Assembly: GCA_002429485.1 (NCBI GenBank)
Contig: DIZX01000002.1
Span: forward strand, 3,082 to 67,081
Direction of reading: 5' to 3'
Source: Patescibacteria group bacterium UBA6017
GTDB lineage: Bacteria > Patescibacteriota > Saccharimonadia > UBA4664
DNA: 64,000 nucleotides
A program made the position numbers and the translations under genes. This document shows positions 1 through 64,000 of this stretch, piece by piece; position 1 is the first letter of the stretch, and the number at the start of each line of letters is the position of its first letter. A model generated the notes under the pieces. The model searched no databases and was not told the DNA's origin. It saw nothing but the letters and a program-made list of their open reading frames with translations.

Positions 1-850
1 GCTCGGCCTGGAGGGTGACGTCACTGGGTGGGTGGAGGACCTGCGGTCGGTCTGCCGGGAGGTGGCACGGGTGCTCAAGCCGAGCGGGGCGTTCTGGTTG
101 AACCTCGGCGACAGCTTCTCCAGGCACACCCGCTACGGCGCACCACCCAAGGCCCTGCTGCTGGCTCCGGAGCGGCTGCTGCTGGCGCTGGCTGCCGACG
201 GGTGGATGGTGCGAAACAAGGTGATCTGGGCCAAGACCAACCCGATGCCGTCCTCGAACCGGGACCGGCTGACGCTGACGTGGGAGGGGCTCTATCTGCT
301 GGTGCGGTCCGGGTCCTACCACTTCGACCTCGACGTCATCCGGGAGCCGCATACCAGCACCGCCCCGAAGATCTCCCTTGCCGCGGTGGAGGTGCCGGAC
401 GGTCGCGAGACCTGGGCGGGCCCGCTAGCGGCCAGCCGGGGCGGACTCGCCAAGGTCAAGGCTTCGGGCCGGGCTGGGCACCCGCTCGGCAAGAACCCCG
501 GCGACGTGTGGCGGATCGCTACGAGCGGCTTCCGGGGAGCGCACTTCGCGACGTTCCCGCCTGAGCTGGTGCGCCGCCCGATCCTGGCGACCTGCCCGCC
601 CCTGGTCTGCAGCGATTGCGGCTTGCCCTGGGGACCGGTCCGGGGACGCCCCACCAGCGCGGTCGGGCCGAGGTGTGACCTGGCGGTGGCACCGCGGCCG
701 GGCGTGGTGCTCGACCCGTTCTTCGGGACTGGCACCGTCGGGATCGTCGCCCGTGACCTCGGTCGCGACTGGCTCGGCATTGAGTTGAAGCCCGAATACG
801 TCCAACTGGCTCGCGAGCGACTCGGGCTCGATCTGGAGGCTGCCGCATGA
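1..850 (+). CDS. Site-specific DNA methyltransferase, N4-C/N6-A family (5' partial)
   Basis: RVLKPSGAFWLNLGDS, IWAKTNPMP, HFATFPPEL, VLDPFFGTGT, GIEL motifs; frame open to window edge. Confidence 0.9.
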   Translation, partial: LGLEGDVTGWVEDLRSVCREVARVLKPSGAFWLNLGDSFSRHTRYGAPPKALLLAPERLLLALAADGWMVRNKVIWAKTNPMPSSNRDRLTLTWEGLYLLVRSGSYHFDLDVIREPHTSTAPKISLAAVEVPDGRETWAGPLAASRGGLAKVKASGRAGHPLGKNPGDVWRIATSGFRGAHFATFPPELVRRPILATCPPLVCSDCGLPWGPVRGRPTSAVGPRCDLAVAPRPGVVLDPFFGTGTVGIVARDLGRDWLGIELKPEYVQLARERLGLDLEAAA

Positions 851-950
851 GCCAGCGCCCTCGGGCCTCAAGTCCTCGTCGGTGGCGTGCAGCCGTCGTC
901 GTCACCCCTCGTCATGGAGTGGCCGGCTGCACCAACACCAAGGAGGACCG

Positions 951-1283
951 ATGTCCGAACCAAGTGGGCGCGGGTACAAGACCCTCGCCGTTCGACTGCC
1001 CGATGAGCTGCACGCACAGCTCGTCCTCATCGCCGGGCTCGGAGGGCTGTCGCTCAACGACGCCATCCGCCAAGGGGTCCAGGAACTCGTCGACCGCAGG
1101 CGCGGCGACGGAGACCTGGCCGCCCAGGCCGCCCAGGCCCTGGAAGAGATGGAACAGGAGTCTGCTATCAAACGGCAGGCCCTGCAGGCCCTGCTCGGAC
1201 CGACCGCCGTCAAGGCGACCCCGTCTGCCGAGCAGCCCACCCCGCCCCGGGGACGCTCCCGGCGCGGGGAGCCCGCGAGCTGA
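951..1283 (+). CDS. Ribbon-helix-helix (CopG/Arc-like) DNA-binding protein
   Basis: AGGAGG 941-946 before ATG 951; KTLAVRLPDELHAQL...SLNDAIRQGV fits the RHH pattern. Confidence 0.7.
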   Translation: MSEPSGRGYKTLAVRLPDELHAQLVLIAGLGGLSLNDAIRQGVQELVDRRRGDGDLAAQAAQALEEMEQESAIKRQALQALLGPTAVKATPSAEQPTPPRGRSRRGEPAS

Positions 1284-1339
1284 TCGCTCGCGGGAGCTCA
1301 AAGCTGTGGGGAGGGCGATTCTTTCGCCCTCCCCACAGC
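1272..1339 (+). terminator. Tandem GC-rich hairpins after the RHH gene
   Basis: CCCGCGAGC/GCTCGCGGG (1272-1294) and perfect 16-bp stem GCTGTGGGGAGGGCGA/TCGCCCTCCCCACAGC (1303-1339); no U-tract. Confidence 0.6.
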
Positions 1340-1487
1340 ACCCCACCAATGCGCGATTTCTTGGCGTAAACGACAAAGAATCGGCGCAAGATGCGGATAT
1401 TCTTTGGAAAAGAAATCGTGGAACGTGGGCAACATTTCCTTGTATAATTGGAATGATCGCGAAATTGATTGGAAATGGTTAATTGAT

Positions 1488-1901
1488 ATGGCTCGGACAA
1501 ACACTAAGACGGTAAATGAGGCTAGCGCCAAGCTCGGGGCATACCTGCAACAGCTCCGATTAGAAAGACGCTTAACGATGCGCGGACTGGCCGCCCGCGC
1601 GAAGGTCGACTTCTCCTACGTCTCGCGCCTCGAACATGGTCTCGTCGGTGCCCCCACCGCGCGCCAACTATGGAAGATTGCGCGGGCACTGGACATCGAG
1701 GTCGCTGATCTCTACTCCGAGGCGGGCTTCGTCGACGCCCACGGACTCCCCGGATTCGGACCCTACCTGCGCACCAAGTACCACCTGCCCGATGAGGCCA
1801 TCTCCCAACTGCAAGCGCACTTTGCACTTATCAACGAGAAGTATCACGCGGCCCGAAATGGCGATGCAGCGATCAGTGCTGAGGAGGCACCCGATGCTTA
1901 G
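1488..1901 (+). CDS. XRE-family HTH repressor (ImmR/cI-like)
   Basis: LQQLRLERRLTMRGLAARAKVDFSYVSRLEHG...LWKIARAL HTH_3 pattern; AT-rich upstream region with TATAAT 1443-1448. Confidence 0.88.
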   Translation: MARTNTKTVNEASAKLGAYLQQLRLERRLTMRGLAARAKVDFSYVSRLEHGLVGAPTARQLWKIARALDIEVADLYSEAGFVDAHGLPGFGPYLRTKYHLPDEAISQLQAHFALINEKYHAARNGDAAISAEEAPDA

Positions 1902-2442
1902 CACGATTACCCGGCTGCGCGACCTTGTCCCGCTACGCCGCCTATCGACACCCGAGGCGCTGCGCGTTGCGGAGGACCAGGCCAACCGGCTCTTGCACCT
2001 GTCCGGAATCACGGAGCCCCCGCTTGCCGAGGACGTCATCGCCGGAATGCCCCACATCCAAGTCGAACGTGTTGTGCCCGCCAGAGCGCTCGCCGCGACA
2101 CAGTGGTCGGACGGGCGCTGGCTGATCATCATCAACGGCGCGCTCAGCCAGGGGAGACAGCGTTGGAGCCTGGCCCACGAGGTCAAGCACATCCTCGACC
2201 ACCCATTCGTGACGATCCTCTACCCCCGGGGCTCCACGGAACGGGCCGAGCAGGCCTGCGACTACTTCGCCGCCTGTCTCCTGATGCCCCGGCGCTGGCT
2301 GCGACGAGCCTGGTCCCAGGGCACCCCCGACGTCCGGACACTCGCCCGCCTGTTCGGAGTGACACCAGCAGCTGTCACGGCCCGGCTACTACAGGTTGGC
2401 CTGATTGACCCAACATCACATCACCTCGTAAGGGAGGCCTGA
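1894..2442 (+). CDS. ImmA/IrrE-family metallopeptidase (anti-repressor)
   Basis: RQRWSLAHEVKH (HExxH) and EQACDYFAACLLMP; GAGGAGG SD; overlaps XRE stop. Confidence 0.9.
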   Translation: MLSTITRLRDLVPLRRLSTPEALRVAEDQANRLLHLSGITEPPLAEDVIAGMPHIQVERVVPARALAATQWSDGRWLIIINGALSQGRQRWSLAHEVKHILDHPFVTILYPRGSTERAEQACDYFAACLLMPRRWLRRAWSQGTPDVRTLARLFGVTPAAVTARLLQVGLIDPTSHHLVREA

Positions 2443-2443
2443 C

Positions 2444-4207
2444 ATGAGCGAACCCGTGTATCTGCAGGAACCGGAGACAGTGCCGACGGCGACGCTCCCC
2501 CGAGCCGAGGTGGCGACCAGGCGCGCGGTGATCTACCTGCGGGTGTCGACGGCCGACCAAGCGCACGCGGACGGAGCGTCCGAGGGATACTCAATCCCCG
2601 CGCAGCGCGAGGCCTGCACGAGCAAGGCCCAGGACTTGGGCGCAGTGGTGGTGGGCGAATTCGCCGACCGTGGAGAGTCAGCCAGGTCTGCCGCCCGACC
2701 AGGGCTGCAGCAGATGTTGCGATTGTTGGCCGAGCACAAGGACGTTGACTTCGTCATCGTGCACAAGGTTGACCGACTGGCCCGCAACCGCGCCGACGAC
2801 GTACAGATCCAGATCGCGATAGAAAAGGCCCGAGCCCGGTTGATCAGCGTGACCGAGAGCGTCGACGACACCCCCTCAGGCAAGCTCGTGCACAACATCA
2901 TGGCCGACCTCGCCGAGTTCTATAGCGCCAACCTGGCCAGCGAGATCCTCAAAGGCTCCACCCAAAAGGCCAGCATGGGCGGTACCCCCTACCGCGCCCC
3001 AATCGGCTACCTGAACGTGCGCTACTTGGTCGAGGGCCGGGAGATCCGGACCATTGAGATCGACCTGGAGCGGGCCCACTTCATCCTGCGGGCCTTCGAG
3101 CTGTACGCGACGGGCGAGTACTCGCTCAAATCCCTGCACCTCCAATTAACGGCTGAGGGGCTGAGTACACGGCCAACACCCAGACAACCGGCGAAGCCGA
3201 TGGCGCTCTCGAAGTTCGCTAACCTGCTGCGCAACCGCTACTACCTGGGGGTGGTCACCTACCGAGGCGTAGAGCACCCCGGCAAGCACCCCGGGATCAT
3301 CGAGCAGGGCCTGTTCGATCGCGTGCAGCGCGTGCTGGAAGAGCGAGAGCAGCACACGATCAAGCAGCGCCGCAACCGCCACTATTTACGGGGGCTGCTG
3401 ACGTGTGCACGATGCAAGAGCCGCATGCTTTACACGACCGGCAAGGGCAAGGGCGGCGGCACTTTCGACTACTACGTCTGCAGCAAGCGCCACAAAGGGG
3501 CCGCTTGCGACCTCACCTACCTGTCAGCCGCCGACATCGAGGACCGGATCGAGCGCGCCTGGCACCTCTGGGTCCACCTGGACCGACTGGACGGCGAGAC
3601 GGTGGGACGCGATCTGGAGGCGATGGTGCTCGGCGACAAGGACCACCCGGAGCGGATCGCGCGCGCTCAGCGGCAGATCGCCCGCCTCGAATCCGAACGC
3701 CTCAAACTCGTGCAGATGGCCTACGCCGACGCCATCCCAATGAGCCTGCTGAAGACCGAACAGGAACGGATCACCATTCAGAGCCAGCAGGCCGAGCAGG
3801 AGATCACGAAAGCGCAGCCCAGCCAGGACATCATGAAGACCTACGAGCAGGCACGCGCCCTCATGAAGCGAGGGGCCGACGCCTACAGGGTCGCCGGACC
3901 CGACGCCCGTCGACTTCTCATCCGAGCCTTCTTAGCCCTGATCACGGTCGACACCGACGAGGAACACGCCACGCTGGCCAGCCCATGGCTGGAGATCCAA
4001 TCGGCCGCTGCCTCTGTACGTCAGGTGCGACCCCTCCCCCAACGCCCTGTGCGCCATGGTGGGCGCGTCGACCAGATCAGGAGGGCCTCAATGTCGAACC
4101 CCGGCCCTCTTTCTGAGGACCGGGGTTCGACTATGAATCCTTTGGTGGAGCTGAAGGGATTCGAACCCTTCACCTCTGCAATGCGAATGCAGCGCTCTAC
4201 CAAATGA
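2444..4207 (+). CDS. Large serine recombinase (integrase)
   Basis: YLRVST catalytic Ser, VHKVDRLARN, recombinase domain, LRGLLTCARC...YYVC Zn ribbon, coiled coil; last codons overlap the tRNA antisense. Confidence 0.95.
   Translation: MSEPVYLQEPETVPTATLPRAEVATRRAVIYLRVSTADQAHADGASEGYSIPAQREACTSKAQDLGAVVVGEFADRGESARSAARPGLQQMLRLLAEHKDVDFVIVHKVDRLARNRADDVQIQIAIEKARARLISVTESVDDTPSGKLVHNIMADLAEFYSANLASEILKGSTQKASMGGTPYRAPIGYLNVRYLVEGREIRTIEIDLERAHFILRAFELYATGEYSLKSLHLQLTAEGLSTRPTPRQPAKPMALSKFANLLRNRYYLGVVTYRGVEHPGKHPGIIEQGLFDRVQRVLEEREQHTIKQRRNRHYLRGLLTCARCKSRMLYTTGKGKGGGTFDYYVCSKRHKGAACDLTYLSAADIEDRIERAWHLWVHLDRLDGETVGRDLEAMVLGDKDHPERIARAQRQIARLESERLKLVQMAYADAIPMSLLKTEQERITIQSQQAEQEITKAQPSQDIMKTYEQARALMKRGADAYRVAGPDARRLLIRAFLALITVDTDEEHATLASPWLEIQSAAASVRQVRPLPQRPVRHGGRVDQIRRASMSNPGPLSEDRGSTMNPLVELKGFEPFTSAMRMQRSTK
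4093..4131. repeat. Inverted repeat next to the att site
   Basis: GTCGAACCCCGG (4093-4104) / CCGGGGTTCGAC (4120-4131), 11 nt from the tRNA CCA end; possible tRNA terminator or att arm. Confidence 0.6.
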
Positions 4208-4218
4208 GCTACAGCCCC
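4143..4218 (-). tRNA. tRNA-Ala(CGC)
   Basis: Reverse complement GGGGCTGTAGCTCATTTGGTAGAGCGCTGCATTCGCATTGCAGAGGTGAAGGGTTCGAATCCCTTCAGCTCCACCA; cloverleaf, G3-U70, anticodon CGC, encoded CCA. Confidence 0.97.
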
Positions 4219-4267
4219 AAGATGTGTCGAATCGACTGATCTATTGTGCCTGGTTGTGGACGGAGCG

Positions 4268-6097
4268 TCAAACGCTAGCGGGAGTAACCGGCGAGCCTGA
4301 CCGCGCGGCATCATCTTCGGCGATGAAATCGCCGGATTGGTGACTCCAGAGGCTGGCGTATTGGCCGCCAGCGGCGAGGAGCTCGGTGTGGCTGCCGTCT
4401 TCGATGATTTTGCCGTCTTCGAGCACGAGGATACGGTCCATGCGGGCGATGGTGCTGAGGCGGTGGGCTATCACGATGGCGGTGCGGCCCTCCATGAGGC
4501 TCCAGAGCGCAGACTGGATAAGGCGCTCGGATTCGCTGTCGAGGGCGCTGGTGGCCTCGTCGAGGGCCAGGATGGGGGCATCTTTGAGCATGGCGCGGGC
4601 GATGGCTACACGCTGGCGTTGGCCGCCGGAAAGTTTGATGCCGCGCTCCCCTACTAACGTGTCGTAGCCTTTGGGAAGTTTCTCGATAAATTCGTGGGCG
4701 TGGGCGCGCTTGGTGGCGCGCACGATCTCCGCTTCGGTGGCATCAGGTTTGCCGTAGGCAATGTTTTCGCGCAGGGTGCGGTGAAAAAGCAACGGCTCCT
4801 GGGGCACGTAGCTGATGGCTCGGCGAAGGTCGTCCTGGGTGACGTGGGCAATGTTTTGACCGTCGATGGAGATGTGCCCGCTGTCGAGGTCGGCAAAGCG
4901 CAAGAGGAGGCGGGTGAGGGTGGTTTTGCCGGAGCCGGAGCGGCCCACGAGGCCGATCTTTTCACCGGGGCGAATGTGGAGATTGAGCCCGCTAAAGAGA
5001 GGGTCGTCATTTTCGCCATGAGTGAAGGTCATGTCTTTGAACACGATGTCGCCGGCGGTCATGCGGGAAGGCTCGGGATCGACCGGGTCCTTGATGCCGG
5101 GCTTGATCTGGAGGACTTCGATCATATCGTGCGAATCACCAAGGGCCCGGTTGTACTGGCGCAGGACGCTCTGGAATTGCCAGAGGTTAGAAGAGAGCGT
5201 GCCGGTGTAGGTAACCATCAGGAAGATGGTAGCGATATCGGCCTTAAACACGCCGACGCCGATGACGGCGATAACCAGAGCCGTGATCCGCAGACTCTGG
5301 GAGAGGAATGACGCATAGTTTTGGCGCCTAATGAGGGCCGAAACCGTCCGCAGACCGGCCTCTCGGACTTCATCGTTTGCGAGACTATAGCGAGCCTCTT
5401 CGCTGCTGATGGCGGCAAAGGTTTTTATAGCCGAGACGTTGGAGAGGCTGTCGGCCAGATAACCGGTTTGGCGGTTTTGAGCGCCGGCCTCGGCGGCGCT
5501 GGCGGCGCTAACGGCCCCGGAGAAGTAGATGGTCCCAGCCAGATAGGCTATAGAGATTATGAAAAGAATTGCCACATACCCAGGCGTGCGGGGGGCGAGG
5601 ATAACGACCGTCGCGATAATGGAGACGATAAGTGGGACAAGGTTAAACAGCGTGGCGTCGGCCAGCCGCATGTAGGCCCCAATGAGCTTATTGGTCTGAG
5701 ACACGAGCGAGCCGGCAAACCGATTGGCGTGGAAGCTGGCGCTCATGGTCATGAGATGCGAGAAGACGCGCCGGCTGAGATCACGGGCCACGTTGACCTC
5801 CAGATGGACATCCAGCCAAATGACAACCCGCCACCCGATTACCCCGCCGAGGAGGGCGAGGGCTGAATAGGCAATTAGCTGCGGACCAAAGCTGGCCCAG
5901 ACATTCTGATGATCGTAATTGCCCGTGCTGATAGTGGCCAGCACTTGAGCAAGAATGTAGGGCATCACGAAGTCACTGGAAACGACGAGGGCGGGCACGA
6001 GCAGGGCCAGCGCCCAGACGATGGCCGGGTAACGGGTGGCGTGATTCCAGAAAAAGCGGAGAGTCCGCATGGTATGAATTTTTTTGGGCTGAGCCAT
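4268..6097 (-). CDS. ABC exporter, fused permease + ATPase (MsbA/MdlB-like)
   Basis: N-terminal TM domain; GRSGSGKT, LSGGQRQR, LALDEATSALD, IAHRLST. Confidence 0.95.
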   Translation of the reverse strand: MAQPKKIHTMRTLRFFWNHATRYPAIVWALALLVPALVVSSDFVMPYILAQVLATISTGNYDHQNVWASFGPQLIAYSALALLGGVIGWRVVIWLDVHLEVNVARDLSRRVFSHLMTMSASFHANRFAGSLVSQTNKLIGAYMRLADATLFNLVPLIVSIIATVVILAPRTPGYVAILFIISIAYLAGTIYFSGAVSAASAAEAGAQNRQTGYLADSLSNVSAIKTFAAISSEEARYSLANDEVREAGLRTVSALIRRQNYASFLSQSLRITALVIAVIGVGVFKADIATIFLMVTYTGTLSSNLWQFQSVLRQYNRALGDSHDMIEVLQIKPGIKDPVDPEPSRMTAGDIVFKDMTFTHGENDDPLFSGLNLHIRPGEKIGLVGRSGSGKTTLTRLLLRFADLDSGHISIDGQNIAHVTQDDLRRAISYVPQEPLLFHRTLRENIAYGKPDATEAEIVRATKRAHAHEFIEKLPKGYDTLVGERGIKLSGGQRQRVAIARAMLKDAPILALDEATSALDSESERLIQSALWSLMEGRTAIVIAHRLSTIARMDRILVLEDGKIIEDGSHTELLAAGGQYASLWSHQSGDFIAEDDAARSGSPVTPASV

Positions 6098-6107
6098 AAC
6101 GCTTATT

Positions 6108-7376
6108 TTAACTCAACCAAGTCAATTCCGTGTCGCCGATGCGAATAATGTCGCCGTCGACAGCGCCCTGACGGCGGATCTCGCGGGCTACACCGGTTTT
6201 GGCGAGAATGTCGCGGAGGCGGCGCACGCCATCGTCTTCTTCGAAGTTGGTGCGGCGGGCAAAGCCCTCGATGCGCTCACCGATGACGCGGAAAATGCCG
6301 TCTTCCTCGGTGACGACGCGCCAGAAATCGGGCAGGTCGATGGTCTCGATAACGGGAATGGCGGTTTCGGCAATGTGGCGTTCGCGGGCGGCACGGGCGG
6401 CTTTTACCAGCTCGGCGGCGGCGCGAAGTACCTCGAGTAAGCCAACGTGAGCTTGGGCGGAAATAATGAAGATGGGGGTCTTGCCCGCGATCTTTTTGAT
6501 GGCCTTGGCAGCGGCGGTGATGGTTTTTGCGTCCACCGTTTCTGATTTGGTGATCACGATCAATTGCGGCTTCACGGATAGGTCGACCTCGTAGTGAGCG
6601 AGTTCGGACTGGATGACCTTGTAATCGGCGGCCGGATCGGGGCTACTGGGGTCGACGAGGTGCAGCAAGACGGCTGTGCGCTCGATGTGGCGCAGGAACT
6701 CGTCGCCCAGACCCTTACCCTCGCTAGCGCCCTCAATGAGGCCGGGGATGTCGGCCACGAGGAAGCCGAATTCATCCACGTCGACCACACCGAGATTAGG
6801 CACCAGAGTGGTGAAGGGATAAGCAGCGATTTCGGGTTTGGCATTGGAGATTACTGAAAGCAGCGTGGACTTGCCGGCGTTGGGCAACCCCACTAGACCG
6901 ACGTCGGCGACCATCTTGAGCTCGAGGCGGAGTTTGTGGGCCTCGCCAGGATCACCGAGTTCGGCGTTGCGGGGTGCCTGGCGGGTACTGGACTTGAAGT
7001 GAGCATTGCCGAAGCCGCCGCGTCCGCCCTTGGCGATAATGGATTCATCTTTGGGACCGGTAAGATCCACCACCAAAACATCGTCCTCCCACACCTGAGT
7101 CCCCTGCGGGACTTTCACGATCTGGTCGAGGCCGTTTTTGCCGTGTGAACGGTTGCCGCCGCCGCCCTCGCCCGATTCGGCGCGGATGGTCTGAGCGTTG
7201 CGATAGGCAACGAGGGTATTGAGATTGTGGTCAACGCGAATAATGACGTCACCGCCGCGGCCGCCATCGCCGCCATCTGGTCCGCCCATGGCGCGGTATT
7301 TCTCGTGCCTAAAGCTGGAGCGGCCATCGCCGCCCTTACCCGCCTTTAATTCGATTGTTGCTGTATCCACGAACAT
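6108..7376 (-). CDS. obg: GTPase ObgE/CgtA
   Basis: MFVD start, Gly-rich Obg fold, GLPNAGKST, YPFTT, DIPG, C-terminal OCT domain. Confidence 0.97.
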   Translation of the reverse strand: MFVDTATIELKAGKGGDGRSSFRHEKYRAMGGPDGGDGGRGGDVIIRVDHNLNTLVAYRNAQTIRAESGEGGGGNRSHGKNGLDQIVKVPQGTQVWEDDVLVVDLTGPKDESIIAKGGRGGFGNAHFKSSTRQAPRNAELGDPGEAHKLRLELKMVADVGLVGLPNAGKSTLLSVISNAKPEIAAYPFTTLVPNLGVVDVDEFGFLVADIPGLIEGASEGKGLGDEFLRHIERTAVLLHLVDPSSPDPAADYKVIQSELAHYEVDLSVKPQLIVITKSETVDAKTITAAAKAIKKIAGKTPIFIISAQAHVGLLEVLRAAAELVKAARAARERHIAETAIPVIETIDLPDFWRVVTEEDGIFRVIGERIEGFARRTNFEEDDGVRRLRDILAKTGVAREIRRQGAVDGDIIRIGDTELTWLS

Positions 7377-7411
7377 ATTTATGGAGTATAGCATGCTTGG
7401 AGCTATATGTC

Positions 7412-7440
7412 TTGACTTATCATAATGATCATGTTAATTT
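7412..7440 (+). promoter_or_regulatory. Sigma70-type promoter
   Basis: TTGACT-17 nt-TAATTT upstream of a small + strand ORF. Confidence 0.5.
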
Positions 7441-7545
7441 TGCATGCGCTCGGTCCCCAGGACTGAGCGCCTACCCGCACCTTTCACTCGTAGATACTGG
7501 AGCATAGAGATCGCAAACAGCAAGGGCAGTAATGCCCGAATCCCC

Positions 7546-7836
7546 ATGAGAAAGCGTCAAATATGGATATTTGACGCCGAAGAACTGTCGTTCTACGTCT
7601 TCGTCTACTTCGTTGCCGCCACGATGTGGTCGGTAGTGGAATGGACAATAATCAGGCGCAACTGTGTTGCGATTCAACAACTCCTCGATACCGTACCGGC
7701 ACCAGACTGTGACAACACGGGGATACCTGCGATTGCACACCAATCGATTGCCGGGTGGCTGTGGCTCCTGGGGCTTATGCTCCTATTCAAGTTCGGCCGC
7801 CTGTTTTGGCAGGCCTGGGGTCCAAGATCTAGCTGA
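7546..7836 (+). CDS. Small hypothetical membrane protein (2 TM)
   Basis: Two hydrophobic segments flanking a two-Cys loop; upstream promoter, downstream terminator; start uncertain. Confidence 0.5.
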   Translation: MRKRQIWIFDAEELSFYVFVYFVAATMWSVVEWTIIRRNCVAIQQLLDTVPAPDCDNTGIPAIAHQSIAGWLWLLGLMLLFKFGRLFWQAWGPRSS

Positions 7837-7927
7837 GATGTGCGCGGCTCGCGGTCCGGGAATAATGTGACGCGTAGTGCGTCGTACCCGGGCTGCAACC
7901 CTCCTGAAATTATTTCTGCCTTATGGC

Positions 7928-7964
7928 AAATACCACCGGCCAAAGCGACCGGTGGTATTTTTTG
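7928..7964. terminator. Intrinsic terminator between convergent genes
   Basis: AAATACCACCGG/CCGGTGGTATTT stem followed by a T run. Confidence 0.8.
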
Positions 7965-7977
7965 ATATTTGGTTTTG

Positions 7978-9216
7978 TTAGTAGATGTAGCGGAATGAGC
8001 CTGAGGAGACGGTTCGCGAGCTAACGCGATTCCAGCCGCCGTTGAAGTTCATCTCGCTGACGGTCACACTGCCGCCCGAGACGCTCTCGACGTAGGCCAC
8101 GTGGCCGAAGTATCCGGCACCGGTCCAGGCGATGGCGCCAGGTACGGGGGTTGAGCCGACCGAGAACCCGGAGGCCTGGGCGTTGTAGTACCAGGCGTTG
8201 GCGTTGCCCCAGTTTGAGGGTACGCTGCGGCGTGATGCCACATAGTAGGTGCAGTAGCCGTACGAGTAACCGTTGCCGCTAAAGCCGAAGTGGGTGAGCT
8301 GGGGAGCGGACGGCCCCGTACTCGCACCGGCGACGCGACCAAAGCTGGAGACGGGGGCAGGTGCAGTCTTGGGGGCTTCCTGCTTGACGCCGTCGGGCAC
8401 GATAATCTTCATGCCAGCCGACAGACCTTTGACTTCAGCGTTGTTGAACGACAGTATTTGAGCCGCATTGGCGCTGAAGGCACCGGCAATGCTATCGGCG
8501 GTGTCACCCGCTCCCACGGTGTAGAGTAGGCCGCTGACGGGCAGGATGGTGAGTACCTGGCCGGGCTTAATCATGTCGGCATCATCGAGATTGTTGGCCC
8601 ACTTGAGGGTTGAACTCGTGATATTGAACTTGCTGGCGACGCCCGAAAGTGTGTCGCCCGACTGGACGGCGTAGGTGCTGATGTCGCGAGTGGCATTACC
8701 GGCCGTGGAGACAACTTGCCGCTTGGCAAGCGAGGTATCATCGGCGCTGAGCAAGGCAACCTGCTGGGTTTTGGTGGTGGCGGTTTTGGCGGCGTCACTC
8801 TGGATCATCAGCTCGCTTTTGCCAGCCATGTCGGCGGCGATGCTTGCCGTGGCGGCCGAATCGAGCGAAGAACCGATCCCGGCATCAGCCGACATCAATC
8901 TCACGGATACTGAATGCGCTCGGTCGGGGGTGTTGCCCAAAACGAGTAACGCAGCGGCACCGAGAAGGCCGATGTGCGCTAAGTAGCGCGGTCGGTAGGC
9001 GTGGGTAAGGACTTTTGAAGCCGTCAAAGAGTGTTTGACGATCTGTTGTGAAATTTCGAATTTACGGGCAGTGCGACGAGGTTTGGCCGCTGCTGGGGTT
9101 TTTATGTTCGAAAATGACTCTGACGTACTTCCGATTCCTGAACCGAATTGGCCCATTGGGAATTGATCTAGGGAAGCACTGAGGACATCTCTACTGATAA
9201 TGTTTCTCCACCTCAC
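7978..9216 (-). CDS. LysM x2 + CHAP peptidoglycan hydrolase
   Basis: YAVQSGDTLSGVASKF and YTVGAGDTADSIA LysM repeats; GYCTYYV...WGNA...GHVAYVE...SEMN CHAP; TM near N-terminus; start uncertain. Confidence 0.9.
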   Translation of the reverse strand: MRWRNIISRDVLSASLDQFPMGQFGSGIGSTSESFSNIKTPAAAKPRRTARKFEISQQIVKHSLTASKVLTHAYRPRYLAHIGLLGAAALLVLGNTPDRAHSVSVRLMSADAGIGSSLDSAATASIAADMAGKSELMIQSDAAKTATTKTQQVALLSADDTSLAKRQVVSTAGNATRDISTYAVQSGDTLSGVASKFNITSSTLKWANNLDDADMIKPGQVLTILPVSGLLYTVGAGDTADSIAGAFSANAAQILSFNNAEVKGLSAGMKIIVPDGVKQEAPKTAPAPVSSFGRVAGASTGPSAPQLTHFGFSGNGYSYGYCTYYVASRRSVPSNWGNANAWYYNAQASGFSVGSTPVPGAIAWTGAGYFGHVAYVESVSGGSVTVSEMNFNGGWNRVSSRTVSSGSFRYIY

Positions 9217-9248
9217 TCTTCGTTTTATGACACGCTGGGGCGCATACG

Positions 9249-9412
9249 CGAAGGTAAGATACTACTTGCGGGCCCGTCCTTCCCCCGATTAATTTCGGGG
9301 CAGAAGAATTTCGACCTGGTTAACACTTCGTTTCGACGGAACAAGTAGTAAATTGCGTCACACTAACATCTCACCTCGAGACATTGCGCTAATGCTTATC
9401 AATTTACCTTCG
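9249..9412 (-). ncRNA. Candidate structured 5' leader (riboswitch-like) of the LysM-CHAP gene
   Basis: Nested stems CGAAGGTAA/TTACCTTCG, TACTACTTG/CAAGTAGTA, CCCCGA/TCGGGG, CCGTC/GACGG; promoter directly upstream. Confidence 0.55.
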
Positions 9413-9413
9413 T

Positions 9414-9443
9414 AGTCTAGATCTGAGCCCATACACCTGTCAA
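9414..9443 (-). promoter_or_regulatory. Sigma70-type promoter
   Basis: TTGACA-18 nt-TAGACT on the minus strand. Confidence 0.6.
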
Positions 9444-9571
9444 CCGAGCTTTAGGCGGTATGAAGCTCTAAAAAACGGCGAAAAGAATGCCAATTTTTAG
9501 GAGATCTGCCAGGTATCACACGTTTCATATATGTCAAATCCGAGGCTGGAAATTGCTTGGCTTATTTTTTT

Positions 9572-10558
9572 CTAGAGGTGCTTCTTGATATTAAGCTGAT
9601 GTTCGGCATAAGTTTTGGCAAAATATGTTTTTCCGTCTTTGCCCGAGAGAAAAAACAGGTAGTCGGTGCCGGCAGGATGAGCTACCGCGTCCATGGCGCT
9701 AAGCCCTGGGCTACAGATTGGTCCCGGCGGCAAACCAACGACTCGGCGCGTATTGTAGGGCGAATTGAGATCGGTGTTAAATGGCACGCCCAGCAAGTCG
9801 GCCGCGTAATGAGTGGTCACATCGGAGCCAAGGGCCTGGCCGAGCTTTAGGCGCTTGAGGAAGATCTGAGCGACCACTGGACGGTCGGCGGCGTTACTAA
9901 CCTCGCGCTCAACGATAGAGGCCAGAGTGAGCCCCTGATGCAGGTTGAGGCCCTCGGCGGCAAAGGCCTGAGCGTACTCCGGGCCGACGCGCTTACCGAA
10001 ATTGTCGAGCATATCGCCGACGAGACTGGCGGCTGTGGTGCCGGAGCCGATCTGGTAGGTGTCGGGAAAGAGGTAGCCCTCCAGACTGACACCGGCGGGG
10101 TTGCCGGCGAGAAAGGTTTGCGTATGCTCGGAGGCCAGAGCGGCCGCAAAGGAGGCCTTGGAGATGCCAATGGTTGCGGCGGAAGCCTCGATTTGCGTCA
10201 GAGTGTAGCCTTCGGGCACCACTATTCGCCGGGAAAGCGTATGGCCCCCGACCAATAATTCCGCAATAGCATCCCCGGATAGCGTCGGCGAAATCGAATA
10301 CAGCCCGACCTTGAGGCGGGGTCGCAGCAAGTGAAAGTTAACGTATGTCACAAACGCATTTCGATCGCGCAACAGACCGGCATCCTTGAGCCTCTGGGCG
10401 ATATGTTGGGCGTTTTCACCTGTAGACACGGCGAAATCCCTGGCCTCACCAGTGGAGGCAACGGGGCGCAGACCGAGGCGATAGGTGATGTATATAGAGC
10501 CAATGATGATGATCGGGATTGCCAGCAATCCCGCTGTGGTGAGACGGCGTTTGGTCAT
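9572..10558 (-). CDS. mltG: Endolytic transglycosylase MltG
   Basis: N-terminal TM; VPEG, LEGYLFPDTY, LASIVERE, SPYNT...GLPPGPICSPG. Confidence 0.95.
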   Translation of the reverse strand: MTKRRLTTAGLLAIPIIIIGSIYITYRLGLRPVASTGEARDFAVSTGENAQHIAQRLKDAGLLRDRNAFVTYVNFHLLRPRLKVGLYSISPTLSGDAIAELLVGGHTLSRRIVVPEGYTLTQIEASAATIGISKASFAAALASEHTQTFLAGNPAGVSLEGYLFPDTYQIGSGTTAASLVGDMLDNFGKRVGPEYAQAFAAEGLNLHQGLTLASIVEREVSNAADRPVVAQIFLKRLKLGQALGSDVTTHYAADLLGVPFNTDLNSPYNTRRVVGLPPGPICSPGLSAMDAVAHPAGTDYLFFLSGKDGKTYFAKTYAEHQLNIKKHL

Positions 10559-10944
10559 ATGGAGTCTAAGTAATCCTGCAGAATTATGGCTGCGGCCTCA
10601 GCGTCAATCGCCTCTTTGGCATAAGATTTTCCGCTGGCTTTGAGGCGGTCTTCGGCCACCCCGGAAGTACCGGCCTCGTCTTGGTAGATCGGATCGATAT
10701 GGAGGCGACGCCACAGAATATCGTCGCTAAAACGGTGGACGGCAAGGGTCTGAGGAGTGTCCTGACCATCTAGGCCGCGCGGTAAGCCGACCACGACGGC
10801 TTCAAACGGTCCCTCACTCTCGATGGCGGCCACCAGCTCGTGCGGCGCCACCGTGCGCAGCGGCGAGGCTATCTTGACCGATGAATCGGCCGTTGCGAGG
10901 CCCACGCGCTTAGCGCCATAATCTATTCCTAAGTACTTGCCCAA
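10555..10944 (-). CDS. yqgF: YqgF/RuvX pre-16S rRNA nuclease
   Basis: LGIDYGAKRVGLA, VVGLP, DE, IDAEAAAIILQDYL; TTG start inferred. Confidence 0.93.
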   Translation of the reverse strand: MGKYLGIDYGAKRVGLATADSSVKIASPLRTVAPHELVAAIESEGPFEAVVVGLPRGLDGQDTPQTLAVHRFSDDILWRRLHIDPIYQDEAGTSGVAEDRLKASGKSYAKEAIDAEAAAIILQDYLDSI

Positions 10945-10963
10945 AACATGCCTACCTGAGTGA

Positions 10964-12661
10964 TTATTTATTACCTGCGACTTGAATTGTAATAGATATT
11001 TTATCAGGTCTTGACGGCAACTTGGAGACCCAACCGGGCCAAATCGAAATATCGGCGCGTGTAACCCCCGGCAATCCGGAGGCGATGGTACTGGCGTCGC
11101 CGTAACGCTGACCCTTGAGCTTGCCGGCAATATCGGCTTTATCGAGCCTGGTGCCGCCGAAAGCCTCGGTAGTGAGATGGAAGCTCTGTCGGCCGGTAGA
11201 ATCTTTGTCGGTAGCGGTCACCTGAGCCGCGCCCAGGCCGTCCTCGTAGATCTGATTTTTATCACCGACCTGCTTTTGCTCCTGAGAGTGGAGCAGCGCC
11301 TCATATTCTGACTGCTTGACGGCCAACACGGTGTAGGTGACTTTCATCGCTAGACTGGCGGTGTCTCCTTCGGCGCCGACGGCCGGTGACGGGGCGATGC
11401 TATCGACGGAGGAGGTTTGCGATGCGGGTAGCGCTATGAATCCGCTCGGCACTCGAGCCTGAAGATCGCGCGTGGAGTTATCCTTGTCTTTGTCGAGCAA
11501 AGCAGCCTTCTCGGTATCAACGTCGGACTGGGCTACGATCGTGGCCGTCCTGGTAGTACCGCCGGACATCTGGGCGCCTTGGCCGTAAATGTTTGCCTGC
11601 ATGGCGCCGCTGTAACCAGGGATGGTATACGTCGCTGGTGCTTCATTATAACTATCACCGGCCTGGTCGGCTTCAACGGGAATTGGATCGGATTTACCGG
11701 GTGTTGGAGTGAACGGGAAGACAGGGGCTAGCGTAACTCCCGGGACGGAGCTATCAGCTTTGCTTCGGAATATCTTGCCATCCGGTGCCTGGAATCTGGT
11801 TCCGGCTACTAGCGCGTGGGAGCTAGTGTCGTATTTATTGTAGACGGTAATCGTCCCGCTAGCCTTCGTACCAACGTCCTTCTTTCCGGTGGGCGTGAAC
11901 GGACCATTAAGATCCTTGCTGATAGTCACCAGCTGGCCGGCTAGGACGGCCTTGGCCTGGTCAGTGGTCTTGAGGGTTGGATCAACGGCGAAGGTAGTGT
12001 CTACCTCCACCTTGGTGCCGGTAGCGTAGAGCGTCACCTTTGCGCCGGTAAACAGATACATGAGGCCAAGATAGGAGACGATCAGGAAGGCGGCGAGCCC
12101 TACCCACATCACGCGCTTTTGCAGGCGCCCAAAATTGGGAACTTTGGGTCCACCCTTTTTGGCGGCATCGGTCGCCGCGGCGGCGGAGGCACCCGCTACG
12201 CCGGCTGCAGACTCATCTGAAGGCCCGGGGATGTCGGAGGGCGGCGGACCGTCGCTGATAGGCATTCGTTTCATTATGGGCTTTTTGAACATCTTCGACT
12301 TTGACTCTGCTGGTATCGGCGGAGGTTCGGGATCATCGGCTTCGATGACTTCTTCATTGGTCAGGAGTGCTTCGGGAATTTTGACGTCGGCAATAACGGG
12401 CTTGGCACCAATCGAGGGGGCCACGGCCAAGCCAACGCGCGCAGCGAGCTCGGTGGCGATGCGGTCGCCCGTCACCAAAACAAGCTCTTTGCCACCCTGT
12501 TCGGCGGCCTTTTTGAGCAATTTCAGGTTGATAATGCTTTGGAGCATCGTGGACCGCTTGGGCACCACGATCTGGACCGAGCCCGCAGCGGACTTGCTCA
12601 GCTTATCAATAGCCGACGTTATATCTTCATCGACCTCAAGGTAGAGGGCGTTGTCTTTCAT
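10964..12661 (-). CDS. Bitopic membrane protein with baseplate-J-like extracytoplasmic domain (CPR-type)
   Basis: LYLEVDEDITSAIDKL...VVPKRS..QS.INLKLL N-domain, Pro-rich linker, one TM, KASGTITVYN...LVAGTRF...VEADQAGDSYN. Confidence 0.7.
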   Translation of the reverse strand: MKDNALYLEVDEDITSAIDKLSKSAAGSVQIVVPKRSTMLQSIINLKLLKKAAEQGGKELVLVTGDRIATELAARVGLAVAPSIGAKPVIADVKIPEALLTNEEVIEADDPEPPPIPAESKSKMFKKPIMKRMPISDGPPPSDIPGPSDESAAGVAGASAAAATDAAKKGGPKVPNFGRLQKRVMWVGLAAFLIVSYLGLMYLFTGAKVTLYATGTKVEVDTTFAVDPTLKTTDQAKAVLAGQLVTISKDLNGPFTPTGKKDVGTKASGTITVYNKYDTSSHALVAGTRFQAPDGKIFRSKADSSVPGVTLAPVFPFTPTPGKSDPIPVEADQAGDSYNEAPATYTIPGYSGAMQANIYGQGAQMSGGTTRTATIVAQSDVDTEKAALLDKDKDNSTRDLQARVPSGFIALPASQTSSVDSIAPSPAVGAEGDTASLAMKVTYTVLAVKQSEYEALLHSQEQKQVGDKNQIYEDGLGAAQVTATDKDSTGRQSFHLTTEAFGGTRLDKADIAGKLKGQRYGDASTIASGLPGVTRADISIWPGWVSKLPSRPDKISITIQVAGNK

Positions 12662-12713
12662 GAACTAAGACTACCATAATTGTTACGGTTGCGTTATGGT
12701 AATAAGCTTTATC

Positions 12714-12742
12714 TTGACTTTTCGCATACTAGTTGTTATAAT
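12714..12742 (+). promoter_or_regulatory. Near-consensus sigma70 promoter
   Basis: TTGACT-17 nt-TATAAT. Confidence 0.75.
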
Positions 12743-12809
12743 GTATTTGAGCATTTACGCTTGCAGCCTCCAAATAGCGCACCTGTGCGCCCGTCCCGAA
12801 AGGCCCGTC

Positions 12810-13484
12810 ATGAACAAACCTACTGTCGCCGTTGACTGGGAAGTGGACACGACTCCTCCTAAGACCACCGAAGAGATAGAGGGCCCAGTCTCCAAAGCAC
12901 TTACCTCGCTGGTTGCGGGCGCGATTCTTATCGGGGTCGTTTATGTGATCATAGTGGTCCTGTTTAGTCTGGCTAAGACTAGCACCCATCCGGCCGTGAA
13001 GACGCCTGTGCGGATGTCTACCTATCTCGCTGCTATCGGCTTCAATGCCGATGCACCAACAGTGAGCATAGGCAGTCCGGTACTCGTTCCGGCAGGTGAA
13101 GTCACCGGCAGCTCGGGTTCGGTGCTTGGCACCGGGAGCGGTTCCGTTCAGGGAACGTTCAAGCCAGGGCTGTATTACCCGGTGAAGATCACGATCGGCA
13201 CCAAGACGACCACGATCGTCCTCAATGGGGATCGCCAACTGGTAGCTGACAGCTCTGTCGCGCGGCCATCTCTGCAGTTCAAGACTGACCCGGCACTAAC
13301 CCAGGCCAATACGACGACATACAACTGCTGGAGCTGGAACCTGCTCAGTGAGTGCACGACGACGAAGCGCCCAGCGCTAGTTCAGTCAAAACTCGCAGAG
13401 TTGCGAAATGGGGCGGCGGCACAGCTGATCGAAGAGAACATCGGTACGCTCACCCTTCCGCCCGGAATGATGCCCAAGAACTAG
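12810..13484 (+). CDS. Hypothetical single-TM protein
   Basis: GAAAGG SD before ATG 12810; TM followed by Thr/Ser/Gly-rich domain with two Cys. Confidence 0.7.
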   Translation: MNKPTVAVDWEVDTTPPKTTEEIEGPVSKALTSLVAGAILIGVVYVIIVVLFSLAKTSTHPAVKTPVRMSTYLAAIGFNADAPTVSIGSPVLVPAGEVTGSSGSVLGTGSGSVQGTFKPGLYYPVKITIGTKTTTIVLNGDRQLVADSSVARPSLQFKTDPALTQANTTTYNCWSWNLLSECTTTKRPALVQSKLAELRNGAAAQLIEENIGTLTLPPGMMPKN

Positions 13485-13549
13485 CCAACGGCGGTTCGGA
13501 CACGACACTCAAAATGCCTCAAGGCATGAGACAGAAGGGAGGTCACCAG

Positions 13550-13801
13550 ATGGAGCCCATGAAGCCCGAAGATCAATGGCTTAACGGCTTCACAACTTCG
13601 AAACGGCACTCCGAGTACCTGAGAGGGGTGAAAAGCGACAAGGCAGCGCGCAAAGCAGCACGGCTTAGCTTCCTCCGCGTTACCCAGCTCATGTCCCGGA
13701 TCACATCCCGGAAGGCCACTCGGAAACTCCGGCTGGTAGAGGACGGCAAGCCCCACAACCAGAGGCTGCTCGAAGAGCTTCCGACTCAGGATGACGTGTA
13801 G
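13550..13801 (+). CDS. Small basic hypothetical protein
   Basis: GGAGG SD 13538-13542; followed by a hairpin. Confidence 0.5.
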   Translation: MEPMKPEDQWLNGFTTSKRHSEYLRGVKSDKAARKAARLSFLRVTQLMSRITSRKATRKLRLVEDGKPHNQRLLEELPTQDDV

Positions 13802-13813
13802 TTCTGATCGGCG

Positions 13814-13895
13814 GTGATAGTGGGGTTGTTTCGGCAGCCCCACTATCACATACCTATTTATTTCTCGCGGTTACTATCTGGTAGCTGCGATTTTT
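13814..13895 (+). terminator. Tandem hairpins/terminator
   Basis: GTGATAGTGGGG..TTCG..CCCCACTATCAC (13814-13849), then TCGCGGTTAC/GTAGCTGCGA + T run. Confidence 0.65.
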
Positions 13896-13977
13896 GCTGT
13901 TAATGGGCCTAAACGACTTCCATAATTGTTATGGTTAAGTTATAGTATTGCCAATAATACATGTGAGCGGATTAACT

Positions 13978-14256
13978 ATGGCTAAGGCTAAAAAGGTAAA
14001 GAAATATAAGGCGCTACTTCACGTAGACCGCCTGTTGATGGTCACCGGGCTTGCGGCGGCTACAAGCTACATCGTACGAGGTACGTGGGTAGCGATGATG
14101 TTCGAGGCAGTAGCGATTGTGCTGGGAATACTCTGGGCAGCGCGAGCCGTGATGACCAACCCCGCGCGGGAATTTCGACTTCTGGCAACCCTGATCCTGG
14201 TACTCCTCACCTGCCTGCTGGCGGTGTATCTGGGTATCGCCGACGGGCTGCTCTAG
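13978..14256 (+). CDS. Small 3-TM hypothetical protein
   Basis: Lys-rich N-terminus, three hydrophobic helices; terminator follows. Confidence 0.65.
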   Translation: MAKAKKVKKYKALLHVDRLLMVTGLAAATSYIVRGTWVAMMFEAVAIVLGILWAARAVMTNPAREFRLLATLILVLLTCLLAVYLGIADGLL

Positions 14257-14275
14257 ACCTCCGCAACTAGATCGT

Positions 14276-14308
14276 AAAAATAGCCGCCGTTTGGCGGCTA
14301 TTTTTTTT
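14276..14308. terminator. Bidirectional intrinsic terminator
   Basis: AAAAATAGCCGCC-GTTT-GGCGGCTATTTTTTTT. Confidence 0.9.
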
Positions 14309-14322
14309 GGAGAAATATTCTA

Positions 14323-15615
14323 CTATGCCGAAATGGCGCGGGCGAGTTTGCGAACCAGTGTGTCGGTGGTGGTTTCGCCGCCGGCCTGATCGAGACCGAG
14401 GTTGGCCAGACCCATAGGAGTAATGTCGGCATAGCTGGTGAGCTTGCCGGTTTTGTCGAACACGCGATTAACTTCGCCCGGACTGATGTGATTGACGATG
14501 GGTTTGCGCGCAAAGGGAAGGTTCTTGTACCAATCTTTGCCTTTGAGGGCTTCGGCGATCTGGGGCAGGCCGGTGCCGCCGCCGCAGAGGAGGATTTTGG
14601 CGGGGAGGTGCTCGACACGTTCAAACTCGGCGAGGCTGATTTCCACACCCGAAAGCCACACCTGGATGTCGGCGTTCACGGCTTCTTCGACGAGCTTGGC
14701 GGCGCGGGCGGCCAGTTTGCCGGCGGAGTAAGCTATTTTCATTTCTTCGGCTTTTTCGAAGCTGCAATTGGCGACCTGGGCGATGCGCTTGGTGAAGCTG
14801 CGGCCGCCGATGGCGAACATTTTGGTGCCTTCGACGCCACCGTTGTTGACGAGGGCGATGTCGGTGGTGCCGCCGCCAATGTCGATGAAGATGGCGCTAA
14901 ATTCGCCGGAATCCTGGCCGCCGACGGATTTTGCGACGGCGAAGGGCTCGGCGGCGATGTTGACGAGGTTGAGATCGAGGTCCTGGGCTACGGATTGGAG
15001 CGCACCCAGGTGGACCATGGGGGCGAAGGCGTTGAAGAGCTGAATGCTTACGTCGCGGCCCTGGAAGCCAATGGGGTTGGTCACGCGATAGCCGTCGATC
15101 TGGACGTCGACAATGGCGGTATTGACGAGCTTCACTTCGAGCTCCTTGTAGCCGGTTTCCCAAGTGAGCTGCTCGCGGGCGCGCTCAAAGGCCCGGTACT
15201 GCACACGGTCGAGGATTTTGCGCAGCTCGGTCATGTCGATGGGGTCGGACGGCACAGCACGCTTGTATCTCACGACCGTAGAGGCGCCCTTCACGAGTTC
15301 ACCGGCGATACCGATGACGACGTCTTTGGCCACCACGCCGGCCATTTTTTCGGCCATTTTGAGGGCGGCGTCGCAGTTTTCGACCACGCCGGTGATATCG
15401 GTGACGGCTCCGGACTGCATGTCGGTGAGGCGCTGGCGTTGGCGGCCGACACCGATAATATCCACGTGCGAGGGAGCGCCGGAAGCAGGGTCTAGAACCA
15501 CTTGGCCGATCAAGGCCTTCACGAATTCAGTGCCAATATCGAGCGCCAGCAGATAACGGGGACCCGTGTTTCGGCTGCGGAGTCTGACGAATTTTTCGAG
15601 TAATCTAGAGGACAT
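14323..15615 (-). CDS. FtsA-like actin-fold ATPase (no adjacent ftsZ)
   Basis: LALDIGTEFVK, AEPFA, IDIGGGTTDI, IGGRSFT, LCGGG; C-terminal amphipathic helix. Confidence 0.85.
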   Translation of the reverse strand: MSSRLLEKFVRLRSRNTGPRYLLALDIGTEFVKALIGQVVLDPASGAPSHVDIIGVGRQRQRLTDMQSGAVTDITGVVENCDAALKMAEKMAGVVAKDVVIGIAGELVKGASTVVRYKRAVPSDPIDMTELRKILDRVQYRAFERAREQLTWETGYKELEVKLVNTAIVDVQIDGYRVTNPIGFQGRDVSIQLFNAFAPMVHLGALQSVAQDLDLNLVNIAAEPFAVAKSVGGQDSGEFSAIFIDIGGGTTDIALVNNGGVEGTKMFAIGGRSFTKRIAQVANCSFEKAEEMKIAYSAGKLAARAAKLVEEAVNADIQVWLSGVEISLAEFERVEHLPAKILLCGGGTGLPQIAEALKGKDWYKNLPFARKPIVNHISPGEVNRVFDKTGKLTSYADITPMGLANLGLDQAGGETTTDTLVRKLARAISA

Positions 15616-15684
15616 GCTTGACCCTTATAGACTAGATTGTAGCGCTTATGCTCGCTGGAACCAAGCGAGAATTCGCTTCGGGCT

Positions 15685-15975
15685 TTAGCGCTTCGGGGCG
15701 GGTGTTGGGGTGGCGACTACTTTGGGTGACACGGTGGGGCTAGGAGTCGGAGTGGTCACCGGAGTAGGCGTGGGCGTCGGGGTGGCGGCCAACTGAGCCT
15801 TGGCCTGTTCAACCTGGCGACGGAGACTGTCGTTATTGCCGCCTACCTCAACGTTCTTTTGCTCAAGATCATTTACGTGATTAACCAACATGTACCCGCC
15901 GACTCCGACGCCAATAACGAGTCCCGCAATGACGGCCCACAATAACATAATTAGTTTCCGGCTTGAATCTTTCAT
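15685..15975 (-). CDS. Small TM + coiled-coil + Pro/Thr-rich protein
   Basis: N-terminal TM, heptad region, TPTPTPTP tail. Confidence 0.75.
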   Translation of the reverse strand: MKDSSRKLIMLLWAVIAGLVIGVGVGGYMLVNHVNDLEQKNVEVGGNNDSLRRQVEQAKAQLAATPTPTPTPVTTPTPSPTVSPKVVATPTPAPKR

Positions 15976-15999
15976 ATGGCTTTGAATCCTAACTGATTA

Positions 16000-16599
16000 T
16001 TAGTTGGTAAGAGTGGGGAGGGCTGCATTTTTCAGGGCCGCCCTGGCAGCGGCAAGCTCGTCACTGCCGGCCTGATCGTCGGCGCAATTCCAGTAGGACG
16101 GCCTGTATGAGTAAGTATAACCGTTAATCGTCTTCGTGAAGGGCAGGTTGGTTGGGGATTTGGTCGGGAATGGTGTCGCCGTGGCTTCGGCTCCTTGAAA
16201 GGGGCTCGGAGTCGCAGTCGGCTTGGGCGTTGGTGTCGCTTTGGCCTTTGTTCGCGTGAGCGTCCCAAGTGCTCCGGCTTTACAGTTCGGGTATTTGGCA
16301 AACAATTTCTTCGTCGTGAAGCCGGCCCAGGTATTGTCGCCGTCTTTGATCTCACCATAGACTAGGTCCTCGATAGGATCATTCACCGTCATTCTGACGC
16401 CATATAGCAATATCTTTATACTGGCGATGCCGGCAACAACGGGTTTAACCGGCGCTGGGGTGGAAACGGTGGGCGTGGGCACGATAGGCGTGGGTATCGG
16501 GGGTGCATCTGCCCGCATGCGAGGCAGGGTGAAGGTCAACCACACGCATACTGCCAACCCGATAAGGACACCAAGGAAAATTTGCTTGCCGAATCGCAT
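16000..16599 (-). CDS. Membrane-anchored Pro/Thr-rich hypothetical protein
   Basis: Signal/TM, PT-rich linkers, pair of Cys. Confidence 0.75.
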   Translation of the reverse strand: MRFGKQIFLGVLIGLAVCVWLTFTLPRMRADAPPIPTPIVPTPTVSTPAPVKPVVAGIASIKILLYGVRMTVNDPIEDLVYGEIKDGDNTWAGFTTKKLFAKYPNCKAGALGTLTRTKAKATPTPKPTATPSPFQGAEATATPFPTKSPTNLPFTKTINGYTYSYRPSYWNCADDQAGSDELAAARAALKNAALPTLTN

Positions 16600-16604
16600 C
16601 AGAC

Positions 16605-17087
16605 CTACTGTAGATACGAGGCCAGGATATAGCCCGCGGTCCCGTTAATCGTGACATGTGCATAGCCGCCACTTAAGCTTTCGTCAACGTATGTAACGGG
16701 CGTGTTAGCAGCAACATGCGCTATAAGAATGACCGATGACGATTTGGAGTTTGGTTGCGATCGGAAATTTGGCTGCAAGGAGGATTTTTTAACAATCGTG
16801 GCTTTGGCGGTGCTGGCGCCAAGTACCGGTGTGGGGCTGGGAGTGGGGGTTGGGCTAGAATCGGGGGTAGCGAGGGGCGTGGGGGTGGGACTAGCCGAGC
16901 TAGCCGAAGCCAGACTGTCCTGTTTCACCTGGTAGCGTAAATCAGTGATCTGCCCCTGCATTAATTTGCGGTCCTGTTCAGCGGTTTTGTTTTGGTTGTA
17001 ATTGAGGTACATCGACGCAGCCAGTCCGATGCCAAAAACGGCGGCAATTACTACCGGCAGATTGATAGATCCACGCTGGTTCATCAC
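16605..17087 (-). CDS. Pilin-like N-terminus, coiled coil, PT linker, SH3b-like C-terminal domain
   Basis: MNQRG|SINL + hydrophobic helix; NFRSQP...GYAHVTINGTAGYI resembles bacterial SH3; AGGAG SD. Confidence 0.65.
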   Translation of the reverse strand: MMNQRGSINLPVVIAAVFGIGLAASMYLNYNQNKTAEQDRKLMQGQITDLRYQVKQDSLASASSASPTPTPLATPDSSPTPTPSPTPVLGASTAKATIVKKSSLQPNFRSQPNSKSSSVILIAHVAANTPVTYVDESLSGGYAHVTINGTAGYILASYLQ

Positions 17088-17574
17088 AAGTCACTCCTAA
17101 TATTCTTCCGAGAGCTAGTATACCAAACTTAAGCTTGATACGTGGAGTGTTTTTAGATTAAAATCGTTGCATCAAACTTATGCTTACATATATTACATTG
17201 CTTATTTACCTAAAATGTGGTTTAATGCTTAAGTTCATATTCGGTTGGGGATGTGAACGAAATAAATAGTTTTGGGGCCTCACCTTGAGGCTGCGGAATT
17301 GAGAGTCTGATGACTGTTTGAGAGTGTTTACACCTCCAACCAGCCCAATCCCCCTCTCCAATCCGCATCGCAAAAGTGAACGGAAACATTTCGGCCTAGC
17401 TACTTCGGCGGCAGCCACAATGCATGTTCACGGCGATAACCTATCAAAAAACTATACTTGTTTTTGCACCGTCGAACTGTATTCGCGTGAGTTCCCTGAA
17501 CTCCGCCGCCGCCCAAATGGCAGGCCGTTCCGGTCAAAAACTCAAAATCACATAAAAAGGGTGGTCGCGTTCGC

Positions 17575-18480
17575 GTGACTACTTTCCCCACCAAATGGAC
17601 ACGGGTCCCGCTTCCTCCTCGGAAGCGGGACCTCTCCCTTTTTAATAACCTTTGGCGTTTTCTTGACATACCGCTGCATATCTGGGATTATCCACACGAC
17701 CCCCGTTCTTTGACCCGACCGCCGAGGAGAATCATGACCGATTTTGTGCGAACCAAAGTTGACGAAAACCTTCGGCCGAAGCGGCCGAAGTTCCGCCTTT
17801 CCGGTGCAGTTGGATGGCTATTGTTCCCAGGAATTGACGCCGTGCTCGGCCCAACCCAGCGAGCAGACGGCAGCTTCCCCCTGCAGGTGCGGAGGCTGGC
17901 CAACGAGATCACGATCTTTCGAGGCGTGCTGATGCACCTAATGGCCGCCCTGTTTGCCTGGGCAGCCATTTGTCGCCAGACGGTATTCATGGTGATCATA
18001 TTGACCGTAGTCGCGGTGTTGTTCCTACTGGACGGGCTTGACGGAGAAGTTGCCCGCTACACGAAGGCTCAATCCCAATGGGGAGCGAGGTGGGATCCGA
18101 TATTCGACAAACTTGCCGGAATATCTCTGATGTTCTGGTGGCTCGTTTTGATCTACCACTTCGATCGCGGTCAGTTTGCCGTCTCGCTGTGGCTGGTGAT
18201 CGTACGAGCGTTTTTCGATCTGATTCTGGCAGTCATTGCCGAGATGGAGGATCGTCGCGATTTGAAACCCAAGGCTGGCCCCTGGGGCAAGATCAAGGCA
18301 ACGTTCGACGACTTTTCAATGCTTGCAGGCTATGCAGGTATAATCATCTATTCCTCGGGAGGTTCGGGGCATGATGCTATTTCGACTGGCCAGTGGCTAC
18401 TGCTTGCAGCCTGCACATTCGCTCCTCTGAGCATTTGGGAGCACTTGCGCAGTCTCTGGCGTCGGCGCCGCACTGCCTGA
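17575..18480 (+). CDS. CDP-alcohol phosphatidyltransferase family
   Basis: DGLDGEVAR...GARWDPIFDK signature; multiple TM; start uncertain. Confidence 0.88.
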   Translation: MTTFPTKWTRVPLPPRKRDLSLFNNLWRFLDIPLHIWDYPHDPRSLTRPPRRIMTDFVRTKVDENLRPKRPKFRLSGAVGWLLFPGIDAVLGPTQRADGSFPLQVRRLANEITIFRGVLMHLMAALFAWAAICRQTVFMVIILTVVAVLFLLDGLDGEVARYTKAQSQWGARWDPIFDKLAGISLMFWWLVLIYHFDRGQFAVSLWLVIVRAFFDLILAVIAEMEDRRDLKPKAGPWGKIKATFDDFSMLAGYAGIIIYSSGGSGHDAISTGQWLLLAACTFAPLSIWEHLRSLWRRRRTA

Positions 18481-18502
18481 AAATGGCAGGTACGGGGTCA
18501 AA

Positions 18503-18542
18503 GTGAATTGCCCGGTCCAGATAGTTGAACCGGGCAATTCAC
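18503..18542. terminator. Hairpin between convergent genes
   Basis: GTGAATTGCCCGGT/ACCGGGCAATTCAC 14-bp stem. Confidence 0.7.
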
Positions 18543-18575
18543 AAACCTAATTTTGAAACTATATGACGCTTACGA

Positions 18576-20465
18576 TTATTGGAGCACGGCTTTGATGCGG
18601 CGAATGCCCGCTGAGCTGGACTCCTCTTTTTTGATCTTAAACTTCTTGTCGTGTTCGGCGAGGGCACCGGTGTGCTCAACGTGGGGGCCGCCGCAAATTT
18701 CTTTGGAGTACCACTCCCCTTTCGGATCACCAGCCGTATAAACCTTCACTGAGTCGCCGTATTTATCGCCAAACGCGCCCAGGGCGCCTTCTTTGAAGGC
18801 CTGCTCGGTTGGGATTTCTCGAAAACCCATGGGCCAATCCTTGGCGATGTTTTCATTAACGATTTTTTCAACTTCGGCGATTTGCTCCGGCGTCATTTTT
18901 TCGCCGTGACTAAAATCGAACCGGAGGCGTTCTGGAGTAATGTTAGAACCGCGCTGAATCACGTGGTCACCGAGGACCAGTCGCAGGGCCTTGTACATGA
19001 GGTGCGTGGCGGTGTGGTATTTGACGCTGATGTCGGAATGGTCGGCGAGACCGCCTTTGAATTGCCCGACGGTGGCGGTGCGGCTACGCTCTTTTTGCTC
19101 TTTGAGCAGTTTGTCGAAATCTTTTTTCCAGTCGGGGTCAACTTTGACCTGCTTGTCTCTGGCTTCTTCGAGCGAGAGCTCGGACGGGAAGCCATAGGTA
19201 TCGAACAGGGTGAAGATAATTTCTCCGGTGAGAGTGCTGTCACCAATTGTCATTTTAACGAACTCTTTAACCCCACGTTCAAGTGTCTTTCGAAACTGCT
19301 TTTCCTCCTGAACGAGAGTATGAATAATCGACTGCTCGCGGGCGGCAACTTCCGGGAAATCATCGCGATAGATCTCGGTAATTACGGGAACTACCAGTTC
19401 GAGGAAGTCCTCACGAAGATCGAGTGCCAGTGCCTGGCGGATGGCGCGACGCAGGAACCGGCGCATCACGTACCCCTGATCGGTATTGCTGGGCACCACC
19501 CCATCGACGGCCAGGAAAACGGCGGCCTTGAGATGGTCGGTGATGATACGCATGGCGACTTGGTTGTCGGAGTAGCTTCGACCAGAAAGCGCCTCAAGTT
19601 TTTGGATTACCGGATAATGTAGGCTGATCTTGAAGACGTCAGGATCGTTAATGGCGGCGGCAGCGATGCGCTCGAGGCCGGAACCGTGGTCGATATTAGG
19701 GGCTTTTAAGGGCTCGAATTTGCCGTCTGCAACCTTTTTGTAGGCCATGAAGACGTTATTGCCGAGCTCCACGAAGCGGCCGCAATCGCAGTTGGGATGA
19801 CAATGCGCGCCCCATTTGGGGTCGTGCTTGGTGCCAAAATCGTAGAACATCTCGGAATCGGGGCCGCAGGGGTCGCCAATGGGGGTGGTTTCGGGCCGGC
19901 CGTTGCGGCTCCACCAATTCTTGGAGCCGTCGTAGTAAAAAATACGCTCACCGGACTTCATGCCGCGCCTGTAGCCATCGGCCTCAGGGCCGATTTCGGC
20001 AACGCCGGCATCAATCCCCTTTTGCTTGAAGAGGCCCTGCCAGATCTTGGCGGCTTCGGTATCTTTGGGAATATCGTACTCGGGTGCACCAATAAAGCAG
20101 GTAATGTAGAGCTTCTTGGGGTCTAGCCCGACAATTTCGGTGAGAAATTCAAACATCCAGGGAACCTGCTCGCTCTTGAAGTAATCCCCGAGACTCCAGT
20201 TTCCAAGCATTTCGAAGGCGGTAGTGTGGCGGTTGTCGCCGACCTCGTCGATGTCATCGGCGCGGAAACAAACCTGACTGTCGACCAGCCGAACTCCGTC
20301 CGGATGGGTTTCGCCGAGCAGATACGGAATCATGGGCTGCATACCGGAGCCGGTAAACAAAGTGGTGGCGTCTTCGCGCGGCACCAGATTGGCGCGCGGA
20401 ATAACGGCGTGGCCGCGGTCGGCGAAGAATTTGAGATAAGCGGTGCGGATTTCGTTGGTGGTCAT
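18576..20465 (-). CDS. alaS: Alanine--tRNA ligase, short form lacking the C-Ala domain
   Basis: LFTGSGMQP, HTTAFEMLGNWSLGDYFK, GLER, HTATHL, EICGGPH; ends at GIRRIKA. Confidence 0.97.
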   Translation of the reverse strand: MTTNEIRTAYLKFFADRGHAVIPRANLVPREDATTLFTGSGMQPMIPYLLGETHPDGVRLVDSQVCFRADDIDEVGDNRHTTAFEMLGNWSLGDYFKSEQVPWMFEFLTEIVGLDPKKLYITCFIGAPEYDIPKDTEAAKIWQGLFKQKGIDAGVAEIGPEADGYRRGMKSGERIFYYDGSKNWWSRNGRPETTPIGDPCGPDSEMFYDFGTKHDPKWGAHCHPNCDCGRFVELGNNVFMAYKKVADGKFEPLKAPNIDHGSGLERIAAAAINDPDVFKISLHYPVIQKLEALSGRSYSDNQVAMRIITDHLKAAVFLAVDGVVPSNTDQGYVMRRFLRRAIRQALALDLREDFLELVVPVITEIYRDDFPEVAAREQSIIHTLVQEEKQFRKTLERGVKEFVKMTIGDSTLTGEIIFTLFDTYGFPSELSLEEARDKQVKVDPDWKKDFDKLLKEQKERSRTATVGQFKGGLADHSDISVKYHTATHLMYKALRLVLGDHVIQRGSNITPERLRFDFSHGEKMTPEQIAEVEKIVNENIAKDWPMGFREIPTEQAFKEGALGAFGDKYGDSVKVYTAGDPKGEWYSKEICGGPHVEHTGALAEHDKKFKIKKEESSSAGIRRIKAVLQ

Positions 20466-20614
20466 GGGGGGTATTGTAGGTGATTTTGAACAATAATTGT
20501 ACCCTGTGGCGATTTTGCTCAGAGAAAAGCGGTCCATCGATGTGCCGATAGGCCGCTGATCCCATTTTGCTGGGGGAGCTTTGGACGTGCTCCTGATCGG
20601 CAATGTAAGCCTCC

Positions 20615-21037
20615 TTAGCTGGCTTGGGACATTTGGTGTTCGGCGGGTGATTCGACACGGCGATTGATTTGAGCCGTCAAGAACGAATCAATTTGCTGGA
20701 ATGCAACCGTGTCAGCCCCTAACAGGAAATTGCGGCCTATTTCGGTCATTAGCCGATGTAGTTGGGCGCAGCGGTTGGGGTCAAATTGCGCAGGCAGCTG
20801 TCGCCGCATCCGGTTTTCAACCTTGATCGCATTATCCTTCTTCCTGTCTCTCCCCGACGTTGCGGCGTTATGCATCACAGCATTGAGCCATTTCGCGACG
20901 GCCGTGATTTCCGACTGGAGTTTGCCAGTGGGCAATACGGCCGAGTGGTCCTTGATGGACGCCCTCAACCGCGGGTCGTTACTGAAAAGTTCGCTAAACA
21001 TCCTCTCCAGTATATCGGCGCTTGGGTGTGTGATCAT
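20615..21037 (-). CDS. Hypothetical protein
   Basis: 140-aa ORF with G-rich SD-like sequence; fills gap co-directionally. Confidence 0.55.
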   Translation of the reverse strand: MITHPSADILERMFSELFSNDPRLRASIKDHSAVLPTGKLQSEITAVAKWLNAVMHNAATSGRDRKKDNAIKVENRMRRQLPAQFDPNRCAQLHRLMTEIGRNFLLGADTVAFQQIDSFLTAQINRRVESPAEHQMSQAS

Positions 21038-21123
21038 GGGGTCACCCCCTCTCCAAAACTAGTAGGTACAAAATGGGCCTACGAAGCGTAGCTCACGGAT
21101 CGGCGCAATAGCAACGGACATAT

Positions 21124-21903
21124 TTACAGGGGGGCGTTGAGCTGCTGTTCCATTAGTAGCTTCTGCTTCTTTTGCCACTGCTTGTGGGCGTACATCCTGT
21201 CGTCGGCTTGTTTGATGAAATCACCAATATTTGTTCCGGGGGGATCCTTGGCGAAGGCCGCGCGCTCTTCATCTGTAAGCGGCCGGAGCTGCCCGGTTCC
21301 GACGCCAAACGCTACCGTGTCCGGTGGCTGAACGCCTTCGGGGTAGCCGCCCCGTGGGGTTGGCTTCGGTTGAGCTAACTCGGAGTCGGTAAATTTCGCC
21401 AACATTGCTTCGCCGTACTGTTCCAGCTCCGAGGGTGACATGTCGTCGCCGTCATACACCACAATCAATAATTCATCGCCACCAAGCCGGACGAGGTCGT
21501 CGGAAGATCGAACGAGCCCCCTTAATTCATCTGAGACCCGCACGAGCAATTTATCGCCTTCGGAGTGCCCATAAGTGTCATTCGTCTGCTTGAGCCCGGT
21601 GACATCGGCAAAAATAACTGCGACAACCTGGGAATTCGGAACAGGTCGGCGGTCATCGCTCCCGGACATGCCGGACATACCGAATATGCCATCAATTTTC
21701 TTCATAAATGCGTCTTTGGTGAGGAACCCGGTAAGTGAGTCGATACCGGCCTGCTCCAGGGCTTCGGAGAGCTGCTTGTTCTCGCCGATCATGTGGTCGA
21801 CGGCTTCCTCGTCGGTCGGATCCGGGTCAGCTGGGGGCAAGTCCATAAAAGCTCCAGAGAATGCTTGCTGCTCGGGGTCGGGGATGTTTTGGAATTCTGA
21901 CAT
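21124..21903 (-). CDS. GGDEF-domain protein (GGDEL variant)
   Basis: DSLTG, FADVTGLKQTNDTYGHSEGD, RLGGDEL, ADDRMYAHK. Confidence 0.85.
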   Translation of the reverse strand: MSEFQNIPDPEQQAFSGAFMDLPPADPDPTDEEAVDHMIGENKQLSEALEQAGIDSLTGFLTKDAFMKKIDGIFGMSGMSGSDDRRPVPNSQVVAVIFADVTGLKQTNDTYGHSEGDKLLVRVSDELRGLVRSSDDLVRLGGDELLIVVYDGDDMSPSELEQYGEAMLAKFTDSELAQPKPTPRGGYPEGVQPPDTVAFGVGTGQLRPLTDEERAAFAKDPPGTNIGDFIKQADDRMYAHKQWQKKQKLLMEQQLNAPL

Positions 21904-21936
21904 AGCCAGATTATAACATCCGCCGAGATTAAGAGA

Positions 21937-22968
21937 CTAGATGATAATGCCGCCGCCAAGTACCACTTCACTATCGTAGACGACAACCGATTGACCGGCA
22001 GTAATGGCGCGCTCGGGACGCACGAGGGTAACATCCCCGGAGGAATCGATGCGACCGTCGATCAGCTCGGCGCGGTGGCGGCTGCGGAATTGATATACCT
22101 GCGTAGCGGACGGCGGACGGGAGATCCAGTGCAGCTGATCGAGTATGAAATGATCGGCCTCTAGGTCGAGGTCAGAGGGATCGTCGGTGACATAGACGGT
22201 ATTGGTGGCCATACCTTTGCCCGTGACATAATACGGGCCGCCCCCGCCGATGCCCAAGCCCTGCCGCTGGCCGATCGTGTAGAACACGGCTCCTTGGTGC
22301 TCGCCCAGCTGGCGGCCCGTAGTGCGGTCGAGGATGGGTCCCGGAGAGGCCGAAATGTATTGGCTGAGGAATTCGCGGATGCCAACCTCGCCCACGAAAC
22401 AAATGCCCTGCGAATCGGGCTTGGCGGCAGTAGGCAGCCCCAGCTCGGCGGCGAGGCGGCGCACCTCGGGTTTGGTGAGTTCTCCGAGCGGGAAGACGGT
22501 TTGCTCGAGAGCCTCTGACGTGACACGGTATAAAAAGTAGGTCTGGTCCTTATTGACATCGCTGGCGGTAAGCAGCCGACCGCCCGAGGTGCGGGCATAG
22601 TGGCCGGTAGCAATGAGGTCGGCGCCATCGGCCAGGGCCGCCTTCAGGAAAAGCTTAAACTTAATCTCCTGGTTACACATAATATCGGGGTTGGGGGTAC
22701 GGCCGGCCTGATATTCGGCCACCATCACGTCAACAACATGCTGCTTATATTCGGCCTGGAAGCCGAAGACCTTGAAGGGAATATCGATAACGGCGGCGGC
22801 GGCGCGGGCGTCGGCCAGATCCTGCTTCCATGGGCAGGCCACACCGGCAATGTCGGCGGTCCAGTTTTTCATATATACGCCCACGACATGATAGCCCTGC
22901 CGCTTCAGCAAGGCTGCTGCCACCGAGGAGTCTACTCCCCCGCTCATTCCGACGTAGATGGTTTTCAT
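21937..22968 (-). CDS. mnmA: tRNA 2-thiouridylase MnmA
   Basis: GMSGGVDSS, TPNPDIMCN, ATGHYA, KDQTYFL, DSQGICF. Confidence 0.97.
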   Translation of the reverse strand: MKTIYVGMSGGVDSSVAAALLKRQGYHVVGVYMKNWTADIAGVACPWKQDLADARAAAAVIDIPFKVFGFQAEYKQHVVDVMVAEYQAGRTPNPDIMCNQEIKFKLFLKAALADGADLIATGHYARTSGGRLLTASDVNKDQTYFLYRVTSEALEQTVFPLGELTKPEVRRLAAELGLPTAAKPDSQGICFVGEVGIREFLSQYISASPGPILDRTTGRQLGEHQGAVFYTIGQRQGLGIGGGGPYYVTGKGMATNTVYVTDDPSDLDLEADHFILDQLHWISRPPSATQVYQFRSRHRAELIDGRIDSSGDVTLVRPERAITAGQSVVVYDSEVVLGGGIII

Positions 22969-23114
22969 AGCTGGGCAATCTTACAGAGTTTCGCGTGGTT
23001 AGTAAACTGCATGGATAACTTTTCTTTTAAGGTAAGAGGTTCTGTGGTGTCTCGAAGTTTTTGCGTAATTGTGGACTTGTATTTTTTCCTGGGGACGTGC
23101 GCATAGGGAGGGTA

Positions 23115-23208
23115 TGCCCATAATGGGACATGGCTTAAAAGCGCTCTGAATCGTGGCTTCAGAAAAGCAAAATTCATCCACAATATTTTGCGTGTCCCAT
23201 TATGGGCA
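23115..23208. repeat. Perfect 16-bp inverted repeat, 62-nt spacer
   Basis: TGCCCATAATGGGACA (23115-23130) / TGTCCCATTATGGGCA (23193-23208). Confidence 0.8.
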
Positions 23209-23246
23209 GGTCCTGAAGGTGCGTTGCCAGCGAAAAAGATAACTTT

Positions 23247-24215
23247 CTAGTCCGTGAAGTCCTGAGTCACCATGAGACCGTAAGGTCCGCCGTCGACGAT
23301 GCCGATGCCGACGGTGCGGTAGTTGGGCGAGAGGATATTGGCGCGGTGGCCGGGCGAGTTCATGAGACCGGTGTGGGCCAGCTGCAGCGTGGGCGCCAGA
23401 GCCAGGTTTTCGCCCGCACTGCCGTACTGCACACCGCCGGCTTTCATGCGATCGAAGGGATTCTTGCCTTCGGGATTTATGTGCGAAAAGTAGCCCCGAG
23501 CGAACATGTCAGCGGAGTAATTTCGAGCGACCGCACGGGTTTTGAGGTTGAGGGTGAGCGCCGACAGACCGCGGGTGGTTCGCTCGTGATTGAGCAGCAC
23601 CAGCATGGCAGCCTCATCTTTGGCATCGACCGACACGTTTGTGGTGGTAAATCCAAGGTCGATGCGCTTTTCGCTTTCGGGGTCGGAGGTGATCGTGAAG
23701 AAACTCAGGCTGTCGCTCAGGTCTCCGCCGATACCGCTGGCTATTTTGGACGACAGATTGCCGCTGGATGCCAATAACTGCTTGGCGACGAACGCCTGAG
23801 TGACGGAGTTCTTGGTGTTTGGTGTGAGGGGCAAACCGGAATATATGGCGAGGCCGAGAGTGATTATGGCTGCAGTTTTCAGCACATTAAGTAATGACCC
23901 GCCAATACGATTGATCACGGAGAGTTGGACCTGCCGAGTGAGATGAGGTAGGAGTACGAACCTTATGATTAGTGCGCAGGTGACCTCGGTGGCCACCCAA
24001 ACCACGACAAAACCGGCGATATTACTCAAAGACACCGTGATGTGCGCGAGTGATTTCAGGAGTGTGCCTACCTGGTGATACACCGATAGCGCGAGGATGG
24101 TCGCGATCGCAAAACTGACGAGCTCAAGCCCAATAAGAACCATCCCCCGCTTGCTGCCCGAAAAGGCCGAAAAGATTAATGCGACGATAAGAATCAGACT
24201 GATGATTATGCTCAC
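23247..24215 (-). CDS. CvpA-family TM domain fused to a CAP (SCP) domain
   Basis: Four TM helices; LNHER, YFSH, GENLA, LMNSPGHRANIL, VGIG. Confidence 0.88.
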   Translation of the reverse strand: MSIIISLILIVALIFSAFSGSKRGMVLIGLELVSFAIATILALSVYHQVGTLLKSLAHITVSLSNIAGFVVVWVATEVTCALIIRFVLLPHLTRQVQLSVINRIGGSLLNVLKTAAIITLGLAIYSGLPLTPNTKNSVTQAFVAKQLLASSGNLSSKIASGIGGDLSDSLSFFTITSDPESEKRIDLGFTTTNVSVDAKDEAAMLVLLNHERTTRGLSALTLNLKTRAVARNYSADMFARGYFSHINPEGKNPFDRMKAGGVQYGSAGENLALAPTLQLAHTGLMNSPGHRANILSPNYRTVGIGIVDGGPYGLMVTQDFTD

Positions 24216-24805
24216 TTGGGCTGACCGCTGGCGATTTCGTAGACGACTTTTTGCAGCTCCTCAAAGGTGATCGCCCGGCTTTCGGCCGTTGCCCACCAGT
24301 GTGACCGCCGCCACTGCGCGTCGAAAGATGAATGATTGATGATCGGAAAATTCTGCCCGAGCGCGTGCTGGAAGGTCAAACTGGCGCGCCGCTGATGGTA
24401 GGGTGACGTTACGAGGATGATCGAGTGGATGCTCTCGTTGGCAACGATTTTGGCGACTCCGGCCGCGTTGCCGCGAGTGTTGGTGGCCAACTCGTCGAGA
24501 AAGACAGCCGTCGGCGGGACACCGGCAGCGATGGCGGTTCGGGCCATGGTCTGAGCATTCGACGGCCCGTTGGGGTCGGCGGCCGCACCGGAGAAAATAA
24601 TCACCGGAGACAGACCGTCTTTATAAAGTTTTATGGCTTCGGCGGTGCGGGCGTCAGTTTCCCCGCCCGAAATCGCCACAATGGCATCGGATTTGGCGAG
24701 AGGGTCTTGAGGCGAGAGATAATATCCGACACCAAAGAAAAAAGCGGCCGCCAACCCAGCGCTCACTCCACCCAACACTAATAGCACAACGAAAAACCGC
24801 TTCAT
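24212..24805 (-). CDS. YdcF/DUF218 (ElyC/SanA-like) protein
   Basis: DAIVAISGG, IFSG, ATNTRGNA, LVTSPYHQRRA. Confidence 0.88.
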   Translation of the reverse strand: MKRFFVVLLVLGGVSAGLAAAFFFGVGYYLSPQDPLAKSDAIVAISGGETDARTAEAIKLYKDGLSPVIIFSGAAADPNGPSNAQTMARTAIAAGVPPTAVFLDELATNTRGNAAGVAKIVANESIHSIILVTSPYHQRRASLTFQHALGQNFPIINHSSFDAQWRRSHWWATAESRAITFEELQKVVYEIASGQPK

Positions 24806-24825
24806 ATGTTTGTATTATAGCAAAA

Positions 24826-26007
24826 TTAGAGCGTACGGAGGCGGTGGATAATTCCGGGAAGTGTCTCGATGACCTTATCGACGGCAGCTTGATCAGTGGA
24901 ACGGCCGAGGGTTAGACGCAGCGAAGAATTGGCCTCATCGGGAGTACGACCAATGGCAATCAAAACGTGAGAAGGGTCGAGACTGCCGGTGGAGCAGGCG
25001 GAACCGGTGGAGGCCAGGATGCCGGCATTATCGAGATAAAGCACCAGGCCCTCGCCCTCCGCCCCGGGAATGGTGAAGTTGACGTTATTGGGGAGGCGGC
25101 GGCTGGGATGGCCGTTGAGGATAGCGTCGGGGATGGCGGCTTGGATACCCCGGATGAGTTGGTCACGCAGGGGGGCAAGGCGATAAAATTCGGCGTCGCG
25201 GGTGGTGGCGGCCAGCTTCAAAGCGGCGCCCAATCCCACTACGCCGGCGACGTTTTCGGTGCCGCTACGGCGGCCGCGCTCTTGGCCGCCGCCGTAGATG
25301 AGCGGCTCAATGGTCGTGCCGTGGCGCACGTAAAGGGCGCCGGTGCCTTTGGGGCCGTAGATTTTGGAGCCGTTGAGGGTGAGTAGGTCGACGCCGAGGC
25401 GGGAGACCGACAAATTGATGTAGTTGGCGGCCTGAACGGCATCGGTATGGAGGTAGAGCGGGAGCTTAATATCTCGTTTAGCCCGGTCGGCTTGCACGTC
25501 GGCCACTAGCTTGGCGAGGTCGGGAATCGGCTGGATGGTGCCGATTTCGTTGTTGGCCAGCATAACGCTGATGAGTACAGTGCGGTCGGATATGGCGGAC
25601 GCAATGGCGGCTACGTCGACTACGCCGTCGGGCTTCACGGGTACGACCGCAGCTTCATGGCCATCCCGCTTTAATGGCTCCACGCAGCCCAGAACAGCAT
25701 CATGCTCGATGGCAGTGGCAACCCAGTGTGCCCCCGGGTGCGCCCGCAAGACACCCTGGACGGCCAGGTTATCACCCTCGGTGCCGCCGCTCGTGAAGAT
25801 GATCTCGGTAGTTTTGGCGCCAAGAAAATCGGCGACCGTGGCCCGGGCACCCTCAACCGCCAACCTGGTCACGCGGGCAGCCGAATAGAGACTAGAGGGG
25901 TTTGCGAATTGGTCCTCCCGGTATGGGCGCATGGCTTCAAGCACCGCTGGGTCTATCGGCGTAGCGGCGGCGTGATCGAGATAAATGGGGACGATAACTT
26001 TAGTCAT
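24826..26007 (-). CDS. iscS: Cysteine desulfurase (IscS/NifS group I)
   Basis: YLDHAAATP, FTSGGTE, HTDAVQ, SKIYGPKG, STGSACS. Confidence 0.93.
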   Translation of the reverse strand: MTKVIVPIYLDHAAATPIDPAVLEAMRPYREDQFANPSSLYSAARVTRLAVEGARATVADFLGAKTTEIIFTSGGTEGDNLAVQGVLRAHPGAHWVATAIEHDAVLGCVEPLKRDGHEAAVVPVKPDGVVDVAAIASAISDRTVLISVMLANNEIGTIQPIPDLAKLVADVQADRAKRDIKLPLYLHTDAVQAANYINLSVSRLGVDLLTLNGSKIYGPKGTGALYVRHGTTIEPLIYGGGQERGRRSGTENVAGVVGLGAALKLAATTRDAEFYRLAPLRDQLIRGIQAAIPDAILNGHPSRRLPNNVNFTIPGAEGEGLVLYLDNAGILASTGSACSTGSLDPSHVLIAIGRTPDEANSSLRLTLGRSTDQAAVDKVIETLPGIIHRLRTL

Positions 26008-26653
26008 TTTTAACTTCTATTCCCAACCCGGATGCAAGCTCGGGCACGAGGGTAATCATTTGATCGTAATTAATGGTGGCACCCTTGAGGCCAATGATGC
26101 CTTTGATCTGCTGGACCACTGAGCTGCGGAGGTCAACACGTTGCATGGTGACACCAGAAAAATCGGCGCTAGTGAGATCGCAGTTGATAAAGTCTACATC
26201 AACTAGCTGGGCAGCGCCAAAATCGGCATCGATGAGCTGGCAACGCACGAACCGCACGCGGGCTAATTTGGCGAAGCGGAAGTTGGCGAGATCGAGTTTG
26301 GTGTCTTCGATGATGATATCTTTGAGCTCGGTTTCGGCTAGCACGACCCCGCTCATGCGGACGCGCTGGATGAGCAGCCGCCGCAACGAACTGCCGGTGA
26401 GATTGAGGCCGCCGAGCTGTCCCCCGCTGATCTCGACATCTTCCCAGCCGCCTTCGCGAAGGGCGGCGCCGGTGAGGTCGGGCTCGATGAAGCGGACCGA
26501 ATCGAAGTGAACCAGCCTGGATTTCTGGCCCGCCCATATGACATGGTCAATCTCGACACCTTCAAGAACTAGGGCCGGTTCAACTTTGGCAGCTGGCATC
26601 AATTGAGACATCGGCTTCGGGAGGTTGGGATGATTTATCTTAGACGGGGTCAT
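26000..26653 (-). CDS. Pentapeptide-repeat protein
   Basis: Repeated ADFxx/xDLxx pentamers (LANFRFAKL, DADFGAAQL, SADFSGVTM). Confidence 0.85.
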   Translation of the reverse strand: MTPSKINHPNLPKPMSQLMPAAKVEPALVLEGVEIDHVIWAGQKSRLVHFDSVRFIEPDLTGAALREGGWEDVEISGGQLGGLNLTGSSLRRLLIQRVRMSGVVLAETELKDIIIEDTKLDLANFRFAKLARVRFVRCQLIDADFGAAQLVDVDFINCDLTSADFSGVTMQRVDLRSSVVQQIKGIIGLKGATINYDQMITLVPELASGLGIEVKND

Positions 26654-26672
26654 GGCGTCAATTACTCGGCAA

Positions 26673-27353
26673 TTATTCTTCGGTCTCGGCGGCCCCGCCG
26701 ATTACCGCGCGAGCCTGGTCTTGATCCATTTGCGACACAGTCTCCATCTCATCGTGCAGAGAAGCCAGTTGATCAACCAGCAGCTGGGCTTCGAGTTCAG
26801 AAATCGGCATGCCGTTCAGGCCGATTTTGCGCTCAGATGCGATGGTTGCCTGCAGATACGAGCTAAGGTTAGCGTACTCGACGTCCCCGACTACATAGCT
26901 GTAGTGTTCGGCGACAACCGCCCCCTTGAACGATCGGTAGCGGGTATAGCTATTGGAGACTGATTCTCCTATCACTTCGTTTGAGCGGTTGGTCTGCAGA
27001 AAGGGGCCGTGCTCGTCCTGATTTACCGTAGCACCGCCAAGATGCCGTCTCTCGAAGGCCACCAATGACGTTTCGGCCTCATACAACGGGTCTGGCTCTA
27101 GGTCGGGTTCCTGGCCCTGAGCGTCCAGGTCCATTAAGGCGTCAAACTCTGCATCATCCAAGTTGAGCACAATATCCATTTCTATATCGTGTTCTTCTTT
27201 CATTTGGTCGTATCGCTCACCTCCGAGCAAGCTACGCATGACGGGATCGAAGAGATTGGCGATTGCCTGAGAATGTTGATCGAAAGCAACCGACAGCATA
27301 CGGAGGCGTTCGGCGGAGTTACTGGATAGCTCGGGATTTTGCTCGTGTTCCAT
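26673..27353 (-). CDS. Acidic hypothetical protein
   Basis: ATG 27353 is 6 nt behind TATAGT; fills the gap after tatD. Confidence 0.65.
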   Translation of the reverse strand: MEHEQNPELSSNSAERLRMLSVAFDQHSQAIANLFDPVMRSLLGGERYDQMKEEHDIEMDIVLNLDDAEFDALMDLDAQGQEPDLEPDPLYEAETSLVAFERRHLGGATVNQDEHGPFLQTNRSNEVIGESVSNSYTRYRSFKGAVVAEHYSYVVGDVEYANLSSYLQATIASERKIGLNGMPISELEAQLLVDQLASLHDEMETVSQMDQDQARAVIGGAAETEE

Positions 27354-27360
27354 AGATGGA

Positions 27361-28125
27361 CTATACCAAATTAAACAACTGCTCGGCGTTGGCGGTGGTA
27401 CTCGACATGAGGTCTTCGAGTGGCTCGCCGCGCAGTTCGGCCAGGAATTTAGCAGTGTGAGCGATATTGGCGGGTTCATTGCGTTTGCCGCGTGCAGGGG
27501 CGGGGGCGAGGAAAGGGCAATCGGTTTCCAGGACGAGGCGATCGATCGGTACCTGCTTGGCGGCATCGAGTTGGCTCGGATCCTTAGTGAAGGTCATGAT
27601 GCCGTTGAGAGCGATATACAGTCCCCGTTTGAGTGAGCCTTCGAGCTCGGGGACGCCTGCGCTGAAGCAGTGAACCAGGCCGCGCACGCCCTCGCCGTCG
27701 TATTCGTCGAGCAGGGAAAAAAATTGCGGGAAAGCATCGCGGACGTGAAAAATCATGGGCAAATTCCGCTCCAGCCCCAATTCGATCTGGAATCGCAGAG
27801 CCCGTTCCTGTTCGTCGATGGTAGTTTCGGAGCGGTAGTTATCCAACCCGCACTCACCGATAGCAATAACCTTGTCGAACCCAGATAATCGGGCCACTTC
27901 TTCGAGGGCTTCGTAGCCGCGATCGGCGTCGTGAGGGTGCAGCCCCACCGAGGCCCAGACATGTTCATAGGACTTGGCAACGGCCACCGCTTGAGCGGAA
28001 TCGGTATCGTTGCAGCCGACGGTGATAATCTTTTCAACTCCGGCGGCATGGGCGCGAGCGAGCACATCATCGATGTCGGCGCGAAATTCATCGAAATGGA
28101 TATGGGAGTGGGTATCAATCAACAT
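27361..28125 (-). CDS. tatD: TatD-family nuclease
   Basis: IDTHSH, GLHPH, IGECGLD, HCFS, LETDCPFLAP. Confidence 0.95.
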   Translation of the reverse strand: MLIDTHSHIHFDEFRADIDDVLARAHAAGVEKIITVGCNDTDSAQAVAVAKSYEHVWASVGLHPHDADRGYEALEEVARLSGFDKVIAIGECGLDNYRSETTIDEQERALRFQIELGLERNLPMIFHVRDAFPQFFSLLDEYDGEGVRGLVHCFSAGVPELEGSLKRGLYIALNGIMTFTKDPSQLDAAKQVPIDRLVLETDCPFLAPAPARGKRNEPANIAHTAKFLAELRGEPLEDLMSSTTANAEQLFNLV

Positions 28126-28128
28126 AAG

Positions 28129-29598
28129 CTACTCAGGGGTTGGAATTCCGGTTTTTTCGACGGTGTCGGACTTGGGGAATAGCAGCCCGACCTCGGGACG
28201 CACCACGCCTCCGGCAAAGGTCGCGGCAATTTTGCCAGCGGTGGCGGGCATGAACGGCATGAGCAGGGAGGCAATTTGCACCAGATCAGCCACGGCGTGG
28301 TGCAATACTTCGGCCAGATGCTCGGCGTCGGCGCGCTTGCCGGCCGGACCAAGCTCCCACGGCTTCTCCTCTTCGATAAGCTGATTGAGGCCGCGGATGA
28401 GCAGCCAGACTTCGGCCAATGCACGATCGAACCGCAGCTCGGCTAGCGCATCCTCGTAGGGTTTGGTGTCGTGCGAGTGAGGCGGTAGATCGCCAATGAT
28501 ACCGTTTTGGTATTTGGCGATCATCACCTGGACGCGTTGCAAAAGGTTGCCGAGATCATTGGCGAGATCGGCATTGTAGACAGCTTCCATGCGCTGCCAG
28601 GAGAAGTCGCCGTCACCGTCGGACGGGATTTCGCGCAGGAGGTAGTAGCGGAGAGCGTCCACGCCATATTTGGCAATAATTTCGTCAGGTGACACCACAT
28701 TGCCAAGAGATTTGCTCATCTTGTGGCCTTCGCTCGAGATGAAACCGTGCACGTAGAGCGTGCTCGGGAGCGGCAGACCGGCCGAGAGCAGAATGGCGGG
28801 CCAGATGGCGGCGTGGTGGCGCAAAATATCCTTGCCAATAACCTGAACGTCGGCGGGCCAATATTTCTTGAGGGCGTCACCGTCGGGGTAGCCGAGCGCG
28901 GTAATGTAGTTGGCGAGGGCATCGAACCACACGTACATGACCTGGTGCGAATCGCCCGGAACCGGCACGCCCCAGTCGAGCTTCTTCACATCGCGGCTGA
29001 TGCTGATGTCTTCGAGACCGCGTTCGAGCAGCGCCATAATTTCGTTCTTGCGAACCTGGGGCTGGATTCTGAGTTTGTCGGTCGAAATAAGATGCTTGAT
29101 CTGATCGGTGTAAGCGGAAAGTTTGAAGAAATAATTGTCTTCCTTGATCTGCTCGAGAGGGGTTTTATGGATGGGACAGACGTGATTTGGAACCTCAAGA
29201 TCGGTGTAGAAGGTCTCGCAACCCACGCAATACCAACCTTCGTAGCTGGATTTGTAGATGTCTTTGGCGCAGGTAGTCCAGAGGGCTTGGGCGGCTTTTT
29301 TGTGGCTCGCGTCGGTGGTGCGGATAAATTGATCGTTTGAAAGCGAGAGTTTGGTAGTGAGGTTTTTGTAGACCTCACTCATTTCATCGACATACACTTG
29401 GGGGGCTTTACCGGCTTTTTCAGCCGTGCGCTTTATCTTAGTACCGTGCTCATCGGTGCCGGTGAGGAACCAAACGTCATCACCCTTTTGGCGACGATGG
29501 CGCGCCAGTACATCCGACTGGATTAGCTCCATGGCGTAACCGATATGAGGGGCGGCGTTGGTATAGACGATTGAGGAAGTGACGTAGAATTTGCCCAA
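28129..29598 (-). CDS. metG: Methionine--tRNA ligase (short form)
   Basis: PHIGY (HIGH), TGTDEHG, YVWFDAL, KMSKS; TTG start. Confidence 0.96.
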   Translation of the reverse strand: MGKFYVTSSIVYTNAAPHIGYAMELIQSDVLARHRRQKGDDVWFLTGTDEHGTKIKRTAEKAGKAPQVYVDEMSEVYKNLTTKLSLSNDQFIRTTDASHKKAAQALWTTCAKDIYKSSYEGWYCVGCETFYTDLEVPNHVCPIHKTPLEQIKEDNYFFKLSAYTDQIKHLISTDKLRIQPQVRKNEIMALLERGLEDISISRDVKKLDWGVPVPGDSHQVMYVWFDALANYITALGYPDGDALKKYWPADVQVIGKDILRHHAAIWPAILLSAGLPLPSTLYVHGFISSEGHKMSKSLGNVVSPDEIIAKYGVDALRYYLLREIPSDGDGDFSWQRMEAVYNADLANDLGNLLQRVQVMIAKYQNGIIGDLPPHSHDTKPYEDALAELRFDRALAEVWLLIRGLNQLIEEEKPWELGPAGKRADAEHLAEVLHHAVADLVQIASLLMPFMPATAGKIAATFAGGVVRPEVGLLFPKSDTVEKTGIPTPE

Positions 29599-29650
29599 GG
29601 TAAACCTGATCTTTTATGCGGGTAATCGTACCATACGAGGCTACGTGAGG

Positions 29651-30376
29651 CTAGGAGCGGGCAATGCCGGGAAACGGCGGGTTGGCGGTTTTGCCGGGTT
29701 TGGGCTGCTTCGAAAACTTCGATTTCAGTCGCCCCGCACCGTGAATGAGACGGAGGGCAACCGAAATACCCAAGAGTACCAGGGCGGCGATGGCGAGCTG
29801 GGTAGCGAGGTCATGAAAAACTGCGGTAAGAAACGGCGCGAAAGCGGTTTTGATCGACAAAGTATCGGGCTTTGAGAGCAATCCAAGGATTATGCTCGGT
29901 GAGAACCAAAATATGGCTGCCGAAAGACCGACGCCGGTGGCGGCGCCGAAAGCTGCGCGCGAGAGCAGTGTTAGGCGACGCTGCCCGCCGACAATGATTA
30001 TGAGGATGATCATGGCTACGATGGCCAGTTCAGCATAGAGAGCTACCGTGGGAAGGAAATTCGTAATGCCTAGGATCTTCGGGTCGGAGATGCCAACATT
30101 CACCGGGCCGGAGCCGAAATCGGCGACGGGGGTGGGGGCTCCTTTGAGTAGATGGTCGATGAATTGGGGCAATATGGCGTTTACTTGGGTTTGAACGAGA
30201 GCTGGGTCGACGGCCGGAACTTGAGCATGGATTTGATCGTAAAGCTTCACTTGATCTGCCTGATGCTCAAGATATGTGGCGCTACCAAGCGTATGGCCGA
30301 GCGTCCAGAGCGTCACAGTAATCGAAAGCGCGGTCGAGAGTAGGAGGGCTAGTAGATGGCCGAGGAATTTCATCAT
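29651..30376 (-). CDS. Hypothetical 4-TM membrane protein
   Basis: Hydrophobic helices; TAAGCT -10-like box 8 nt upstream. Confidence 0.7.
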   Translation of the reverse strand: MMKFLGHLLALLLSTALSITVTLWTLGHTLGSATYLEHQADQVKLYDQIHAQVPAVDPALVQTQVNAILPQFIDHLLKGAPTPVADFGSGPVNVGISDPKILGITNFLPTVALYAELAIVAMIILIIIVGGQRRLTLLSRAAFGAATGVGLSAAIFWFSPSIILGLLSKPDTLSIKTAFAPFLTAVFHDLATQLAIAALVLLGISVALRLIHGAGRLKSKFSKQPKPGKTANPPFPGIARS

Positions 30377-30415
30377 TTGGGCGCAGCTTAGCAATAATTG
30401 TTATGGTTGTAAACG

Positions 30416-31246
30416 TTAATCGAGCAGCTGGTGCTTTTCAGCAAGTTTGTAGAGGCGCTGCCAGGCTTTGAGATCGAGTTCTTGGGCGCGGGCAGTGGGA
30501 ATGAGTTTGGCGTCGGCAATTAATTGGATGGCAAACTCGGAGGACAGATTGAGGCTGCCGGCGAGAGCATTTTTGAGCTGCTTACGCTTTTCGCCATAGC
30601 CAGCTTTGATGAGGCGGAATAACTTGGCTGGATCGGCTGGAAAGGCGGGGCCGGTAAGAGTCACGCGCAGCACGGCCGAATCAACCGCCGGAGCCGGCCA
30701 GAATTTGTGGCGTTCCACGATGCGCACGATCTCGGGGTGGCCGTAATACTGTACCGATAAGGCCAGGATGGAGAGTTGGCCGGGTTTGGCCACAATGCGC
30801 TCGGCGACTTCTTTTTGAATTAAGACCGACATGACGGAGGGCGGGTTGGGGCTCTCGATGAGGAGACGGAAGATTTTGGAGGTGAGGTAATACGGAATGT
30901 TGGCGATGGCTTTGTAGCCGGCGGGCAACGATGAGACGTCGAAGGTGAGGATGTCCTCTAAGACCACCTGGAGATTGTCGGGGGCGTCACGGGTAAGAAT
31001 TTCGGCCAGGACGCGGTCGGTTTCGACGGCAACTACTTGGCCGGCGAGCTCGGTGAGTGGGCGCGTCATTACGCCCAAACCGGGGCCGATCTCGAGCACG
31101 GTATCAGCTTTGGTGACGGCGGCGGCGTCCATAATGGCCTCAAGACTGGGCTTGTCGACCAGAAAATGCTGGCCGAGGCCTTTGTTGGGCCGGATGCCAG
31201 CGAGCTTAAGGGCGGTGCGTACGTCTTCGGCGCGAGTTAAATCCAT
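30416..31246 (-). CDS. rsmA: 16S rRNA m6,2A dimethyltransferase RsmA/KsgA
   Basis: LGQHFL, VLEIGPGLG, ANIPYY, QKEVAER, FWPAPAVDS. Confidence 0.96.
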   Translation of the reverse strand: MDLTRAEDVRTALKLAGIRPNKGLGQHFLVDKPSLEAIMDAAAVTKADTVLEIGPGLGVMTRPLTELAGQVVAVETDRVLAEILTRDAPDNLQVVLEDILTFDVSSLPAGYKAIANIPYYLTSKIFRLLIESPNPPSVMSVLIQKEVAERIVAKPGQLSILALSVQYYGHPEIVRIVERHKFWPAPAVDSAVLRVTLTGPAFPADPAKLFRLIKAGYGEKRKQLKNALAGSLNLSSEFAIQLIADAKLIPTARAQELDLKAWQRLYKLAEKHQLLD

Positions 31247-31274
31247 GAGCTCAAGTGTACCAGATAAGTTAGGG

Positions 31275-32444
31275 TTATTCGGCGATGCAGGCGCCGGTGG
31301 TGGTTGGAGCGGCGGTGCGGGCATAGGTGAGGTCGGGAAGGATTTCGGCGGAGGTGAGGGCGTAACCGACGTCGGGGTTGGTGGTGGAGGTGGCGAAGAT
31401 CACACCGATGACGGTGCCGTCGGTGCCAACGAGCGGGCCGCCGGAATTGCCGGGACGCACGACGGCCTGGAGGACGTAGATATCGCGGCGGATGAAGCCG
31501 GCGTCGTAGATGTTGCGGCCGACGGCGGTTTGGCGCTCGAGCACGGCGGCGGCGCCGGCGGTAAAGCCTCCCCCACCCGGGTAGCCCAAGGCGGCCGCGA
31601 TGGTGCCGCGGGGCACTACAGCGGATTCAATCCGCAATGGTGCGGCCGCCAGGCCATCGGCGCGCAGGACGGCGAAGTCAAGATCGGGGTCAAATAACAC
31701 CGCGGTGGCGCGGTGGCGCCCGGCGGTGTCATAAATTACCGGTGAATCTATGCCGGCCACCACGTGCGCGTTCGTGGCCACTAGACCGGTACCGGCTACG
31801 AAGCCCGAGCCTTCCTGGATACCGCCACAGCCCGCACCTTCAATCTTAACGGTGGCGTCATGGGCAATTGCGGCGGCGCCGTTCACGGCGGCGGCATTCG
31901 GGCCGGTAACAGGCGGTGCCGGCGCAGGCTCGAGGCCTACGAAGACCCGCGGGAACTTCGATGCACCAATGACTCGCTCAAATTGAGACATAACCACCGG
32001 GGCGGGCGGCAAGGCGCGGTCGAGAGAGCGCAAAATAGTTGAAGTTTGAATATCAGCCGCCAGCACCGGTCCGGCTGAGCCTCCAAAAGTAGCCGCCAAC
32101 AGCCATGCCGCCAATAAACTTGCCACGAAGCCAAAAACGGCACCCATGGCACCATCGAGCGCACCCAGACGAGCCCGTTGGATTACCGTTGCCAAATAGG
32201 CGCCTAGTGTTTCGCCGATACCACTAAGGGTAAGCGCAATAGCAAAAAATATCACTACAACTACCAGCGACCGGCTAGCCGTGAGAGGCAGATAACTGGC
32301 AATCCCCGGCGCCACAAATGCGCCGAGAATCAAGCCGATCAAAAATCCTCCAAGGGAACCGACTTGGCGAAAGAATCCCGCTAACACGCCTCGAATAGTA
32401 GCGGCCAAGACAATAACTATGATGATAATATCGAGAAAATTCAC
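31275..32444 (-). CDS. MarP-like membrane serine protease (CvpA TM + trypsin domain)
   Basis: Four TM; GSGF, TNAHVV, DFAVL, GNSGGP catalytic triad. Confidence 0.9.
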   Translation of the reverse strand: MNFLDIIIIVIVLAATIRGVLAGFFRQVGSLGGFLIGLILGAFVAPGIASYLPLTASRSLVVVVIFFAIALTLSGIGETLGAYLATVIQRARLGALDGAMGAVFGFVASLLAAWLLAATFGGSAGPVLAADIQTSTILRSLDRALPPAPVVMSQFERVIGASKFPRVFVGLEPAPAPPVTGPNAAAVNGAAAIAHDATVKIEGAGCGGIQEGSGFVAGTGLVATNAHVVAGIDSPVIYDTAGRHRATAVLFDPDLDFAVLRADGLAAAPLRIESAVVPRGTIAAALGYPGGGGFTAGAAAVLERQTAVGRNIYDAGFIRRDIYVLQAVVRPGNSGGPLVGTDGTVIGVIFATSTTNPDVGYALTSAEILPDLTYARTAAPTTTGACIAE

Positions 32445-32484
32445 GCTATGAAGTATAACTCAGCCGGGTAGGCTACCGAATCGG

Positions 32485-33696
32485 CTATTTACACTGCCAA
32501 GCTGAGGTACCTTCGTGAGCCATCTTCTTGGCCGCGAGCTGGATTTGGACCGTTCCGTCAAAAATATTGTCGTTTGTACCGCCGGCCGAACGCCAAGTTG
32601 AGGGCAGGAACTGGAACAAGCCGGTGGGGTGCTCACCGTTGACTACGAAATGACTCACGGAAGTGGCATTGCCGTGGGATTCGCAGTTCATGATTCGCAG
32701 CAAGGTGTTGGGGTCGAGTGCCCATTGGGCGGCGGCGGCTTCCACGAGCGGGCGCCAGTATTCCACGGAGCCGGCAAACATAACCTTGGTACCCTCAACA
32801 ACTACCTGGTCAACGGGCTGGACCTGACTCACTACCTGAATTGCTTCCCTGCCGGTCTCAATTCCGTTCTTGTAATGAATCCGGTAGGTCACGGTTTTTT
32901 GTCCGTCGGAACCGGGGGTTCTAATGCTTGACTGGCCCTTGAGCTGGGTCGGGTCGGCGATTGTGGTGACATGGCGAGGCAGGGACTGCGTAAGGGTCGC
33001 TAAGGCTTCAGAGACGCGGGTAATAGACACATCCATACCGGGCGTAACCGGGAGGCTTAGATTGGCAGAAACGGTGTCCTGCGCGCCCAAGGCCACTCCG
33101 ACCGCCTTTAGTGCCGCCCCCACCGTGGGCTCTTGAGTGCGGATAGTACGGACCTTACCGTCAACGCTTACGTTCACGGGTTTAGCCCGGGTAACTACTA
33201 CCTCTTCGCCGAGGGCGTCCGAATCGACAATGTTGGAAATGACCTCGGTGCGGAACTGATCTTCGGGGTAAATAATCAGCCCCGCAGCCAGTGCCAGCAG
33301 GCGCGGGCTCTGATAGGCACTGCTGATGCGATGAGTCTGGATACCGTCGACAACAATGACAGGCCGAGCGCGATAAACGTTGATGTTGAACTGAGTTTTT
33401 GGCACCGGAGTACTGACGGCCGGCTCTACGAGGTCCTGCTTGTCTAGCTTGACGTTAGCACGACGCAGGACATCACCGACCGTACCGGCATCTGTCGAAA
33501 ACAATCGCTGCTGGCCATCGGCGTACAGCGAGATAATAGCCTGTGACTGAGCATCAGCCGTCGCCGCCATAGGCAGACCACCGGACGACGTGCCGAGACT
33601 GACAATCGAAATTAATATGCCTATCGCCAAGAGATTGCGCGGCTGAGCGGAAAGTCTCTGAAAGAAGGCGACAAGTGATTTATGGGCATTACGCAA
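32485..33696 (-). CDS. RpfB/YabE-like protein: DUF348 repeats + G5 + lytic transglycosylase
   Basis: TVGDVL..D.VEP repeats, G5 (GSDGQKTVTY...VVVEGTK), CESHGN...GLFQFLPSTW lysozyme-like domain; TTG start. Confidence 0.85.
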   Translation of the reverse strand: MRNAHKSLVAFFQRLSAQPRNLLAIGILISIVSLGTSSGGLPMAATADAQSQAIISLYADGQQRLFSTDAGTVGDVLRRANVKLDKQDLVEPAVSTPVPKTQFNINVYRARPVIVVDGIQTHRISSAYQSPRLLALAAGLIIYPEDQFRTEVISNIVDSDALGEEVVVTRAKPVNVSVDGKVRTIRTQEPTVGAALKAVGVALGAQDTVSANLSLPVTPGMDVSITRVSEALATLTQSLPRHVTTIADPTQLKGQSSIRTPGSDGQKTVTYRIHYKNGIETGREAIQVVSQVQPVDQVVVEGTKVMFAGSVEYWRPLVEAAAAQWALDPNTLLRIMNCESHGNATSVSHFVVNGEHPTGLFQFLPSTWRSAGGTNDNIFDGTVQIQLAAKKMAHEGTSAWQCK

Positions 33697-33733
33697 AATA
33701 AAAAACGTCTCTTTCGTTATACGAAGCGACTTT

Positions 33734-33763
33734 TTATTTCTGGTTTTTGGTTTTTACGAACAT
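33734..33763 (-). CDS. Candidate leader peptide MFVKTKNQK
   Basis: ATG 4 nt behind the -10 of TTGACT-17-TAACAT; stop codon lies in the hairpin arm upstream of the rpfB-like start. Confidence 0.35.
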   Translation of the reverse strand: MFVKTKNQK

Positions 33764-33767
33764 GCTT

Positions 33768-33796
33768 ATGTTACTGAACTATCTGGGAGTAGTCAA
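33768..33796 (-). promoter_or_regulatory. Sigma70-type promoter of the rpfB-like gene
   Basis: TTGACT-17 nt-TAACAT. Confidence 0.6.
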
Positions 33797-33993
33797 ATTT
33801 TGAGGCCTAATCGATGGGCCTTGGCGGGTTGTGCGATTGACTTGCTCACGAACTCGACCTCTTTGCTTATCGTTGCGTTGTCTTGTCGGGCGCTCGCTGC
33901 GCCACTCGCTCAACCCTTAGCGGCGTTACTCGACGCGCCGTAGTATCTGGCGCTCACTTCTCCACAGTGTATCCCCTCATAGGCACTAATAGC

Positions 33994-34725
33994 CTAGCTG
34001 ACCTTGGTGCCGATGTTTTCGCCCTCGATGACACGGCGGATATTGCCGCGGGTAAGCAAGTCGAAGATTACTATGGGGAGATGATTATCCATGGCGAGGG
34101 AGATGGCGGCATTGTCCATGACATTCATTTCCGGATCAGATAGGACTTTACCGAAGGTGAGGTTGTCGTGCTTTACGGCTTCCGGGTGGTTCTTGGGGTC
34201 TTTGTCGTAGACGCCGTCGACCTTAGTAGCCTTGATGACCATATCGCACTCGAGTTCAAGAGCGGTGGTAACAGCGGCGGTGTCGGTGGTGACATATGGG
34301 GTGCCGGTGCCGCCCGCGACCACTACCACTCTCCCCTTCTCCAGGTGGCGCAGGCCGCGGCCGCGAGTGAAGGGCTCGGCGACTTGGTCGGAACGCACGC
34401 GGGTCTGGAGCCGGGCCGGAACGCCGTTGGCTTTGAGAATATCAACTAGTGCCATGCCGTTGATGAGCGTGGCGAGCATACCCATGTAGTCGCCGGTAGC
34501 GCGCTCAATGCCACTCTTGGCCACACTAGCGCCGCGCATAATATTGCCGCCGCCGACGATAATAGCTAGCTGAACGTTGGTGGCGGCGATGGTTTCGGCG
34601 AGTTCTTGGGCAAGTTTATTAACGAAAATAGGATCGACACCGTATTCACGATCACCAGCGAATTGTTCACCCGAGAGTTTGAGTAGAACGCGTTTGTGGG
34701 TTTGGGTAGTAGGGGGTGTTTGCAT
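33994..34725 (-). CDS. pyrH: UMP kinase
   Basis: RVLLKLSGE, VGGGNIMRG, DYMGMLAT, TTDTAA, KVDGVYDKDP. Confidence 0.97.
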   Translation of the reverse strand: MQTPPTTQTHKRVLLKLSGEQFAGDREYGVDPIFVNKLAQELAETIAATNVQLAIIVGGGNIMRGASVAKSGIERATGDYMGMLATLINGMALVDILKANGVPARLQTRVRSDQVAEPFTRGRGLRHLEKGRVVVVAGGTGTPYVTTDTAAVTTALELECDMVIKATKVDGVYDKDPKNHPEAVKHDNLTFGKVLSDPEMNVMDNAAISLAMDNHLPIVIFDLLTRGNIRRVIEGENIGTKVS

Positions 34726-34764
34726 CGGTACTAATTATAGAGATGAAACGAATTTGTACAAGAA

Positions 34765-37242
34765 TTACTCGTCACTGCCTCGGCGTTGGAGCATTATTAT
34801 GGCGACGGCCAGCAAGGCTAGGCCCAGTCCGGCCGAAATCAGGTACTTTGGCAAGGCATAGAAGAAATCCCGGAGTTGATACAACACCTCGAGCACGAGC
34901 GTGACCACGCCCCACATCGTGACGAGCCGGAAGGACAGGCCCATGCCAATAAAAACCAAGGCGAGGGCTTCGAAGATGAGCAGTAAGCCGTAGCCTTGGC
35001 CGTTTTCGCCCAAAGCCTGAGCGGCCAGCGGAATGGTCAGTATGGCGAGGGCAACAACGACGAAACCATCATAGATTTCATGCCCAAGGTCGCGACGGCG
35101 GTAGCCGAGATAAGCGGTATATGCTGCCCAAGGCACGGTGTATAGCTGGGTCTGGGTGACGTCAAGAACGTTTAGCAGCCAATTGAACGACAGTACCAGG
35201 ACTCCACCGGCGACCTCTTGGAGTAGCGGTTGGGCTTGACGCTTGGCCTCGGCGAACAGCAGGCCGCCGCCCACCGCCAAGGCCAGAACGGGCTCAAGGT
35301 GATGAGACTCCTGGCCGATCCCGACGAAGGCCCCGATGAACGGGCCAAACAGCCCCGAGTAGCGTAGCGGCAATGCTCGTTCGGGATTTTCCTCAACAGC
35401 ACCGAGAGAATATATTGCCCCGCCGCTCAATAGCAGAATGAGGGAAACGCTGGCAAAGTTCCAATTATTAATGCCAGCCAGTTGGCCTAGGGCCAGGTAT
35501 AGGCTGGCGGCGGCACCATAGACGTATTCGTTGCGGTGCTCGGTTAGGCTCAAGGCGTACAATGCGCCGGCGACACCGAGACCAACGACAAGGAGGGCAG
35601 TTTGAGAAGAAATGGCGGCGGCACAGACGGCCAAAATCAGGGCCAGCAAATAACCGGCCACGCCAACGGCTTCACCGGAATCTGGCCAGCCACGCAGTCG
35701 CCGGGCCCACCAGACGAGGAGCGGTACCTCCACCATCAGCGCGCCGGCGACGGCGCTCCAGGGCGAAGCCGGGTCGAGGTAGAGGCGAAAGAAGACGAAT
35801 GGCAGGGCGAGCAAGCTGAGGACTGCCAGCATAGCCAGTCCGGATTGACGTTGCCGCAACGCTAATTCGCCGTTGATGAGCGCGGCGGCCGCGAGAATGG
35901 CAGCGATGGCACCAGGACGGTCGTAAAGGACAATGATACCGGCCAGAGGCAAGAGGCCCGTGATGATGGCCAATAATTGACGCCAGCGCTGACTGAGGCG
36001 CTTGGTCAACAGGTGCTCACCCACGAAATAGACCGCACAAACCCCCAGCATCATGGCAGCAATCCCGGTGCGCGACATACTGTCCCACAGCCCCACACTC
36101 AGCGCAGCCGGAAGACTGATCAGGGCAAGAGCCCAATAGGTTTCACCATCGGGTTTGGAGGAGAAACGGTCGGCCATGGCCGCGTAGAATACCCCGGCTA
36201 GGCCAATGGTGACGCCAACCTGAGACAAACCGTTGTCACCCACGGCAAAAAATGACAGGAGCAGCGAAATCGGCACAAAAATGTTGGCGCTCAACATAAT
36301 CGCATCGGCGGTATCTTCCCACAGCAACTTGGTGCGCCCGAGGACCAACAGGAGAATCGAGACGATAGCCATGCCCCAGCCAAACCAATACACGGGGAGA
36401 TTGAACAGCGATATGCTCGACTCGAATGTCGATAGAGCGGTGAACGCCATGAGGTAGGCGATGTAAGTTTGGCGCGTAATAGCCAGCGTCACGATGTAGG
36501 CAGCGAGGGTGATGGCTGAAGTAGCGAACCAGGTGGCCGATCCGAAGTCATGCAATGAAGTGAAGTTGTAGGCGGCGAGACCGATCAAAGGGAGCATCAC
36601 GAGGCCAATGCCGGTGAAAGTGACCCCGGCAGGCCGAAGCTTAGTCGTGCGCAAGAATAGCATCAGGCCGACAAAGTAGAAGACTGCAGCAAACAGACCC
36701 AAGAAGAGCGTCTTGAAGACGCCCGAGAGGGTTTCGAAGTTGTAGCCGACAAAAATGCCAGCCGAGACCACGATCAGGAAGGCCCCAAGATACAAAATTA
36801 CATTAATGTTGTCGAGGCTATGCACGACGTCGCTGACGTCAATCGAGCTCCAGGCGGAGGTGGAGGTGGAGATGGAGGTGGAGGCATCGGCCGGAGCCAT
36901 CCCTTGCCAGTCGCTGGCGACGCTGGAGCTGGATGCGAGCGCGGCATCACTCGACTTATCGCGAGAGTGGCCGGGTTCAAAGCGGGCCACGGGAATACCG
37001 CCCTCCAGCCTGCCGATAATTTGGTTGAGCTCGAGGGACAATTCGGGCGATTGCTTGTCGGCAAGTAGGCGTAACTCGGCAATTGCGGCGTGATCGGTTG
37101 GAGCCGCAGTGACGGCTGGGTTAGCCAGAGTTACCGTGGAAACCTTACCATGGCGCGATACCCACCGAATAAAAGCTACTAGCCCAACTACGTAGAATAC
37201 CGGTACGCTCAGAGCAAGTAGAATATAGGTTAAGATGTCCAT
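34765..37242 (-). CDS. Large polytopic membrane protein (DUF2157/DUF2339-like)
   Basis: About 20+ hydrophobic helices; ILYLGAFLIVVSAGIFV motif after a Ser-rich linker. Confidence 0.7.
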   Translation of the reverse strand: MDILTYILLALSVPVFYVVGLVAFIRWVSRHGKVSTVTLANPAVTAAPTDHAAIAELRLLADKQSPELSLELNQIIGRLEGGIPVARFEPGHSRDKSSDAALASSSSVASDWQGMAPADASTSISTSTSAWSSIDVSDVVHSLDNINVILYLGAFLIVVSAGIFVGYNFETLSGVFKTLFLGLFAAVFYFVGLMLFLRTTKLRPAGVTFTGIGLVMLPLIGLAAYNFTSLHDFGSATWFATSAITLAAYIVTLAITRQTYIAYLMAFTALSTFESSISLFNLPVYWFGWGMAIVSILLLVLGRTKLLWEDTADAIMLSANIFVPISLLLSFFAVGDNGLSQVGVTIGLAGVFYAAMADRFSSKPDGETYWALALISLPAALSVGLWDSMSRTGIAAMMLGVCAVYFVGEHLLTKRLSQRWRQLLAIITGLLPLAGIIVLYDRPGAIAAILAAAALINGELALRQRQSGLAMLAVLSLLALPFVFFRLYLDPASPWSAVAGALMVEVPLLVWWARRLRGWPDSGEAVGVAGYLLALILAVCAAAISSQTALLVVGLGVAGALYALSLTEHRNEYVYGAAASLYLALGQLAGINNWNFASVSLILLLSGGAIYSLGAVEENPERALPLRYSGLFGPFIGAFVGIGQESHHLEPVLALAVGGGLLFAEAKRQAQPLLQEVAGGVLVLSFNWLLNVLDVTQTQLYTVPWAAYTAYLGYRRRDLGHEIYDGFVVVALAILTIPLAAQALGENGQGYGLLLIFEALALVFIGMGLSFRLVTMWGVVTLVLEVLYQLRDFFYALPKYLISAGLGLALLAVAIIMLQRRGSDE

Positions 37243-37304
37243 GAAAGTTCCGCTTATGCTACAACCATAAGCGCGTAGATCGGCTTGTGCAAGGTAACCT
37301 ACGC

Positions 37305-39668
37305 CTACTGGACTTTTTCGATGGGAGCAAAGCTAAGGGATAACCGCTTGGGGCCGAGGCCCTCAAAGGTAGCCGTGACTTCGTCGCCGGACACCACGGC
37401 CACGATGCCCTCGCCAAACTTGGCGTGCCGAATGCGGTCGCCAGGAGCCAGGTCGAGGCCGAGCATGGCTTCGCGGTGAGCGGCGGCGGTCGCCTCGCTG
37501 GTAGGCAGCGCTTCGGCGGCGTACATCGGCTGGGCGCTCCAGCTGCCGGCACCGGCGCCATGTCCGGCGGAGGCGGTGAGGCCAGCGGATTGATTCGACC
37601 ACTCGCTGCCGCCGGCTTGGAGCTCGGCGGGAATCTCGAGCAAGAAGCGCGAGGGCGGATTGTGGTTGGTGGCCCCGTAGAGCAGGCGGGAGTTGGCGTA
37701 GATCAAGAATAATTGCTCGCGGGCGCGGGTCATACCAACGTAGCAGAGGCGGCGTTCTTCCTCCATTTGCTCGGCGTCAAATAGGGACCGGGAATGCGGG
37801 AATATCCCCTCTTCGGCGCCGGGGATGAACACCACTGGGAATTCGAGGCCCTTGGCGGCGTGAAGGGTCATTAATGTGACCGCATTGGATTCTTGGGAAT
37901 AATTGTCGATATCGGCAATGAGGGCAATTTCCTCGAGAAAACCTTCGAGACTGAGCTCATTATAGGTTTCGGCCACGCTGAGTAGCTCTTTGACATTTTC
38001 GATACGATCGGCGGACTGAATAGATCCGTCATCAAGATGCGCGAGGTAGCCCGAGCGTTTAATTGCTAGGTCGAGCAATGGGCCGACGGGGAGCTTGGGC
38101 ATTTCGGCGCGCAGGCCGTCGATGAGTAGCGCAAACGATTGGAGTGCGCTGACGGCGCGCGTTTGGAGGCCGGGGACACGGTCGGCTTGGCGGCAGGCTT
38201 CGAGGAGGGACATAGGGCGACCGTGTGGCGCCTGAGACGCAACGGACGAGAATGTCTCATCGCCTGCCAATGTAGGTTCTGATACCGCATCCACAGAAGA
38301 GACGGATGGCGTTCGCTGGCCAGATGAGACGTTATCGGAAGATGTGAAACTCATAGGCTGCAATCTCCTCCAGGATTCGAGCCTTTGCAGGCTGACGTCA
38401 CCCAGGCCCCGCGGCGGCAAGTTGATAATGCGGCCAAATCCGACCATGTCGTCCGGCTGATAAATGAAGCGCAGATACGCCAAAGCATCTTTAATCTCTT
38501 TGCGCTCGTAAAACCGAGTACCCCCGACGATTTTGTACGGCAGACCCGCGCGCAAAAAACCCTCTTCGAGGGAGCGCGATTGGGCGTTGGTGCGATATAA
38601 CACAGCGAAGTCCTGCAGCTCGCGCTTGTCCTCAATACGTAGCTGACGAATGCGCGCCACAATGGTCTCGGCCTCTTGAACTTCATTGTAGACGTTGATA
38701 ATCCCGATACCCGCACCGTCGCCACGGTCAGTCCAGAGTTTTTTATCGCTACGGACGCGGTTTTTGGCGATTACGGCGTGGGCGGCATCAAGAATATTTT
38801 TGGTCGAGCGATAGTTTTGCTCGAGTTTGATGATAGTGGCGGTCGGATAATCTTTCTCAAAATCGAGAATATTCTGGAAGTTGGCTCCCCGCCAGGAGTA
38901 GATACTCTGCCAGTCATCCCCTACTACACAGATATTTTTGTGGGCTGAGGCCAGCATTTTGGTGATCTGATACTGAGCGTGGTTGGTGTCCTGGTACTCG
39001 TCGACCATGATGTGACTAAATTGCCGCTGATATTTTATGAGTATTTCCGGGTAGGTTTTAAACATTTCTACCGTGCGAAAAATCAGGTCATCAAAATCGA
39101 GAGCGCCGGCCTCCTGCAGCAGAGACTGATAGACGGCATAGACCTTGGCAGCCGCGGTTTGAGCCTTGCCGTTGGCAAGTTTGGTGTAGGCCTCGGGTCC
39201 GATGAGTTCGTTTTTGGCACTCGAAATGAGGTTGTGGATTAAATTTGGCGTGAGTTGCTTGTCGTCGATCCCGAGCGTGCGCATAGCCCGCTTGATAGCG
39301 CTCTGGGAATCGCCGGTATCAAAGATGAGGAAGTTTGAGGCCAGGCCGATTTCGGTGCTTTCGCGGCGCAACAAACGCAGGCACACCGAGTGAAAGGTGC
39401 CGATATACGGCAGGTAGCCGCGGTTGTGCGGGTTTTGGCCGAGCAGTCCGAGCACGCGACCGCGCATTTCACCAGCCGCTTTGTTGGTGAAAGTCACCGC
39501 CAAGATGCTGGAAGGGTCGATATGCTTTTCGGCCACCAGGTAGGCAACACGGTGCGTGAGCGCTTTGGTTTTGCCGGAGCCGGCACCAGCCAGGATTAAG
39601 ACCGGGCCATCGGTGGTAGCGGCCGCGACACGCTGTTGGTCATTGAGTTCAGATAGAAGTGGATGCAC
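37305..39668 (-). CDS. pcrA: ATP-dependent DNA helicase PcrA/UvrD with a 47-aa insertion
   Basis: AGAGSGKT, VDEYQDTN, VGDDWQSIYSWRGA, TLHAAKGLEF, EERRLCYVGMTRA, C-terminal Tudor-like domain. Confidence 0.96.
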   Translation of the reverse strand: MHPLLSELNDQQRVAAATTDGPVLILAGAGSGKTKALTHRVAYLVAEKHIDPSSILAVTFTNKAAGEMRGRVLGLLGQNPHNRGYLPYIGTFHSVCLRLLRRESTEIGLASNFLIFDTGDSQSAIKRAMRTLGIDDKQLTPNLIHNLISSAKNELIGPEAYTKLANGKAQTAAAKVYAVYQSLLQEAGALDFDDLIFRTVEMFKTYPEILIKYQRQFSHIMVDEYQDTNHAQYQITKMLASAHKNICVVGDDWQSIYSWRGANFQNILDFEKDYPTATIIKLEQNYRSTKNILDAAHAVIAKNRVRSDKKLWTDRGDGAGIGIINVYNEVQEAETIVARIRQLRIEDKRELQDFAVLYRTNAQSRSLEEGFLRAGLPYKIVGGTRFYERKEIKDALAYLRFIYQPDDMVGFGRIINLPPRGLGDVSLQRLESWRRLQPMSFTSSDNVSSGQRTPSVSSVDAVSEPTLAGDETFSSVASQAPHGRPMSLLEACRQADRVPGLQTRAVSALQSFALLIDGLRAEMPKLPVGPLLDLAIKRSGYLAHLDDGSIQSADRIENVKELLSVAETYNELSLEGFLEEIALIADIDNYSQESNAVTLMTLHAAKGLEFPVVFIPGAEEGIFPHSRSLFDAEQMEEERRLCYVGMTRAREQLFLIYANSRLLYGATNHNPPSRFLLEIPAELQAGGSEWSNQSAGLTASAGHGAGAGSWSAQPMYAAEALPTSEATAAAHREAMLGLDLAPGDRIRHAKFGEGIVAVVSGDEVTATFEGLGPKRLSLSFAPIEKVQ
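38211..38357. repeat. 141-bp in-frame palindromic insertion flanked by CATAGG direct repeats
   Basis: CATAGG at 38211-38216 and 38352-38357; internal IR CGAGAATGTCTCATC / GATGAGACGTTATCG. Confidence 0.65.
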
Positions 39669-39701
39669 ATTACCGATGATAGCTCAGTTGGGCGCGTCGA
39701 G

Positions 39702-41372
39702 CTATTTAACTTCGACGCAGTAGGGGGTGGTGCTGCCCTCGAGCAGAATTTGGAGAGCTAGATATTTGGTGCCGGTGGTGCCAGGGGTTTTGGCGGGGCC
39801 GGAACAAACGCCGCCGGGCCAGTAACGAATTTGCCCTATCGCGGTGGGGACGATTTTCGAGACAACGTAGGCTTTGCCGGTGGAAGGCTCAACGGCGCTG
39901 ACTGCCACGGCCGGAGGTACGGTATCGAAGAAACCGTTGACCGCAGTTGCCAGATAGGCGGCTTTGTAGGCTGCGACGGCTTCGATGCGCTGAGCATTTT
40001 GATTGACGGGGACAGCCGGAGCGGGGGTTGGGGTGACTTCGGCACCTAGGACGGGCGCAGGAGTGGGGGTTGGGCTAGGCGACGGCGCAGGGGTGGCCTT
40101 GAGACCGGTAAGCCAAGACATTGCAGCCGGCTTAGCAACCGAAGCGTAAGCTACGGCGCCGCCAAGAACTAACAATACGACGCTCGCTGCGGCTATTTTG
40201 GCTATGGTGCCTGAACTCAAGGGACGAGGATGGGTAGTTGGCTGGAGGGGCGGTTTAGCGGAGTCGGCTATTGGAGCAGCGTTTTGCGCATCTGCCACCG
40301 AAGCAGTTGCGGTTTGGGGTTCTAGGGTCGGGGTAACCTCGGAAGTCTCGGGTGCGGGGGTAGCTTCAGGTGTAGGTTCGGGCGTCGAAGCCGGCTCGGG
40401 TACCAGGGCTGGCTCTGTGTCGGGTGTGGTCTCGGGGCCGGGCGTGGTCTCCGGGGCAGTTGGTGCGGAAGCCGGAACTTCGGGCGGGGATACGTCGATG
40501 ACGAGCGCCGGAGTGGGGCCTTCCGTCACCTCAGGAATAGTTAGAGTACTCTCCTCGGATGGTACTTCAACTGCCGTCTCGGGTGACGAGGTTTCATCAG
40601 CGGTTGGCGTCGATTCGGTTGGCGGCACAATCGGACTCTCGTCGGCAGGGGCTGCCTCAGGTACTGGCTCTGTGTCTGCCGGAGCGATCTTTTCAATTTC
40701 TGCAATCGACTCTTCGAGGACTTTCTCGGGTGAAGCAGCCGGGGCAATTTCGATTATTGCTGGCTCCGGCTCTTTGACATCACCAACAACGCTGGCGACA
40801 TCGATCACTGGTACAGGCACGGAGGTTTCTTCTTTCGGCTCATCTTTTTTGGAAGCTTCTTTGGACTCTTTGTCGTGGACTTTGTGATGAGAGCGCAGGC
40901 GCTTATGAACGGTATGGGCTTCAATCCTTGGCTTCGGGGTCGGCTCCACAACGGGTTCGGGGTCGGGCTCAGTGCTCAATTCTGGGGTAGATTCAGGCTC
41001 GGATGGCTTCTCTGTCTCGGAAGCCTGCTCTGGGCCGGCTGTAGGCTGATCGGCAAGTGTATCGACGACCACCTCTGGAGTTACTTCCGCTGTAGGCGTC
41101 TCCGCAGGAACATCGACGGGCTGCGAAGGGACAGATTCAGGTGTGGTTTCGGGCTCTGATTCTGACTCAGGCTGGGGTTCAGCTTCGGGTTGCGGCGCGG
41201 AATCAACAGCTGGAGTGGGGGCAGGATCACCTAGGACCTCAGGAGGAGCCGGTATTGCAGCTGCTACTTTATTCTTGTCGTCGTCGGTCAGCATTTCGAT
41301 GTGACCACATTCGACGCACAGCCAGCCCGCTTTGGACTGGATCATATCGTTACTACAGTTTGAGCATTTCAT
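39702..41372 (-). CDS. Zn-ribbon + long Pro/Glu-rich disordered region + TM + small Cys-paired outer domain
   Basis: CSNC...CVECGH, about 350 aa P/E/T-rich, TM IAAASVVLLVLGGAVAYA, C-terminal C...C. Confidence 0.8.
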   Translation of the reverse strand: MKCSNCSNDMIQSKAGWLCVECGHIEMLTDDDKNKVAAAIPAPPEVLGDPAPTPAVDSAPQPEAEPQPESESEPETTPESVPSQPVDVPAETPTAEVTPEVVVDTLADQPTAGPEQASETEKPSEPESTPELSTEPDPEPVVEPTPKPRIEAHTVHKRLRSHHKVHDKESKEASKKDEPKEETSVPVPVIDVASVVGDVKEPEPAIIEIAPAASPEKVLEESIAEIEKIAPADTEPVPEAAPADESPIVPPTESTPTADETSSPETAVEVPSEESTLTIPEVTEGPTPALVIDVSPPEVPASAPTAPETTPGPETTPDTEPALVPEPASTPEPTPEATPAPETSEVTPTLEPQTATASVADAQNAAPIADSAKPPLQPTTHPRPLSSGTIAKIAAASVVLLVLGGAVAYASVAKPAAMSWLTGLKATPAPSPSPTPTPAPVLGAEVTPTPAPAVPVNQNAQRIEAVAAYKAAYLATAVNGFFDTVPPAVAVSAVEPSTGKAYVVSKIVPTAIGQIRYWPGGVCSGPAKTPGTTGTKYLALQILLEGSTTPYCVEVK

Positions 41373-41423
41373 GATATTAAGCATACCATACCTCTTATGG
41401 TAGGTACGAATATGCTGACATTA

Positions 41424-41858
41424 TTAGAAGCCGGAGTTGATCTCCAAATGGTCTAGGCCATGCTCTTCGAGCTCGGCACGGTAGCGATCTTCGATGGGGC
41501 GCAGTTGCAGGAGATCATCGTCGCGATTCACTTGATCCGACTCAACTCCACGCTTGCGGGCTAGGTCCCGCAGGGCCAGGCGTTCGGTAAGCTCATCCCA
41601 AAAGGTGTGGTCGTCGTAGTCCAAGATATATTCGTCGTAGAGGCGCTCAGTCCACTCGGACTTCATAAAATACTCACCTGTTTCAGCGTCGAGATCTATG
41701 TAAGGCAACTTATGGGCTGCGAGGAGCTTCTGAACAATGGCGCCGGCCGGCTCGTCCTGGAATTCGGGATCATGCTGGGCATTGATCATCCACTCACCCA
41801 AGTAGGCAAGCTCGATCAGTTTTCGGAATTCTTCGGTTGTAAATTCAGGGTTTATCAC
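41424..41858 (-). CDS. Hypothetical acidic protein
   Basis: GTG 6 nt behind TAAAAT; globular-looking 144 aa. Confidence 0.75.
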   Translation of the reverse strand: MINPEFTTEEFRKLIELAYLGEWMINAQHDPEFQDEPAGAIVQKLLAAHKLPYIDLDAETGEYFMKSEWTERLYDEYILDYDDHTFWDELTERLALRDLARKRGVESDQVNRDDDLLQLRPIEDRYRAELEEHGLDHLEINSGF

Positions 41859-41896
41859 TGGGCTATTTTAGCCGAAGTTGAGGGATATGGCGAACA

Positions 41897-43045
41897 CTAG
41901 AGTGCCGAGAGGCCGATCGGAGCTCCTGTTCCGGTAGGACCATCATACCCCCGAAGTGCCTGGCAAAGGTAATTAGAGCAGCCACCATTCGCCCCGGATG
42001 TTATATCAAATATACTGGCAGTACCAAGAGAACCGTACAATTTACTCATAAGTTCTGCTTGCGAACTACCCCCGGATAGCCCGATCAGACCGGCAATTAT
42101 AGGTGCGGCCAAACTGGTGCCGCCAACACTAAACCAGCCCGAACCACCACTAGAGAGGCTTGAGTACACCGCGGCACCGGTGGCCGGATCTGCAACGGCG
42201 GAAATGTCGGCAACCGTACGGTGGGAGCAGGCCGGGTCGTGCTGCCAAGCGGGCTTGGCCTCAAACTTGCTACAGCCACTCCCCGACCCCGACCACGCGG
42301 TCTCGCTAAGGCGAGCGCCAGCCGAGTTAAGGTTTAGTCGAGTTCCGCCGACCGCCACTACCCGAGGCGAAACAGCCGGCCACGAAGTACCGTAGCCTGA
42401 GTCGCCGGAAGAAGCGACAAAATCTACATTAGTCGATGCAAAGTGACTATCGGCGGAGATTTCAGAGGGAGTTTCACTTCCGCCCCAGGACATCGAGACT
42501 ATCTGAGCACCCGATTGGACGGCCCGATCAACCGCCGCAATAAGATTTACCATGGAAGCACTTTTTGCCTGAACTAGCTGGATCCTACATCCAGGACACA
42601 TCCCGTGCACGGTTTCGACATCGAGCGCAGTCTCCAAGGCCCAGCCTTGGTTTGCTCGCGGCAAATTCTGACCGCCGGATTGGTCGGTGACCTCAAAACA
42701 ACCGGCTTGCGCTGCCCGGATACAAGTCGGGAGTATAGGTAAGCCGAAGTTTCGACTATATGTATCAAGATCGGCCTTGATGCCAGGGTCACCGTAGGCA
42801 TCCACTACAGCAATGTGTGCGTTTCCGATTCCAGATGCGCGATAAGCTGACCGGAGTTGACTGGGGCTATACCCCACGGGCGATATTGCCGGACGCGCCG
42901 ACAATACCTTTGCATAACATGTGGCTCGAATAGAGCTCGGGCTACCGCACTGGGCTATCCCGCTAGCCGCGCTAGTGGCTTCGGCCAGGTTGTTTGGAAT
43001 AAGACTCAGGAGGACACTGAGGGCCAGAAATAGTCGAACAATCAT
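41897..43045 (-). CDS. Secreted S53 (sedolisin-like) serine peptidase
   Basis: Signal peptide; ETALDVE, SMSWG, SSGDSG, GGTSLAAP, YDGPTGTGAP. Confidence 0.88.
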   Translation of the reverse strand: MIVRLFLALSVLLSLIPNNLAEATSAASGIAQCGSPSSIRATCYAKVLSARPAISPVGYSPSQLRSAYRASGIGNAHIAVVDAYGDPGIKADLDTYSRNFGLPILPTCIRAAQAGCFEVTDQSGGQNLPRANQGWALETALDVETVHGMCPGCRIQLVQAKSASMVNLIAAVDRAVQSGAQIVSMSWGGSETPSEISADSHFASTNVDFVASSGDSGYGTSWPAVSPRVVAVGGTRLNLNSAGARLSETAWSGSGSGCSKFEAKPAWQHDPACSHRTVADISAVADPATGAAVYSSLSSGGSGWFSVGGTSLAAPIIAGLIGLSGGSSQAELMSKLYGSLGTASIFDITSGANGGCSNYLCQALRGYDGPTGTGAPIGLSAL

Positions 43046-43138
43046 TGGAAATCTCCGTTAGACTTCTGATGTTCGATCTTTGTTCGGTAAAAGTCAACTA
43101 TGTTGAGTAAATGAGCCCAATGAGCAACGGCTGATAGT

Positions 43139-43909
43139 CTACTTCTCGAGCCTCTGAGCCGTGAGGACGATCTTGGAAAATGACTCGTAGTTGAGGCTGG
43201 CATTGCCCACCAGCAAGCCGTCAACGTACTCAGTTTCAAGATAGGCCTGGCAGTGATCGGGGTCGGTACTGCCACCGTAGAGAAGTCGGACGTTGGCGAT
43301 ACCGCCCTCGCCATAAAGTTCCTCCAAGGTAGAACGGATGGCGCGATAGGCGAAGCGGATGTTTTCGGGGGTGGCATGGACGACATGGCCGTCGCCGTGG
43401 TTTATCGACCAAACGGGCTCGTAGGCGATCACAATTCCCCCAACTTCTTCGGCAGTGAGGTTCGCGAGGGCGGCAGTGAGTTGGTCGACAACAACCTTGG
43501 AGGCCAAGTTGTGCTCGTGATCGTGAAGGGATTCGCCGATACAAAGAATGGGGATGAGGCCGTTACGGACTACCGCAGCGAGTTTTTTGGCTACCTGCGC
43601 GTCAGTTTCGCCCATGGCGCGGCGTTCCGAATGGCCAACAATGACATAATCGGCCAAGCCGCGCAGCATCTGGGGGCTGGTTTCACCAGTATAAGGACCT
43701 TCGTCGAGGTAATGGACGTTTTGCGCACCGAGCTTGAATTTTTTACGATCGATCTCTCTTGCTAAGGGGTACAGATCAAGCGTAGGCGGGCAGATCACTA
43801 CCTCGACGCCGGCGTCAGGTTTGATCTTTTCGTCGAGGCGCTTCACTAGCAAGCTAGCGGCTCCCGGGGCGAGGTTCATTTTCCAGTTAGCTACGATAAG
43901 TTTGTTCAT
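43139..43909 (-). CDS. tpiA: Triosephosphate isomerase
   Basis: ANWKMN, VGHSERR, AYEPVW, LYGGS. Confidence 0.97.
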   Translation of the reverse strand: MNKLIVANWKMNLAPGAASLLVKRLDEKIKPDAGVEVVICPPTLDLYPLAREIDRKKFKLGAQNVHYLDEGPYTGETSPQMLRGLADYVIVGHSERRAMGETDAQVAKKLAAVVRNGLIPILCIGESLHDHEHNLASKVVVDQLTAALANLTAEEVGGIVIAYEPVWSINHGDGHVVHATPENIRFAYRAIRSTLEELYGEGGIANVRLLYGGSTDPDHCQAYLETEYVDGLLVGNASLNYESFSKIVLTAQRLEK

Positions 43910-43970
43910 AAGTATGAGTTAATGATAACGCTTACGTCTATGACTGTCACGGCTACGTTTATGAGAGTAA

Positions 43971-45167
43971 TTATTTGTCGAGCAGGGCGTCGACGCACTC
44001 GAGGCCTTTACCGCTCATGAGCTCGAGGCTGGCACCGCCGCCAGTAGATACCCAGGTGAATTTGTCATGGAGATGCTCTTCGTCGATGAAACCGGCGGTG
44101 TCTCCCCCGCCGATAATCGAGATAGCCTTTGATTCGATGATGGCATCGGCCATGGCACGGGAACCGGCCCGAAATTCGGGCACTTCGGTGATGCCGAGTG
44201 GGCCATTCCAGATGACGGTCGATTCACCGTCAATGTCGAGAAAATCGTAGATTTCGGATTTGAGCTGCCCGCCGTAGCTTGGGGCGGCGTCCACGATATA
44301 GTCGTCCGCGCCCACAGCAGAGAGTTTTACGGTGCGCAAATTCTCGGGCTCTTCAAGACTCGCGGATACTACGACTTCATCGGGTAGTAACAGATGAGTA
44401 TTGGCATCGGCCGCGATTTTGATGAGTTTCTTCACCTCATCCGCCATCTCATGCTCGGCTACGCTCTTGCCGATTGAGGTGCCCTGAACGAACGCGAAGG
44501 TGTTGGCGATAGGTCCGGTGAGCAACATGGCATCGACTTTGGGGATGAGGTTGGCAAGGATTTCAAGCTTGGTTGATACCTTGGCGCCGCCAATAATCGC
44601 CAGGAGCGGTCGGCTGGGATGCTCAATCGAGCCGGTGATGTGGTCGATTTCCTTTTCGACCAGGAAGCCGGCCACCGCAGGCAAGAAGTTAGAAATGCCG
44701 GCAGTGGAGGCATGCGCGCGGTAGGAGGCGAAAGCATCGTAGACGAAAATTTCGGCGAGGTCAGCCAGCTGCTTGGCAAATTTGGGGTCATTGGCCTCTT
44801 CCTCGGCATGAAAGCGAACATTTTCGAGCAGGATCATCTCGCCAGGAGCAAGCGCCTTCACGGCCGCCTCAACTTCCGGACCGATACAATCGTGCACGAA
44901 CTTAACCTCGCGACCGAAAATCTCGCTGGCCTTAATGGCAGCAGGCTCGAGCGAAAAGGCAGGATCAACCTTGCCATCGGGACGGCCGAGATGGCTCGCG
45001 ATAACTATTTTGCAGTCGCGTGACCATAAGTATTCGAGGGATTCGCGGGTGGCTTCAATGCGGAAGGCATCGGTGACCCGACCATCCTCTACAGGGACAT
45101 TCCAGTCGAGACGAGCAAAAATGGTTTTACCCTGGACGTCGATGTCGCGGATGGTTTTCTTAGTCAC
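43971..45167 (-). CDS. pgk: Phosphoglycerate kinase
   Basis: RLDWNVP, SHLGRP, LENVRF, GGAKVSTK, STGGGASLE. Confidence 0.97.
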   Translation of the reverse strand: MTKKTIRDIDVQGKTIFARLDWNVPVEDGRVTDAFRIEATRESLEYLWSRDCKIVIASHLGRPDGKVDPAFSLEPAAIKASEIFGREVKFVHDCIGPEVEAAVKALAPGEMILLENVRFHAEEEANDPKFAKQLADLAEIFVYDAFASYRAHASTAGISNFLPAVAGFLVEKEIDHITGSIEHPSRPLLAIIGGAKVSTKLEILANLIPKVDAMLLTGPIANTFAFVQGTSIGKSVAEHEMADEVKKLIKIAADANTHLLLPDEVVVSASLEEPENLRTVKLSAVGADDYIVDAAPSYGGQLKSEIYDFLDIDGESTVIWNGPLGITEVPEFRAGSRAMADAIIESKAISIIGGGDTAGFIDEEHLHDKFTWVSTGGGASLELMSGKGLECVDALLDK

Positions 45168-46578
45168 AGATATTAATCTCGACCTTGTTGGTACCGCCGG
45201 TAACGCCCGGCTGGTTGCCCGAAGCCACTACCGCTGTATCTCCAGAGATAATGTTACCGGCAGATTTGAGCTGCTGCATAACGTGATCGGTGGCACCTTC
45301 CATGGTTTTCACCAGATAGGATTTTCCGCCCCAAATAATCGCCATTTGGAAGTACACGCGCTCGTAGTGGGTGACCATAATAATCGGAACCGATGGCCGG
45401 AGCGCAGAAATGTTTCGAGCGGTCCTGCCGGAGCTGGTCTCGGCAATGATAACTTTGGCGGGCAGCTGATCGGCCAGGACAACCGCGGCGGCGGAGACGG
45501 CGTTAATACGCTCGTGGCTGCCATTGTACTTAATCGACTGACGGGCGATCACTTCGCGTTCTTCCCGCTCGGCGTAGAGAATAATGCGCTTCATCATTTT
45601 TACGGCTTCGACCGGGAATAGGCCCATGGCCGTCTCCCCGGACAGCATAACGGCGTCGGTACCTTCGATGACGGCGGTAGCCACATCGGAGACTTCAGCG
45701 CGCGACGGCTGAGTGGACTGGATCATGCTTTCGAGCATCTGAGTGGCCACGATTACCGGCTTGCGGTGAAGTTTGCCGAGCTCGATCATGCGGCGCTGAG
45801 CAGCGGGGACCGACTCGGGGTTGGTCTCAATTGCCAGGTCGCCGCGGGCAACCATGATGACATCGGTGGCAACTACGATCTCCTCGAGGTTCACGACGGC
45901 AGCCGCGGTCTCGATCTTGGCGATGATCTTGGCGTCGCACTTGAGTTTCTTGAGGCGATCGCGCAAGTTGAGAATATCTTGAGCGGTCTGCACGAACGAA
46001 TACCCGATGTAGTCAACGCCTTGGCTGGCAGCGTAGTTGATGTCGGAAATATCTTTGCTTGTCAGAATCTCGCCGCCGAGGTCGGTATCGGGCAGGTTCA
46101 TCCCCTGATTGGAATAGACGAGACCCGGTGCCAGTACCTTGCCCACAATCAGGTGTTTCTCGATTTTCTCAACCTCAATCTGCACTTGTCCGTCGCGCAA
46201 GAATACCCGTTCGCCCTTTTTGAGGTATTTCGAGACATCGTGTTGGACGGGAATAATACCGGTGGCCTCAAAATCAGCTCCAAATTCGAACCGCACTACG
46301 TTGCCGCGAACAAACGGGAGCCCATCGCCCGGCAGGGTGCCGACTCGAATTTTTGGACCCTGAATGTCGGCAAGTACGGCAACTGGTTTCTTGTGCTTAG
46401 CAGAGAGGCTGCGGGCGATCTTGATGGCCTCGCCGTGCTCCTCGTGAGTGCCATGCGCAAAATTTAAGCGAAACATATTCACCCCGGCGAGCATTAGCTC
46501 TTCGAGGATTTGGGGGGAACTGGACGCTGGACCGATGGTCGCAACGATTTTGGTGCGTTTGAAAGAAGCAGCTAACAT
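45160..46578 (-). CDS. pyk: Pyruvate kinase
   Basis: RTKIVATIGP, DIQGPKIR, AKIE, MVARGDL, ATQMLESM, MLSGETA. Confidence 0.97.
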   Translation of the reverse strand: MLAASFKRTKIVATIGPASSSPQILEELMLAGVNMFRLNFAHGTHEEHGEAIKIARSLSAKHKKPVAVLADIQGPKIRVGTLPGDGLPFVRGNVVRFEFGADFEATGIIPVQHDVSKYLKKGERVFLRDGQVQIEVEKIEKHLIVGKVLAPGLVYSNQGMNLPDTDLGGEILTSKDISDINYAASQGVDYIGYSFVQTAQDILNLRDRLKKLKCDAKIIAKIETAAAVVNLEEIVVATDVIMVARGDLAIETNPESVPAAQRRMIELGKLHRKPVIVATQMLESMIQSTQPSRAEVSDVATAVIEGTDAVMLSGETAMGLFPVEAVKMMKRIILYAEREEREVIARQSIKYNGSHERINAVSAAAVVLADQLPAKVIIAETSSGRTARNISALRPSVPIIMVTHYERVYFQMAIIWGGKSYLVKTMEGATDHVMQQLKSAGNIISGDTAVVASGNQPGVTGGTNKVEINICD

Positions 46579-46864
46579 TGAACTCCATTTTATCTTCAAA
46601 TTTATAATTTCACCACTATCATACCCCCTATACTAGCAACTTGACCATCGACTTCATTGGGTGAAGCCGATATCGCCCCCACGGGCTCCACAGCAAAATC
46701 TCAAAATTTAGCAGTAAGAGGATAATACGTACCGCCTATGTACTAAAGCACTGATAAATGGTAGTATTTACCAGTTAAAATACATTATGGTCCCATATGA
46801 TATATGAGACCATTCGCTTCGGAAAAGCCTAAATGCACGCATTCAGCTTTTCGCTCAACTTCAT

Positions 46865-46939
46865 GGTCCCATCGTCTAACGGTTAGGACGCCAGGTTTTC
46901 ATCCTGGTAACCGGGGTTCGATTCCCCGTGGGACTACCA
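46865..46939 (+). tRNA. tRNA-Glu(TTC)
   Basis: GGTCCCA...CCAGG-TTTTCAT-CCTGG...GGTTCGATTCC...TGGGACTACCA cloverleaf. Confidence 0.96.
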
Positions 46940-46976
46940 ATGAAAATGCCTCACTTCGGTGGGGCTTTTTCATTGG
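46937..46976 (+). terminator. Terminator after tRNA-Glu
   Basis: GCCTCAC-TTCG-GTGGGGC-TTTTT within an extended CCAATGAAAA/TTTTCATTGG stem. Confidence 0.8.
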
Positions 46977-47082
46977 CTACAAAAGAGAGAGGCCCCTGGC
47001 ACGAGGCCGAGGGGCCTCCCGCTAGGGGCATACTTTGTTACTCGTGGCTCTGCTCACTGGGTGCAAGCAATGCGGTGATGTG

Positions 47083-47994
47083 TCAGGCGATCTCAGCCAA
47101 CGCCTTGGCGATGATCGTGGTCTCGTCCTCGAGGCTCGCCGGCACCTTCTGACGGTCAGGGTCGATGTCGCCGATGAGGGTGATCTTGGCGCCGACCTTT
47201 TCGGCGGTGATCCCCGGTATGGTGACACCGTCTGTCTCGGCGACGAAGATCCTGGAGACGTGGCCGCCGGCGACTGAGTAGATGTGGCCGCTGACCAAGC
47301 ACTCTTCGTGTGCGAGGTAGGCGACCACGGGGCTGACGGTCTCGGGCGAGACCTTGCTTGCCAGGTCCTCTCCGAGGATGTCCTCGGTCATCCGGGTCCG
47401 CGCGATCGGTGCGATCGCGTTGACCTTGATGTTGTGACTGGCGCCCTCGAGAGCGAGGACTCGGGTGAGTCCGGCGAGGCCAGCCTTGGCTGCGCCGTAG
47501 TTGGCCTGACCGAAGTTGCCGAACAGGCCGGAAGCCGAGCTCGTGCTGACGATGCGGCCGTAGCCCTGCTCGCGCATGAGCCTGTAGGCAGGCCCGGTGA
47601 CGTTGAAGGCACCCTTGAGGTGGACGTCGATGACCGCGGTGATCATGGTGTCATCCATCTTGTGGAAAGCCTTGTCGCGCAGAATGCCGGCGTTGTTGAC
47701 GAGGATGTCGACTCGGCCGAAGGCATCGATCGCGGCCTGCACGATGGCCGCGCCGCCTTCTGCGATGGCCACGGAGTCGTGGTTGGCTACGGCGATGCCA
47801 CCGAACGCGGTGATCTCGGCGACCACGAGGTCGGCGGCAGACAGCGATGAGCCACTGCCGTCGACTGCCCCGCCGAGGTCGTTGACCAGAACTTGGGCGC
47901 CGCGACGAGCGAGCTCGAGAGCGTGCGAGCGACCGAGGCCCCCGCCAGCACCAGTGATGATGGCAACACGGCCGTCAAAGCGAATATCTGACAT
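47083..47994 (-). CDS. SDR oxidoreductase (MFE-2/hydroxyacyl-CoA dehydrogenase-like)
   Basis: TGAGGGLG, VNDLGG, NNAGILRD, GNFGQANYGAAK; GAAGGG SD. Confidence 0.92.
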   Translation of the reverse strand: MSDIRFDGRVAIITGAGGGLGRSHALELARRGAQVLVNDLGGAVDGSGSSLSAADLVVAEITAFGGIAVANHDSVAIAEGGAAIVQAAIDAFGRVDILVNNAGILRDKAFHKMDDTMITAVIDVHLKGAFNVTGPAYRLMREQGYGRIVSTSSASGLFGNFGQANYGAAKAGLAGLTRVLALEGASHNIKVNAIAPIARTRMTEDILGEDLASKVSPETVSPVVAYLAHEECLVSGHIYSVAGGHVSRIFVAETDGVTIPGITAEKVGAKITLIGDIDPDRQKVPASLEDETTIIAKALAEIA

Positions 47995-48124
47995 GTCGTA
48001 CCCTTCGGTTCGATTGAAACACAACAGAACAGAGTACAAGAGTAATCTGCCACCACAGTGTGAGATGGAATCGTAGGTTTGTCAAGCTCGGTAATCTGTT
48101 GCGCAGAAGGTATAATACTATTTG

Positions 48125-48958
48125 ATGACCGAACTTATAAGCCAAACCGAATTGATTTGCCCGACTTGCCGGTTGGCACTCGCCGCTGCGGACCGAGCAT
48201 TCGCCTGTGAGTCGGGCCATAGCTATGACCTGGCAAGGGAAGGTTATATAAATCTGATCACCGGCAAAGCGCCGAGCGCGCTGCAGGGCGATAATGCCGA
48301 AATGGTGCGGGCGAGGCGGGCGTTCCTGGGGCGGGGACACTACCGGCCGCTGGCCGAGGCAGTAGCGGAAGCAGTGACGGGTATGTCTATGCAGGTGCTA
48401 GCGGATTTTGGCTGCGGTGAAGGATATTACCTTGATCAGCTAATGAATACGCCGGGACTTAAAGGCGTACGGGTGTATGGCACGGATATCTCAAAGCCGG
48501 CCATAGCGGCTGCCGCCAAGGCCTACCCCCTGACCCAGTGGGTAGTGGCCGACACCAACCGATTAATCCCGTTGGCGGACGGGTCGGTGGATGCGGCGAT
48601 TGATGTGTTTGCCCCGAGGAACGCGGCAGAATTTGGACGGGTTATTCGACCCGGCGGGCGCCTGGTGGTGGCAATTCCCGGCCCTGCACACTTGGCAGAT
48701 ATAAGTGAACGGTTTGGATTAATCGGCATTCAAAACGACAAGCCGGCAAAAATTAGTTCACAACTGAATGAATTTGATTTGCTCGACACTAAGCGGGTAG
48801 AAGATGAGATTCTCCTTGACACGTCAAGCTTACGGGATTTGCTCGAAATGACTCCCAATGCCCGCCATTTGAGCGAGCAGGCTCGGGCCGAGGTTGAACG
48901 TCTGAGCGAAACCAGGACACATATCGAATTTGACGTGCTGAGCTTTGGCCGACGCTAA
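48125..48958 (+). CDS. 23S rRNA m1G methyltransferase RlmA-like
   Basis: CPTC...CESGHSYDLAREGYINL Zn finger, GDNAEMVRARRAFL, DFGCGEGYY. Confidence 0.85.
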   Translation: MTELISQTELICPTCRLALAAADRAFACESGHSYDLAREGYINLITGKAPSALQGDNAEMVRARRAFLGRGHYRPLAEAVAEAVTGMSMQVLADFGCGEGYYLDQLMNTPGLKGVRVYGTDISKPAIAAAAKAYPLTQWVVADTNRLIPLADGSVDAAIDVFAPRNAAEFGRVIRPGGRLVVAIPGPAHLADISERFGLIGIQNDKPAKISSQLNEFDLLDTKRVEDEILLDTSSLRDLLEMTPNARHLSEQARAEVERLSETRTHIEFDVLSFGRR

Positions 48959-48980
48959 TTACCAGTTATACTAAAAACAT

Positions 48981-50063
48981 ATGAGTTTTCCAAAACTGAG
49001 CATATCCAGAGCTCAGCTTACGAGGTGGGTGCCATTTGGTGGCGTTGCAACGGCATTATTCGTTAGCGGATTGGCCGTGGTACTGCTATGGCCGCAAGCC
49101 AGCGTGAGCTTATCGCTAGACGGCACATTGCCGCCAAAATTGCAGTCTGAATACGGCCGCACGGTGAAACTGCTTCACGATTTTCAGGCACGCCAAAACG
49201 ACCTGCATTCGGAAGTGGTATCCCAGGGTGAGATAAATAGACAACTGTCCCTGATTTCGCTTGATGCTCAGAGCGGTCACTTCGTGGCGGCCCGTAATGA
49301 TATTCGGTCACTAAGGCAGGCGGTGGCCAACTGGAACCTGGAGCTCAGCAGCGGACCGAAGGCAGCGGCAACGTTGGCCAGCGCCCCAATATCAGCGGCG
49401 GCGCTAGGCGGCTTACACCTGCCGATTTTGCTATACCACTATCCCCCGCCCGATTTTGAGGCTCAGCTCGTGCACCTGGAGCAGGCCGGCTACACGGTGA
49501 TCGACCTCGATCAGGCATTGGCGGGACTACGCGGCGAAGCCTTACCGGCCAAACCGGTAGTTATAACTTTCGACGATGGGTTTTCGGCCCAGATGTCGGC
49601 CTTTGAGGCTTTGAAGCGCCACAATATGAAAGCTACGTTCTACATCATCTATGGCGGTGAGGCGAGCAAGTGGTGTATTGGAGCGGGCCGCCGCTACGGC
49701 GATCCGCTGCAGCCGCCAAACGGCTGCGGTGATGGCTATCTCAACTGGGATCAGGTGAAAATGCTCGACCGCAGCGGTCTAATCACCATAGCCGGCCACA
49801 CCATTAATCACCGTAATCTGGTCTCACTGTCCGAGACCGACCAGCGCTTCGAGATCGAAGTGGGTAAAGAAATGCTCGAAGGCGAGCTGGGCCACAGCGT
49901 GCGGCACTTTGCTTACCCCTACGGCCAATTCAATGCTACGACCATCAAAATCGTCCAAGAGGCGGGCTACCTCACGGCAACGACGACAATTCCCGGCGTT
50001 GACCAACCGGCGGGATCAGCTTTCACGCTGCGGCGTGTGCGCAACACGTTTCAGCTCCCCTAG
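48981..50063 (+). CDS. Membrane-anchored polysaccharide deacetylase (CE4/NodB)
   Basis: TM + coiled coil; PILLYH, ITFDDG, GHTINH, FAYPYG. Confidence 0.9.
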   Translation: MSFPKLSISRAQLTRWVPFGGVATALFVSGLAVVLLWPQASVSLSLDGTLPPKLQSEYGRTVKLLHDFQARQNDLHSEVVSQGEINRQLSLISLDAQSGHFVAARNDIRSLRQAVANWNLELSSGPKAAATLASAPISAAALGGLHLPILLYHYPPPDFEAQLVHLEQAGYTVIDLDQALAGLRGEALPAKPVVITFDDGFSAQMSAFEALKRHNMKATFYIIYGGEASKWCIGAGRRYGDPLQPPNGCGDGYLNWDQVKMLDRSGLITIAGHTINHRNLVSLSETDQRFEIEVGKEMLEGELGHSVRHFAYPYGQFNATTIKIVQEAGYLTATTTIPGVDQPAGSAFTLRRVRNTFQLP

Positions 50064-50560
50064 GTAGTAGGCAGGCCTAGCTTTTCACTAATAATGTTGA
50101 GAACTTCGCGGGGAGTTAGCTCGGCCTTCACGAGATACTCGGCGCCATAGGAATGAGCCGTATTGCGGTCGGACAATTCGGATGAATTAGTGAGCACAAT
50201 CACGGGCATCTGGGCGAAATCAAAACCGTCATTCTGGAGCGCAGAGAGCACTTCGAGGCCGGAGAGCTCGGGCATGTTAATATCGAGCACCGCCAGATTG
50301 GGGTGTTCGGACTTTACGGCTTCAAAGGCGTCGCGGCCGTTGTTTTTCAGGACAACGCGGAAGCCGGCACTCTCCAGCTTGATCTGGTACATACGTGAAA
50401 TAAACGGATCGTCTTCGGCAATCAGAATAGTTTTGATGTCGGGATCAACAGCAGCGACTGGGGCTGCCGGTGCTGCGGCTGGGGCTGCTGGAGTTGCGGC
50501 TGCGGCCGGGGCTGCAGATTCGGCAACCGGGGCGGGGGCATTATTTGTGGGACTTGGCAT
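50060..50560 (-). CDS. Single-domain response regulator with Ala/Pro-rich N-tail
   Basis: ILIAEDD, LDINMPELSG, LTN, YLVK; overlaps the kinase stop. Confidence 0.9.
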   Translation of the reverse strand: MPSPTNNAPAPVAESAAPAAAATPAAPAAAPAAPVAAVDPDIKTILIAEDDPFISRMYQIKLESAGFRVVLKNNGRDAFEAVKSEHPNLAVLDINMPELSGLEVLSALQNDGFDFAQMPVIVLTNSSELSDRNTAHSYGAEYLVKAELTPREVLNIISEKLGLPTT

Positions 50561-52724
50561 GGGCGACCTCGCGTATTGGTGTTACTGGCTTAAACGGTAG
50601 CTCGAAACCAAAGGTCGAACCTTTACCCTCGACGCTATTGAATATGATTGTACCACCCTGATCCTCTACTACCCGTTTTGCCAGATACAGACCAAGCCCG
50701 GTACCGTCGGGACGAACAATCTGAGCGTTGTCAGCGCGGAAAAATTTGGTAAAGAGTTTTTTCTTGGCTTTATCGGGCACACCAATGCCGCTGTCGCGAA
50801 CCTCGAGCCGAACCCTATCGCCGGACTGCTCAAGGACCACCCTCACTTCGCCCGTTTGAGTGTAATAAATGGCGTTATCGATAAAGTTCATTACCACCTG
50901 GCGGGTTTTGTTGTCGTCAATTTCGGCTGGCGGCAAAATTTCGGTTGGGCGGTCAAAAATAAGCTGAATATTCTTGGCAGAGGCATGGGTGGCTAGCTGA
51001 CGAACTTCGTCGGCAACCAAGCCTACCATGTCGGTCGGCTTGGTCTGGATCAGGAAACGCCCCGCCGACAGGCGCGACACATTAAGAAGGTCGGAAATAA
51101 GGTTGACCATCCGCTCCGACGAGCCATAGGCAAATTCGGCGAACTCTTTTTGGGTGGGAGTAAGCTGGCCGGAGTCACCCTCGAGCATCATCGACAGATA
51201 CCCCTTGATGGTAGTGAGAGGTGTGCGCAACTGGTGTGAGGCCATCGAGATAAACTCATCCTTGGCTTTATCGAGCTCCTTAAGGTGGTGGTTGGCCACG
51301 CGCAAGCGATTGGTGGCGTGATCGATGCGCGCCTGCAGAGTGAGGTTAAACTCTTCGATCTGGGCATACGCTTTGGCGTTCAAGATGGCGACGGCGAGCT
51401 GCTTGCCGATGATCTCGAGCAAGTCTAAATCTTGATTCGAATATATATCGCCGGAAAGCTTGTCTCCGAGCAGCAAATACCCCACGAACTCCTCGCGCGT
51501 CTTGAGGGTGAGTGAGACCCGAATACCGTGCTCTTCCATCAGTTGCTTGCGCTGGCCGCCTTCGAGCTCATCGGCCACAATCATCGGTGACTTAAGGGTG
51601 CTGAGCTCCGGAGCTACCATTAGCCGCTTAGGCAGCTCACCGTAGTGTTCCACCCGATACACGCGCTCGTTGTTGAAGATAACGAGTTGGCCAAACTCGA
51701 TATTAAGGCTTTCGCAAAGGGCAGTAATGGTGCGCTTAAGAATTCGGTCCAAGTCTCGTTCGGATACAAGAATTTTGGAGAAGTTGTTTAATACTACTTG
51801 GGAATCATAGAGATGCCGATAAAAGATATGGTCAGTAATGTTCTGGAAAAACCGCTTAAGCGGGTGGAACGTGAACGCCAGGACCATAGCAAGCATCGTG
51901 TAGATAGCAACTTGGTTGAACGAAGTTGAGGTTCCCGGCAGAAGAACAGAGACGATCCAAAATCCCGTGGCTGCATAAATACCCTCGAAAGTCAGTAGCA
52001 GGAGTAGGTAGGTAATGGTACGCGCAACAAAGAATCGGATATCGAATAGCCGCTGAGTGACAACCGCATAGGCCACGCTGCCAGTAAAGAACAGAGTGTA
52101 GGCGGCACCATACGGCAGCAGCCAATTGATCTGGAAAAAAGCCACCAGCACAAAATTCGTGATGAATATCAATCCAAAGGTAATGCTCAGCCCGAATATG
52201 ACGTACTTAAACTGTTGGCGTTCAAGATTCTTGGATTTACGATATTGCCTTACCAGGGTGCTCCCCGCAAGTCCAAGCAGCAGTACGGTTTGGGCCAGAA
52301 ACACTACTATCCCCGGGCCGGGTATGGCGCTTACGCTTCCTGTAGCACTCATCTCGAGGTGAGTGAAGACGTATGGCGTTAGAGTCAGAGCCATCACGAA
52401 TGCCGTTAACATAATAGCGGGTAATATAAACCTGTCCTTGGGTGGGTGAGCGCGGGGAAACGACCTAAACGTCAGGAAAGCGGCTAAATTCAAGAAGGCG
52501 GCCGTAAACAGTACAATCCGAACCAATACCAGTTGGTTCTCGAGCGAGGAGTGTACCGACAGATAGTTGGCGCCGCTCCAAGCACAAAAGGCTAGGGCAA
52601 GAATTAAAAAGCGGCTGTTGGTAGCGCTTTTCGGGTTCTTCAAGTACACCAACAATCCAAGAAGGACATTGGCAAGCAGAGCAAAGACTAGGATAATGAT
52701 CTCAAGCATAGTCTCTATTAGCAT
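50541..52724 (-). CDS. Multi-TM (HisKA_7TM-like) GAF sensor histidine kinase
   Basis: About 9 TM N-terminus, GAF-like region, ASHQLRTPL H-box, NFIDNA, DSGIG, FFRA, GTGLGL. Confidence 0.93.
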   Translation of the reverse strand: MLIETMLEIIILVFALLANVLLGLLVYLKNPKSATNSRFLILALAFCAWSGANYLSVHSSLENQLVLVRIVLFTAAFLNLAAFLTFRSFPRAHPPKDRFILPAIMLTAFVMALTLTPYVFTHLEMSATGSVSAIPGPGIVVFLAQTVLLLGLAGSTLVRQYRKSKNLERQQFKYVIFGLSITFGLIFITNFVLVAFFQINWLLPYGAAYTLFFTGSVAYAVVTQRLFDIRFFVARTITYLLLLLTFEGIYAATGFWIVSVLLPGTSTSFNQVAIYTMLAMVLAFTFHPLKRFFQNITDHIFYRHLYDSQVVLNNFSKILVSERDLDRILKRTITALCESLNIEFGQLVIFNNERVYRVEHYGELPKRLMVAPELSTLKSPMIVADELEGGQRKQLMEEHGIRVSLTLKTREEFVGYLLLGDKLSGDIYSNQDLDLLEIIGKQLAVAILNAKAYAQIEEFNLTLQARIDHATNRLRVANHHLKELDKAKDEFISMASHQLRTPLTTIKGYLSMMLEGDSGQLTPTQKEFAEFAYGSSERMVNLISDLLNVSRLSAGRFLIQTKPTDMVGLVADEVRQLATHASAKNIQLIFDRPTEILPPAEIDDNKTRQVVMNFIDNAIYYTQTGEVRVVLEQSGDRVRLEVRDSGIGVPDKAKKKLFTKFFRADNAQIVRPDGTGLGLYLAKRVVEDQGGTIIFNSVEGKGSTFGFELPFKPVTPIREVAHAKSHK

Positions 52725-52752
52725 AACTACTTTGAGAGGAAAACACCAACTC

Positions 52753-53763
52753 GTGACAAACTATTCGGCCTGGGACGTGTCTAGCCAAGACTTTCCAATA
52801 AAAGGAGCTATCGAAAAGCAGATCGAGTTTTTGTGCCGCTACGCCATATTGGCGCCATCAGTACACAACGTTCAACCGTGGAGATTCGAGATCGACAACA
52901 GCACCTTGCGAGTATTTCTGGCAAAAGAACGCACGCTCGAAGCGGGAGACCCTACCGGCCGGGAGGGTTGGCTAAGTATCGGAGCGGCTATAGAGAATTT
53001 GCTCGTGGCGGCAAAATATTTTGGCCTAAGCGCCGCAGAGATACGGCGCAATGCCCATAGTGTGGAGTATGCATTCACTCCCGGCCAGGCCGATCTACAT
53101 CTCGAACCACTTATGCAGGCGATGGTTAACCGCGCCAGTAACCGCGAGCCATACTCCTCCACCCCGGTAGCGCGTGAGACACTCGATGAGATAGCAGGAA
53201 ATCAGGATGAGGGCGTTCAGGTCGTAGCTTCGAGCGACCGTAAATTAATCGAGCTGATTGCTAACCTCACTGGCCGAGCCATCGCAATTGCGCTAGGCAA
53301 TCCCTCATTTCGTGACGAACTGAGCTCCCTCGTACGCTCAAGTTGGACAAAAAAATCTACCGGCATGCCGGGATTCGGATTGGCAGTGTCGGGGGCCCGT
53401 TCGCTTATAGAGAATAAACTCATTCGGAGCGGTGCAACCGCTGATGCTCAGGGGAAGAAAGAACACGATGTGTTGATCCACAGCGGGGCTGTGGTGCTGG
53501 TATTTGCAGATGGCGACACACAGCCATACTGGATCAATGCCGGACGGGCCTATCAGCGCGCCGCGCTGGTGGCAACGGCTCATAGCCTAGATACCGCAAC
53601 TATGGCTGCCACCGTTGAAGCCGCAGACTTTCATCTTGATGTTGAGCGATATTGCGATACTGGCGGACGGCTGCTAGCCGTGATGCGCATCGGACACTCC
53701 GGCAAGCCCGCGCGGCATTCGCCCCGATTGGCTGCGCACGAAGTAGTTACATTTTCTTCATAG
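52753..53763 (+). CDS. Nitroreductase-fold (Acg/Rv3131-like) FMN protein
   Basis: AILAPSVHNVQPWRF, GAAIENL, RASNR.PY, AGRAYQR, MRIG...SPR. Confidence 0.85.
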   Translation: MTNYSAWDVSSQDFPIKGAIEKQIEFLCRYAILAPSVHNVQPWRFEIDNSTLRVFLAKERTLEAGDPTGREGWLSIGAAIENLLVAAKYFGLSAAEIRRNAHSVEYAFTPGQADLHLEPLMQAMVNRASNREPYSSTPVARETLDEIAGNQDEGVQVVASSDRKLIELIANLTGRAIAIALGNPSFRDELSSLVRSSWTKKSTGMPGFGLAVSGARSLIENKLIRSGATADAQGKKEHDVLIHSGAVVLVFADGDTQPYWINAGRAYQRAALVATAHSLDTATMAATVEAADFHLDVERYCDTGGRLLAVMRIGHSGKPARHSPRLAAHEVVTFSS

Positions 53764-54997
53764 CTCGGTCGAGAATCCGAGAGTGCTGGCGGTGACGGAG
53801 CTTGTGTTTGATACCCACGCGTCCTTCGATAAGTGTGCTCTCGAGCGAAACGATAGTACGCCCAGATTTGAGCGGCTCGGACAAAGCAAGTTGCCGGACC
53901 GCAAATGCCACTACAGCCCCAGCAATCATGGCGGTGCCTCCGAGTTGAGGTTGAGTGGGCAGGGTGGATCCAACTTTTAAAAGTGATTTCTGCATATCAA
54001 GCGGAACATTTTTGGTGCCAATGATAGCGGTGGCGTATTTGAGCCACTCGCGCTGAGACATATCTTTGCGGCTGAGGATTTCTTCTATGTTGCCGACCAG
54101 CCCGTGAAACAGCGGTAGATTTGGGTTGAGATCGTAACGCTCAACGTCGAGCATAACGTCATCCCCGAGATCGGTGGCCATAATAACGGGTATACGGCGC
54201 TCGCGGGCGGCCACCCGAAGTCGGATCTTAACCTCTAGGTCGTCAATTTCATCTATCAGGACGTCGGTCGGCCAGGGATGGTCGAGAAAATCGGGCAGGG
54301 TATCTGGCTTGACGGGGGCATGGAGCTGCTCGAGCTGAATATACGGGTTCATTTCGTAGAGTTGGCGGGCAACCACGCGGGCTTTTTCTTCACCTACACT
54401 CGCCACTCCGGTACGAATGCGGTTAAGATTTGAGCCGCTGATGACGGCGCCGTCGGCAATTTTCATCCGACTCGAGCCACCCTGCAAGATCAAAGCCACG
54501 GCCGCACTGCTGCCGACGCTCATCCCGAAGCAAGCCGCGTTGATAGCGGCGTACTGAGTTTGTTGTGCCGCGGTGATGAGGTCTTTGTTTCGCACAGTCC
54601 TCAACGCCGTAAATAGCTGCTCTTCGAGAATGTGAACAAGTTGACCATTCCATGGGTAATATACCCAACTGCCCTTGCGCCAGGCCGGCACCCCGGCATA
54701 GTGCTGGTCGAGCATTTCAGCGATAGAGTGCTGCTTAATGTCTGGGCTGGCGCGGTAGAGATGGGCGTTTTCGCTGATGAACAGCTCGGCAAGCTGTTCA
54801 TCATAATTATCGATTACCTTGGTGATGCTGGCACCTTCGAGAATCTTCTCAAGACGCAGCTCGCCAGCGGCATCGTCGAGGCTTACTACTACCGGCGCAT
54901 CGGCCGAGTCGTGCAAAGTCGCCCGGGAAGCGGCCGCCTGAAGGTATTCCGGCCAGGTGCCAGAATAGTCGGTCTTAGAGAGGTTTAAGTGTCCCAT
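53747..54997 (-). CDS. ThiF/E1-like adenylyltransferase (Rv1355c/MoeY-type)
   Basis: WVYYPW, RTVRNKDLIT, GMSVGS, ADGAVISGSNLNR, IDEIDD, DVERYD, PQLG. Confidence 0.88.
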   Translation of the reverse strand: MGHLNLSKTDYSGTWPEYLQAAASRATLHDSADAPVVVSLDDAAGELRLEKILEGASITKVIDNYDEQLAELFISENAHLYRASPDIKQHSIAEMLDQHYAGVPAWRKGSWVYYPWNGQLVHILEEQLFTALRTVRNKDLITAAQQTQYAAINAACFGMSVGSSAAVALILQGGSSRMKIADGAVISGSNLNRIRTGVASVGEEKARVVARQLYEMNPYIQLEQLHAPVKPDTLPDFLDHPWPTDVLIDEIDDLEVKIRLRVAARERRIPVIMATDLGDDVMLDVERYDLNPNLPLFHGLVGNIEEILSRKDMSQREWLKYATAIIGTKNVPLDMQKSLLKVGSTLPTQPQLGGTAMIAGAVVAFAVRQLALSEPLKSGRTIVSLESTLIEGRVGIKHKLRHRQHSRILDRAMKKM

Positions 54998-56469
54998 TAG
55001 CGCTTAACCCAACGGTGCTTTACGCCCTTAGCAAAATGTTCCTGATCGCCGAATTCGATCAGGTTTACCACCGGTTCGGCCTTATCCTTAACTGCGCTGT
55101 AAAGCTTACGAAATTCGCCGTTTAATTTGGTTAGTTTTGTGATGAGGGTACGGCTGGCGATGGCCTTGTACTCAGCCTCTGGGCGAATACCCCTGGCTAG
55201 TTCTATGTTGATCTCAATATACTGATCCATATCGGACTTATTGTTAGTGGCCATGGTGAATTTACCCGTAACCCAGCCGCGCATTTTGGGGTCCACCAGA
55301 GCAGCTTTAATGTTTTCGGGGTAGATATTGACGGCGTAAATAGTGGCGGTGAAGTCTTTGCGCCCGTTCAGGTAGACAAACGGCAAATGCCACGGCTTAG
55401 TGTCTATACCGTGTTGGGCTATCCCCTGTGCAAAAGCGGGTCCGGCCATGGCTACGGCTTCGTCATAAGGGAGAATACCCCCGAGATCATGGATATTGTA
55501 GCGCAACAAGGGAATACCCGCGTAGGCGGAAAACACCATCTCGCCGCCAACTGACTCGAAATAACGGCTCATCGGGTCGTACTGCATTAGAGACGGCAGG
55601 ACTTCGGTTCCGAAATATTTTTGACTGACGGCTGGACGTCGATTGAGTATACGCCGAAGTAATATCGAAACCGGGGTTTCGTGTCCAAGCATAGCGGCAT
55701 CGGCACTGCCATATATATTTATGCCGCCGCGGTAAGGATCGCGAGAGCCGACTTGACGCAGCATGTAGTCCCGCCACTCTTCACTGAAGGCTTCACCTGC
55801 CCACATAAATTTCACGTTAAGGCGGTTCCACCGAATGCCCTGGTTGCGGCCCTCATCCAGAATATCTTTGGTGAACGGCGGATATCCGGCAATAATCACC
55901 TGCTCATACTGGCTGCCGAGGTGCTTAATAGCTTTAACGGCTTCTTCTTTTTCCATTCCGGGAGTGACGAGGTTTATCTTGAGACCATGTTCGATGGCAC
56001 CAAGTGTACTCGAGGTGGTGTACGACCCGGCGATCCATGTACCCATCGAGAAGCAGACAACAACGAGCGTGGATTTGTGGTCGGCATTGAATATTTCGCG
56101 GTAAATGCGGGCGTGGAGCACAGCGCCTTCGACGTCTTGTCCCAAACTACGAGGCCAGAAAAAGGGTGCCCCCGTTGAACCGGAGCTAACTGAAATAATT
56201 CGGGAATGATCCAGCGTGCCGTCCCAGCAGAGCTCTGCGAGCGGGTATTTGGTGAGGTAATTTTTTTTGTCGACAAGCGGAAGCTGCTTGAAATCAGCAA
56301 TAGTTTTCACAGACTTCGGGTTGACGCCGGCCTGCTTCAAGAAATCTTTGTAGGCGGGGACTCTCACGGCGGCTTCACTAAAAAGTTTCAGCACCGATCG
56401 ATCGGCGGGAAGTGGATCAGAAGCGACAACATTTCCCGTACGGAATAGGGTGTTTGTGATTATCTTCAT
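54997..56469 (-). CDS. Phenylacetate-CoA ligase (PaaK)-family adenylating enzyme
   Basis: VPAYKDFL, SSGSTG P-loop, AGYP, AGE, YGSAD, PLLRYNIHD, GR, NIYP. Confidence 0.88.
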   Translation of the reverse strand: MKIITNTLFRTGNVVASDPLPADRSVLKLFSEAAVRVPAYKDFLKQAGVNPKSVKTIADFKQLPLVDKKNYLTKYPLAELCWDGTLDHSRIISVSSGSTGAPFFWPRSLGQDVEGAVLHARIYREIFNADHKSTLVVVCFSMGTWIAGSYTTSSTLGAIEHGLKINLVTPGMEKEEAVKAIKHLGSQYEQVIIAGYPPFTKDILDEGRNQGIRWNRLNVKFMWAGEAFSEEWRDYMLRQVGSRDPYRGGINIYGSADAAMLGHETPVSILLRRILNRRPAVSQKYFGTEVLPSLMQYDPMSRYFESVGGEMVFSAYAGIPLLRYNIHDLGGILPYDEAVAMAGPAFAQGIAQHGIDTKPWHLPFVYLNGRKDFTATIYAVNIYPENIKAALVDPKMRGWVTGKFTMATNNKSDMDQYIEINIELARGIRPEAEYKAIASRTLITKLTKLNGEFRKLYSAVKDKAEPVVNLIEFGDQEHFAKGVKHRWVKR

Positions 56470-56500
56470 TGTTCCTGTAAGCTACTATATAAGATATAGC

Positions 56501-57607
56501 ATGAAATCAATCATTGCACATAGAGCGCAGTCGTTTACGAGCTCAGAAATAATGGGCTTTTTTGCCAAAGCCAAGGGACTGGCAAACCCGATCGATCTAA
56601 GCATCGGCATCCCATACGGCGAGATGACGTCGGCTGGACGCGACGCAGCTGTGAAGGCTCTCCATGAGGGCAAGACTACCTATTCGCCAGCCGGAGGAAT
56701 GGTAGATTTGCGCGCGGTAGTGGCGAAAAAGCTACAGGAAAGAAACAATATTCCCGCGTTGACTGATACTACGATTATTACGGCCGGTGTAAGTGCCGGC
56801 CTATTTTTGGCAATGGCGGCTATTCTCGATCCTGGCGATGAAATCATAATCCCCGACCCATTTTTCTTGGCTTACCGCGAACTGGCGGTGTTGCTGGATG
56901 TGAAGCCGGTATTTCTTGATACCTACCCGTCATTTAATCTCGATGTTAGCCGGCTAGAGAAATTGATCTCGCCGCGCACTAAGGCCGTATTGATTAACTC
57001 GCCCAACAATCCGGCGGGCACGGTATACGAGCGCGCAACGCTAGAGGCGTTAGCTGAAGTCTGCAAGAAAAATGATCTGGTTGTGATTTCTGATGAGGTG
57101 TATGAGGATTTCGTGTTTTCGGGCGAGCACACGAGCATAGGATCGATATATCAGCCGACGATAACACTCAACGGGTTCTCGAAAAATCATGCGATGACCG
57201 GAATGCGGATCGGCTACGCTCACAGCACGCCGGAAATCATTAAAGCCATGACCGATCTCGAGCAGTTCGTGTTTTTCTCAAATTCTTCGGTGGCCGAACA
57301 CGCAGCAATGGCCGTACTCAGTGTGTCGACCGAGGCTACGATGCAGCATTATGCCAAGAATCGTGAGTACATTTTCGAGAACCTTGATCCAGCATATGAA
57401 CGCTCGGAAAGTGCAGGGTCATTCTTCTGCTTCATAAAACACCCGACACTCAACGGGCGAGAAGTGGCCGAGAAAGCCCTTGCCCAGCAACTAGTCGTGA
57501 TACCCGGTGATTTGTTTTCGCTTAGAACAAGCCATTTTCGCATTTCCTATGCAACGGATTTAATAACATTGACGGCCGGCATAAATATTTTGAACGCACT
57601 CATATAG
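56501..57607 (+). CDS. PLP-dependent aminotransferase class I/II
   Basis: LSIGIP, INSPNNPAG, ISDEVY, GFSKNHAMTGMRIGY, FRISYA. Confidence 0.92.
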   Translation: MKSIIAHRAQSFTSSEIMGFFAKAKGLANPIDLSIGIPYGEMTSAGRDAAVKALHEGKTTYSPAGGMVDLRAVVAKKLQERNNIPALTDTTIITAGVSAGLFLAMAAILDPGDEIIIPDPFFLAYRELAVLLDVKPVFLDTYPSFNLDVSRLEKLISPRTKAVLINSPNNPAGTVYERATLEALAEVCKKNDLVVISDEVYEDFVFSGEHTSIGSIYQPTITLNGFSKNHAMTGMRIGYAHSTPEIIKAMTDLEQFVFFSNSSVAEHAAMAVLSVSTEATMQHYAKNREYIFENLDPAYERSESAGSFFCFIKHPTLNGREVAEKALAQQLVVIPGDLFSLRTSHFRISYATDLITLTAGINILNALI

Positions 57608-57640
57608 TCATAATCGCTAGTAACTTGTATAATATTAAGC

Positions 57641-58051
57641 ATGAGCACTATCAAGACTAAAGTCGCAATCATCGAAGATGATATTGCGATTGTACAAATG
57701 TACCGGACCAAGTTTGAGACCGAAGGCTATGATGTATCGACGGCGCCGGATGGCGTGAGTGGCCTGGAATTGATCGAATCATTTGAGCCAGACATCGTGT
57801 TACTGGATCTGATGATGCCGAATATGAACGGCCTCGACATGCTATCTCGGTTGCGAAGCCAACCCAACGGGCGTGATGCCAAAGTGGTTGTGCTTACTAA
57901 CATGGGCGACACCGAGACTGCCACTAAGGTCTTCAAAATGGCCGCCGACGACTACATCGTGAAGGCCGAAATGACACCGAAGCAGGTAGCCGAGCGCGTG
58001 AAGACGTTGTTGGATAAAACACCGACTCCTCCGAGCGGCCCGACCTCCTAG
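57641..58051 (+). CDS. Single-domain response regulator
   Basis: IIEDD, LLDLMMPNMNG, LTN, DYIVK; ATG 7 nt behind TATAAT. Confidence 0.92.
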   Translation: MSTIKTKVAIIEDDIAIVQMYRTKFETEGYDVSTAPDGVSGLELIESFEPDIVLLDLMMPNMNGLDMLSRLRSQPNGRDAKVVVLTNMGDTETATKVFKMAADDYIVKAEMTPKQVAERVKTLLDKTPTPPSGPTS

Positions 58052-58060
58052 CCGAATTGC

Positions 58061-58831
58061 TTAAGCGGCGGATTGGGCGGCAATAAGCAGATTGTCGAAC
58101 AGTGAGACGACGGTCATAGGACCGACGCCGCCGGGGTTGGGCGTGATGATGAGATCGTCCTGACGGTAAAGCGCCGGATCGAGCTCGCTTTTCGGGGAGC
58201 CCGTGTCGATGAGCACGGTGTCCGGTCTGACCATGTCGGGTTTGATGAGATGCGGCTGACCGGTGCAGGTGAAGATAATATCGGCCTGGAGGGTCTCAGC
58301 GGCCAGATTTTTGGTGTGAATGTCGCAGCGCACGACGTCGAGGCCGGAGGCTTCGAGGCGGTCGGCTAGCGGCTTGCCTACGAGCCTCCCCTGCCCTATC
58401 ACAACGATCCGGCCCTTGAGGTCGACATTGTGGGCGGCCAGCAGCCACAAGGCGGCTTTGGGGGTAGCAGCCTCAAAGGAGGTGCCGGGAGCGAGGCCAT
58501 CGACGTCTTTCTCGAGGGCAACCGCCGCGAGGGCCGGACTGACCATTTTTGGGTCGCTCAATGGGAGCTGAACAATGATGCCGGTGACGCCGGAATCGAG
58601 ATTGAGGTGATGGATGCGCTCCAGAATAGAATCCGGGGTCTCAGCAAAGACGCTGACTTTGACGCCAATAGATTCCCCGTAGCGTGATTTGACCCGCAGA
58701 TAGACATCCGTCCCGGCATCTTCGCCCATACGAACGATCGCCAGGTGCGGGGGCATGGCCATACCCGCTACCAGAGTAGTGTGGCGTTGAGCAATAAATT
58801 CGGCGATATCGCGCCCGGCGAGTAATTTCAT
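58061..58831 (-). CDS. folD: FolD methylenetetrahydrofolate dehydrogenase/cyclohydrolase
   Basis: GIIVQLP, KDVDG, GRLVGKP, TPNPGGVGPMTV. Confidence 0.92.
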   Translation of the reverse strand: MKLLAGRDIAEFIAQRHTTLVAGMAMPPHLAIVRMGEDAGTDVYLRVKSRYGESIGVKVSVFAETPDSILERIHHLNLDSGVTGIIVQLPLSDPKMVSPALAAVALEKDVDGLAPGTSFEAATPKAALWLLAAHNVDLKGRIVVIGQGRLVGKPLADRLEASGLDVVRCDIHTKNLAAETLQADIIFTCTGQPHLIKPDMVRPDTVLIDTGSPKSELDPALYRQDDLIITPNPGGVGPMTVVSLFDNLLIAAQSAA

Positions 58832-58879
58832 CTTGATCTCCTACTGCGACATCATACCAAACTTTGACCGAAAGTGAGC

Positions 58880-61300
58880 CTAGAGGTCCAGCCGGGCGAA
58901 TACGCGCCGCTTCACGAGCTCGGCAGCCAGCAGGTAGGCCAGCACGATTGCAAGGATGGCAGCAAAGGCAGGAAATGGCAGCGGCGAAAACTTAAAGTAT
59001 TTTGCCAGGGGGCTAAATACTATGGCATAGCCCGCCAGAACCGTACCGAGCGTGCTGAGCAAGAGATAAGGGCTTGGACTACTCTGGATGAAGGGGAGGT
59101 GGCGCGTGCGGATGACGTACACCACAAACGTCTGAGTGGTAATTGATTCAAGAAACCAGCCGGTTTGAAACTGGGGGGCGCCGAAATGAAACACAAACAA
59201 CAAGAGCCCGAAGGTAGCAAAATCGAAAATTGAGCTAAGCGGGCCAAAGCTCCACATGGCGTGCTTGAGGCCCGAGATACTGAGCTTGCGCGGGCGCTTG
59301 ATGCCGTCGGGGTCGACGCCGTCGAGCGGAAGGGCAAACTGCGAGGTGTCATAGAGCAGGTTGGTGAGCAGGATTTGGGTCGCCTGCATGGGCAGGAACG
59401 GGAGAAAAAGGGAGCCGCCAGCCATCGAAAACATATTGCCAAAGTTGGAACCCAGCGACATCATAAGGTATTTGAGCGTGTTGGCGTAGGTGCGGCGGCC
59501 CTCAATGATACCTTCTACGAGGCTGGCCAGGCTTTTATTGAGCAGGATGAGATCGGCGGTGGCCCGGGCTACGTCCACGGCATTGTTTACACTTATCCCG
59601 ATATCGGCGGCCTTGAGCGCCGGCGCGTCATTGATTCCGTCTCCCAAATAACCAACCACATGTCCGCCGGCGCGCAGCTGCTCGATGATACGCAGCTTTT
59701 GCTCGGGATTCACTCGGGCAAAGATAGTGGTAGTTTCAACGGCGTCCCGAAGCTTCGGCCGGCTCATCTTCTCGATCTCGGCTCCAGTCAGAATACCGGT
59801 GATTTCCAAACCGATATCGCTGGCAATCTTGCGCGTCACGAGAGCATTATCACCCGTAACGATCTTCACCTGGATGCCGTACTCGACCATTTTCTCGAGG
59901 GTGGATTTCACCGACTGCTTAGCGGGATCAAGAAACGCAATAAAGCCAATGAAGGTGAGGCCGTGCTCGCATTCCGGTTCGTAGCGAGCCTGTTTGGGCA
60001 GCGCGCGGGTGGCAACGGCCAAGACGCGGAAGCCCTGGCTTGAGAGGGTGTCGTATTGGCGTTGGACCTCGTCCTTGACCTCCTCGAAGCTCTTTCCGCC
60101 GGCATAATGCGAGCTAATGCGCATAATCTCTTCGGGCGCACCCTTGGTCACGAGGAGGCGCTTGGTACCATGGGCCACGGCCACCGATTCACGTTTGCGT
60201 TCAAAATCGTAGGGAATTTCATCGAGCTTGGTATAGCCGTGAATATCGACGGTCTTGAACGCGCGCACGGCGGTATCGAGTGGATTTTCGAAACTGGTCG
60301 TGTAGAAGCTTGCCAGATAACCGTGCAGCAACACGCTATCGGACTCGGTACCAAAGCCATCCACATGTCTTACCAGGGCGATGTGATCTTCGGTGAGGGT
60401 ACCCGTTTTGTCGGTACACAGAACGTCCATCGAACCAAGGTTTTGAATTGAGGCCAGCCGCTTCACGATTACGCCGTGCTTGGCCATGCCGAGTGAACCT
60501 TTGGTGAGATTCAGCGTGATAATGAGCGGCAATAGCTCAGGGGTGAGACCTACTGCAAGCGCCACGCTGAAGAGTAGCGCCTCTAGGGGATTATGGCGAA
60601 AAAGTATATTACACGTGAAGATAAAAATAACTAGCACCGAGGTGATTTTAATAATCAGCAGGCTAAAATCTTTTATTTCACGATCAAACTCAGTGGGCTG
60701 CTCCTCCGAGGAGAGCTCGCGGGCAATGTGAGAGAACTTGGTGGCGTGGCCGGTGCGCTCGACCTGCATCAGGCCCGAGCCGCTGATGATGCTCGAGCCG
60801 AGATACAGTGTTGCGCCCGGCGGCTTACCCACAGGGAAAGACTCCCCGGTGAGCGAAGACTCATTTGCCGACAAGTCCTTGCCCTCGAGCACTACCCCAT
60901 CGGCGGGAATTAGGCGCCCGGCCGTGAGCTTCACCACATCCCCCGGCACCAGATCAGCCAATGGCAGGCTCACCCACTCGCCATTTCGGCGAACATCAGC
61001 CTCAACGCGCACCCGATCGTTGAGTTCGGCGGCCGCCTTTTCGGAGCGATAGCTATTCACGAAGTCGAGTACGGTGCTCACGAGCACAATGGCAATAATA
61101 ATGAAGAAGCTCACAAGATCGCCGAAAAAGGCTGAAAGTGTAGCTGCAAGCATCAAAATAATTACGAGCGGATTCGTAAAGCGGGCCAAAAATGCCAAAA
61201 TTGGCGGCGTGGATTTACCCTGCGCCAAGGCATTTGGGCCATAGTGCTTGAGTCGTTTGGCGGCTTCTTTGGACGTGAGGCCGGCGGTATCGTTCTTCAT
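58880..61300 (-). CDS. mgtA: Mg2+-translocating P-type ATPase (P3B)
   Basis: LTGES, AVGLTPELLP, DKTGTLT, GDGINDAP, SNFGNMFS, NLLYD, FQTGWFLES. Confidence 0.95.
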   Translation of the reverse strand: MKNDTAGLTSKEAAKRLKHYGPNALAQGKSTPPILAFLARFTNPLVIILMLAATLSAFFGDLVSFFIIIAIVLVSTVLDFVNSYRSEKAAAELNDRVRVEADVRRNGEWVSLPLADLVPGDVVKLTAGRLIPADGVVLEGKDLSANESSLTGESFPVGKPPGATLYLGSSIISGSGLMQVERTGHATKFSHIARELSSEEQPTEFDREIKDFSLLIIKITSVLVIFIFTCNILFRHNPLEALLFSVALAVGLTPELLPLIITLNLTKGSLGMAKHGVIVKRLASIQNLGSMDVLCTDKTGTLTEDHIALVRHVDGFGTESDSVLLHGYLASFYTTSFENPLDTAVRAFKTVDIHGYTKLDEIPYDFERKRESVAVAHGTKRLLVTKGAPEEIMRISSHYAGGKSFEEVKDEVQRQYDTLSSQGFRVLAVATRALPKQARYEPECEHGLTFIGFIAFLDPAKQSVKSTLEKMVEYGIQVKIVTGDNALVTRKIASDIGLEITGILTGAEIEKMSRPKLRDAVETTTIFARVNPEQKLRIIEQLRAGGHVVGYLGDGINDAPALKAADIGISVNNAVDVARATADLILLNKSLASLVEGIIEGRRTYANTLKYLMMSLGSNFGNMFSMAGGSLFLPFLPMQATQILLTNLLYDTSQFALPLDGVDPDGIKRPRKLSISGLKHAMWSFGPLSSIFDFATFGLLLFVFHFGAPQFQTGWFLESITTQTFVVYVIRTRHLPFIQSSPSPYLLLSTLGTVLAGYAIVFSPLAKYFKFSPLPFPAFAAILAIVLAYLLAAELVKRRVFARLDL

Positions 61301-61330
61301 GGTTATGCTTATTATAACCTGCAGGCAACC

Positions 61331-61360
61331 AAAAGCCCCACCGTTTTTTAAGGATGGGGC
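61331..61360 (-). terminator. Intrinsic terminator ending the upstream non-coding unit
   Basis: Minus strand GCCCCATCC-loop-GGTGGGGC-TTTT. Confidence 0.75.
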
Positions 61361-61845
61361 GTTGGGATAGGGGGATAATTCAGGGGAACCGCGCTGTCTC
61401 CATTTCGGTCGTGAGACCAAATTGGGGGTAGCGGGTTGTCATCGGCAGTCCGAGGGAACTAAAGTCCGTGGACCAGTCGATCGCTTAACTTAAGCGGCAA
61501 AACCTTTGTAACAATGTTTTTCCACGTATGGAAAAGTTATTTCCTCGTTGAGGAGGATGGGTGTTGCGGCAAGGCGAGCTAGCCTTGGTTTGAACATCGT
61601 TCAGATTTGCTTTAAGCTTCGACACTCTTGCGAGTGTAGCTTAGATCAAATTTGATCGATTTTTTGCAGCAAGCTGCAGGTTTGAGACCGGAGTCTCGTG
61701 TGTCCATTGTTGCCCAGGGGGCAAATATCCAGGAAAGACTCCCAGATGTGTCATAGGGCACTAGATGAACTCTGCTACGAGAGTGCATTTAGTGTCGCAC
61801 GACGTTATCGCGAAGAACGCATACTGCTTATGTAATTTAAAGTAT
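61331..61845 (-). ncRNA. Candidate ~510-nt multi-hairpin non-coding RNA
   Basis: Bounded by a promoter and a terminator, no ORF of 60 aa or more inside, about 13 consecutive stem-loops with A/C-rich linkers. Confidence 0.6.
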
Positions 61846-61850
61846 CGTAT

Positions 61851-61879
61851 AGAATATCACAAGATTTATAGCACGTCAA
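61851..61879 (-). promoter_or_regulatory. Sigma70 promoter with extended -10
   Basis: TTGACG-17 nt (ending TGA)-TATTCT. Confidence 0.7.
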
Positions 61880-61884
61880 GGACT

Positions 61885-63135
61885 TTATTGGACAGAGGCT
61901 TCTTCGGCTCCCAGAGCGGCGGATGCGCAAATGGTGCACTCGTTTTCTTGACGGGAGTCTTGCAGCCAAACGCGAACCGCTTGCGACCAGCGCTCGATAT
62001 CGGCATAGCCCGCGAGATCAGCCAAGCGGCGCAGAATATAGCCAATGAAACCGTAGACATGATAGCCGCGCCATTCAGCTACGGCCCAGTACTCCCCCAC
62101 TGGGAATACACTCACCGGGGCGACCGGACGGTAGGCGGGACGATCGCGGCCCGAGCGAGAACGCACGATATCGCCGGCCACATAATCGGCATCGCGAACA
62201 GCGGTCTGGGCCAGGCCCGAGTACGGCGTGGAGGCGTTGTCTCCGATGACGTAAACGTGGTCGCCGGCCTCCAGATGACTCGACACCATGACCCGTCCAC
62301 CCTTAGCCAGCTGGAAGTGCGTACCGTTGGCGTAGTAAAACGGATTGACGCTAGTACCGGCAGTCCAAACAACGGTGCGAGTGGCGATCGACTGACCCTC
62401 CAGCTCAAGGGCTGCGGCGGTTTCGGCCTTCACCTGGGCGCCCGTGATCACCTTGACCCCTAGCGACTCGAGCTTGCGCTGCACGCGGGCCGAAACGGCT
62501 TCGCTAGAGCGCGGAAGCAATCGCGGAGCAGCCTCAACGAGCTCTATCTGATAGTCGCGCCCCCCAATGTTATGCTGCGCCATGGTGCGGTTGAGGTAAG
62601 CGCCGAGCGATGCAGCCAGTTCGACACCGGTCGGGCCACCACCGACTACGACGTAGTTGAGATCAGGCTTATGTTCGGACATTAGCTGACTGTGAATATG
62701 CAGCTTAAATTCCTCGGCGTCTTCAATCGACTTGATGCCGTACGAGAACTCTTTGAGCCCGGCGATACCAAAATAATTGGTAACGGCACCGAGAGCCATC
62801 ACCAGCTCGTCGTAATGATAGCTGGTAACGCCATCGATGGAGGTGACGGTGTGAGCCTGAGGATCGATAGCCACAATGACGTCCTTAATGAGCTTCACCC
62901 GGGTGCCATCGAGTACATCGGTGAGCGGCAGAGCCGATTCCGAGCGCGAGCCGCCGGTGGCGGAATGGTAAAACTGAGGGTAGTAAGCGAAGGTACTAAG
63001 GTTCGAAATGAGGGTAATATCGAAATCAGAATGACGGCTAAGCTGGCTAGCGGCGCGAACGCCGCCGAAGCCACCGCCGATGATTAAGACTGTTGGAATT
63101 GTGCGGGGTATAGTTGCCATATCTGGTGTAATCAT
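61885..63135 (-). CDS. ndh: Type II NADH:quinone oxidoreductase
   Basis: IIGGGFGG, YDELVMALG, VVGGGPTGVELAA, VWTAG, YVIGD. Confidence 0.88.
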   Translation of the reverse strand: MITPDMATIPRTIPTVLIIGGGFGGVRAASQLSRHSDFDITLISNLSTFAYYPQFYHSATGGSRSESALPLTDVLDGTRVKLIKDVIVAIDPQAHTVTSIDGVTSYHYDELVMALGAVTNYFGIAGLKEFSYGIKSIEDAEEFKLHIHSQLMSEHKPDLNYVVVGGGPTGVELAASLGAYLNRTMAQHNIGGRDYQIELVEAAPRLLPRSSEAVSARVQRKLESLGVKVITGAQVKAETAAALELEGQSIATRTVVWTAGTSVNPFYYANGTHFQLAKGGRVMVSSHLEAGDHVYVIGDNASTPYSGLAQTAVRDADYVAGDIVRSRSGRDRPAYRPVAPVSVFPVGEYWAVAEWRGYHVYGFIGYILRRLADLAGYADIERWSQAVRVWLQDSRQENECTICASAALGAEEASVQ

Positions 63136-63192
63136 AAGTGTGATTGGCTAAAACGTCTATGATTCAGATGAATATCCGAAATACGGCCGTGA

Positions 63193-64000
63193 TTACGGCA
63201 GGACAGTATTTAATGAAATCACCAGACACAGTCCGGTAATGACGACCAGAGAATATTTAAACATTTGTTTTGCCCATAGAGTGTCGTTGGCGGCCGCAAA
63301 GCCGCTCAGGCCGAGGGCCAGCCAGACTAGCCCGAGCATGAGGGTAACCACCAGATAGGCCACGCCGGCATAGCCAAGCAGGTATAACGAAGCCGCTGCC
63401 ACCGTGAACGCAACAATGTAGGCCAGCATTTGAATTTTGGTGGCGCGTATCCCCTGCTTGCTCGGCAGCACCGGTATGTTGGCGGCCGTGTAATCACTGA
63501 GCCGATAGATGGCAATAGCGTAGAAATGCGGCATCTGCCATAAAACGATGATTAGGAATAATATCCCTGCCGCTACATCGAGCCGGCCCGTTACCGCCAC
63601 ATAGCCGACTACCGGCGGTACGGCGCCGGAGATACTACCGACTACCGTGCCAATCGCCGAGCGCCGCTTCCAGATCCCGTACAGCACGACGTAGGCAAAG
63701 AAGCCGAAGAGCGAAATGGCCAGAGTGAGCAGATTGGTAAAGACGCCGAGTATCGCCGCCCCCGCAACGCCAAGAATGCTGCCAAAAATAATCGCAGCGC
63801 GAACCGAAATTGCCCCCCGAACGAGAGCCCGCTGGTTGGTGCGTGCCATCTTGGCGTCGATTTCACGATCGATGTAATTATTGAAGACGCAGGCGGAAGC
63901 GATCACCAATGACAGCCCGGTAAGCATAGCAATACCGAGGTTGAAATGGATTTGTCCTTTTGATGCCAGCAAGAACCCGGCGGTGGCGGCTATAGCATTG
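63193..64000 (-). CDS. cyoE: Protoheme IX farnesyltransferase (heme O synthase), 5' partial
   Basis: NNYIDREIDAKMART..R, GAVPPVVGY, WQMPHFYAIA...DY..A.IPVLP. Confidence 0.93.
   Translation of the reverse strand, partial: NAIAATAGFLLASKGQIHFNLGIAMLTGLSLVIASACVFNNYIDREIDAKMARTNQRALVRGAISVRAAIIFGSILGVAGAAILGVFTNLLTLAISLFGFFAYVVLYGIWKRRSAIGTVVGSISGAVPPVVGYVAVTGRLDVAAGILFLIIVLWQMPHFYAIAIYRLSDYTAANIPVLPSKQGIRATKIQMLAYIVAFTVAAASLYLLGYAGVAYLVVTLMLGLVWLALGLSGFAAANDTLWAKQMFKYSLVVITGLCLVISLNTVLP

Follow-up and report, generated by a model that had tools for sequence, protein, structure and literature searches.

The locus and its genes

The window, a stretch of 64,000 nucleotides from the Patescibacteria group bacterium UBA6017 (Saccharimonadia), a soil bacterium with a tiny genome, holds a locus of seven genes, all of which were proposed in an earlier sequence-only reading and are confirmed as open reading frames (ORFs) with profile matches. 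These are a response regulator, RR1 (50060..50560, minus strand; PF00072, E 1e-20); a histidine kinase (50541-52724, minus strand, with an alternative second ATG at 52709); an Acg-type FMN oxidoreductase of the nitroreductase fold (52753..53763, plus strand, GTG start; NF047509); a ThiF-like adenylating enzyme of the Rv1355c/TrzS type (53747..54997, minus strand; NF005901); a PaaK-like adenylate-forming ligase (54997..56469, minus strand), recognized by its motifs and the PaaK-type fold of its model; a class I PLP aminotransferase (56501..57607, plus strand, ATG start; PF00155); and a second response regulator, RR2 (57641..58051, plus strand; PF00072). The flanking genes, a polysaccharide deacetylase on the left (48981..50063, plus strand; PF01522) and FolD on the right (58061..58831, minus strand; PF02882/PF00763), are probably outside the system, although the former adjoins the locus in most family loci and, in many family and class loci, the latter lies close to RR2.

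Gene clustering at the locus is far above chance expectation. The narrow gaps described earlier hold. With the kinase start at 52724, kinase and nitroreductase are 28 bp apart (52725-52752), and with the second ATG 43 bp; ligase and aminotransferase are separated by 31 bp (56470-56500). The PaaK and ThiF genes share 1 bp in a stop/start overlap, and the nitroreductase and ThiF genes overlap convergently by 17 bp. The impression that the DNA is AT-rich did not survive comparison with the genome: the cassette has 51.8% GC against 54.6% genome-wide, a value as low occurs in 11% of equal-size windows, and GC is 51.6% in the kinase gene's conserved 3' half, so the AT-richness is weak and not distinctive.

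The kinase and the receivers

The 3' part of the kinase gene (50541..51850, minus strand) encodes a GAF-like region, HisKA and HATPase, and its H, N and G boxes were found. The 5' part (51850..52724, minus strand) encodes a HisKA_7TM sensor (PF16927; 39.3 bits, cut-off 28.6) joined to HisKA/HATPase, and two further helices. The protein had been described as a GAF kinase with about nine transmembrane segments; the AlphaFold model of residues 1-300 (pLDDT 92.7) agrees in having nine long helices, but a hydropathy scan finds seven segments, and the GAF match is weak, at 20.5 bits under a cut-off of 22.4. Structural matches to the sensor model reach Z 12.8-15.6, and all of the best 50 rows are GPCRs or designed GPCR-like folds; in the model, the sensor is thus a GPCR-like seven-helix bundle.

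RR1 has a Pro/Ala-rich N-terminal tail, carries the acidic pair along with the phospho-Asp, Thr and Lys motifs, and is 68-94% identical among family loci. Both receivers are single-domain proteins, with no DNA-binding domain in either. Two receiver-only regulators are therefore present as proposed, but this state is the norm in the genome (six of seven receivers, in frames of 128-173 aa) and not special to the locus.

Predicted activities of the enzymes

The ThiF-like protein matches the N-terminal half (positions 8-341) of the Rv1355c family model NF005901 with 293 bits, compared with at most 51 bits to ThiF, MoeB, TcdA and other models, and it shares 34% identity with a fused member of that family across 357 aa, which supports the earlier comparison with Rv1355c and places it in the TrzS/Rv1355c oxazolone-cyclase type. 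A nucleotide-binding loop and a DEID motif are present. Oxazolone synthetases are defined by an Asp corresponding to TrzS D217, by R540/Q651 at the FMN site and by ATP- and O2-dependent oxazolone formation; D249 of the DEID motif aligns with the acidic motif of the fused family member, a reference that is not TrzS itself. From its sequence, the protein is predicted to be an ATP-dependent oxazolone cyclase. The nitroreductase just exceeds the cut-off of NF047509 (201.2 against 199 bits), matches the C-terminal half of NF005901 (E 6e-26) and the Acg structure 2ymv, and shares 22% identity with the oxidase half of a fused (TrzS-type) protein of the Rv1355c family; it is a putative, optional desaturase of the oxazolone.

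The PaaK-like ligase has no Pfam match, and its score to TIGR02155 (E 2e-14, 53 bits) is far under the 646-bit cut-off of the phenylacetate-CoA ligase PaaK family. It carries the motifs SSGSTG, YG.AD, RY...D and GRKD and a nearly invariant C-terminal K484. Its model (pLDDT 91.3) has the PaaK-type adenylate-forming fold and matches PaaK1/2, BT_0428, AjiA1, NatL2, HCL and ClxA. The enzyme is a putative amide-forming ligase that would activate an aromatic acid, replacing the N-acyltransferase. CoA-independent ligases (NatL2/ClxA) are distinguished by direct acyl-AMP transfer to a small-molecule nucleophile and a locked closed form, while the fold is common to CoA-dependent and CoA-independent members. 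CoaE, ACP and PlsC were not found in the 95.9%-complete genome, CoaBC did not exceed its cut-off, and CoaE exceeded it in none of 26 family genomes; since relatives of the FeeM type also lack CoaE, its absence is no proof of a CoA-free ligase. The aminotransferase has the PLP Lys motif and, among solved structures, lies closest to aspartate and aromatic aminotransferases. At the position aligned with Thermus residue 101, 14 of 15 aligned rows have Ser/Thr. The enzyme's predicted reaction is the interconversion of an aromatic amino acid with the corresponding 2-oxo acid.

Contents of the slot in relatives

Co-occurrence of the enzymes with the kinase across CPR genomes, the check suggested by the sequence-only reading, was found: a PaaK-like ligase lies beside ThiF and a 7TM kinase in all 21 other strong class matches, and a 7TM kinase beside PaaK in 37 of 40 fetched phylum loci (absent in three). 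Nine of the 40 are without a visible ThiF, some of them at contig edges. The four-enzyme set described before is constant in its PaaK and ThiF members among the class loci, whereas the nitroreductase (15/21, absent in six) and the aminotransferase (14/21, and 5/40 in the phylum) are optional or interchangeable. A dehydrogenase, ammonia lyase or comparable supply enzyme can take the place of the aminotransferase; the partners found are a ScyB-like dehydrogenase, prephenate dehydrogenase, aromatic ammonia lyase and FkbO/Hyg5 chorismatase, most of which hint at aromatic acids. An alpha/beta hydrolase or M19 peptidase is present in some cassettes.

Among 24 family genomes with the kinase, seven have the PaaK cassette, 14 have a FeeM/GNAT cassette and three are undecidable at contig edges. 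The replacement of the usual N-acyltransferase by a PaaK-like ligase, originally deduced from one locus, is therefore directly visible, as FeeM/GNAT acyltransferases fill the same slot in relatives. No FeeM-type enzyme was found near PaaK (0/21 class loci, 0/40 phylum loci) or, by local profile search, in this genome. Twenty hand-picked class loci without PaaK have upstream a FeeM/GNAT-fold protein (13), a weak one (1), an LPG_synthase_C-type transferase (2) or unannotated proteins (4).

Joint exchange of sensor and enzymes

DNA homology (blastn) to all seven relatives with other cassettes stops at 51809-51880, inside the kinase gene, and restarts at 57634-57653 in six of them, the seventh contig ending earlier. 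The block so delimited, about 51,850-57,640 (~5.8 kb, boundaries approximate), holds the sensor-encoding 5' end of the kinase gene, the nitroreductase, ThiF, the PaaK-like ligase and the aminotransferase, while RR1, the kinase 3' part and RR2, at the right edge of the block, form a conserved chassis. In the congener G006, which has another cassette, the kinase core is 94% identical and the sensor 29%; in G004, with the same cassette, the values are 93% and 76%. As a control, three other kinases of G006 were compared, and their sensors are 66, 84 and 87% identical.

The kinase core groups by genus in three cases (G000/G004/G006, G020/G024 and G019/G023). With cassette types assigned by gene content after the sensor tree was viewed, the nearest sensor has the matching type in 16 of 20 loci and the nearest core in one of 20; the partial Mantel r for these loci is 0.27 (7/5000 permutations). 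AU tests, with groups taken from the tree of the other partition, reject shared topologies (p-AU 8e-69, 4e-4, 5e-5 and 2e-3). Relatives have thus been shown to exchange sensor and enzymes jointly, by recombination between the kinase core and RR2. That unrelated enzyme sets come with a different sensor in relatives suggests that lineage-specific chemical signals are likely made and read, and the proposal that the locus both makes and senses a molecule gains a new argument from the swap as one block.

Other observations speak against matched sensors and enzymes. In the pairs G003/G016 and G005/G020, PaaK proteins are 59-75% identical and sensors just 29-32%. At phylum depth, co-variation of sensor and enzymes is weak: among 51 class and phylum loci, whose identities are close to saturation, r is 0.08 for sensor and ThiF given the core (85/2000 permutations), 0.06 for sensor and PaaK given the core (257/2000) and 0.24 for core and PaaK given the sensor (4/2000).

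Comparison with known systems

Like TrzA/TrzS (Rv1356c/Rv1355c), TyzA/B/C and OxzA/B, the locus combines a TrzS-type ThiF with an Acg-like flavin oxidase (PMC12856293; bioRxiv 2020.06.11.147165, as far as these sources were available). The ThiF and oxidase genes are indeed separate here, as the earlier reading stated, but this is not new, as TyzB/TyzC are already split, and the trzAS genes adjoin signalling genes according to their authors, as do the enzymes here (PMC12856293, available text). In contrast to the oxazolone pathways in these texts, where an acyl-CoA N-acyltransferase is adjacent, the locus has a PaaK-like ligase and an aminotransferase, the oxidase is optional, and the associated 7TM histidine kinase has its sensor exchanged along with the enzymes. 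NatL2/BomJ, AjiA1 and ClxA, which adenylate aromatic acids and then form an ester or amide, share the fold of the ligase (Foldseek E 1e-15 to 1e-19), albeit at 14-16% identity and with true CoA ligases scoring equal or higher; the heterocycle here is predicted to be closed by ThiF and not, as these systems are described in the accessible text, by an amidohydrolase (PMC7204872, PMC9400959).

A hypervariable block over the synthase genes and the membrane region encoded by the kinase 5' end recalls Staphylococcus agr, where agrB 3', agrD and agrC 5' vary between conserved kinase/regulator flanks, and the Bacillus ComQXPA pherotypes, where the signal genes and the kinase 5' membrane part are hypervariable (PMC3673130, PMC4408185, in the parts available). 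The likeness is one of gene layout; the variants differ in being non-homologous small-molecule enzyme sets (PaaK/ThiF versus FeeM/PlsC/methyltransferase) instead of alleles, and the receivers in having no DNA-binding domain. No peptide processing-enzyme family was found among the cassette ORFs of at least 80 aa, and a peptide precursor gene would not fit into the gaps of 28-33 bp. Complete quorum-sensing systems have been proposed in CPR, with 51 CqsA-kinase and 18 LuxI-kinase adjacencies (Bernard et al., 2020; PMC7567580). In two Saccharibacteria rows of their Table S4, a PF00765 protein is paired with kinases, and these rows may represent the chassis in a FeeM-type version; a term search of that table did not find ThiF, phenylacetate or 7TM, and the available text describes no sensor-cassette swapping.

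A predicted synthase/receptor pair and its alternatives

These observations make it probable that a fixed kinase-core/receiver chassis carries a swappable 5.8-kb block, likely a matched synthase/receptor pair whose predicted product is an N-aroyl amino-acid oxazolone. The aminotransferase would supply an aromatic 2-oxo acid or amino acid, in either direction; the PaaK-like ligase would adenylate an aromatic acid and attach an amino acid to it, probably in a CoA-free reaction like that of NatL2 and ClxA; by homology to TrzS/OxzB, ThiF would adenylate the free carboxylate and close the oxazolone ring; and the Acg-type flavoenzyme could then desaturate it in an optional step. Binding of the product to the GPCR-like 7TM domain would shift phosphotransfer to the receiver-only proteins, and joint exchange of enzymes and sensor would create specificity groups like agr types and ComQXP pherotypes.

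The most serious alternative, which nevertheless appears unlikely, is linkage without ligand matching: the cassette product would be a stress or defence metabolite, the kinase would sense something else, and the sensor would be carried along simply because the conserved kinase core and RR2 are the flanks required for recombination. As the sensor directly adjoins the cassette, linkage alone could yield co-inheritance, and the weak co-variation at depth fits, as do the antibiotic induction of oxazolones and the absence of an obvious phenotype in Proteobacteria (producers exposed to oxazolones had none according to de Rond et al.). However, linkage leaves unexplained why the sensor drops to 21-40% identity to family members with other cassettes while the three other kinases keep 57-87% among congeners, and why one slot is repeatedly filled by unrelated amide-forming enzyme sets.

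Less likely again is interspecies signalling, in which the kinase reads N-acyl amino acids or oxazolones of the host and the enzymes convert, mimic or neutralize them. Mycolic-acid actinobacteria produce tryptazolones and TrzS homologs are abundant in Gordonia, Rhodococcus and Nocardia (PMC12856293, available text), a patescibacterial parasite of Gordonia appears in a literature listing, substrates must be imported since no CoA or ACP synthesis was detected, and the hydrolase or peptidase of some cassettes would suit such a role; but the core enzymes spend ATP on bond building and come packaged with supply enzymes, in keeping with synthesis. A different chemistry, with an ordinary aryl-CoA ligase or the ligase alone, ThiF acting on protein, tRNA or another substrate and no oxazolone, though possibly still signalling, is improbable, for although the ligase best matches the true CoA ligases PaaK1/2, the nitroreductase is distant from the TrzS-type half and missing in six of 21 class loci, and PaaK and kinase occur without ThiF, often with a methyltransferase, ThiF strongly prefers the Rv1355c model and shares the slot with a FeeM-like acyltransferase in four loci (L021-L023, L156), a known oxazolone gene set.

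Beyond the preferred matched-pair reading, it can be suggested tentatively, at somewhat less than even chances, that this is a class-wide plug-in locus whose modules each pair a sensor of GPCR fold with a small-molecule pathway that matches it and is often unrelated to the others, the candidate products being aroyl-oxazolones, N-acyl amino acids and esters, and acyl-polyamines; this would amount to small-molecule pherotypes, a CoA-free route to a new class of oxazolones and a first oxazolone receptor.

Significance

The biological role of bacterial oxazolones is a major unresolved question according to the authors of their biosynthesis, who propose a signalling role and, in the available text, name no receptor (PMC12856293). 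The 7TM sensor at this locus is a candidate, and the natural swaps provide matched and mismatched sensor/synthase pairs. If this is a signalling locus, the cassette slot would be a guide to undescribed small-molecule pathways, and, with the 7TM sensor detected in 211 of 301 class genomes, the locus would be a main communication channel of Saccharimonadia; the plug-in reading, if true, would mean a small-molecule pherotype system in parasites without most biosynthesis.

Gene content and genomic setting

The putative signalling locus (window positions 50060..58051) consists of a receiver-only regulator (RR1), a histidine kinase, a cassette of nitroreductase, ThiF, PaaK-like ligase and aminotransferase, and a second receiver-only regulator (RR2), flanked by a deacetylase and FolD. 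All seven open reading frames were confirmed as described in the sequence-only reading, as were the two divergent gaps, 28 and 31 bp long, and the stop-start overlap of PaaK and ThiF; catalytic motifs are intact throughout the locus proteins. Family searches assigned two receivers, an Acg-type nitroreductase, a class I aminotransferase and a protein only distantly related to PaaK, while ThiF matches the N-terminal half of the Rv1355c model with 293 bits vs. no more than 51 with any other model of ThiF type. The protein first described as a GAF histidine kinase is indeed a HisKA_7TM/HisKA/HATPase kinase, but its GAF match is sub-threshold. The four cassette enzymes are each single-copy in the genome, bar one distant second aminotransferase. 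That the cassette is an invertible element or is bordered by repeats was rejected, as just short, chance-level repeats were present, none of them at the boundaries, and a promoter and terminator scan was uninformative (6 and 11 sites vs. 7.6 and 8.8 in shuffles).

The genome (1.07 Mb, 20 contigs, 95.9% complete; the window lies on contig C7) is treated as that of a soil member of the Saccharimonadia (CPR), because the closest named relatives of its ThiF, from which the class name is taken, are Candidatus Saccharibacteria, and the window DNA was found in soil metagenomes of one study. The locus DNA had appeared more AT-rich than core genes, a claim that proved weak; composition is not distinctive, and an AT-rich island at the cassette was rejected. 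Elsewhere, window positions 1-4000 have a GC content of ~66%, well over the genome mean, and a possibly foreign short-chain dehydrogenase (47083-48039, minus strand) has 64% vs. 54.6% for the genome. The gene at 48122-48958 (plus strand) encodes an RlmA/ChrB/MyrA-like 23S rRNA m1G745/748 methyltransferase, under every NCBIfam cut-off, and adjoins the chassis of the locus in genomes G004 and G005 too.

Exchange of the sensor together with the cassette

DNA homology to seven family loci with other cassettes ends at window positions 51,809-51,880, where the membrane region of the kinase gene gives way to the GAF region. In six of these relatives it returns where RR2 starts (57,634-57,653); the contig of the seventh ends before. 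The family genome G004, which has the same cassette, aligns without a break (77%). In the congener G006, identity is 29% for the sensor (the 5′ 7TM region of the kinase) vs. 89% for GAF, 94% for the core (the conserved 3′ part), 94% for RR2 and 91% for FolD; as a control, the sensors of three other kinases are 66-87% identical in G006 and 57-87% over the congeners tested. Besides G004, the best sensors are 42-46% identical and belong mostly to other families or unplaced genomes, their ThiF being 47-54% identical.

In the sensor tree, the 23 PaaK-type rows all belong to a single 25-row clade (support 92/85, not starred), and the present genome clusters with G149, G075, G230 and CAZPPF (support 99/97). 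The core tree was made with a quicker model and, like the sensor tree, omits 5 kinases that were short or truncated; in three cases its groups correspond to genera. AU tests rejected forcing the groups of either tree onto the other. Among 20 orthologous loci, with cassette types assigned after the sensor tree was known, the nearest sensor has the same type in 16 and the nearest core in 1. Against a matching of sensor and enzymes counts a phylum-wide Mantel test, in which their correlation was weak and that of core and PaaK stronger than that of sensor and PaaK; physical linkage, moreover, can mimic such matching.

Cassettes in the family and class

The N-terminal region of the kinase was matched in 24 of 26 family genomes, including all 19 of good quality, and most of the gene order (deacetylase, RR1, kinase, cassette, RR2, FolD) is retained among them. 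In these 24 genomes, the slot between kinase and RR2 holds a PaaK-type cassette in 7 and a FeeM/GNAT-type cassette in 14 (FeeM Pfam scores being mostly under the cut-off), and 3 slots end at contig edges without an assignable type. The proposal that a PaaK-like ligase stands in for the usual N-acyltransferase is thus borne out by the acyltransferases that occupy the slot in those 14 genomes. A PlsC-like acyltransferase is usual in FeeM/GNAT cassettes, while a methyltransferase or short ThiF is variable. Several family genomes carry an additional 7TM kinase that has a cassette of its own (loci L055-L061, paralog kinases, and L018); the paralog sensor of G001 lies within the PaaK-type clade, and a PaaK-ThiF pair is found on a separate 3-kb contig of that genome.

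The sensor profile was matched in 211 of 301 class genomes. At 20 non-PaaK class loci, hand-picked from the stronger sensor hits on long contigs, the upstream protein has a FeeM/GNAT fold (13, plus 1 weak match), is an LPG_synthase_C-type transferase (2) or is unannotated (4), and arginine, ornithine or AdoMet decarboxylases accompany several. At L155, L157, L161, L162, L165, and L169, such a decarboxylase and a GNAT-like or unknown protein precede the 7TM kinase, possibly forming N-acyl-polyamine cassettes. At L158, L163, L164, L165, L167, and L170, the slot repeatedly holds members of two or three families without annotation, which are candidate new signal synthases.

Association of ligase, ThiF and kinase

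The ligase was matched in 25 of 301 class genomes. Co-occurrence with the kinase, on which the sequence-only reading depended, was complete among the strong class hits: counted with profiles built from our own loci, ThiF and a 7TM kinase lie within 8 kb of the ligase in all 21 of these besides this genome. A nitroreductase is present at 15 of them, an aminotransferase at 14, an amino-acid dehydrogenase at 2 and FeeM at none. Five weak class matches (L080-L084; 27-30% identical) form a second PaaK-like subfamily, four beside an Acg-type nitroreductase, and neither ThiF nor a 7TM kinase occurs in the fetched DNA. Phylum-wide, 48 of 401 genomes matched; 43 of these hits were new to the set of loci, and 40 were fetched (G666, G492, and G642 were left out). 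A 7TM kinase is present at 37 of the 40 and ThiF at 29, while a further 2 have a short ThiF; 21 have a nitroreductase, 10 a dehydrogenase, 5 an aminotransferase, 4 an ammonia lyase and none a FeeM.

Related arrangements were also seen. L102:3608-11261 has a YcaO cyclodehydratase and a nitroreductase near a PaaK-like ligase and 7TM kinase. In the culturable Nonomuraea gerenzanensis (L151:8428-10371), a 40% identical ligase homolog adjoins a HisKA_3/LuxR pair, with no ThiF, oxidase or 7TM neighbor within 9 kb. Loci L028-L042, titled Bacteroidota (one Vulcanococcus, with Bacteroidia-like gene order), carry an Rv1355c-type ThiF, fused or alone, usually partnered by a 231-aa unannotated protein and adjoined by a ~710-aa kinase, of 7TMR-DISM type in the one scanned; this is a parallel link of Rv1355c-type chemistry to a membrane kinase.

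Predicted chemistry

Rv1355c, now named TrzS, joins ThiF to an oxidase in one protein and both cyclises and desaturates the N-acyl-tryptophan that TrzA makes (PMC12856293). Oxazolones are unstable in acid and in methanol (PMC12856293). The proposed split of this di-domain holds insofar as both halves are present at the locus; the arrangement is not new, since TyzB/TyzC are described as such a split form (PMC12856293). The predicted chemistry works like that of the oxazolone pathways, yet the locus is not a member of them, an acyltransferase being absent from the window. The closest structural matches of the ligase model (pLDDT 91.3) are PaaK1/2, followed by BT_0428, AjiA1, NatL2, a hydroxyisobutyryl-CoA ligase and ClxA. 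Aryl adenylates are converted directly to an ester by NatL2 and, probably, to an amide by ClxA (PMC7204872, PMC9400959). The failure to find CoA synthesis genes was rejected as proof of a CoA-free ligase, being non-discriminating.

The supply enzyme differs by locus: some have a ScyB-like or a prephenate dehydrogenase, others an aromatic ammonia lyase or an FkbO/Hyg5 chorismatase. Because any one of them would deliver an aromatic acid, the acyl part of the product would be aroyl rather than fatty acyl. This explanation does not account for a conserved, uncharacterised NAD-epimerase-like protein (~360 aa), which adjoins the ligase in the aminotransferase's place at 4-5 loci (L099:4408-5529, L105:9112-10191, L115:9031-10155, and L117:9079-10176). 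The aminotransferase has Ser where Thermus residue 101 aligns (Ser or Thr in 14/15 aligned rows), the site at which wild-type aspartate aminotransferases of the same subgroup generally have a dicarboxylate-binding Lys; this difference would suggest that the substrate is neutral or aromatic. A genomic prephenate dehydrogenase outside the locus was not linked to the pathway, as it adjoins Mur ligase and FemAB genes and is present with both cassette types.

Sensor fold and output

In the model of kinase residues 1-300 (pLDDT 92.7), a bundle of seven helices, interrupted by a β-hairpin after the fourth, is followed by two more. In a wide structural search, every one of the 50 matches listed was a GPCR or a designed fold resembling one (Z 12.8-15.6), though helical bundles can reach ~14 and a common fold shows no function; Foldseek returned nothing at E ≤ 0.001, its best rows being GPCRs. 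The model fits an intramembrane pocket for a putative ligand. The genome encodes eight kinases, and six of its seven receivers are single-domain.

Relation to known signalling systems

Our search, mostly of open-access literature, on oxazolone/ThiF/nitroreductase enzymes, CPR quorum sensing, HisKA_7TM or GPCR-like 7TM kinases and N-acyl amino acid synthases returned no description of the system; CPR sequences could be among those in the supplements on the TrzS network. The agr hypervariable region spans the 3′ part of agrB, agrD and the 5′ part of agrC, and comQXP is polymorphic (PMC3673130, PMC4408185). Exchange at the present locus follows the pattern described there for both, and the locus evolves like these quorum-sensing systems, yet is a member of neither. 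The original observation is real, and comparative genomics lends good support to its central inference. A make-and-sense system, in which a predicted signal product would be sensed by the adjacent kinase, is the best reading of these sequences and, in our estimate, a moderately probable one.

Follow-up and report, generated by a model that had tools for sequence, protein, structure and literature searches.

The DNA between an ndh-like NADH dehydrogenase gene (Pyr_redox_2; 61885..63135) and an mgtA-like P-type ATPase gene in the 64,000-nucleotide stretch analysed here (the window) very probably constitutes a conserved RNA gene that encodes no protein and is predicted to have its own promoter and terminator. 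The ndh-like gene, the hairpin unit (61331-61879) and the mgtA-like gene (58880-61300) all lie on the minus strand, and the unit likely gives rise to an abundant, stable minus-strand RNA of ~510 nt. The initial annotation of this DNA had proposed an independently transcribed, novel large non-coding RNA that need not be tied to mgtA; that candidate is upheld by homologs in related genomes, by covariation, by conservation of the promoter and terminator and by purifying selection. The mgtA-like gene, named so by the initial annotation and assigned by Pfam to the cation P-type ATPases, begins with an ATG at 61300 and has a TATAAT -10 element at 61316-61311, so delimited (58880..61316) lying outside the predicted RNA; the claim that it possesses its own -10 holds for most of the copies viewed, which have a TATAAT-like element just before the start. 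Among public soil assemblies, one contig covers the full window with zero differences and a second covers the element, both from one study that is possibly the source of this DNA; the public sequencing runs listed as holding it are four soil DNA runs, likewise of a single study, with no RNA run among them. The named relatives of the ndh-like gene assign this tiny, symbiotic soil bacterium to the class Saccharimonadia.

Architecture of the hairpin unit

Transcription is predicted to start from a sigma70-type promoter (61851..61879, minus strand; -35 TTGACG at 61879-61874, -10 TATTCT at 61856-61851) and, with the start placed 7 nt past the -10, to yield a non-coding transcript of ~514 nt (61331..61844). 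On sequence alone the promoter is weak, three promoter-like sites occurring in 2.5 kb where 1.2 are expected; the annotated arrangement, TTGACG-17-TATTCT, is kept in position and spacing in all 11 homologous units. The following parts are on the same strand. The transcript would open with a boxA-like motif (61834..61844), recognized by comparison with homologs, with rRNA leaders and with the consensus in PMC13753749. P1 (61750..61803), an irregular hairpin of ~22 bp supported by covariation and by blind model matches, is the conserved 5' handle of the family. Folding and homolog comparison define a variable hairpin array from P2 onward (61444..61747) with UNCG, GNRA and CUUG tetraloops and linkers rich in A and C, which includes a hairpin with a UAGCUC loop (61570..61587) that recurs in genus homologs. 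A long 3' stem (61386..61443), C/A-rich in its 5' strand and stabler on the plus strand, is followed by the conserved single-stranded motif UGAAUUAUC (61374..61382) and by an intrinsic terminator consisting in the predicted fold of a hairpin and U-tract (61330..61360).

The 13 stems enumerated in the initial annotation are all present and correctly placed, but five of them cannot form as written because their loops would be impossibly short: the CGCTTAA, TTGT, GATCAA and TGCAGC stems fold with fewer pairs, and GTCC/GGAC at 61464, left with a 2-nt loop, folds within a longer stem instead. The proposed terminator was missed by a motif scan and recovered by folding as an 8-bp hairpin with a mean pair probability of 0.96. 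Folding z-scores of the unit are -6.1 for the minus strand and -6.5 for the plus strand, with 0 of 100 shuffled sequences equally stable, and the density of perfect stems of at least 5 bp (12 per 500 nt) is the highest value in a genome-wide set of 10,641 windows with a mean of 2.9 and an sd of 1.8, and is shared solely with a P1-bearing relative on contig C19 (G000b, described below). No ORF of at least 60 aa both starts and ends within the unit. Reading upstream from mgtA, its frame meets no stop as far as a TTG at 61420, inside the unit; on the plus strand a frame of 232 aa begins at 61765 and extends across ndh in antisense. No ORF of at least 8 aa led by a Shine-Dalgarno (SD) sequence was found in the unit. 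A conserved small ORF was considered and rejected, as the 46-aa frame is shifted in the relative G006.

Homologous units downstream of ndh

BLAST reached merely 2 of 60 relatives, so that synteny and models were needed to find homologs. The DNA downstream of ndh was surveyed in 23 loci from 26 genomes of the family (one locus with 10 nt only), and by eye a promoter-led hairpin unit lies 3' of ndh in 11 of the 23 genomes of the family for which an ndh locus was available, namely the genome of the window (G000), G001-G006, G008, G011, G018 and G021, one gene standing between ndh and the unit in G002. The units range from 277 to 573 nt, with local-fold z-scores of -2.3 to -12.5. P1 is present in nine of them, G001 having the 3' half only and G008 being only a positional homolog, and a terminator was identified in all except G008 (10/11). 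Promoter, boxA-like motif, P1, 3' stem and terminator are kept at the ends and the middle hairpins vary; within the genus the modules follow the order box, P1, P2, variable hairpins, UAGCUC-loop hairpin, 3' stem, UGAAUUAUC-like motif, terminator. The middle of the unit is selected for folding and free to gain or lose hairpins. At four-fold sites of ndh and mgtA, G000 is 47-54% identical to G006 and G004, whereas the element's 5' half agrees with G006 at 117 of 132 paired sites and at 97 of 136 unpaired ones; the comparison indicates that the element is under purifying selection.

The distribution of the units also bears on the proposal, raised in the initial annotation, that the hairpins are a Mg2+-responsive leader or attenuator of mgtA. 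The unit is directly upstream of mgtA in G000, G004, G018 and G008 and within ~100-330 nt of it in G002, G003, G005 and G011, and in G000 and G004 the reading frame of mgtA continues without a stop into the unit; however, a long ORF separates the two in G001, a different gene follows the unit in G021, the mgtA of G006 sits on a different contig and has unrelated DNA upstream, G009, G010, G012, G016 and G017 possess mgtA with its own -10 and without the unit, and relatives of P1 adjoin unrelated genes. The window has no Rfam aptamer match, in agreement with the annotated lack of an M-box hallmark, and the terminator dominates the predicted ensemble in 9 of 10 units (0.92-0.99; 0.66 in G001), with the 5' arm pre-paired to a degree ranging from 0.00 to 0.98 and no conserved antiterminator. 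Uncoupling from mgtA in homologs and the lack of a conserved antiterminator argue against attenuation and make a leader of mgtA a most improbable identity for the unit.

Ahead of the P1 unit of G005, in the first ~1000 nt past ndh, there is another promoter-led, hairpin-rich unit (G005:C2:88000-89070, minus strand; locus L019) with at least four tiny ORFs of 7-23 aa, most with a strong SD sequence.

Covariation and strand

Double changes occur at 9 of 15 P1 pairs among nine sequences and at 19 of 22 pairs among 16 sequences, so that P1 covaries; in the 16-sequence set 83.9% of P1 cells are paired, compared with 31-39% in slid controls, and the P1 shuffle control takes no account of kinship. 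The comparison of G000 with G006 covers 66 predicted pairs, in which there are four double and seven single changes, and all seven one-sided changes yield G-U on the minus strand, in a structure predicted from those same two sequences. UNCG and GNRA tetraloops number 16 in sense versus 3 in antisense, among 43 from the 11 units, which as kin are not independent. Tetraloops and wobble changes therefore favour an RNA read from the minus strand.

The outer helices are asymmetric in the other direction. The statement that the two long outer stems pair better on the plus strand was borne out by fold comparison: on the minus strand P1 has 13 A.C versus 5 G.U cells, 1x1 mismatches comprise 24 A.C versus 14 G.U, and the 3' stem is stabler antisense in seven of seven units, with a GNRA loop on the plus strand in G000 and G003. 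Four-fold sites of ndh show a strong bias towards C on the sense strand, and the excess of A.C in the outer stems is in part due to this C-rich bias of the sense strand. A cruciform or single-stranded DNA array, or an antisense or cDNA product of the plus strand, would agree with the better overall folding of the plus strand and with that plus-strand GNRA loop, but the conserved promoter, box and terminator all face minus, the asymmetry of tetraloops and wobbles favours minus, no reverse transcriptase (RVT_1) was found in G000, which is 96% complete, and the element is single-copy in G000 by BLAST. Such an array or product is highly improbable, and a purely DNA-level role, which had been left open, is argued against by the RNA tetraloops, the minus-strand wobble changes and the boxA-like motif. 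The unit is read here as a minus-strand RNA that would have weak outer helices, the C bias accounting for the asymmetry only partly. A MITE was rejected in view of the single copy and fixed synteny.

Comparison with known RNA classes

The window has no match to the covariance models of Rfam 15, those for OLE, ROOL, GOLLD, raiA and SRP included, at the gathering threshold; at E<=10 the search gave nothing beyond two weak scores for miRNA families, both well short of the cut-off. At 19 homolog loci in total there were zero relevant Rfam matches: 11 gave nothing at E<=0.05, and a flanking tRNA was the sole match at the other eight. The reported absence of tmRNA, RNase P and SRP hallmarks is confirmed, ARAGORN finding no tmRNA in the unit and the window having no match to RF00010 or the SRP models; the tmRNA and the true RNase P gene of the genome are on contig C19, as is the true 6S RNA gene, RF00013 likewise having no match in the window. 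Three other identities were discarded: a permuted tRNA (the GUUCRAAC and UAGCUC motifs make no T arm, and ARAGORN found none at 19 loci), a group II intron 3' end (a presumed likeness confined to two homologs, without an Rfam match) and an rRNA fragment (no Rfam match).

In layout the unit resembles the CsrB/RsmY/RsmZ sponges, which have their own promoter and terminator, a variable number of hairpins, stems free in sequence and repeated GGA loops. The last of these features is absent: GGA was counted by eye in 2 of 115 predicted loops across the 11 units and in none of G000, no single loop motif repeats in the unit as it does in CsrB, and CsrA was found in 0 of 5 genomes tested. RNAIII of Staphylococcus aureus, of about 514 nt, has many stem-loops, C-rich unpaired regions, conserved C-rich loops and a toxin ORF. 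The unit is alike in size, in its many stem-loops and in its unpaired bases (34% C, 8% G), and differs in having neither conserved C-rich loops nor a toxin ORF nor target enrichment. A base-pairing regulator of the RNAIII/RsaE type, its C-rich single strands blocking SD sites, would have potential targets, since SD-like 4-mers precede 173 of 613 crudely called genes compared with 9% when shuffled; this role is nonetheless decidedly unlikely, as the positions of C-runs are not conserved and in a crude 8-mer scan matches to the unpaired segments occur in 26 of 772 initiation regions versus 19.6 +/- 6.2 for shuffled segments, 26 of 200 shuffles scoring as high.

The large RNAs OLE, ROOL and GOLLD (PMC12286853) are likewise stand-alone, 500-850 nt long and highly structured, and RNA cages of the ROOL/GOLLD kind are described there. 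Assembly of the unit into an RNA-only multimer or cage, or into a storage or condensate RNA, by tetraloop and kissing contacts would suit its size class, its GNRA loops and its several self-complementary loops, yet must be considered very unlikely: there is no Rfam match, and only the ends are conserved, while in the middle hairpins come and go and both their number and the length (277-573 nt) change, which is not what a fixed tertiary architecture would show. Patescibacteriota cluster #156,623 of bioRxiv 10.64898/2026.10.21.760802 is described as beads-on-a-string and consists of a period-7 repeat array with its reverse complement behind it; phylum and beads-on-a-string form are common to both, and the hairpin unit differs in that its hairpins are distinct in sequence.

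The boxA-like motif and rRNA-type leaders

Just past the -10, UUGAAA is exact in six of the 11 units, variant in four and absent from G001; the copy in the window is degenerate and has lost the G that its closest homolog shows in UUUGAAA. The same motif is found in the lineage's own rRNA leaders, in four of four 16S leaders (past the promoter) and two of two 23S leaders in these genomes. The boxA consensus is AUGAUCUUUGAAA in Bacillus subtilis and UGCUCUUUAACA in Escherichia coli, and NusB binding to boxA has been demonstrated; rRNA operons, suhB and CRISPR operons are the boxA targets named in the source of these statements (PMC13753749), and the boxA-nucleated complex is described as a co-transcriptional RNA chaperone in PMC8632103. 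NusB is encoded in five of five genomes and Rho in none of the five. The homologous loci G000b and G020b have boxA in the same place, of E. coli type in G000b and of B. subtilis type in G020b.

16S and 23S rRNA are transcribed separately in the genomes whose leaders were inspected. In G002 and G003 16S and 23S-5S are unlinked and separately promoted, in G018 16S also stands alone, and the 16S leaders have two box-like motifs each (L051-L054, L057-L058).

With rRNA operon leaders (PMC13753749, PMC8632103) the unit shares a strong promoter, a boxA-like motif within ~15 nt and a long hairpin; it differs in that no rRNA or tRNA follows and that it has its own terminator at ~510 nt, no Rho having been found in the genomes tested. 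The resemblance allows for a precursor of the rRNA kind, in which RNase III cuts P1, the 3' stem or both and frees the active species, either small hairpin RNAs or a mature core. RNase III is encoded, the promoter and boxA are rRNA-like, P1 is an irregular helix of conserved length (~22 bp), leader-trailer helices occur at the 16S genes of the lineage, and in two of four 16S leaders the box is followed by a hairpin whose apex, judged by eye, is similar. Processing of this type is rather unlikely, however, as 5'-3' leader-trailer pairing is not conserved, being seen in the fold of G004 only, and the hairpins are not bounded by repeats.

The promoter-plus-box pattern has 108 matches in 53 genomes, compared with 10 for the reversed pattern, a control that tests the whole pattern and not the box alone. 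Of 32 non-rRNA matches examined, 20 lead to an SD-preceded ORF, versus 34 of 107 box-less promoters of G000 (Fisher p 0.003, in a crude comparison that spans different genomes). Since box-like motifs precede many protein-coding cassettes as well, the box alone does not mark a non-coding RNA.

Many box-led promoters across the order (L107-L152; in G000, C11:47231 minus and C19:220621 plus) head short cassettes that end in their own terminator and contain ORFs preceded by an SD sequence, frequently with high GC3; housekeeping genes, mgtA among them, are by contrast nearly leaderless. Another class of box-led non-coding loci, ~350-470 nt long, occurs in three other families (G033, G035 and G038; L106, L136 and L150), with a common C-rich-loop hairpin, a conserved 3' stem and no Rfam match.

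The wider P1 family

Two models, R1 and R2, were built of P1 only, with neither promoter nor box, R2 being trained on 12 P1 sequences. R1 added the loci G006c and G020b, which adjoin unrelated genes and both have the full set of promoter, box, hairpins and terminator, and had no match in 22 genomes from other families of the order. Blind R2 matches in G015, G030, G086 and G140, the last two belonging to other orders, all have, on the 5' side of P1, a TTGACA promoter and a box-like motif, and all continue into a stretch rich in hairpins that closes with a U-tract (4/4). A fifth and weakest new match (G045, E 0.02) is coding DNA without the promoter-box architecture, and weak matches in G018:C2 and G023 were dropped for want of the same architecture. 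R2 covers 10 of 25 family genomes, two of 27 others in the order, one of these being the false match in G045, and 11 of 151 genomes, including G000, in a class-wide sample; a phylum-wide search under strict filters, with 37 candidates scored in each genome, gave none in 150 genomes. Two exact patterns had 0 matches among viral contigs, and a metagenome scan gave one match that is identical to the G002 locus and hence not new. The P1 family is patchy in its distribution.

In the genome of the window, G000b is a second P1-led structured locus of ~866 nt (G000:C19:358885-359785; L082:2385-3290). It has its 3' end in common with G020b and G024b, to both of which G015b is a close relative.

The ~744-nt P1 unit of G030 (C1, minus strand; L165) has, ~450-500 nt in, a T-arm-like stem-loop that looks like the 3' half of a tRNA, at which neither ARAGORN nor Rfam calls a tRNA. 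In G140 (C58; L179) a hairpin block with an internal duplication comes after the short P1 unit.

Predicted function and implications

The full mechanism proposed here, in which the RNA acts as a decoy or scaffold for RNA-binding proteins, is plausible at somewhat below even chances. The boxA-like motif would recruit NusB-S10, polymerase so modified by Nus factors would transcribe the gene at a high level, and the rRNA-type transcription complex would chaperone folding of the product; because no Rho was found, protection against Rho is unlikely to be the purpose of boxA. BoxA and P1 together would form a shared, protein-bound 5' handle, the long end stems would protect against nucleases, and the tetraloop-capped hairpins would be interchangeable units that bind RNA-binding proteins by shape. 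Against the handle, G001 has neither boxA nor P1, and the boxA of the window is itself degenerate. It is conceivable, though speculative and very improbable, that boxA and P1 are an address tag by which Saccharimonadia export untranslated, nuclease-proof RNAs made by the rRNA-type polymerase, arrays serving as decoys for RNA-binding proteins and nucleases of the host; as part of that same very improbable joint proposal, SD-bearing orphan mRNA cassettes with the same box would be delivered into the host cell alongside.

These genomes of ~1 Mb have little non-coding DNA, yet they keep at least one structured RNA gene of 300-870 nt under apparent purifying selection. Stand-alone boxA-led non-coding RNAs where no Rho is found would extend the biology of the Nus complex and isolate its role as an RNA chaperone, and the P1 model joins loci that look unrelated by BLAST. 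A literature search, with most subscription papers outside its coverage, found no description of the P1 hairpin-array family; the new points are the shared handle of box and P1 and its blind validation. The unit could be a new variant among the large stand-alone bacterial non-coding RNAs, and the supplements of bioRxiv 10.64898/2026.10.21.760802 could list the family as a cluster.

Elsewhere in the window, 17100-17733 is a separate ORF-poor, structured gap with no match to R1 or R2. At 53747-56469, a ThiF-family gene lies beside one for a 490-aa protein that has no Pfam match and by eye resembles the acyl-CoA ligase family.
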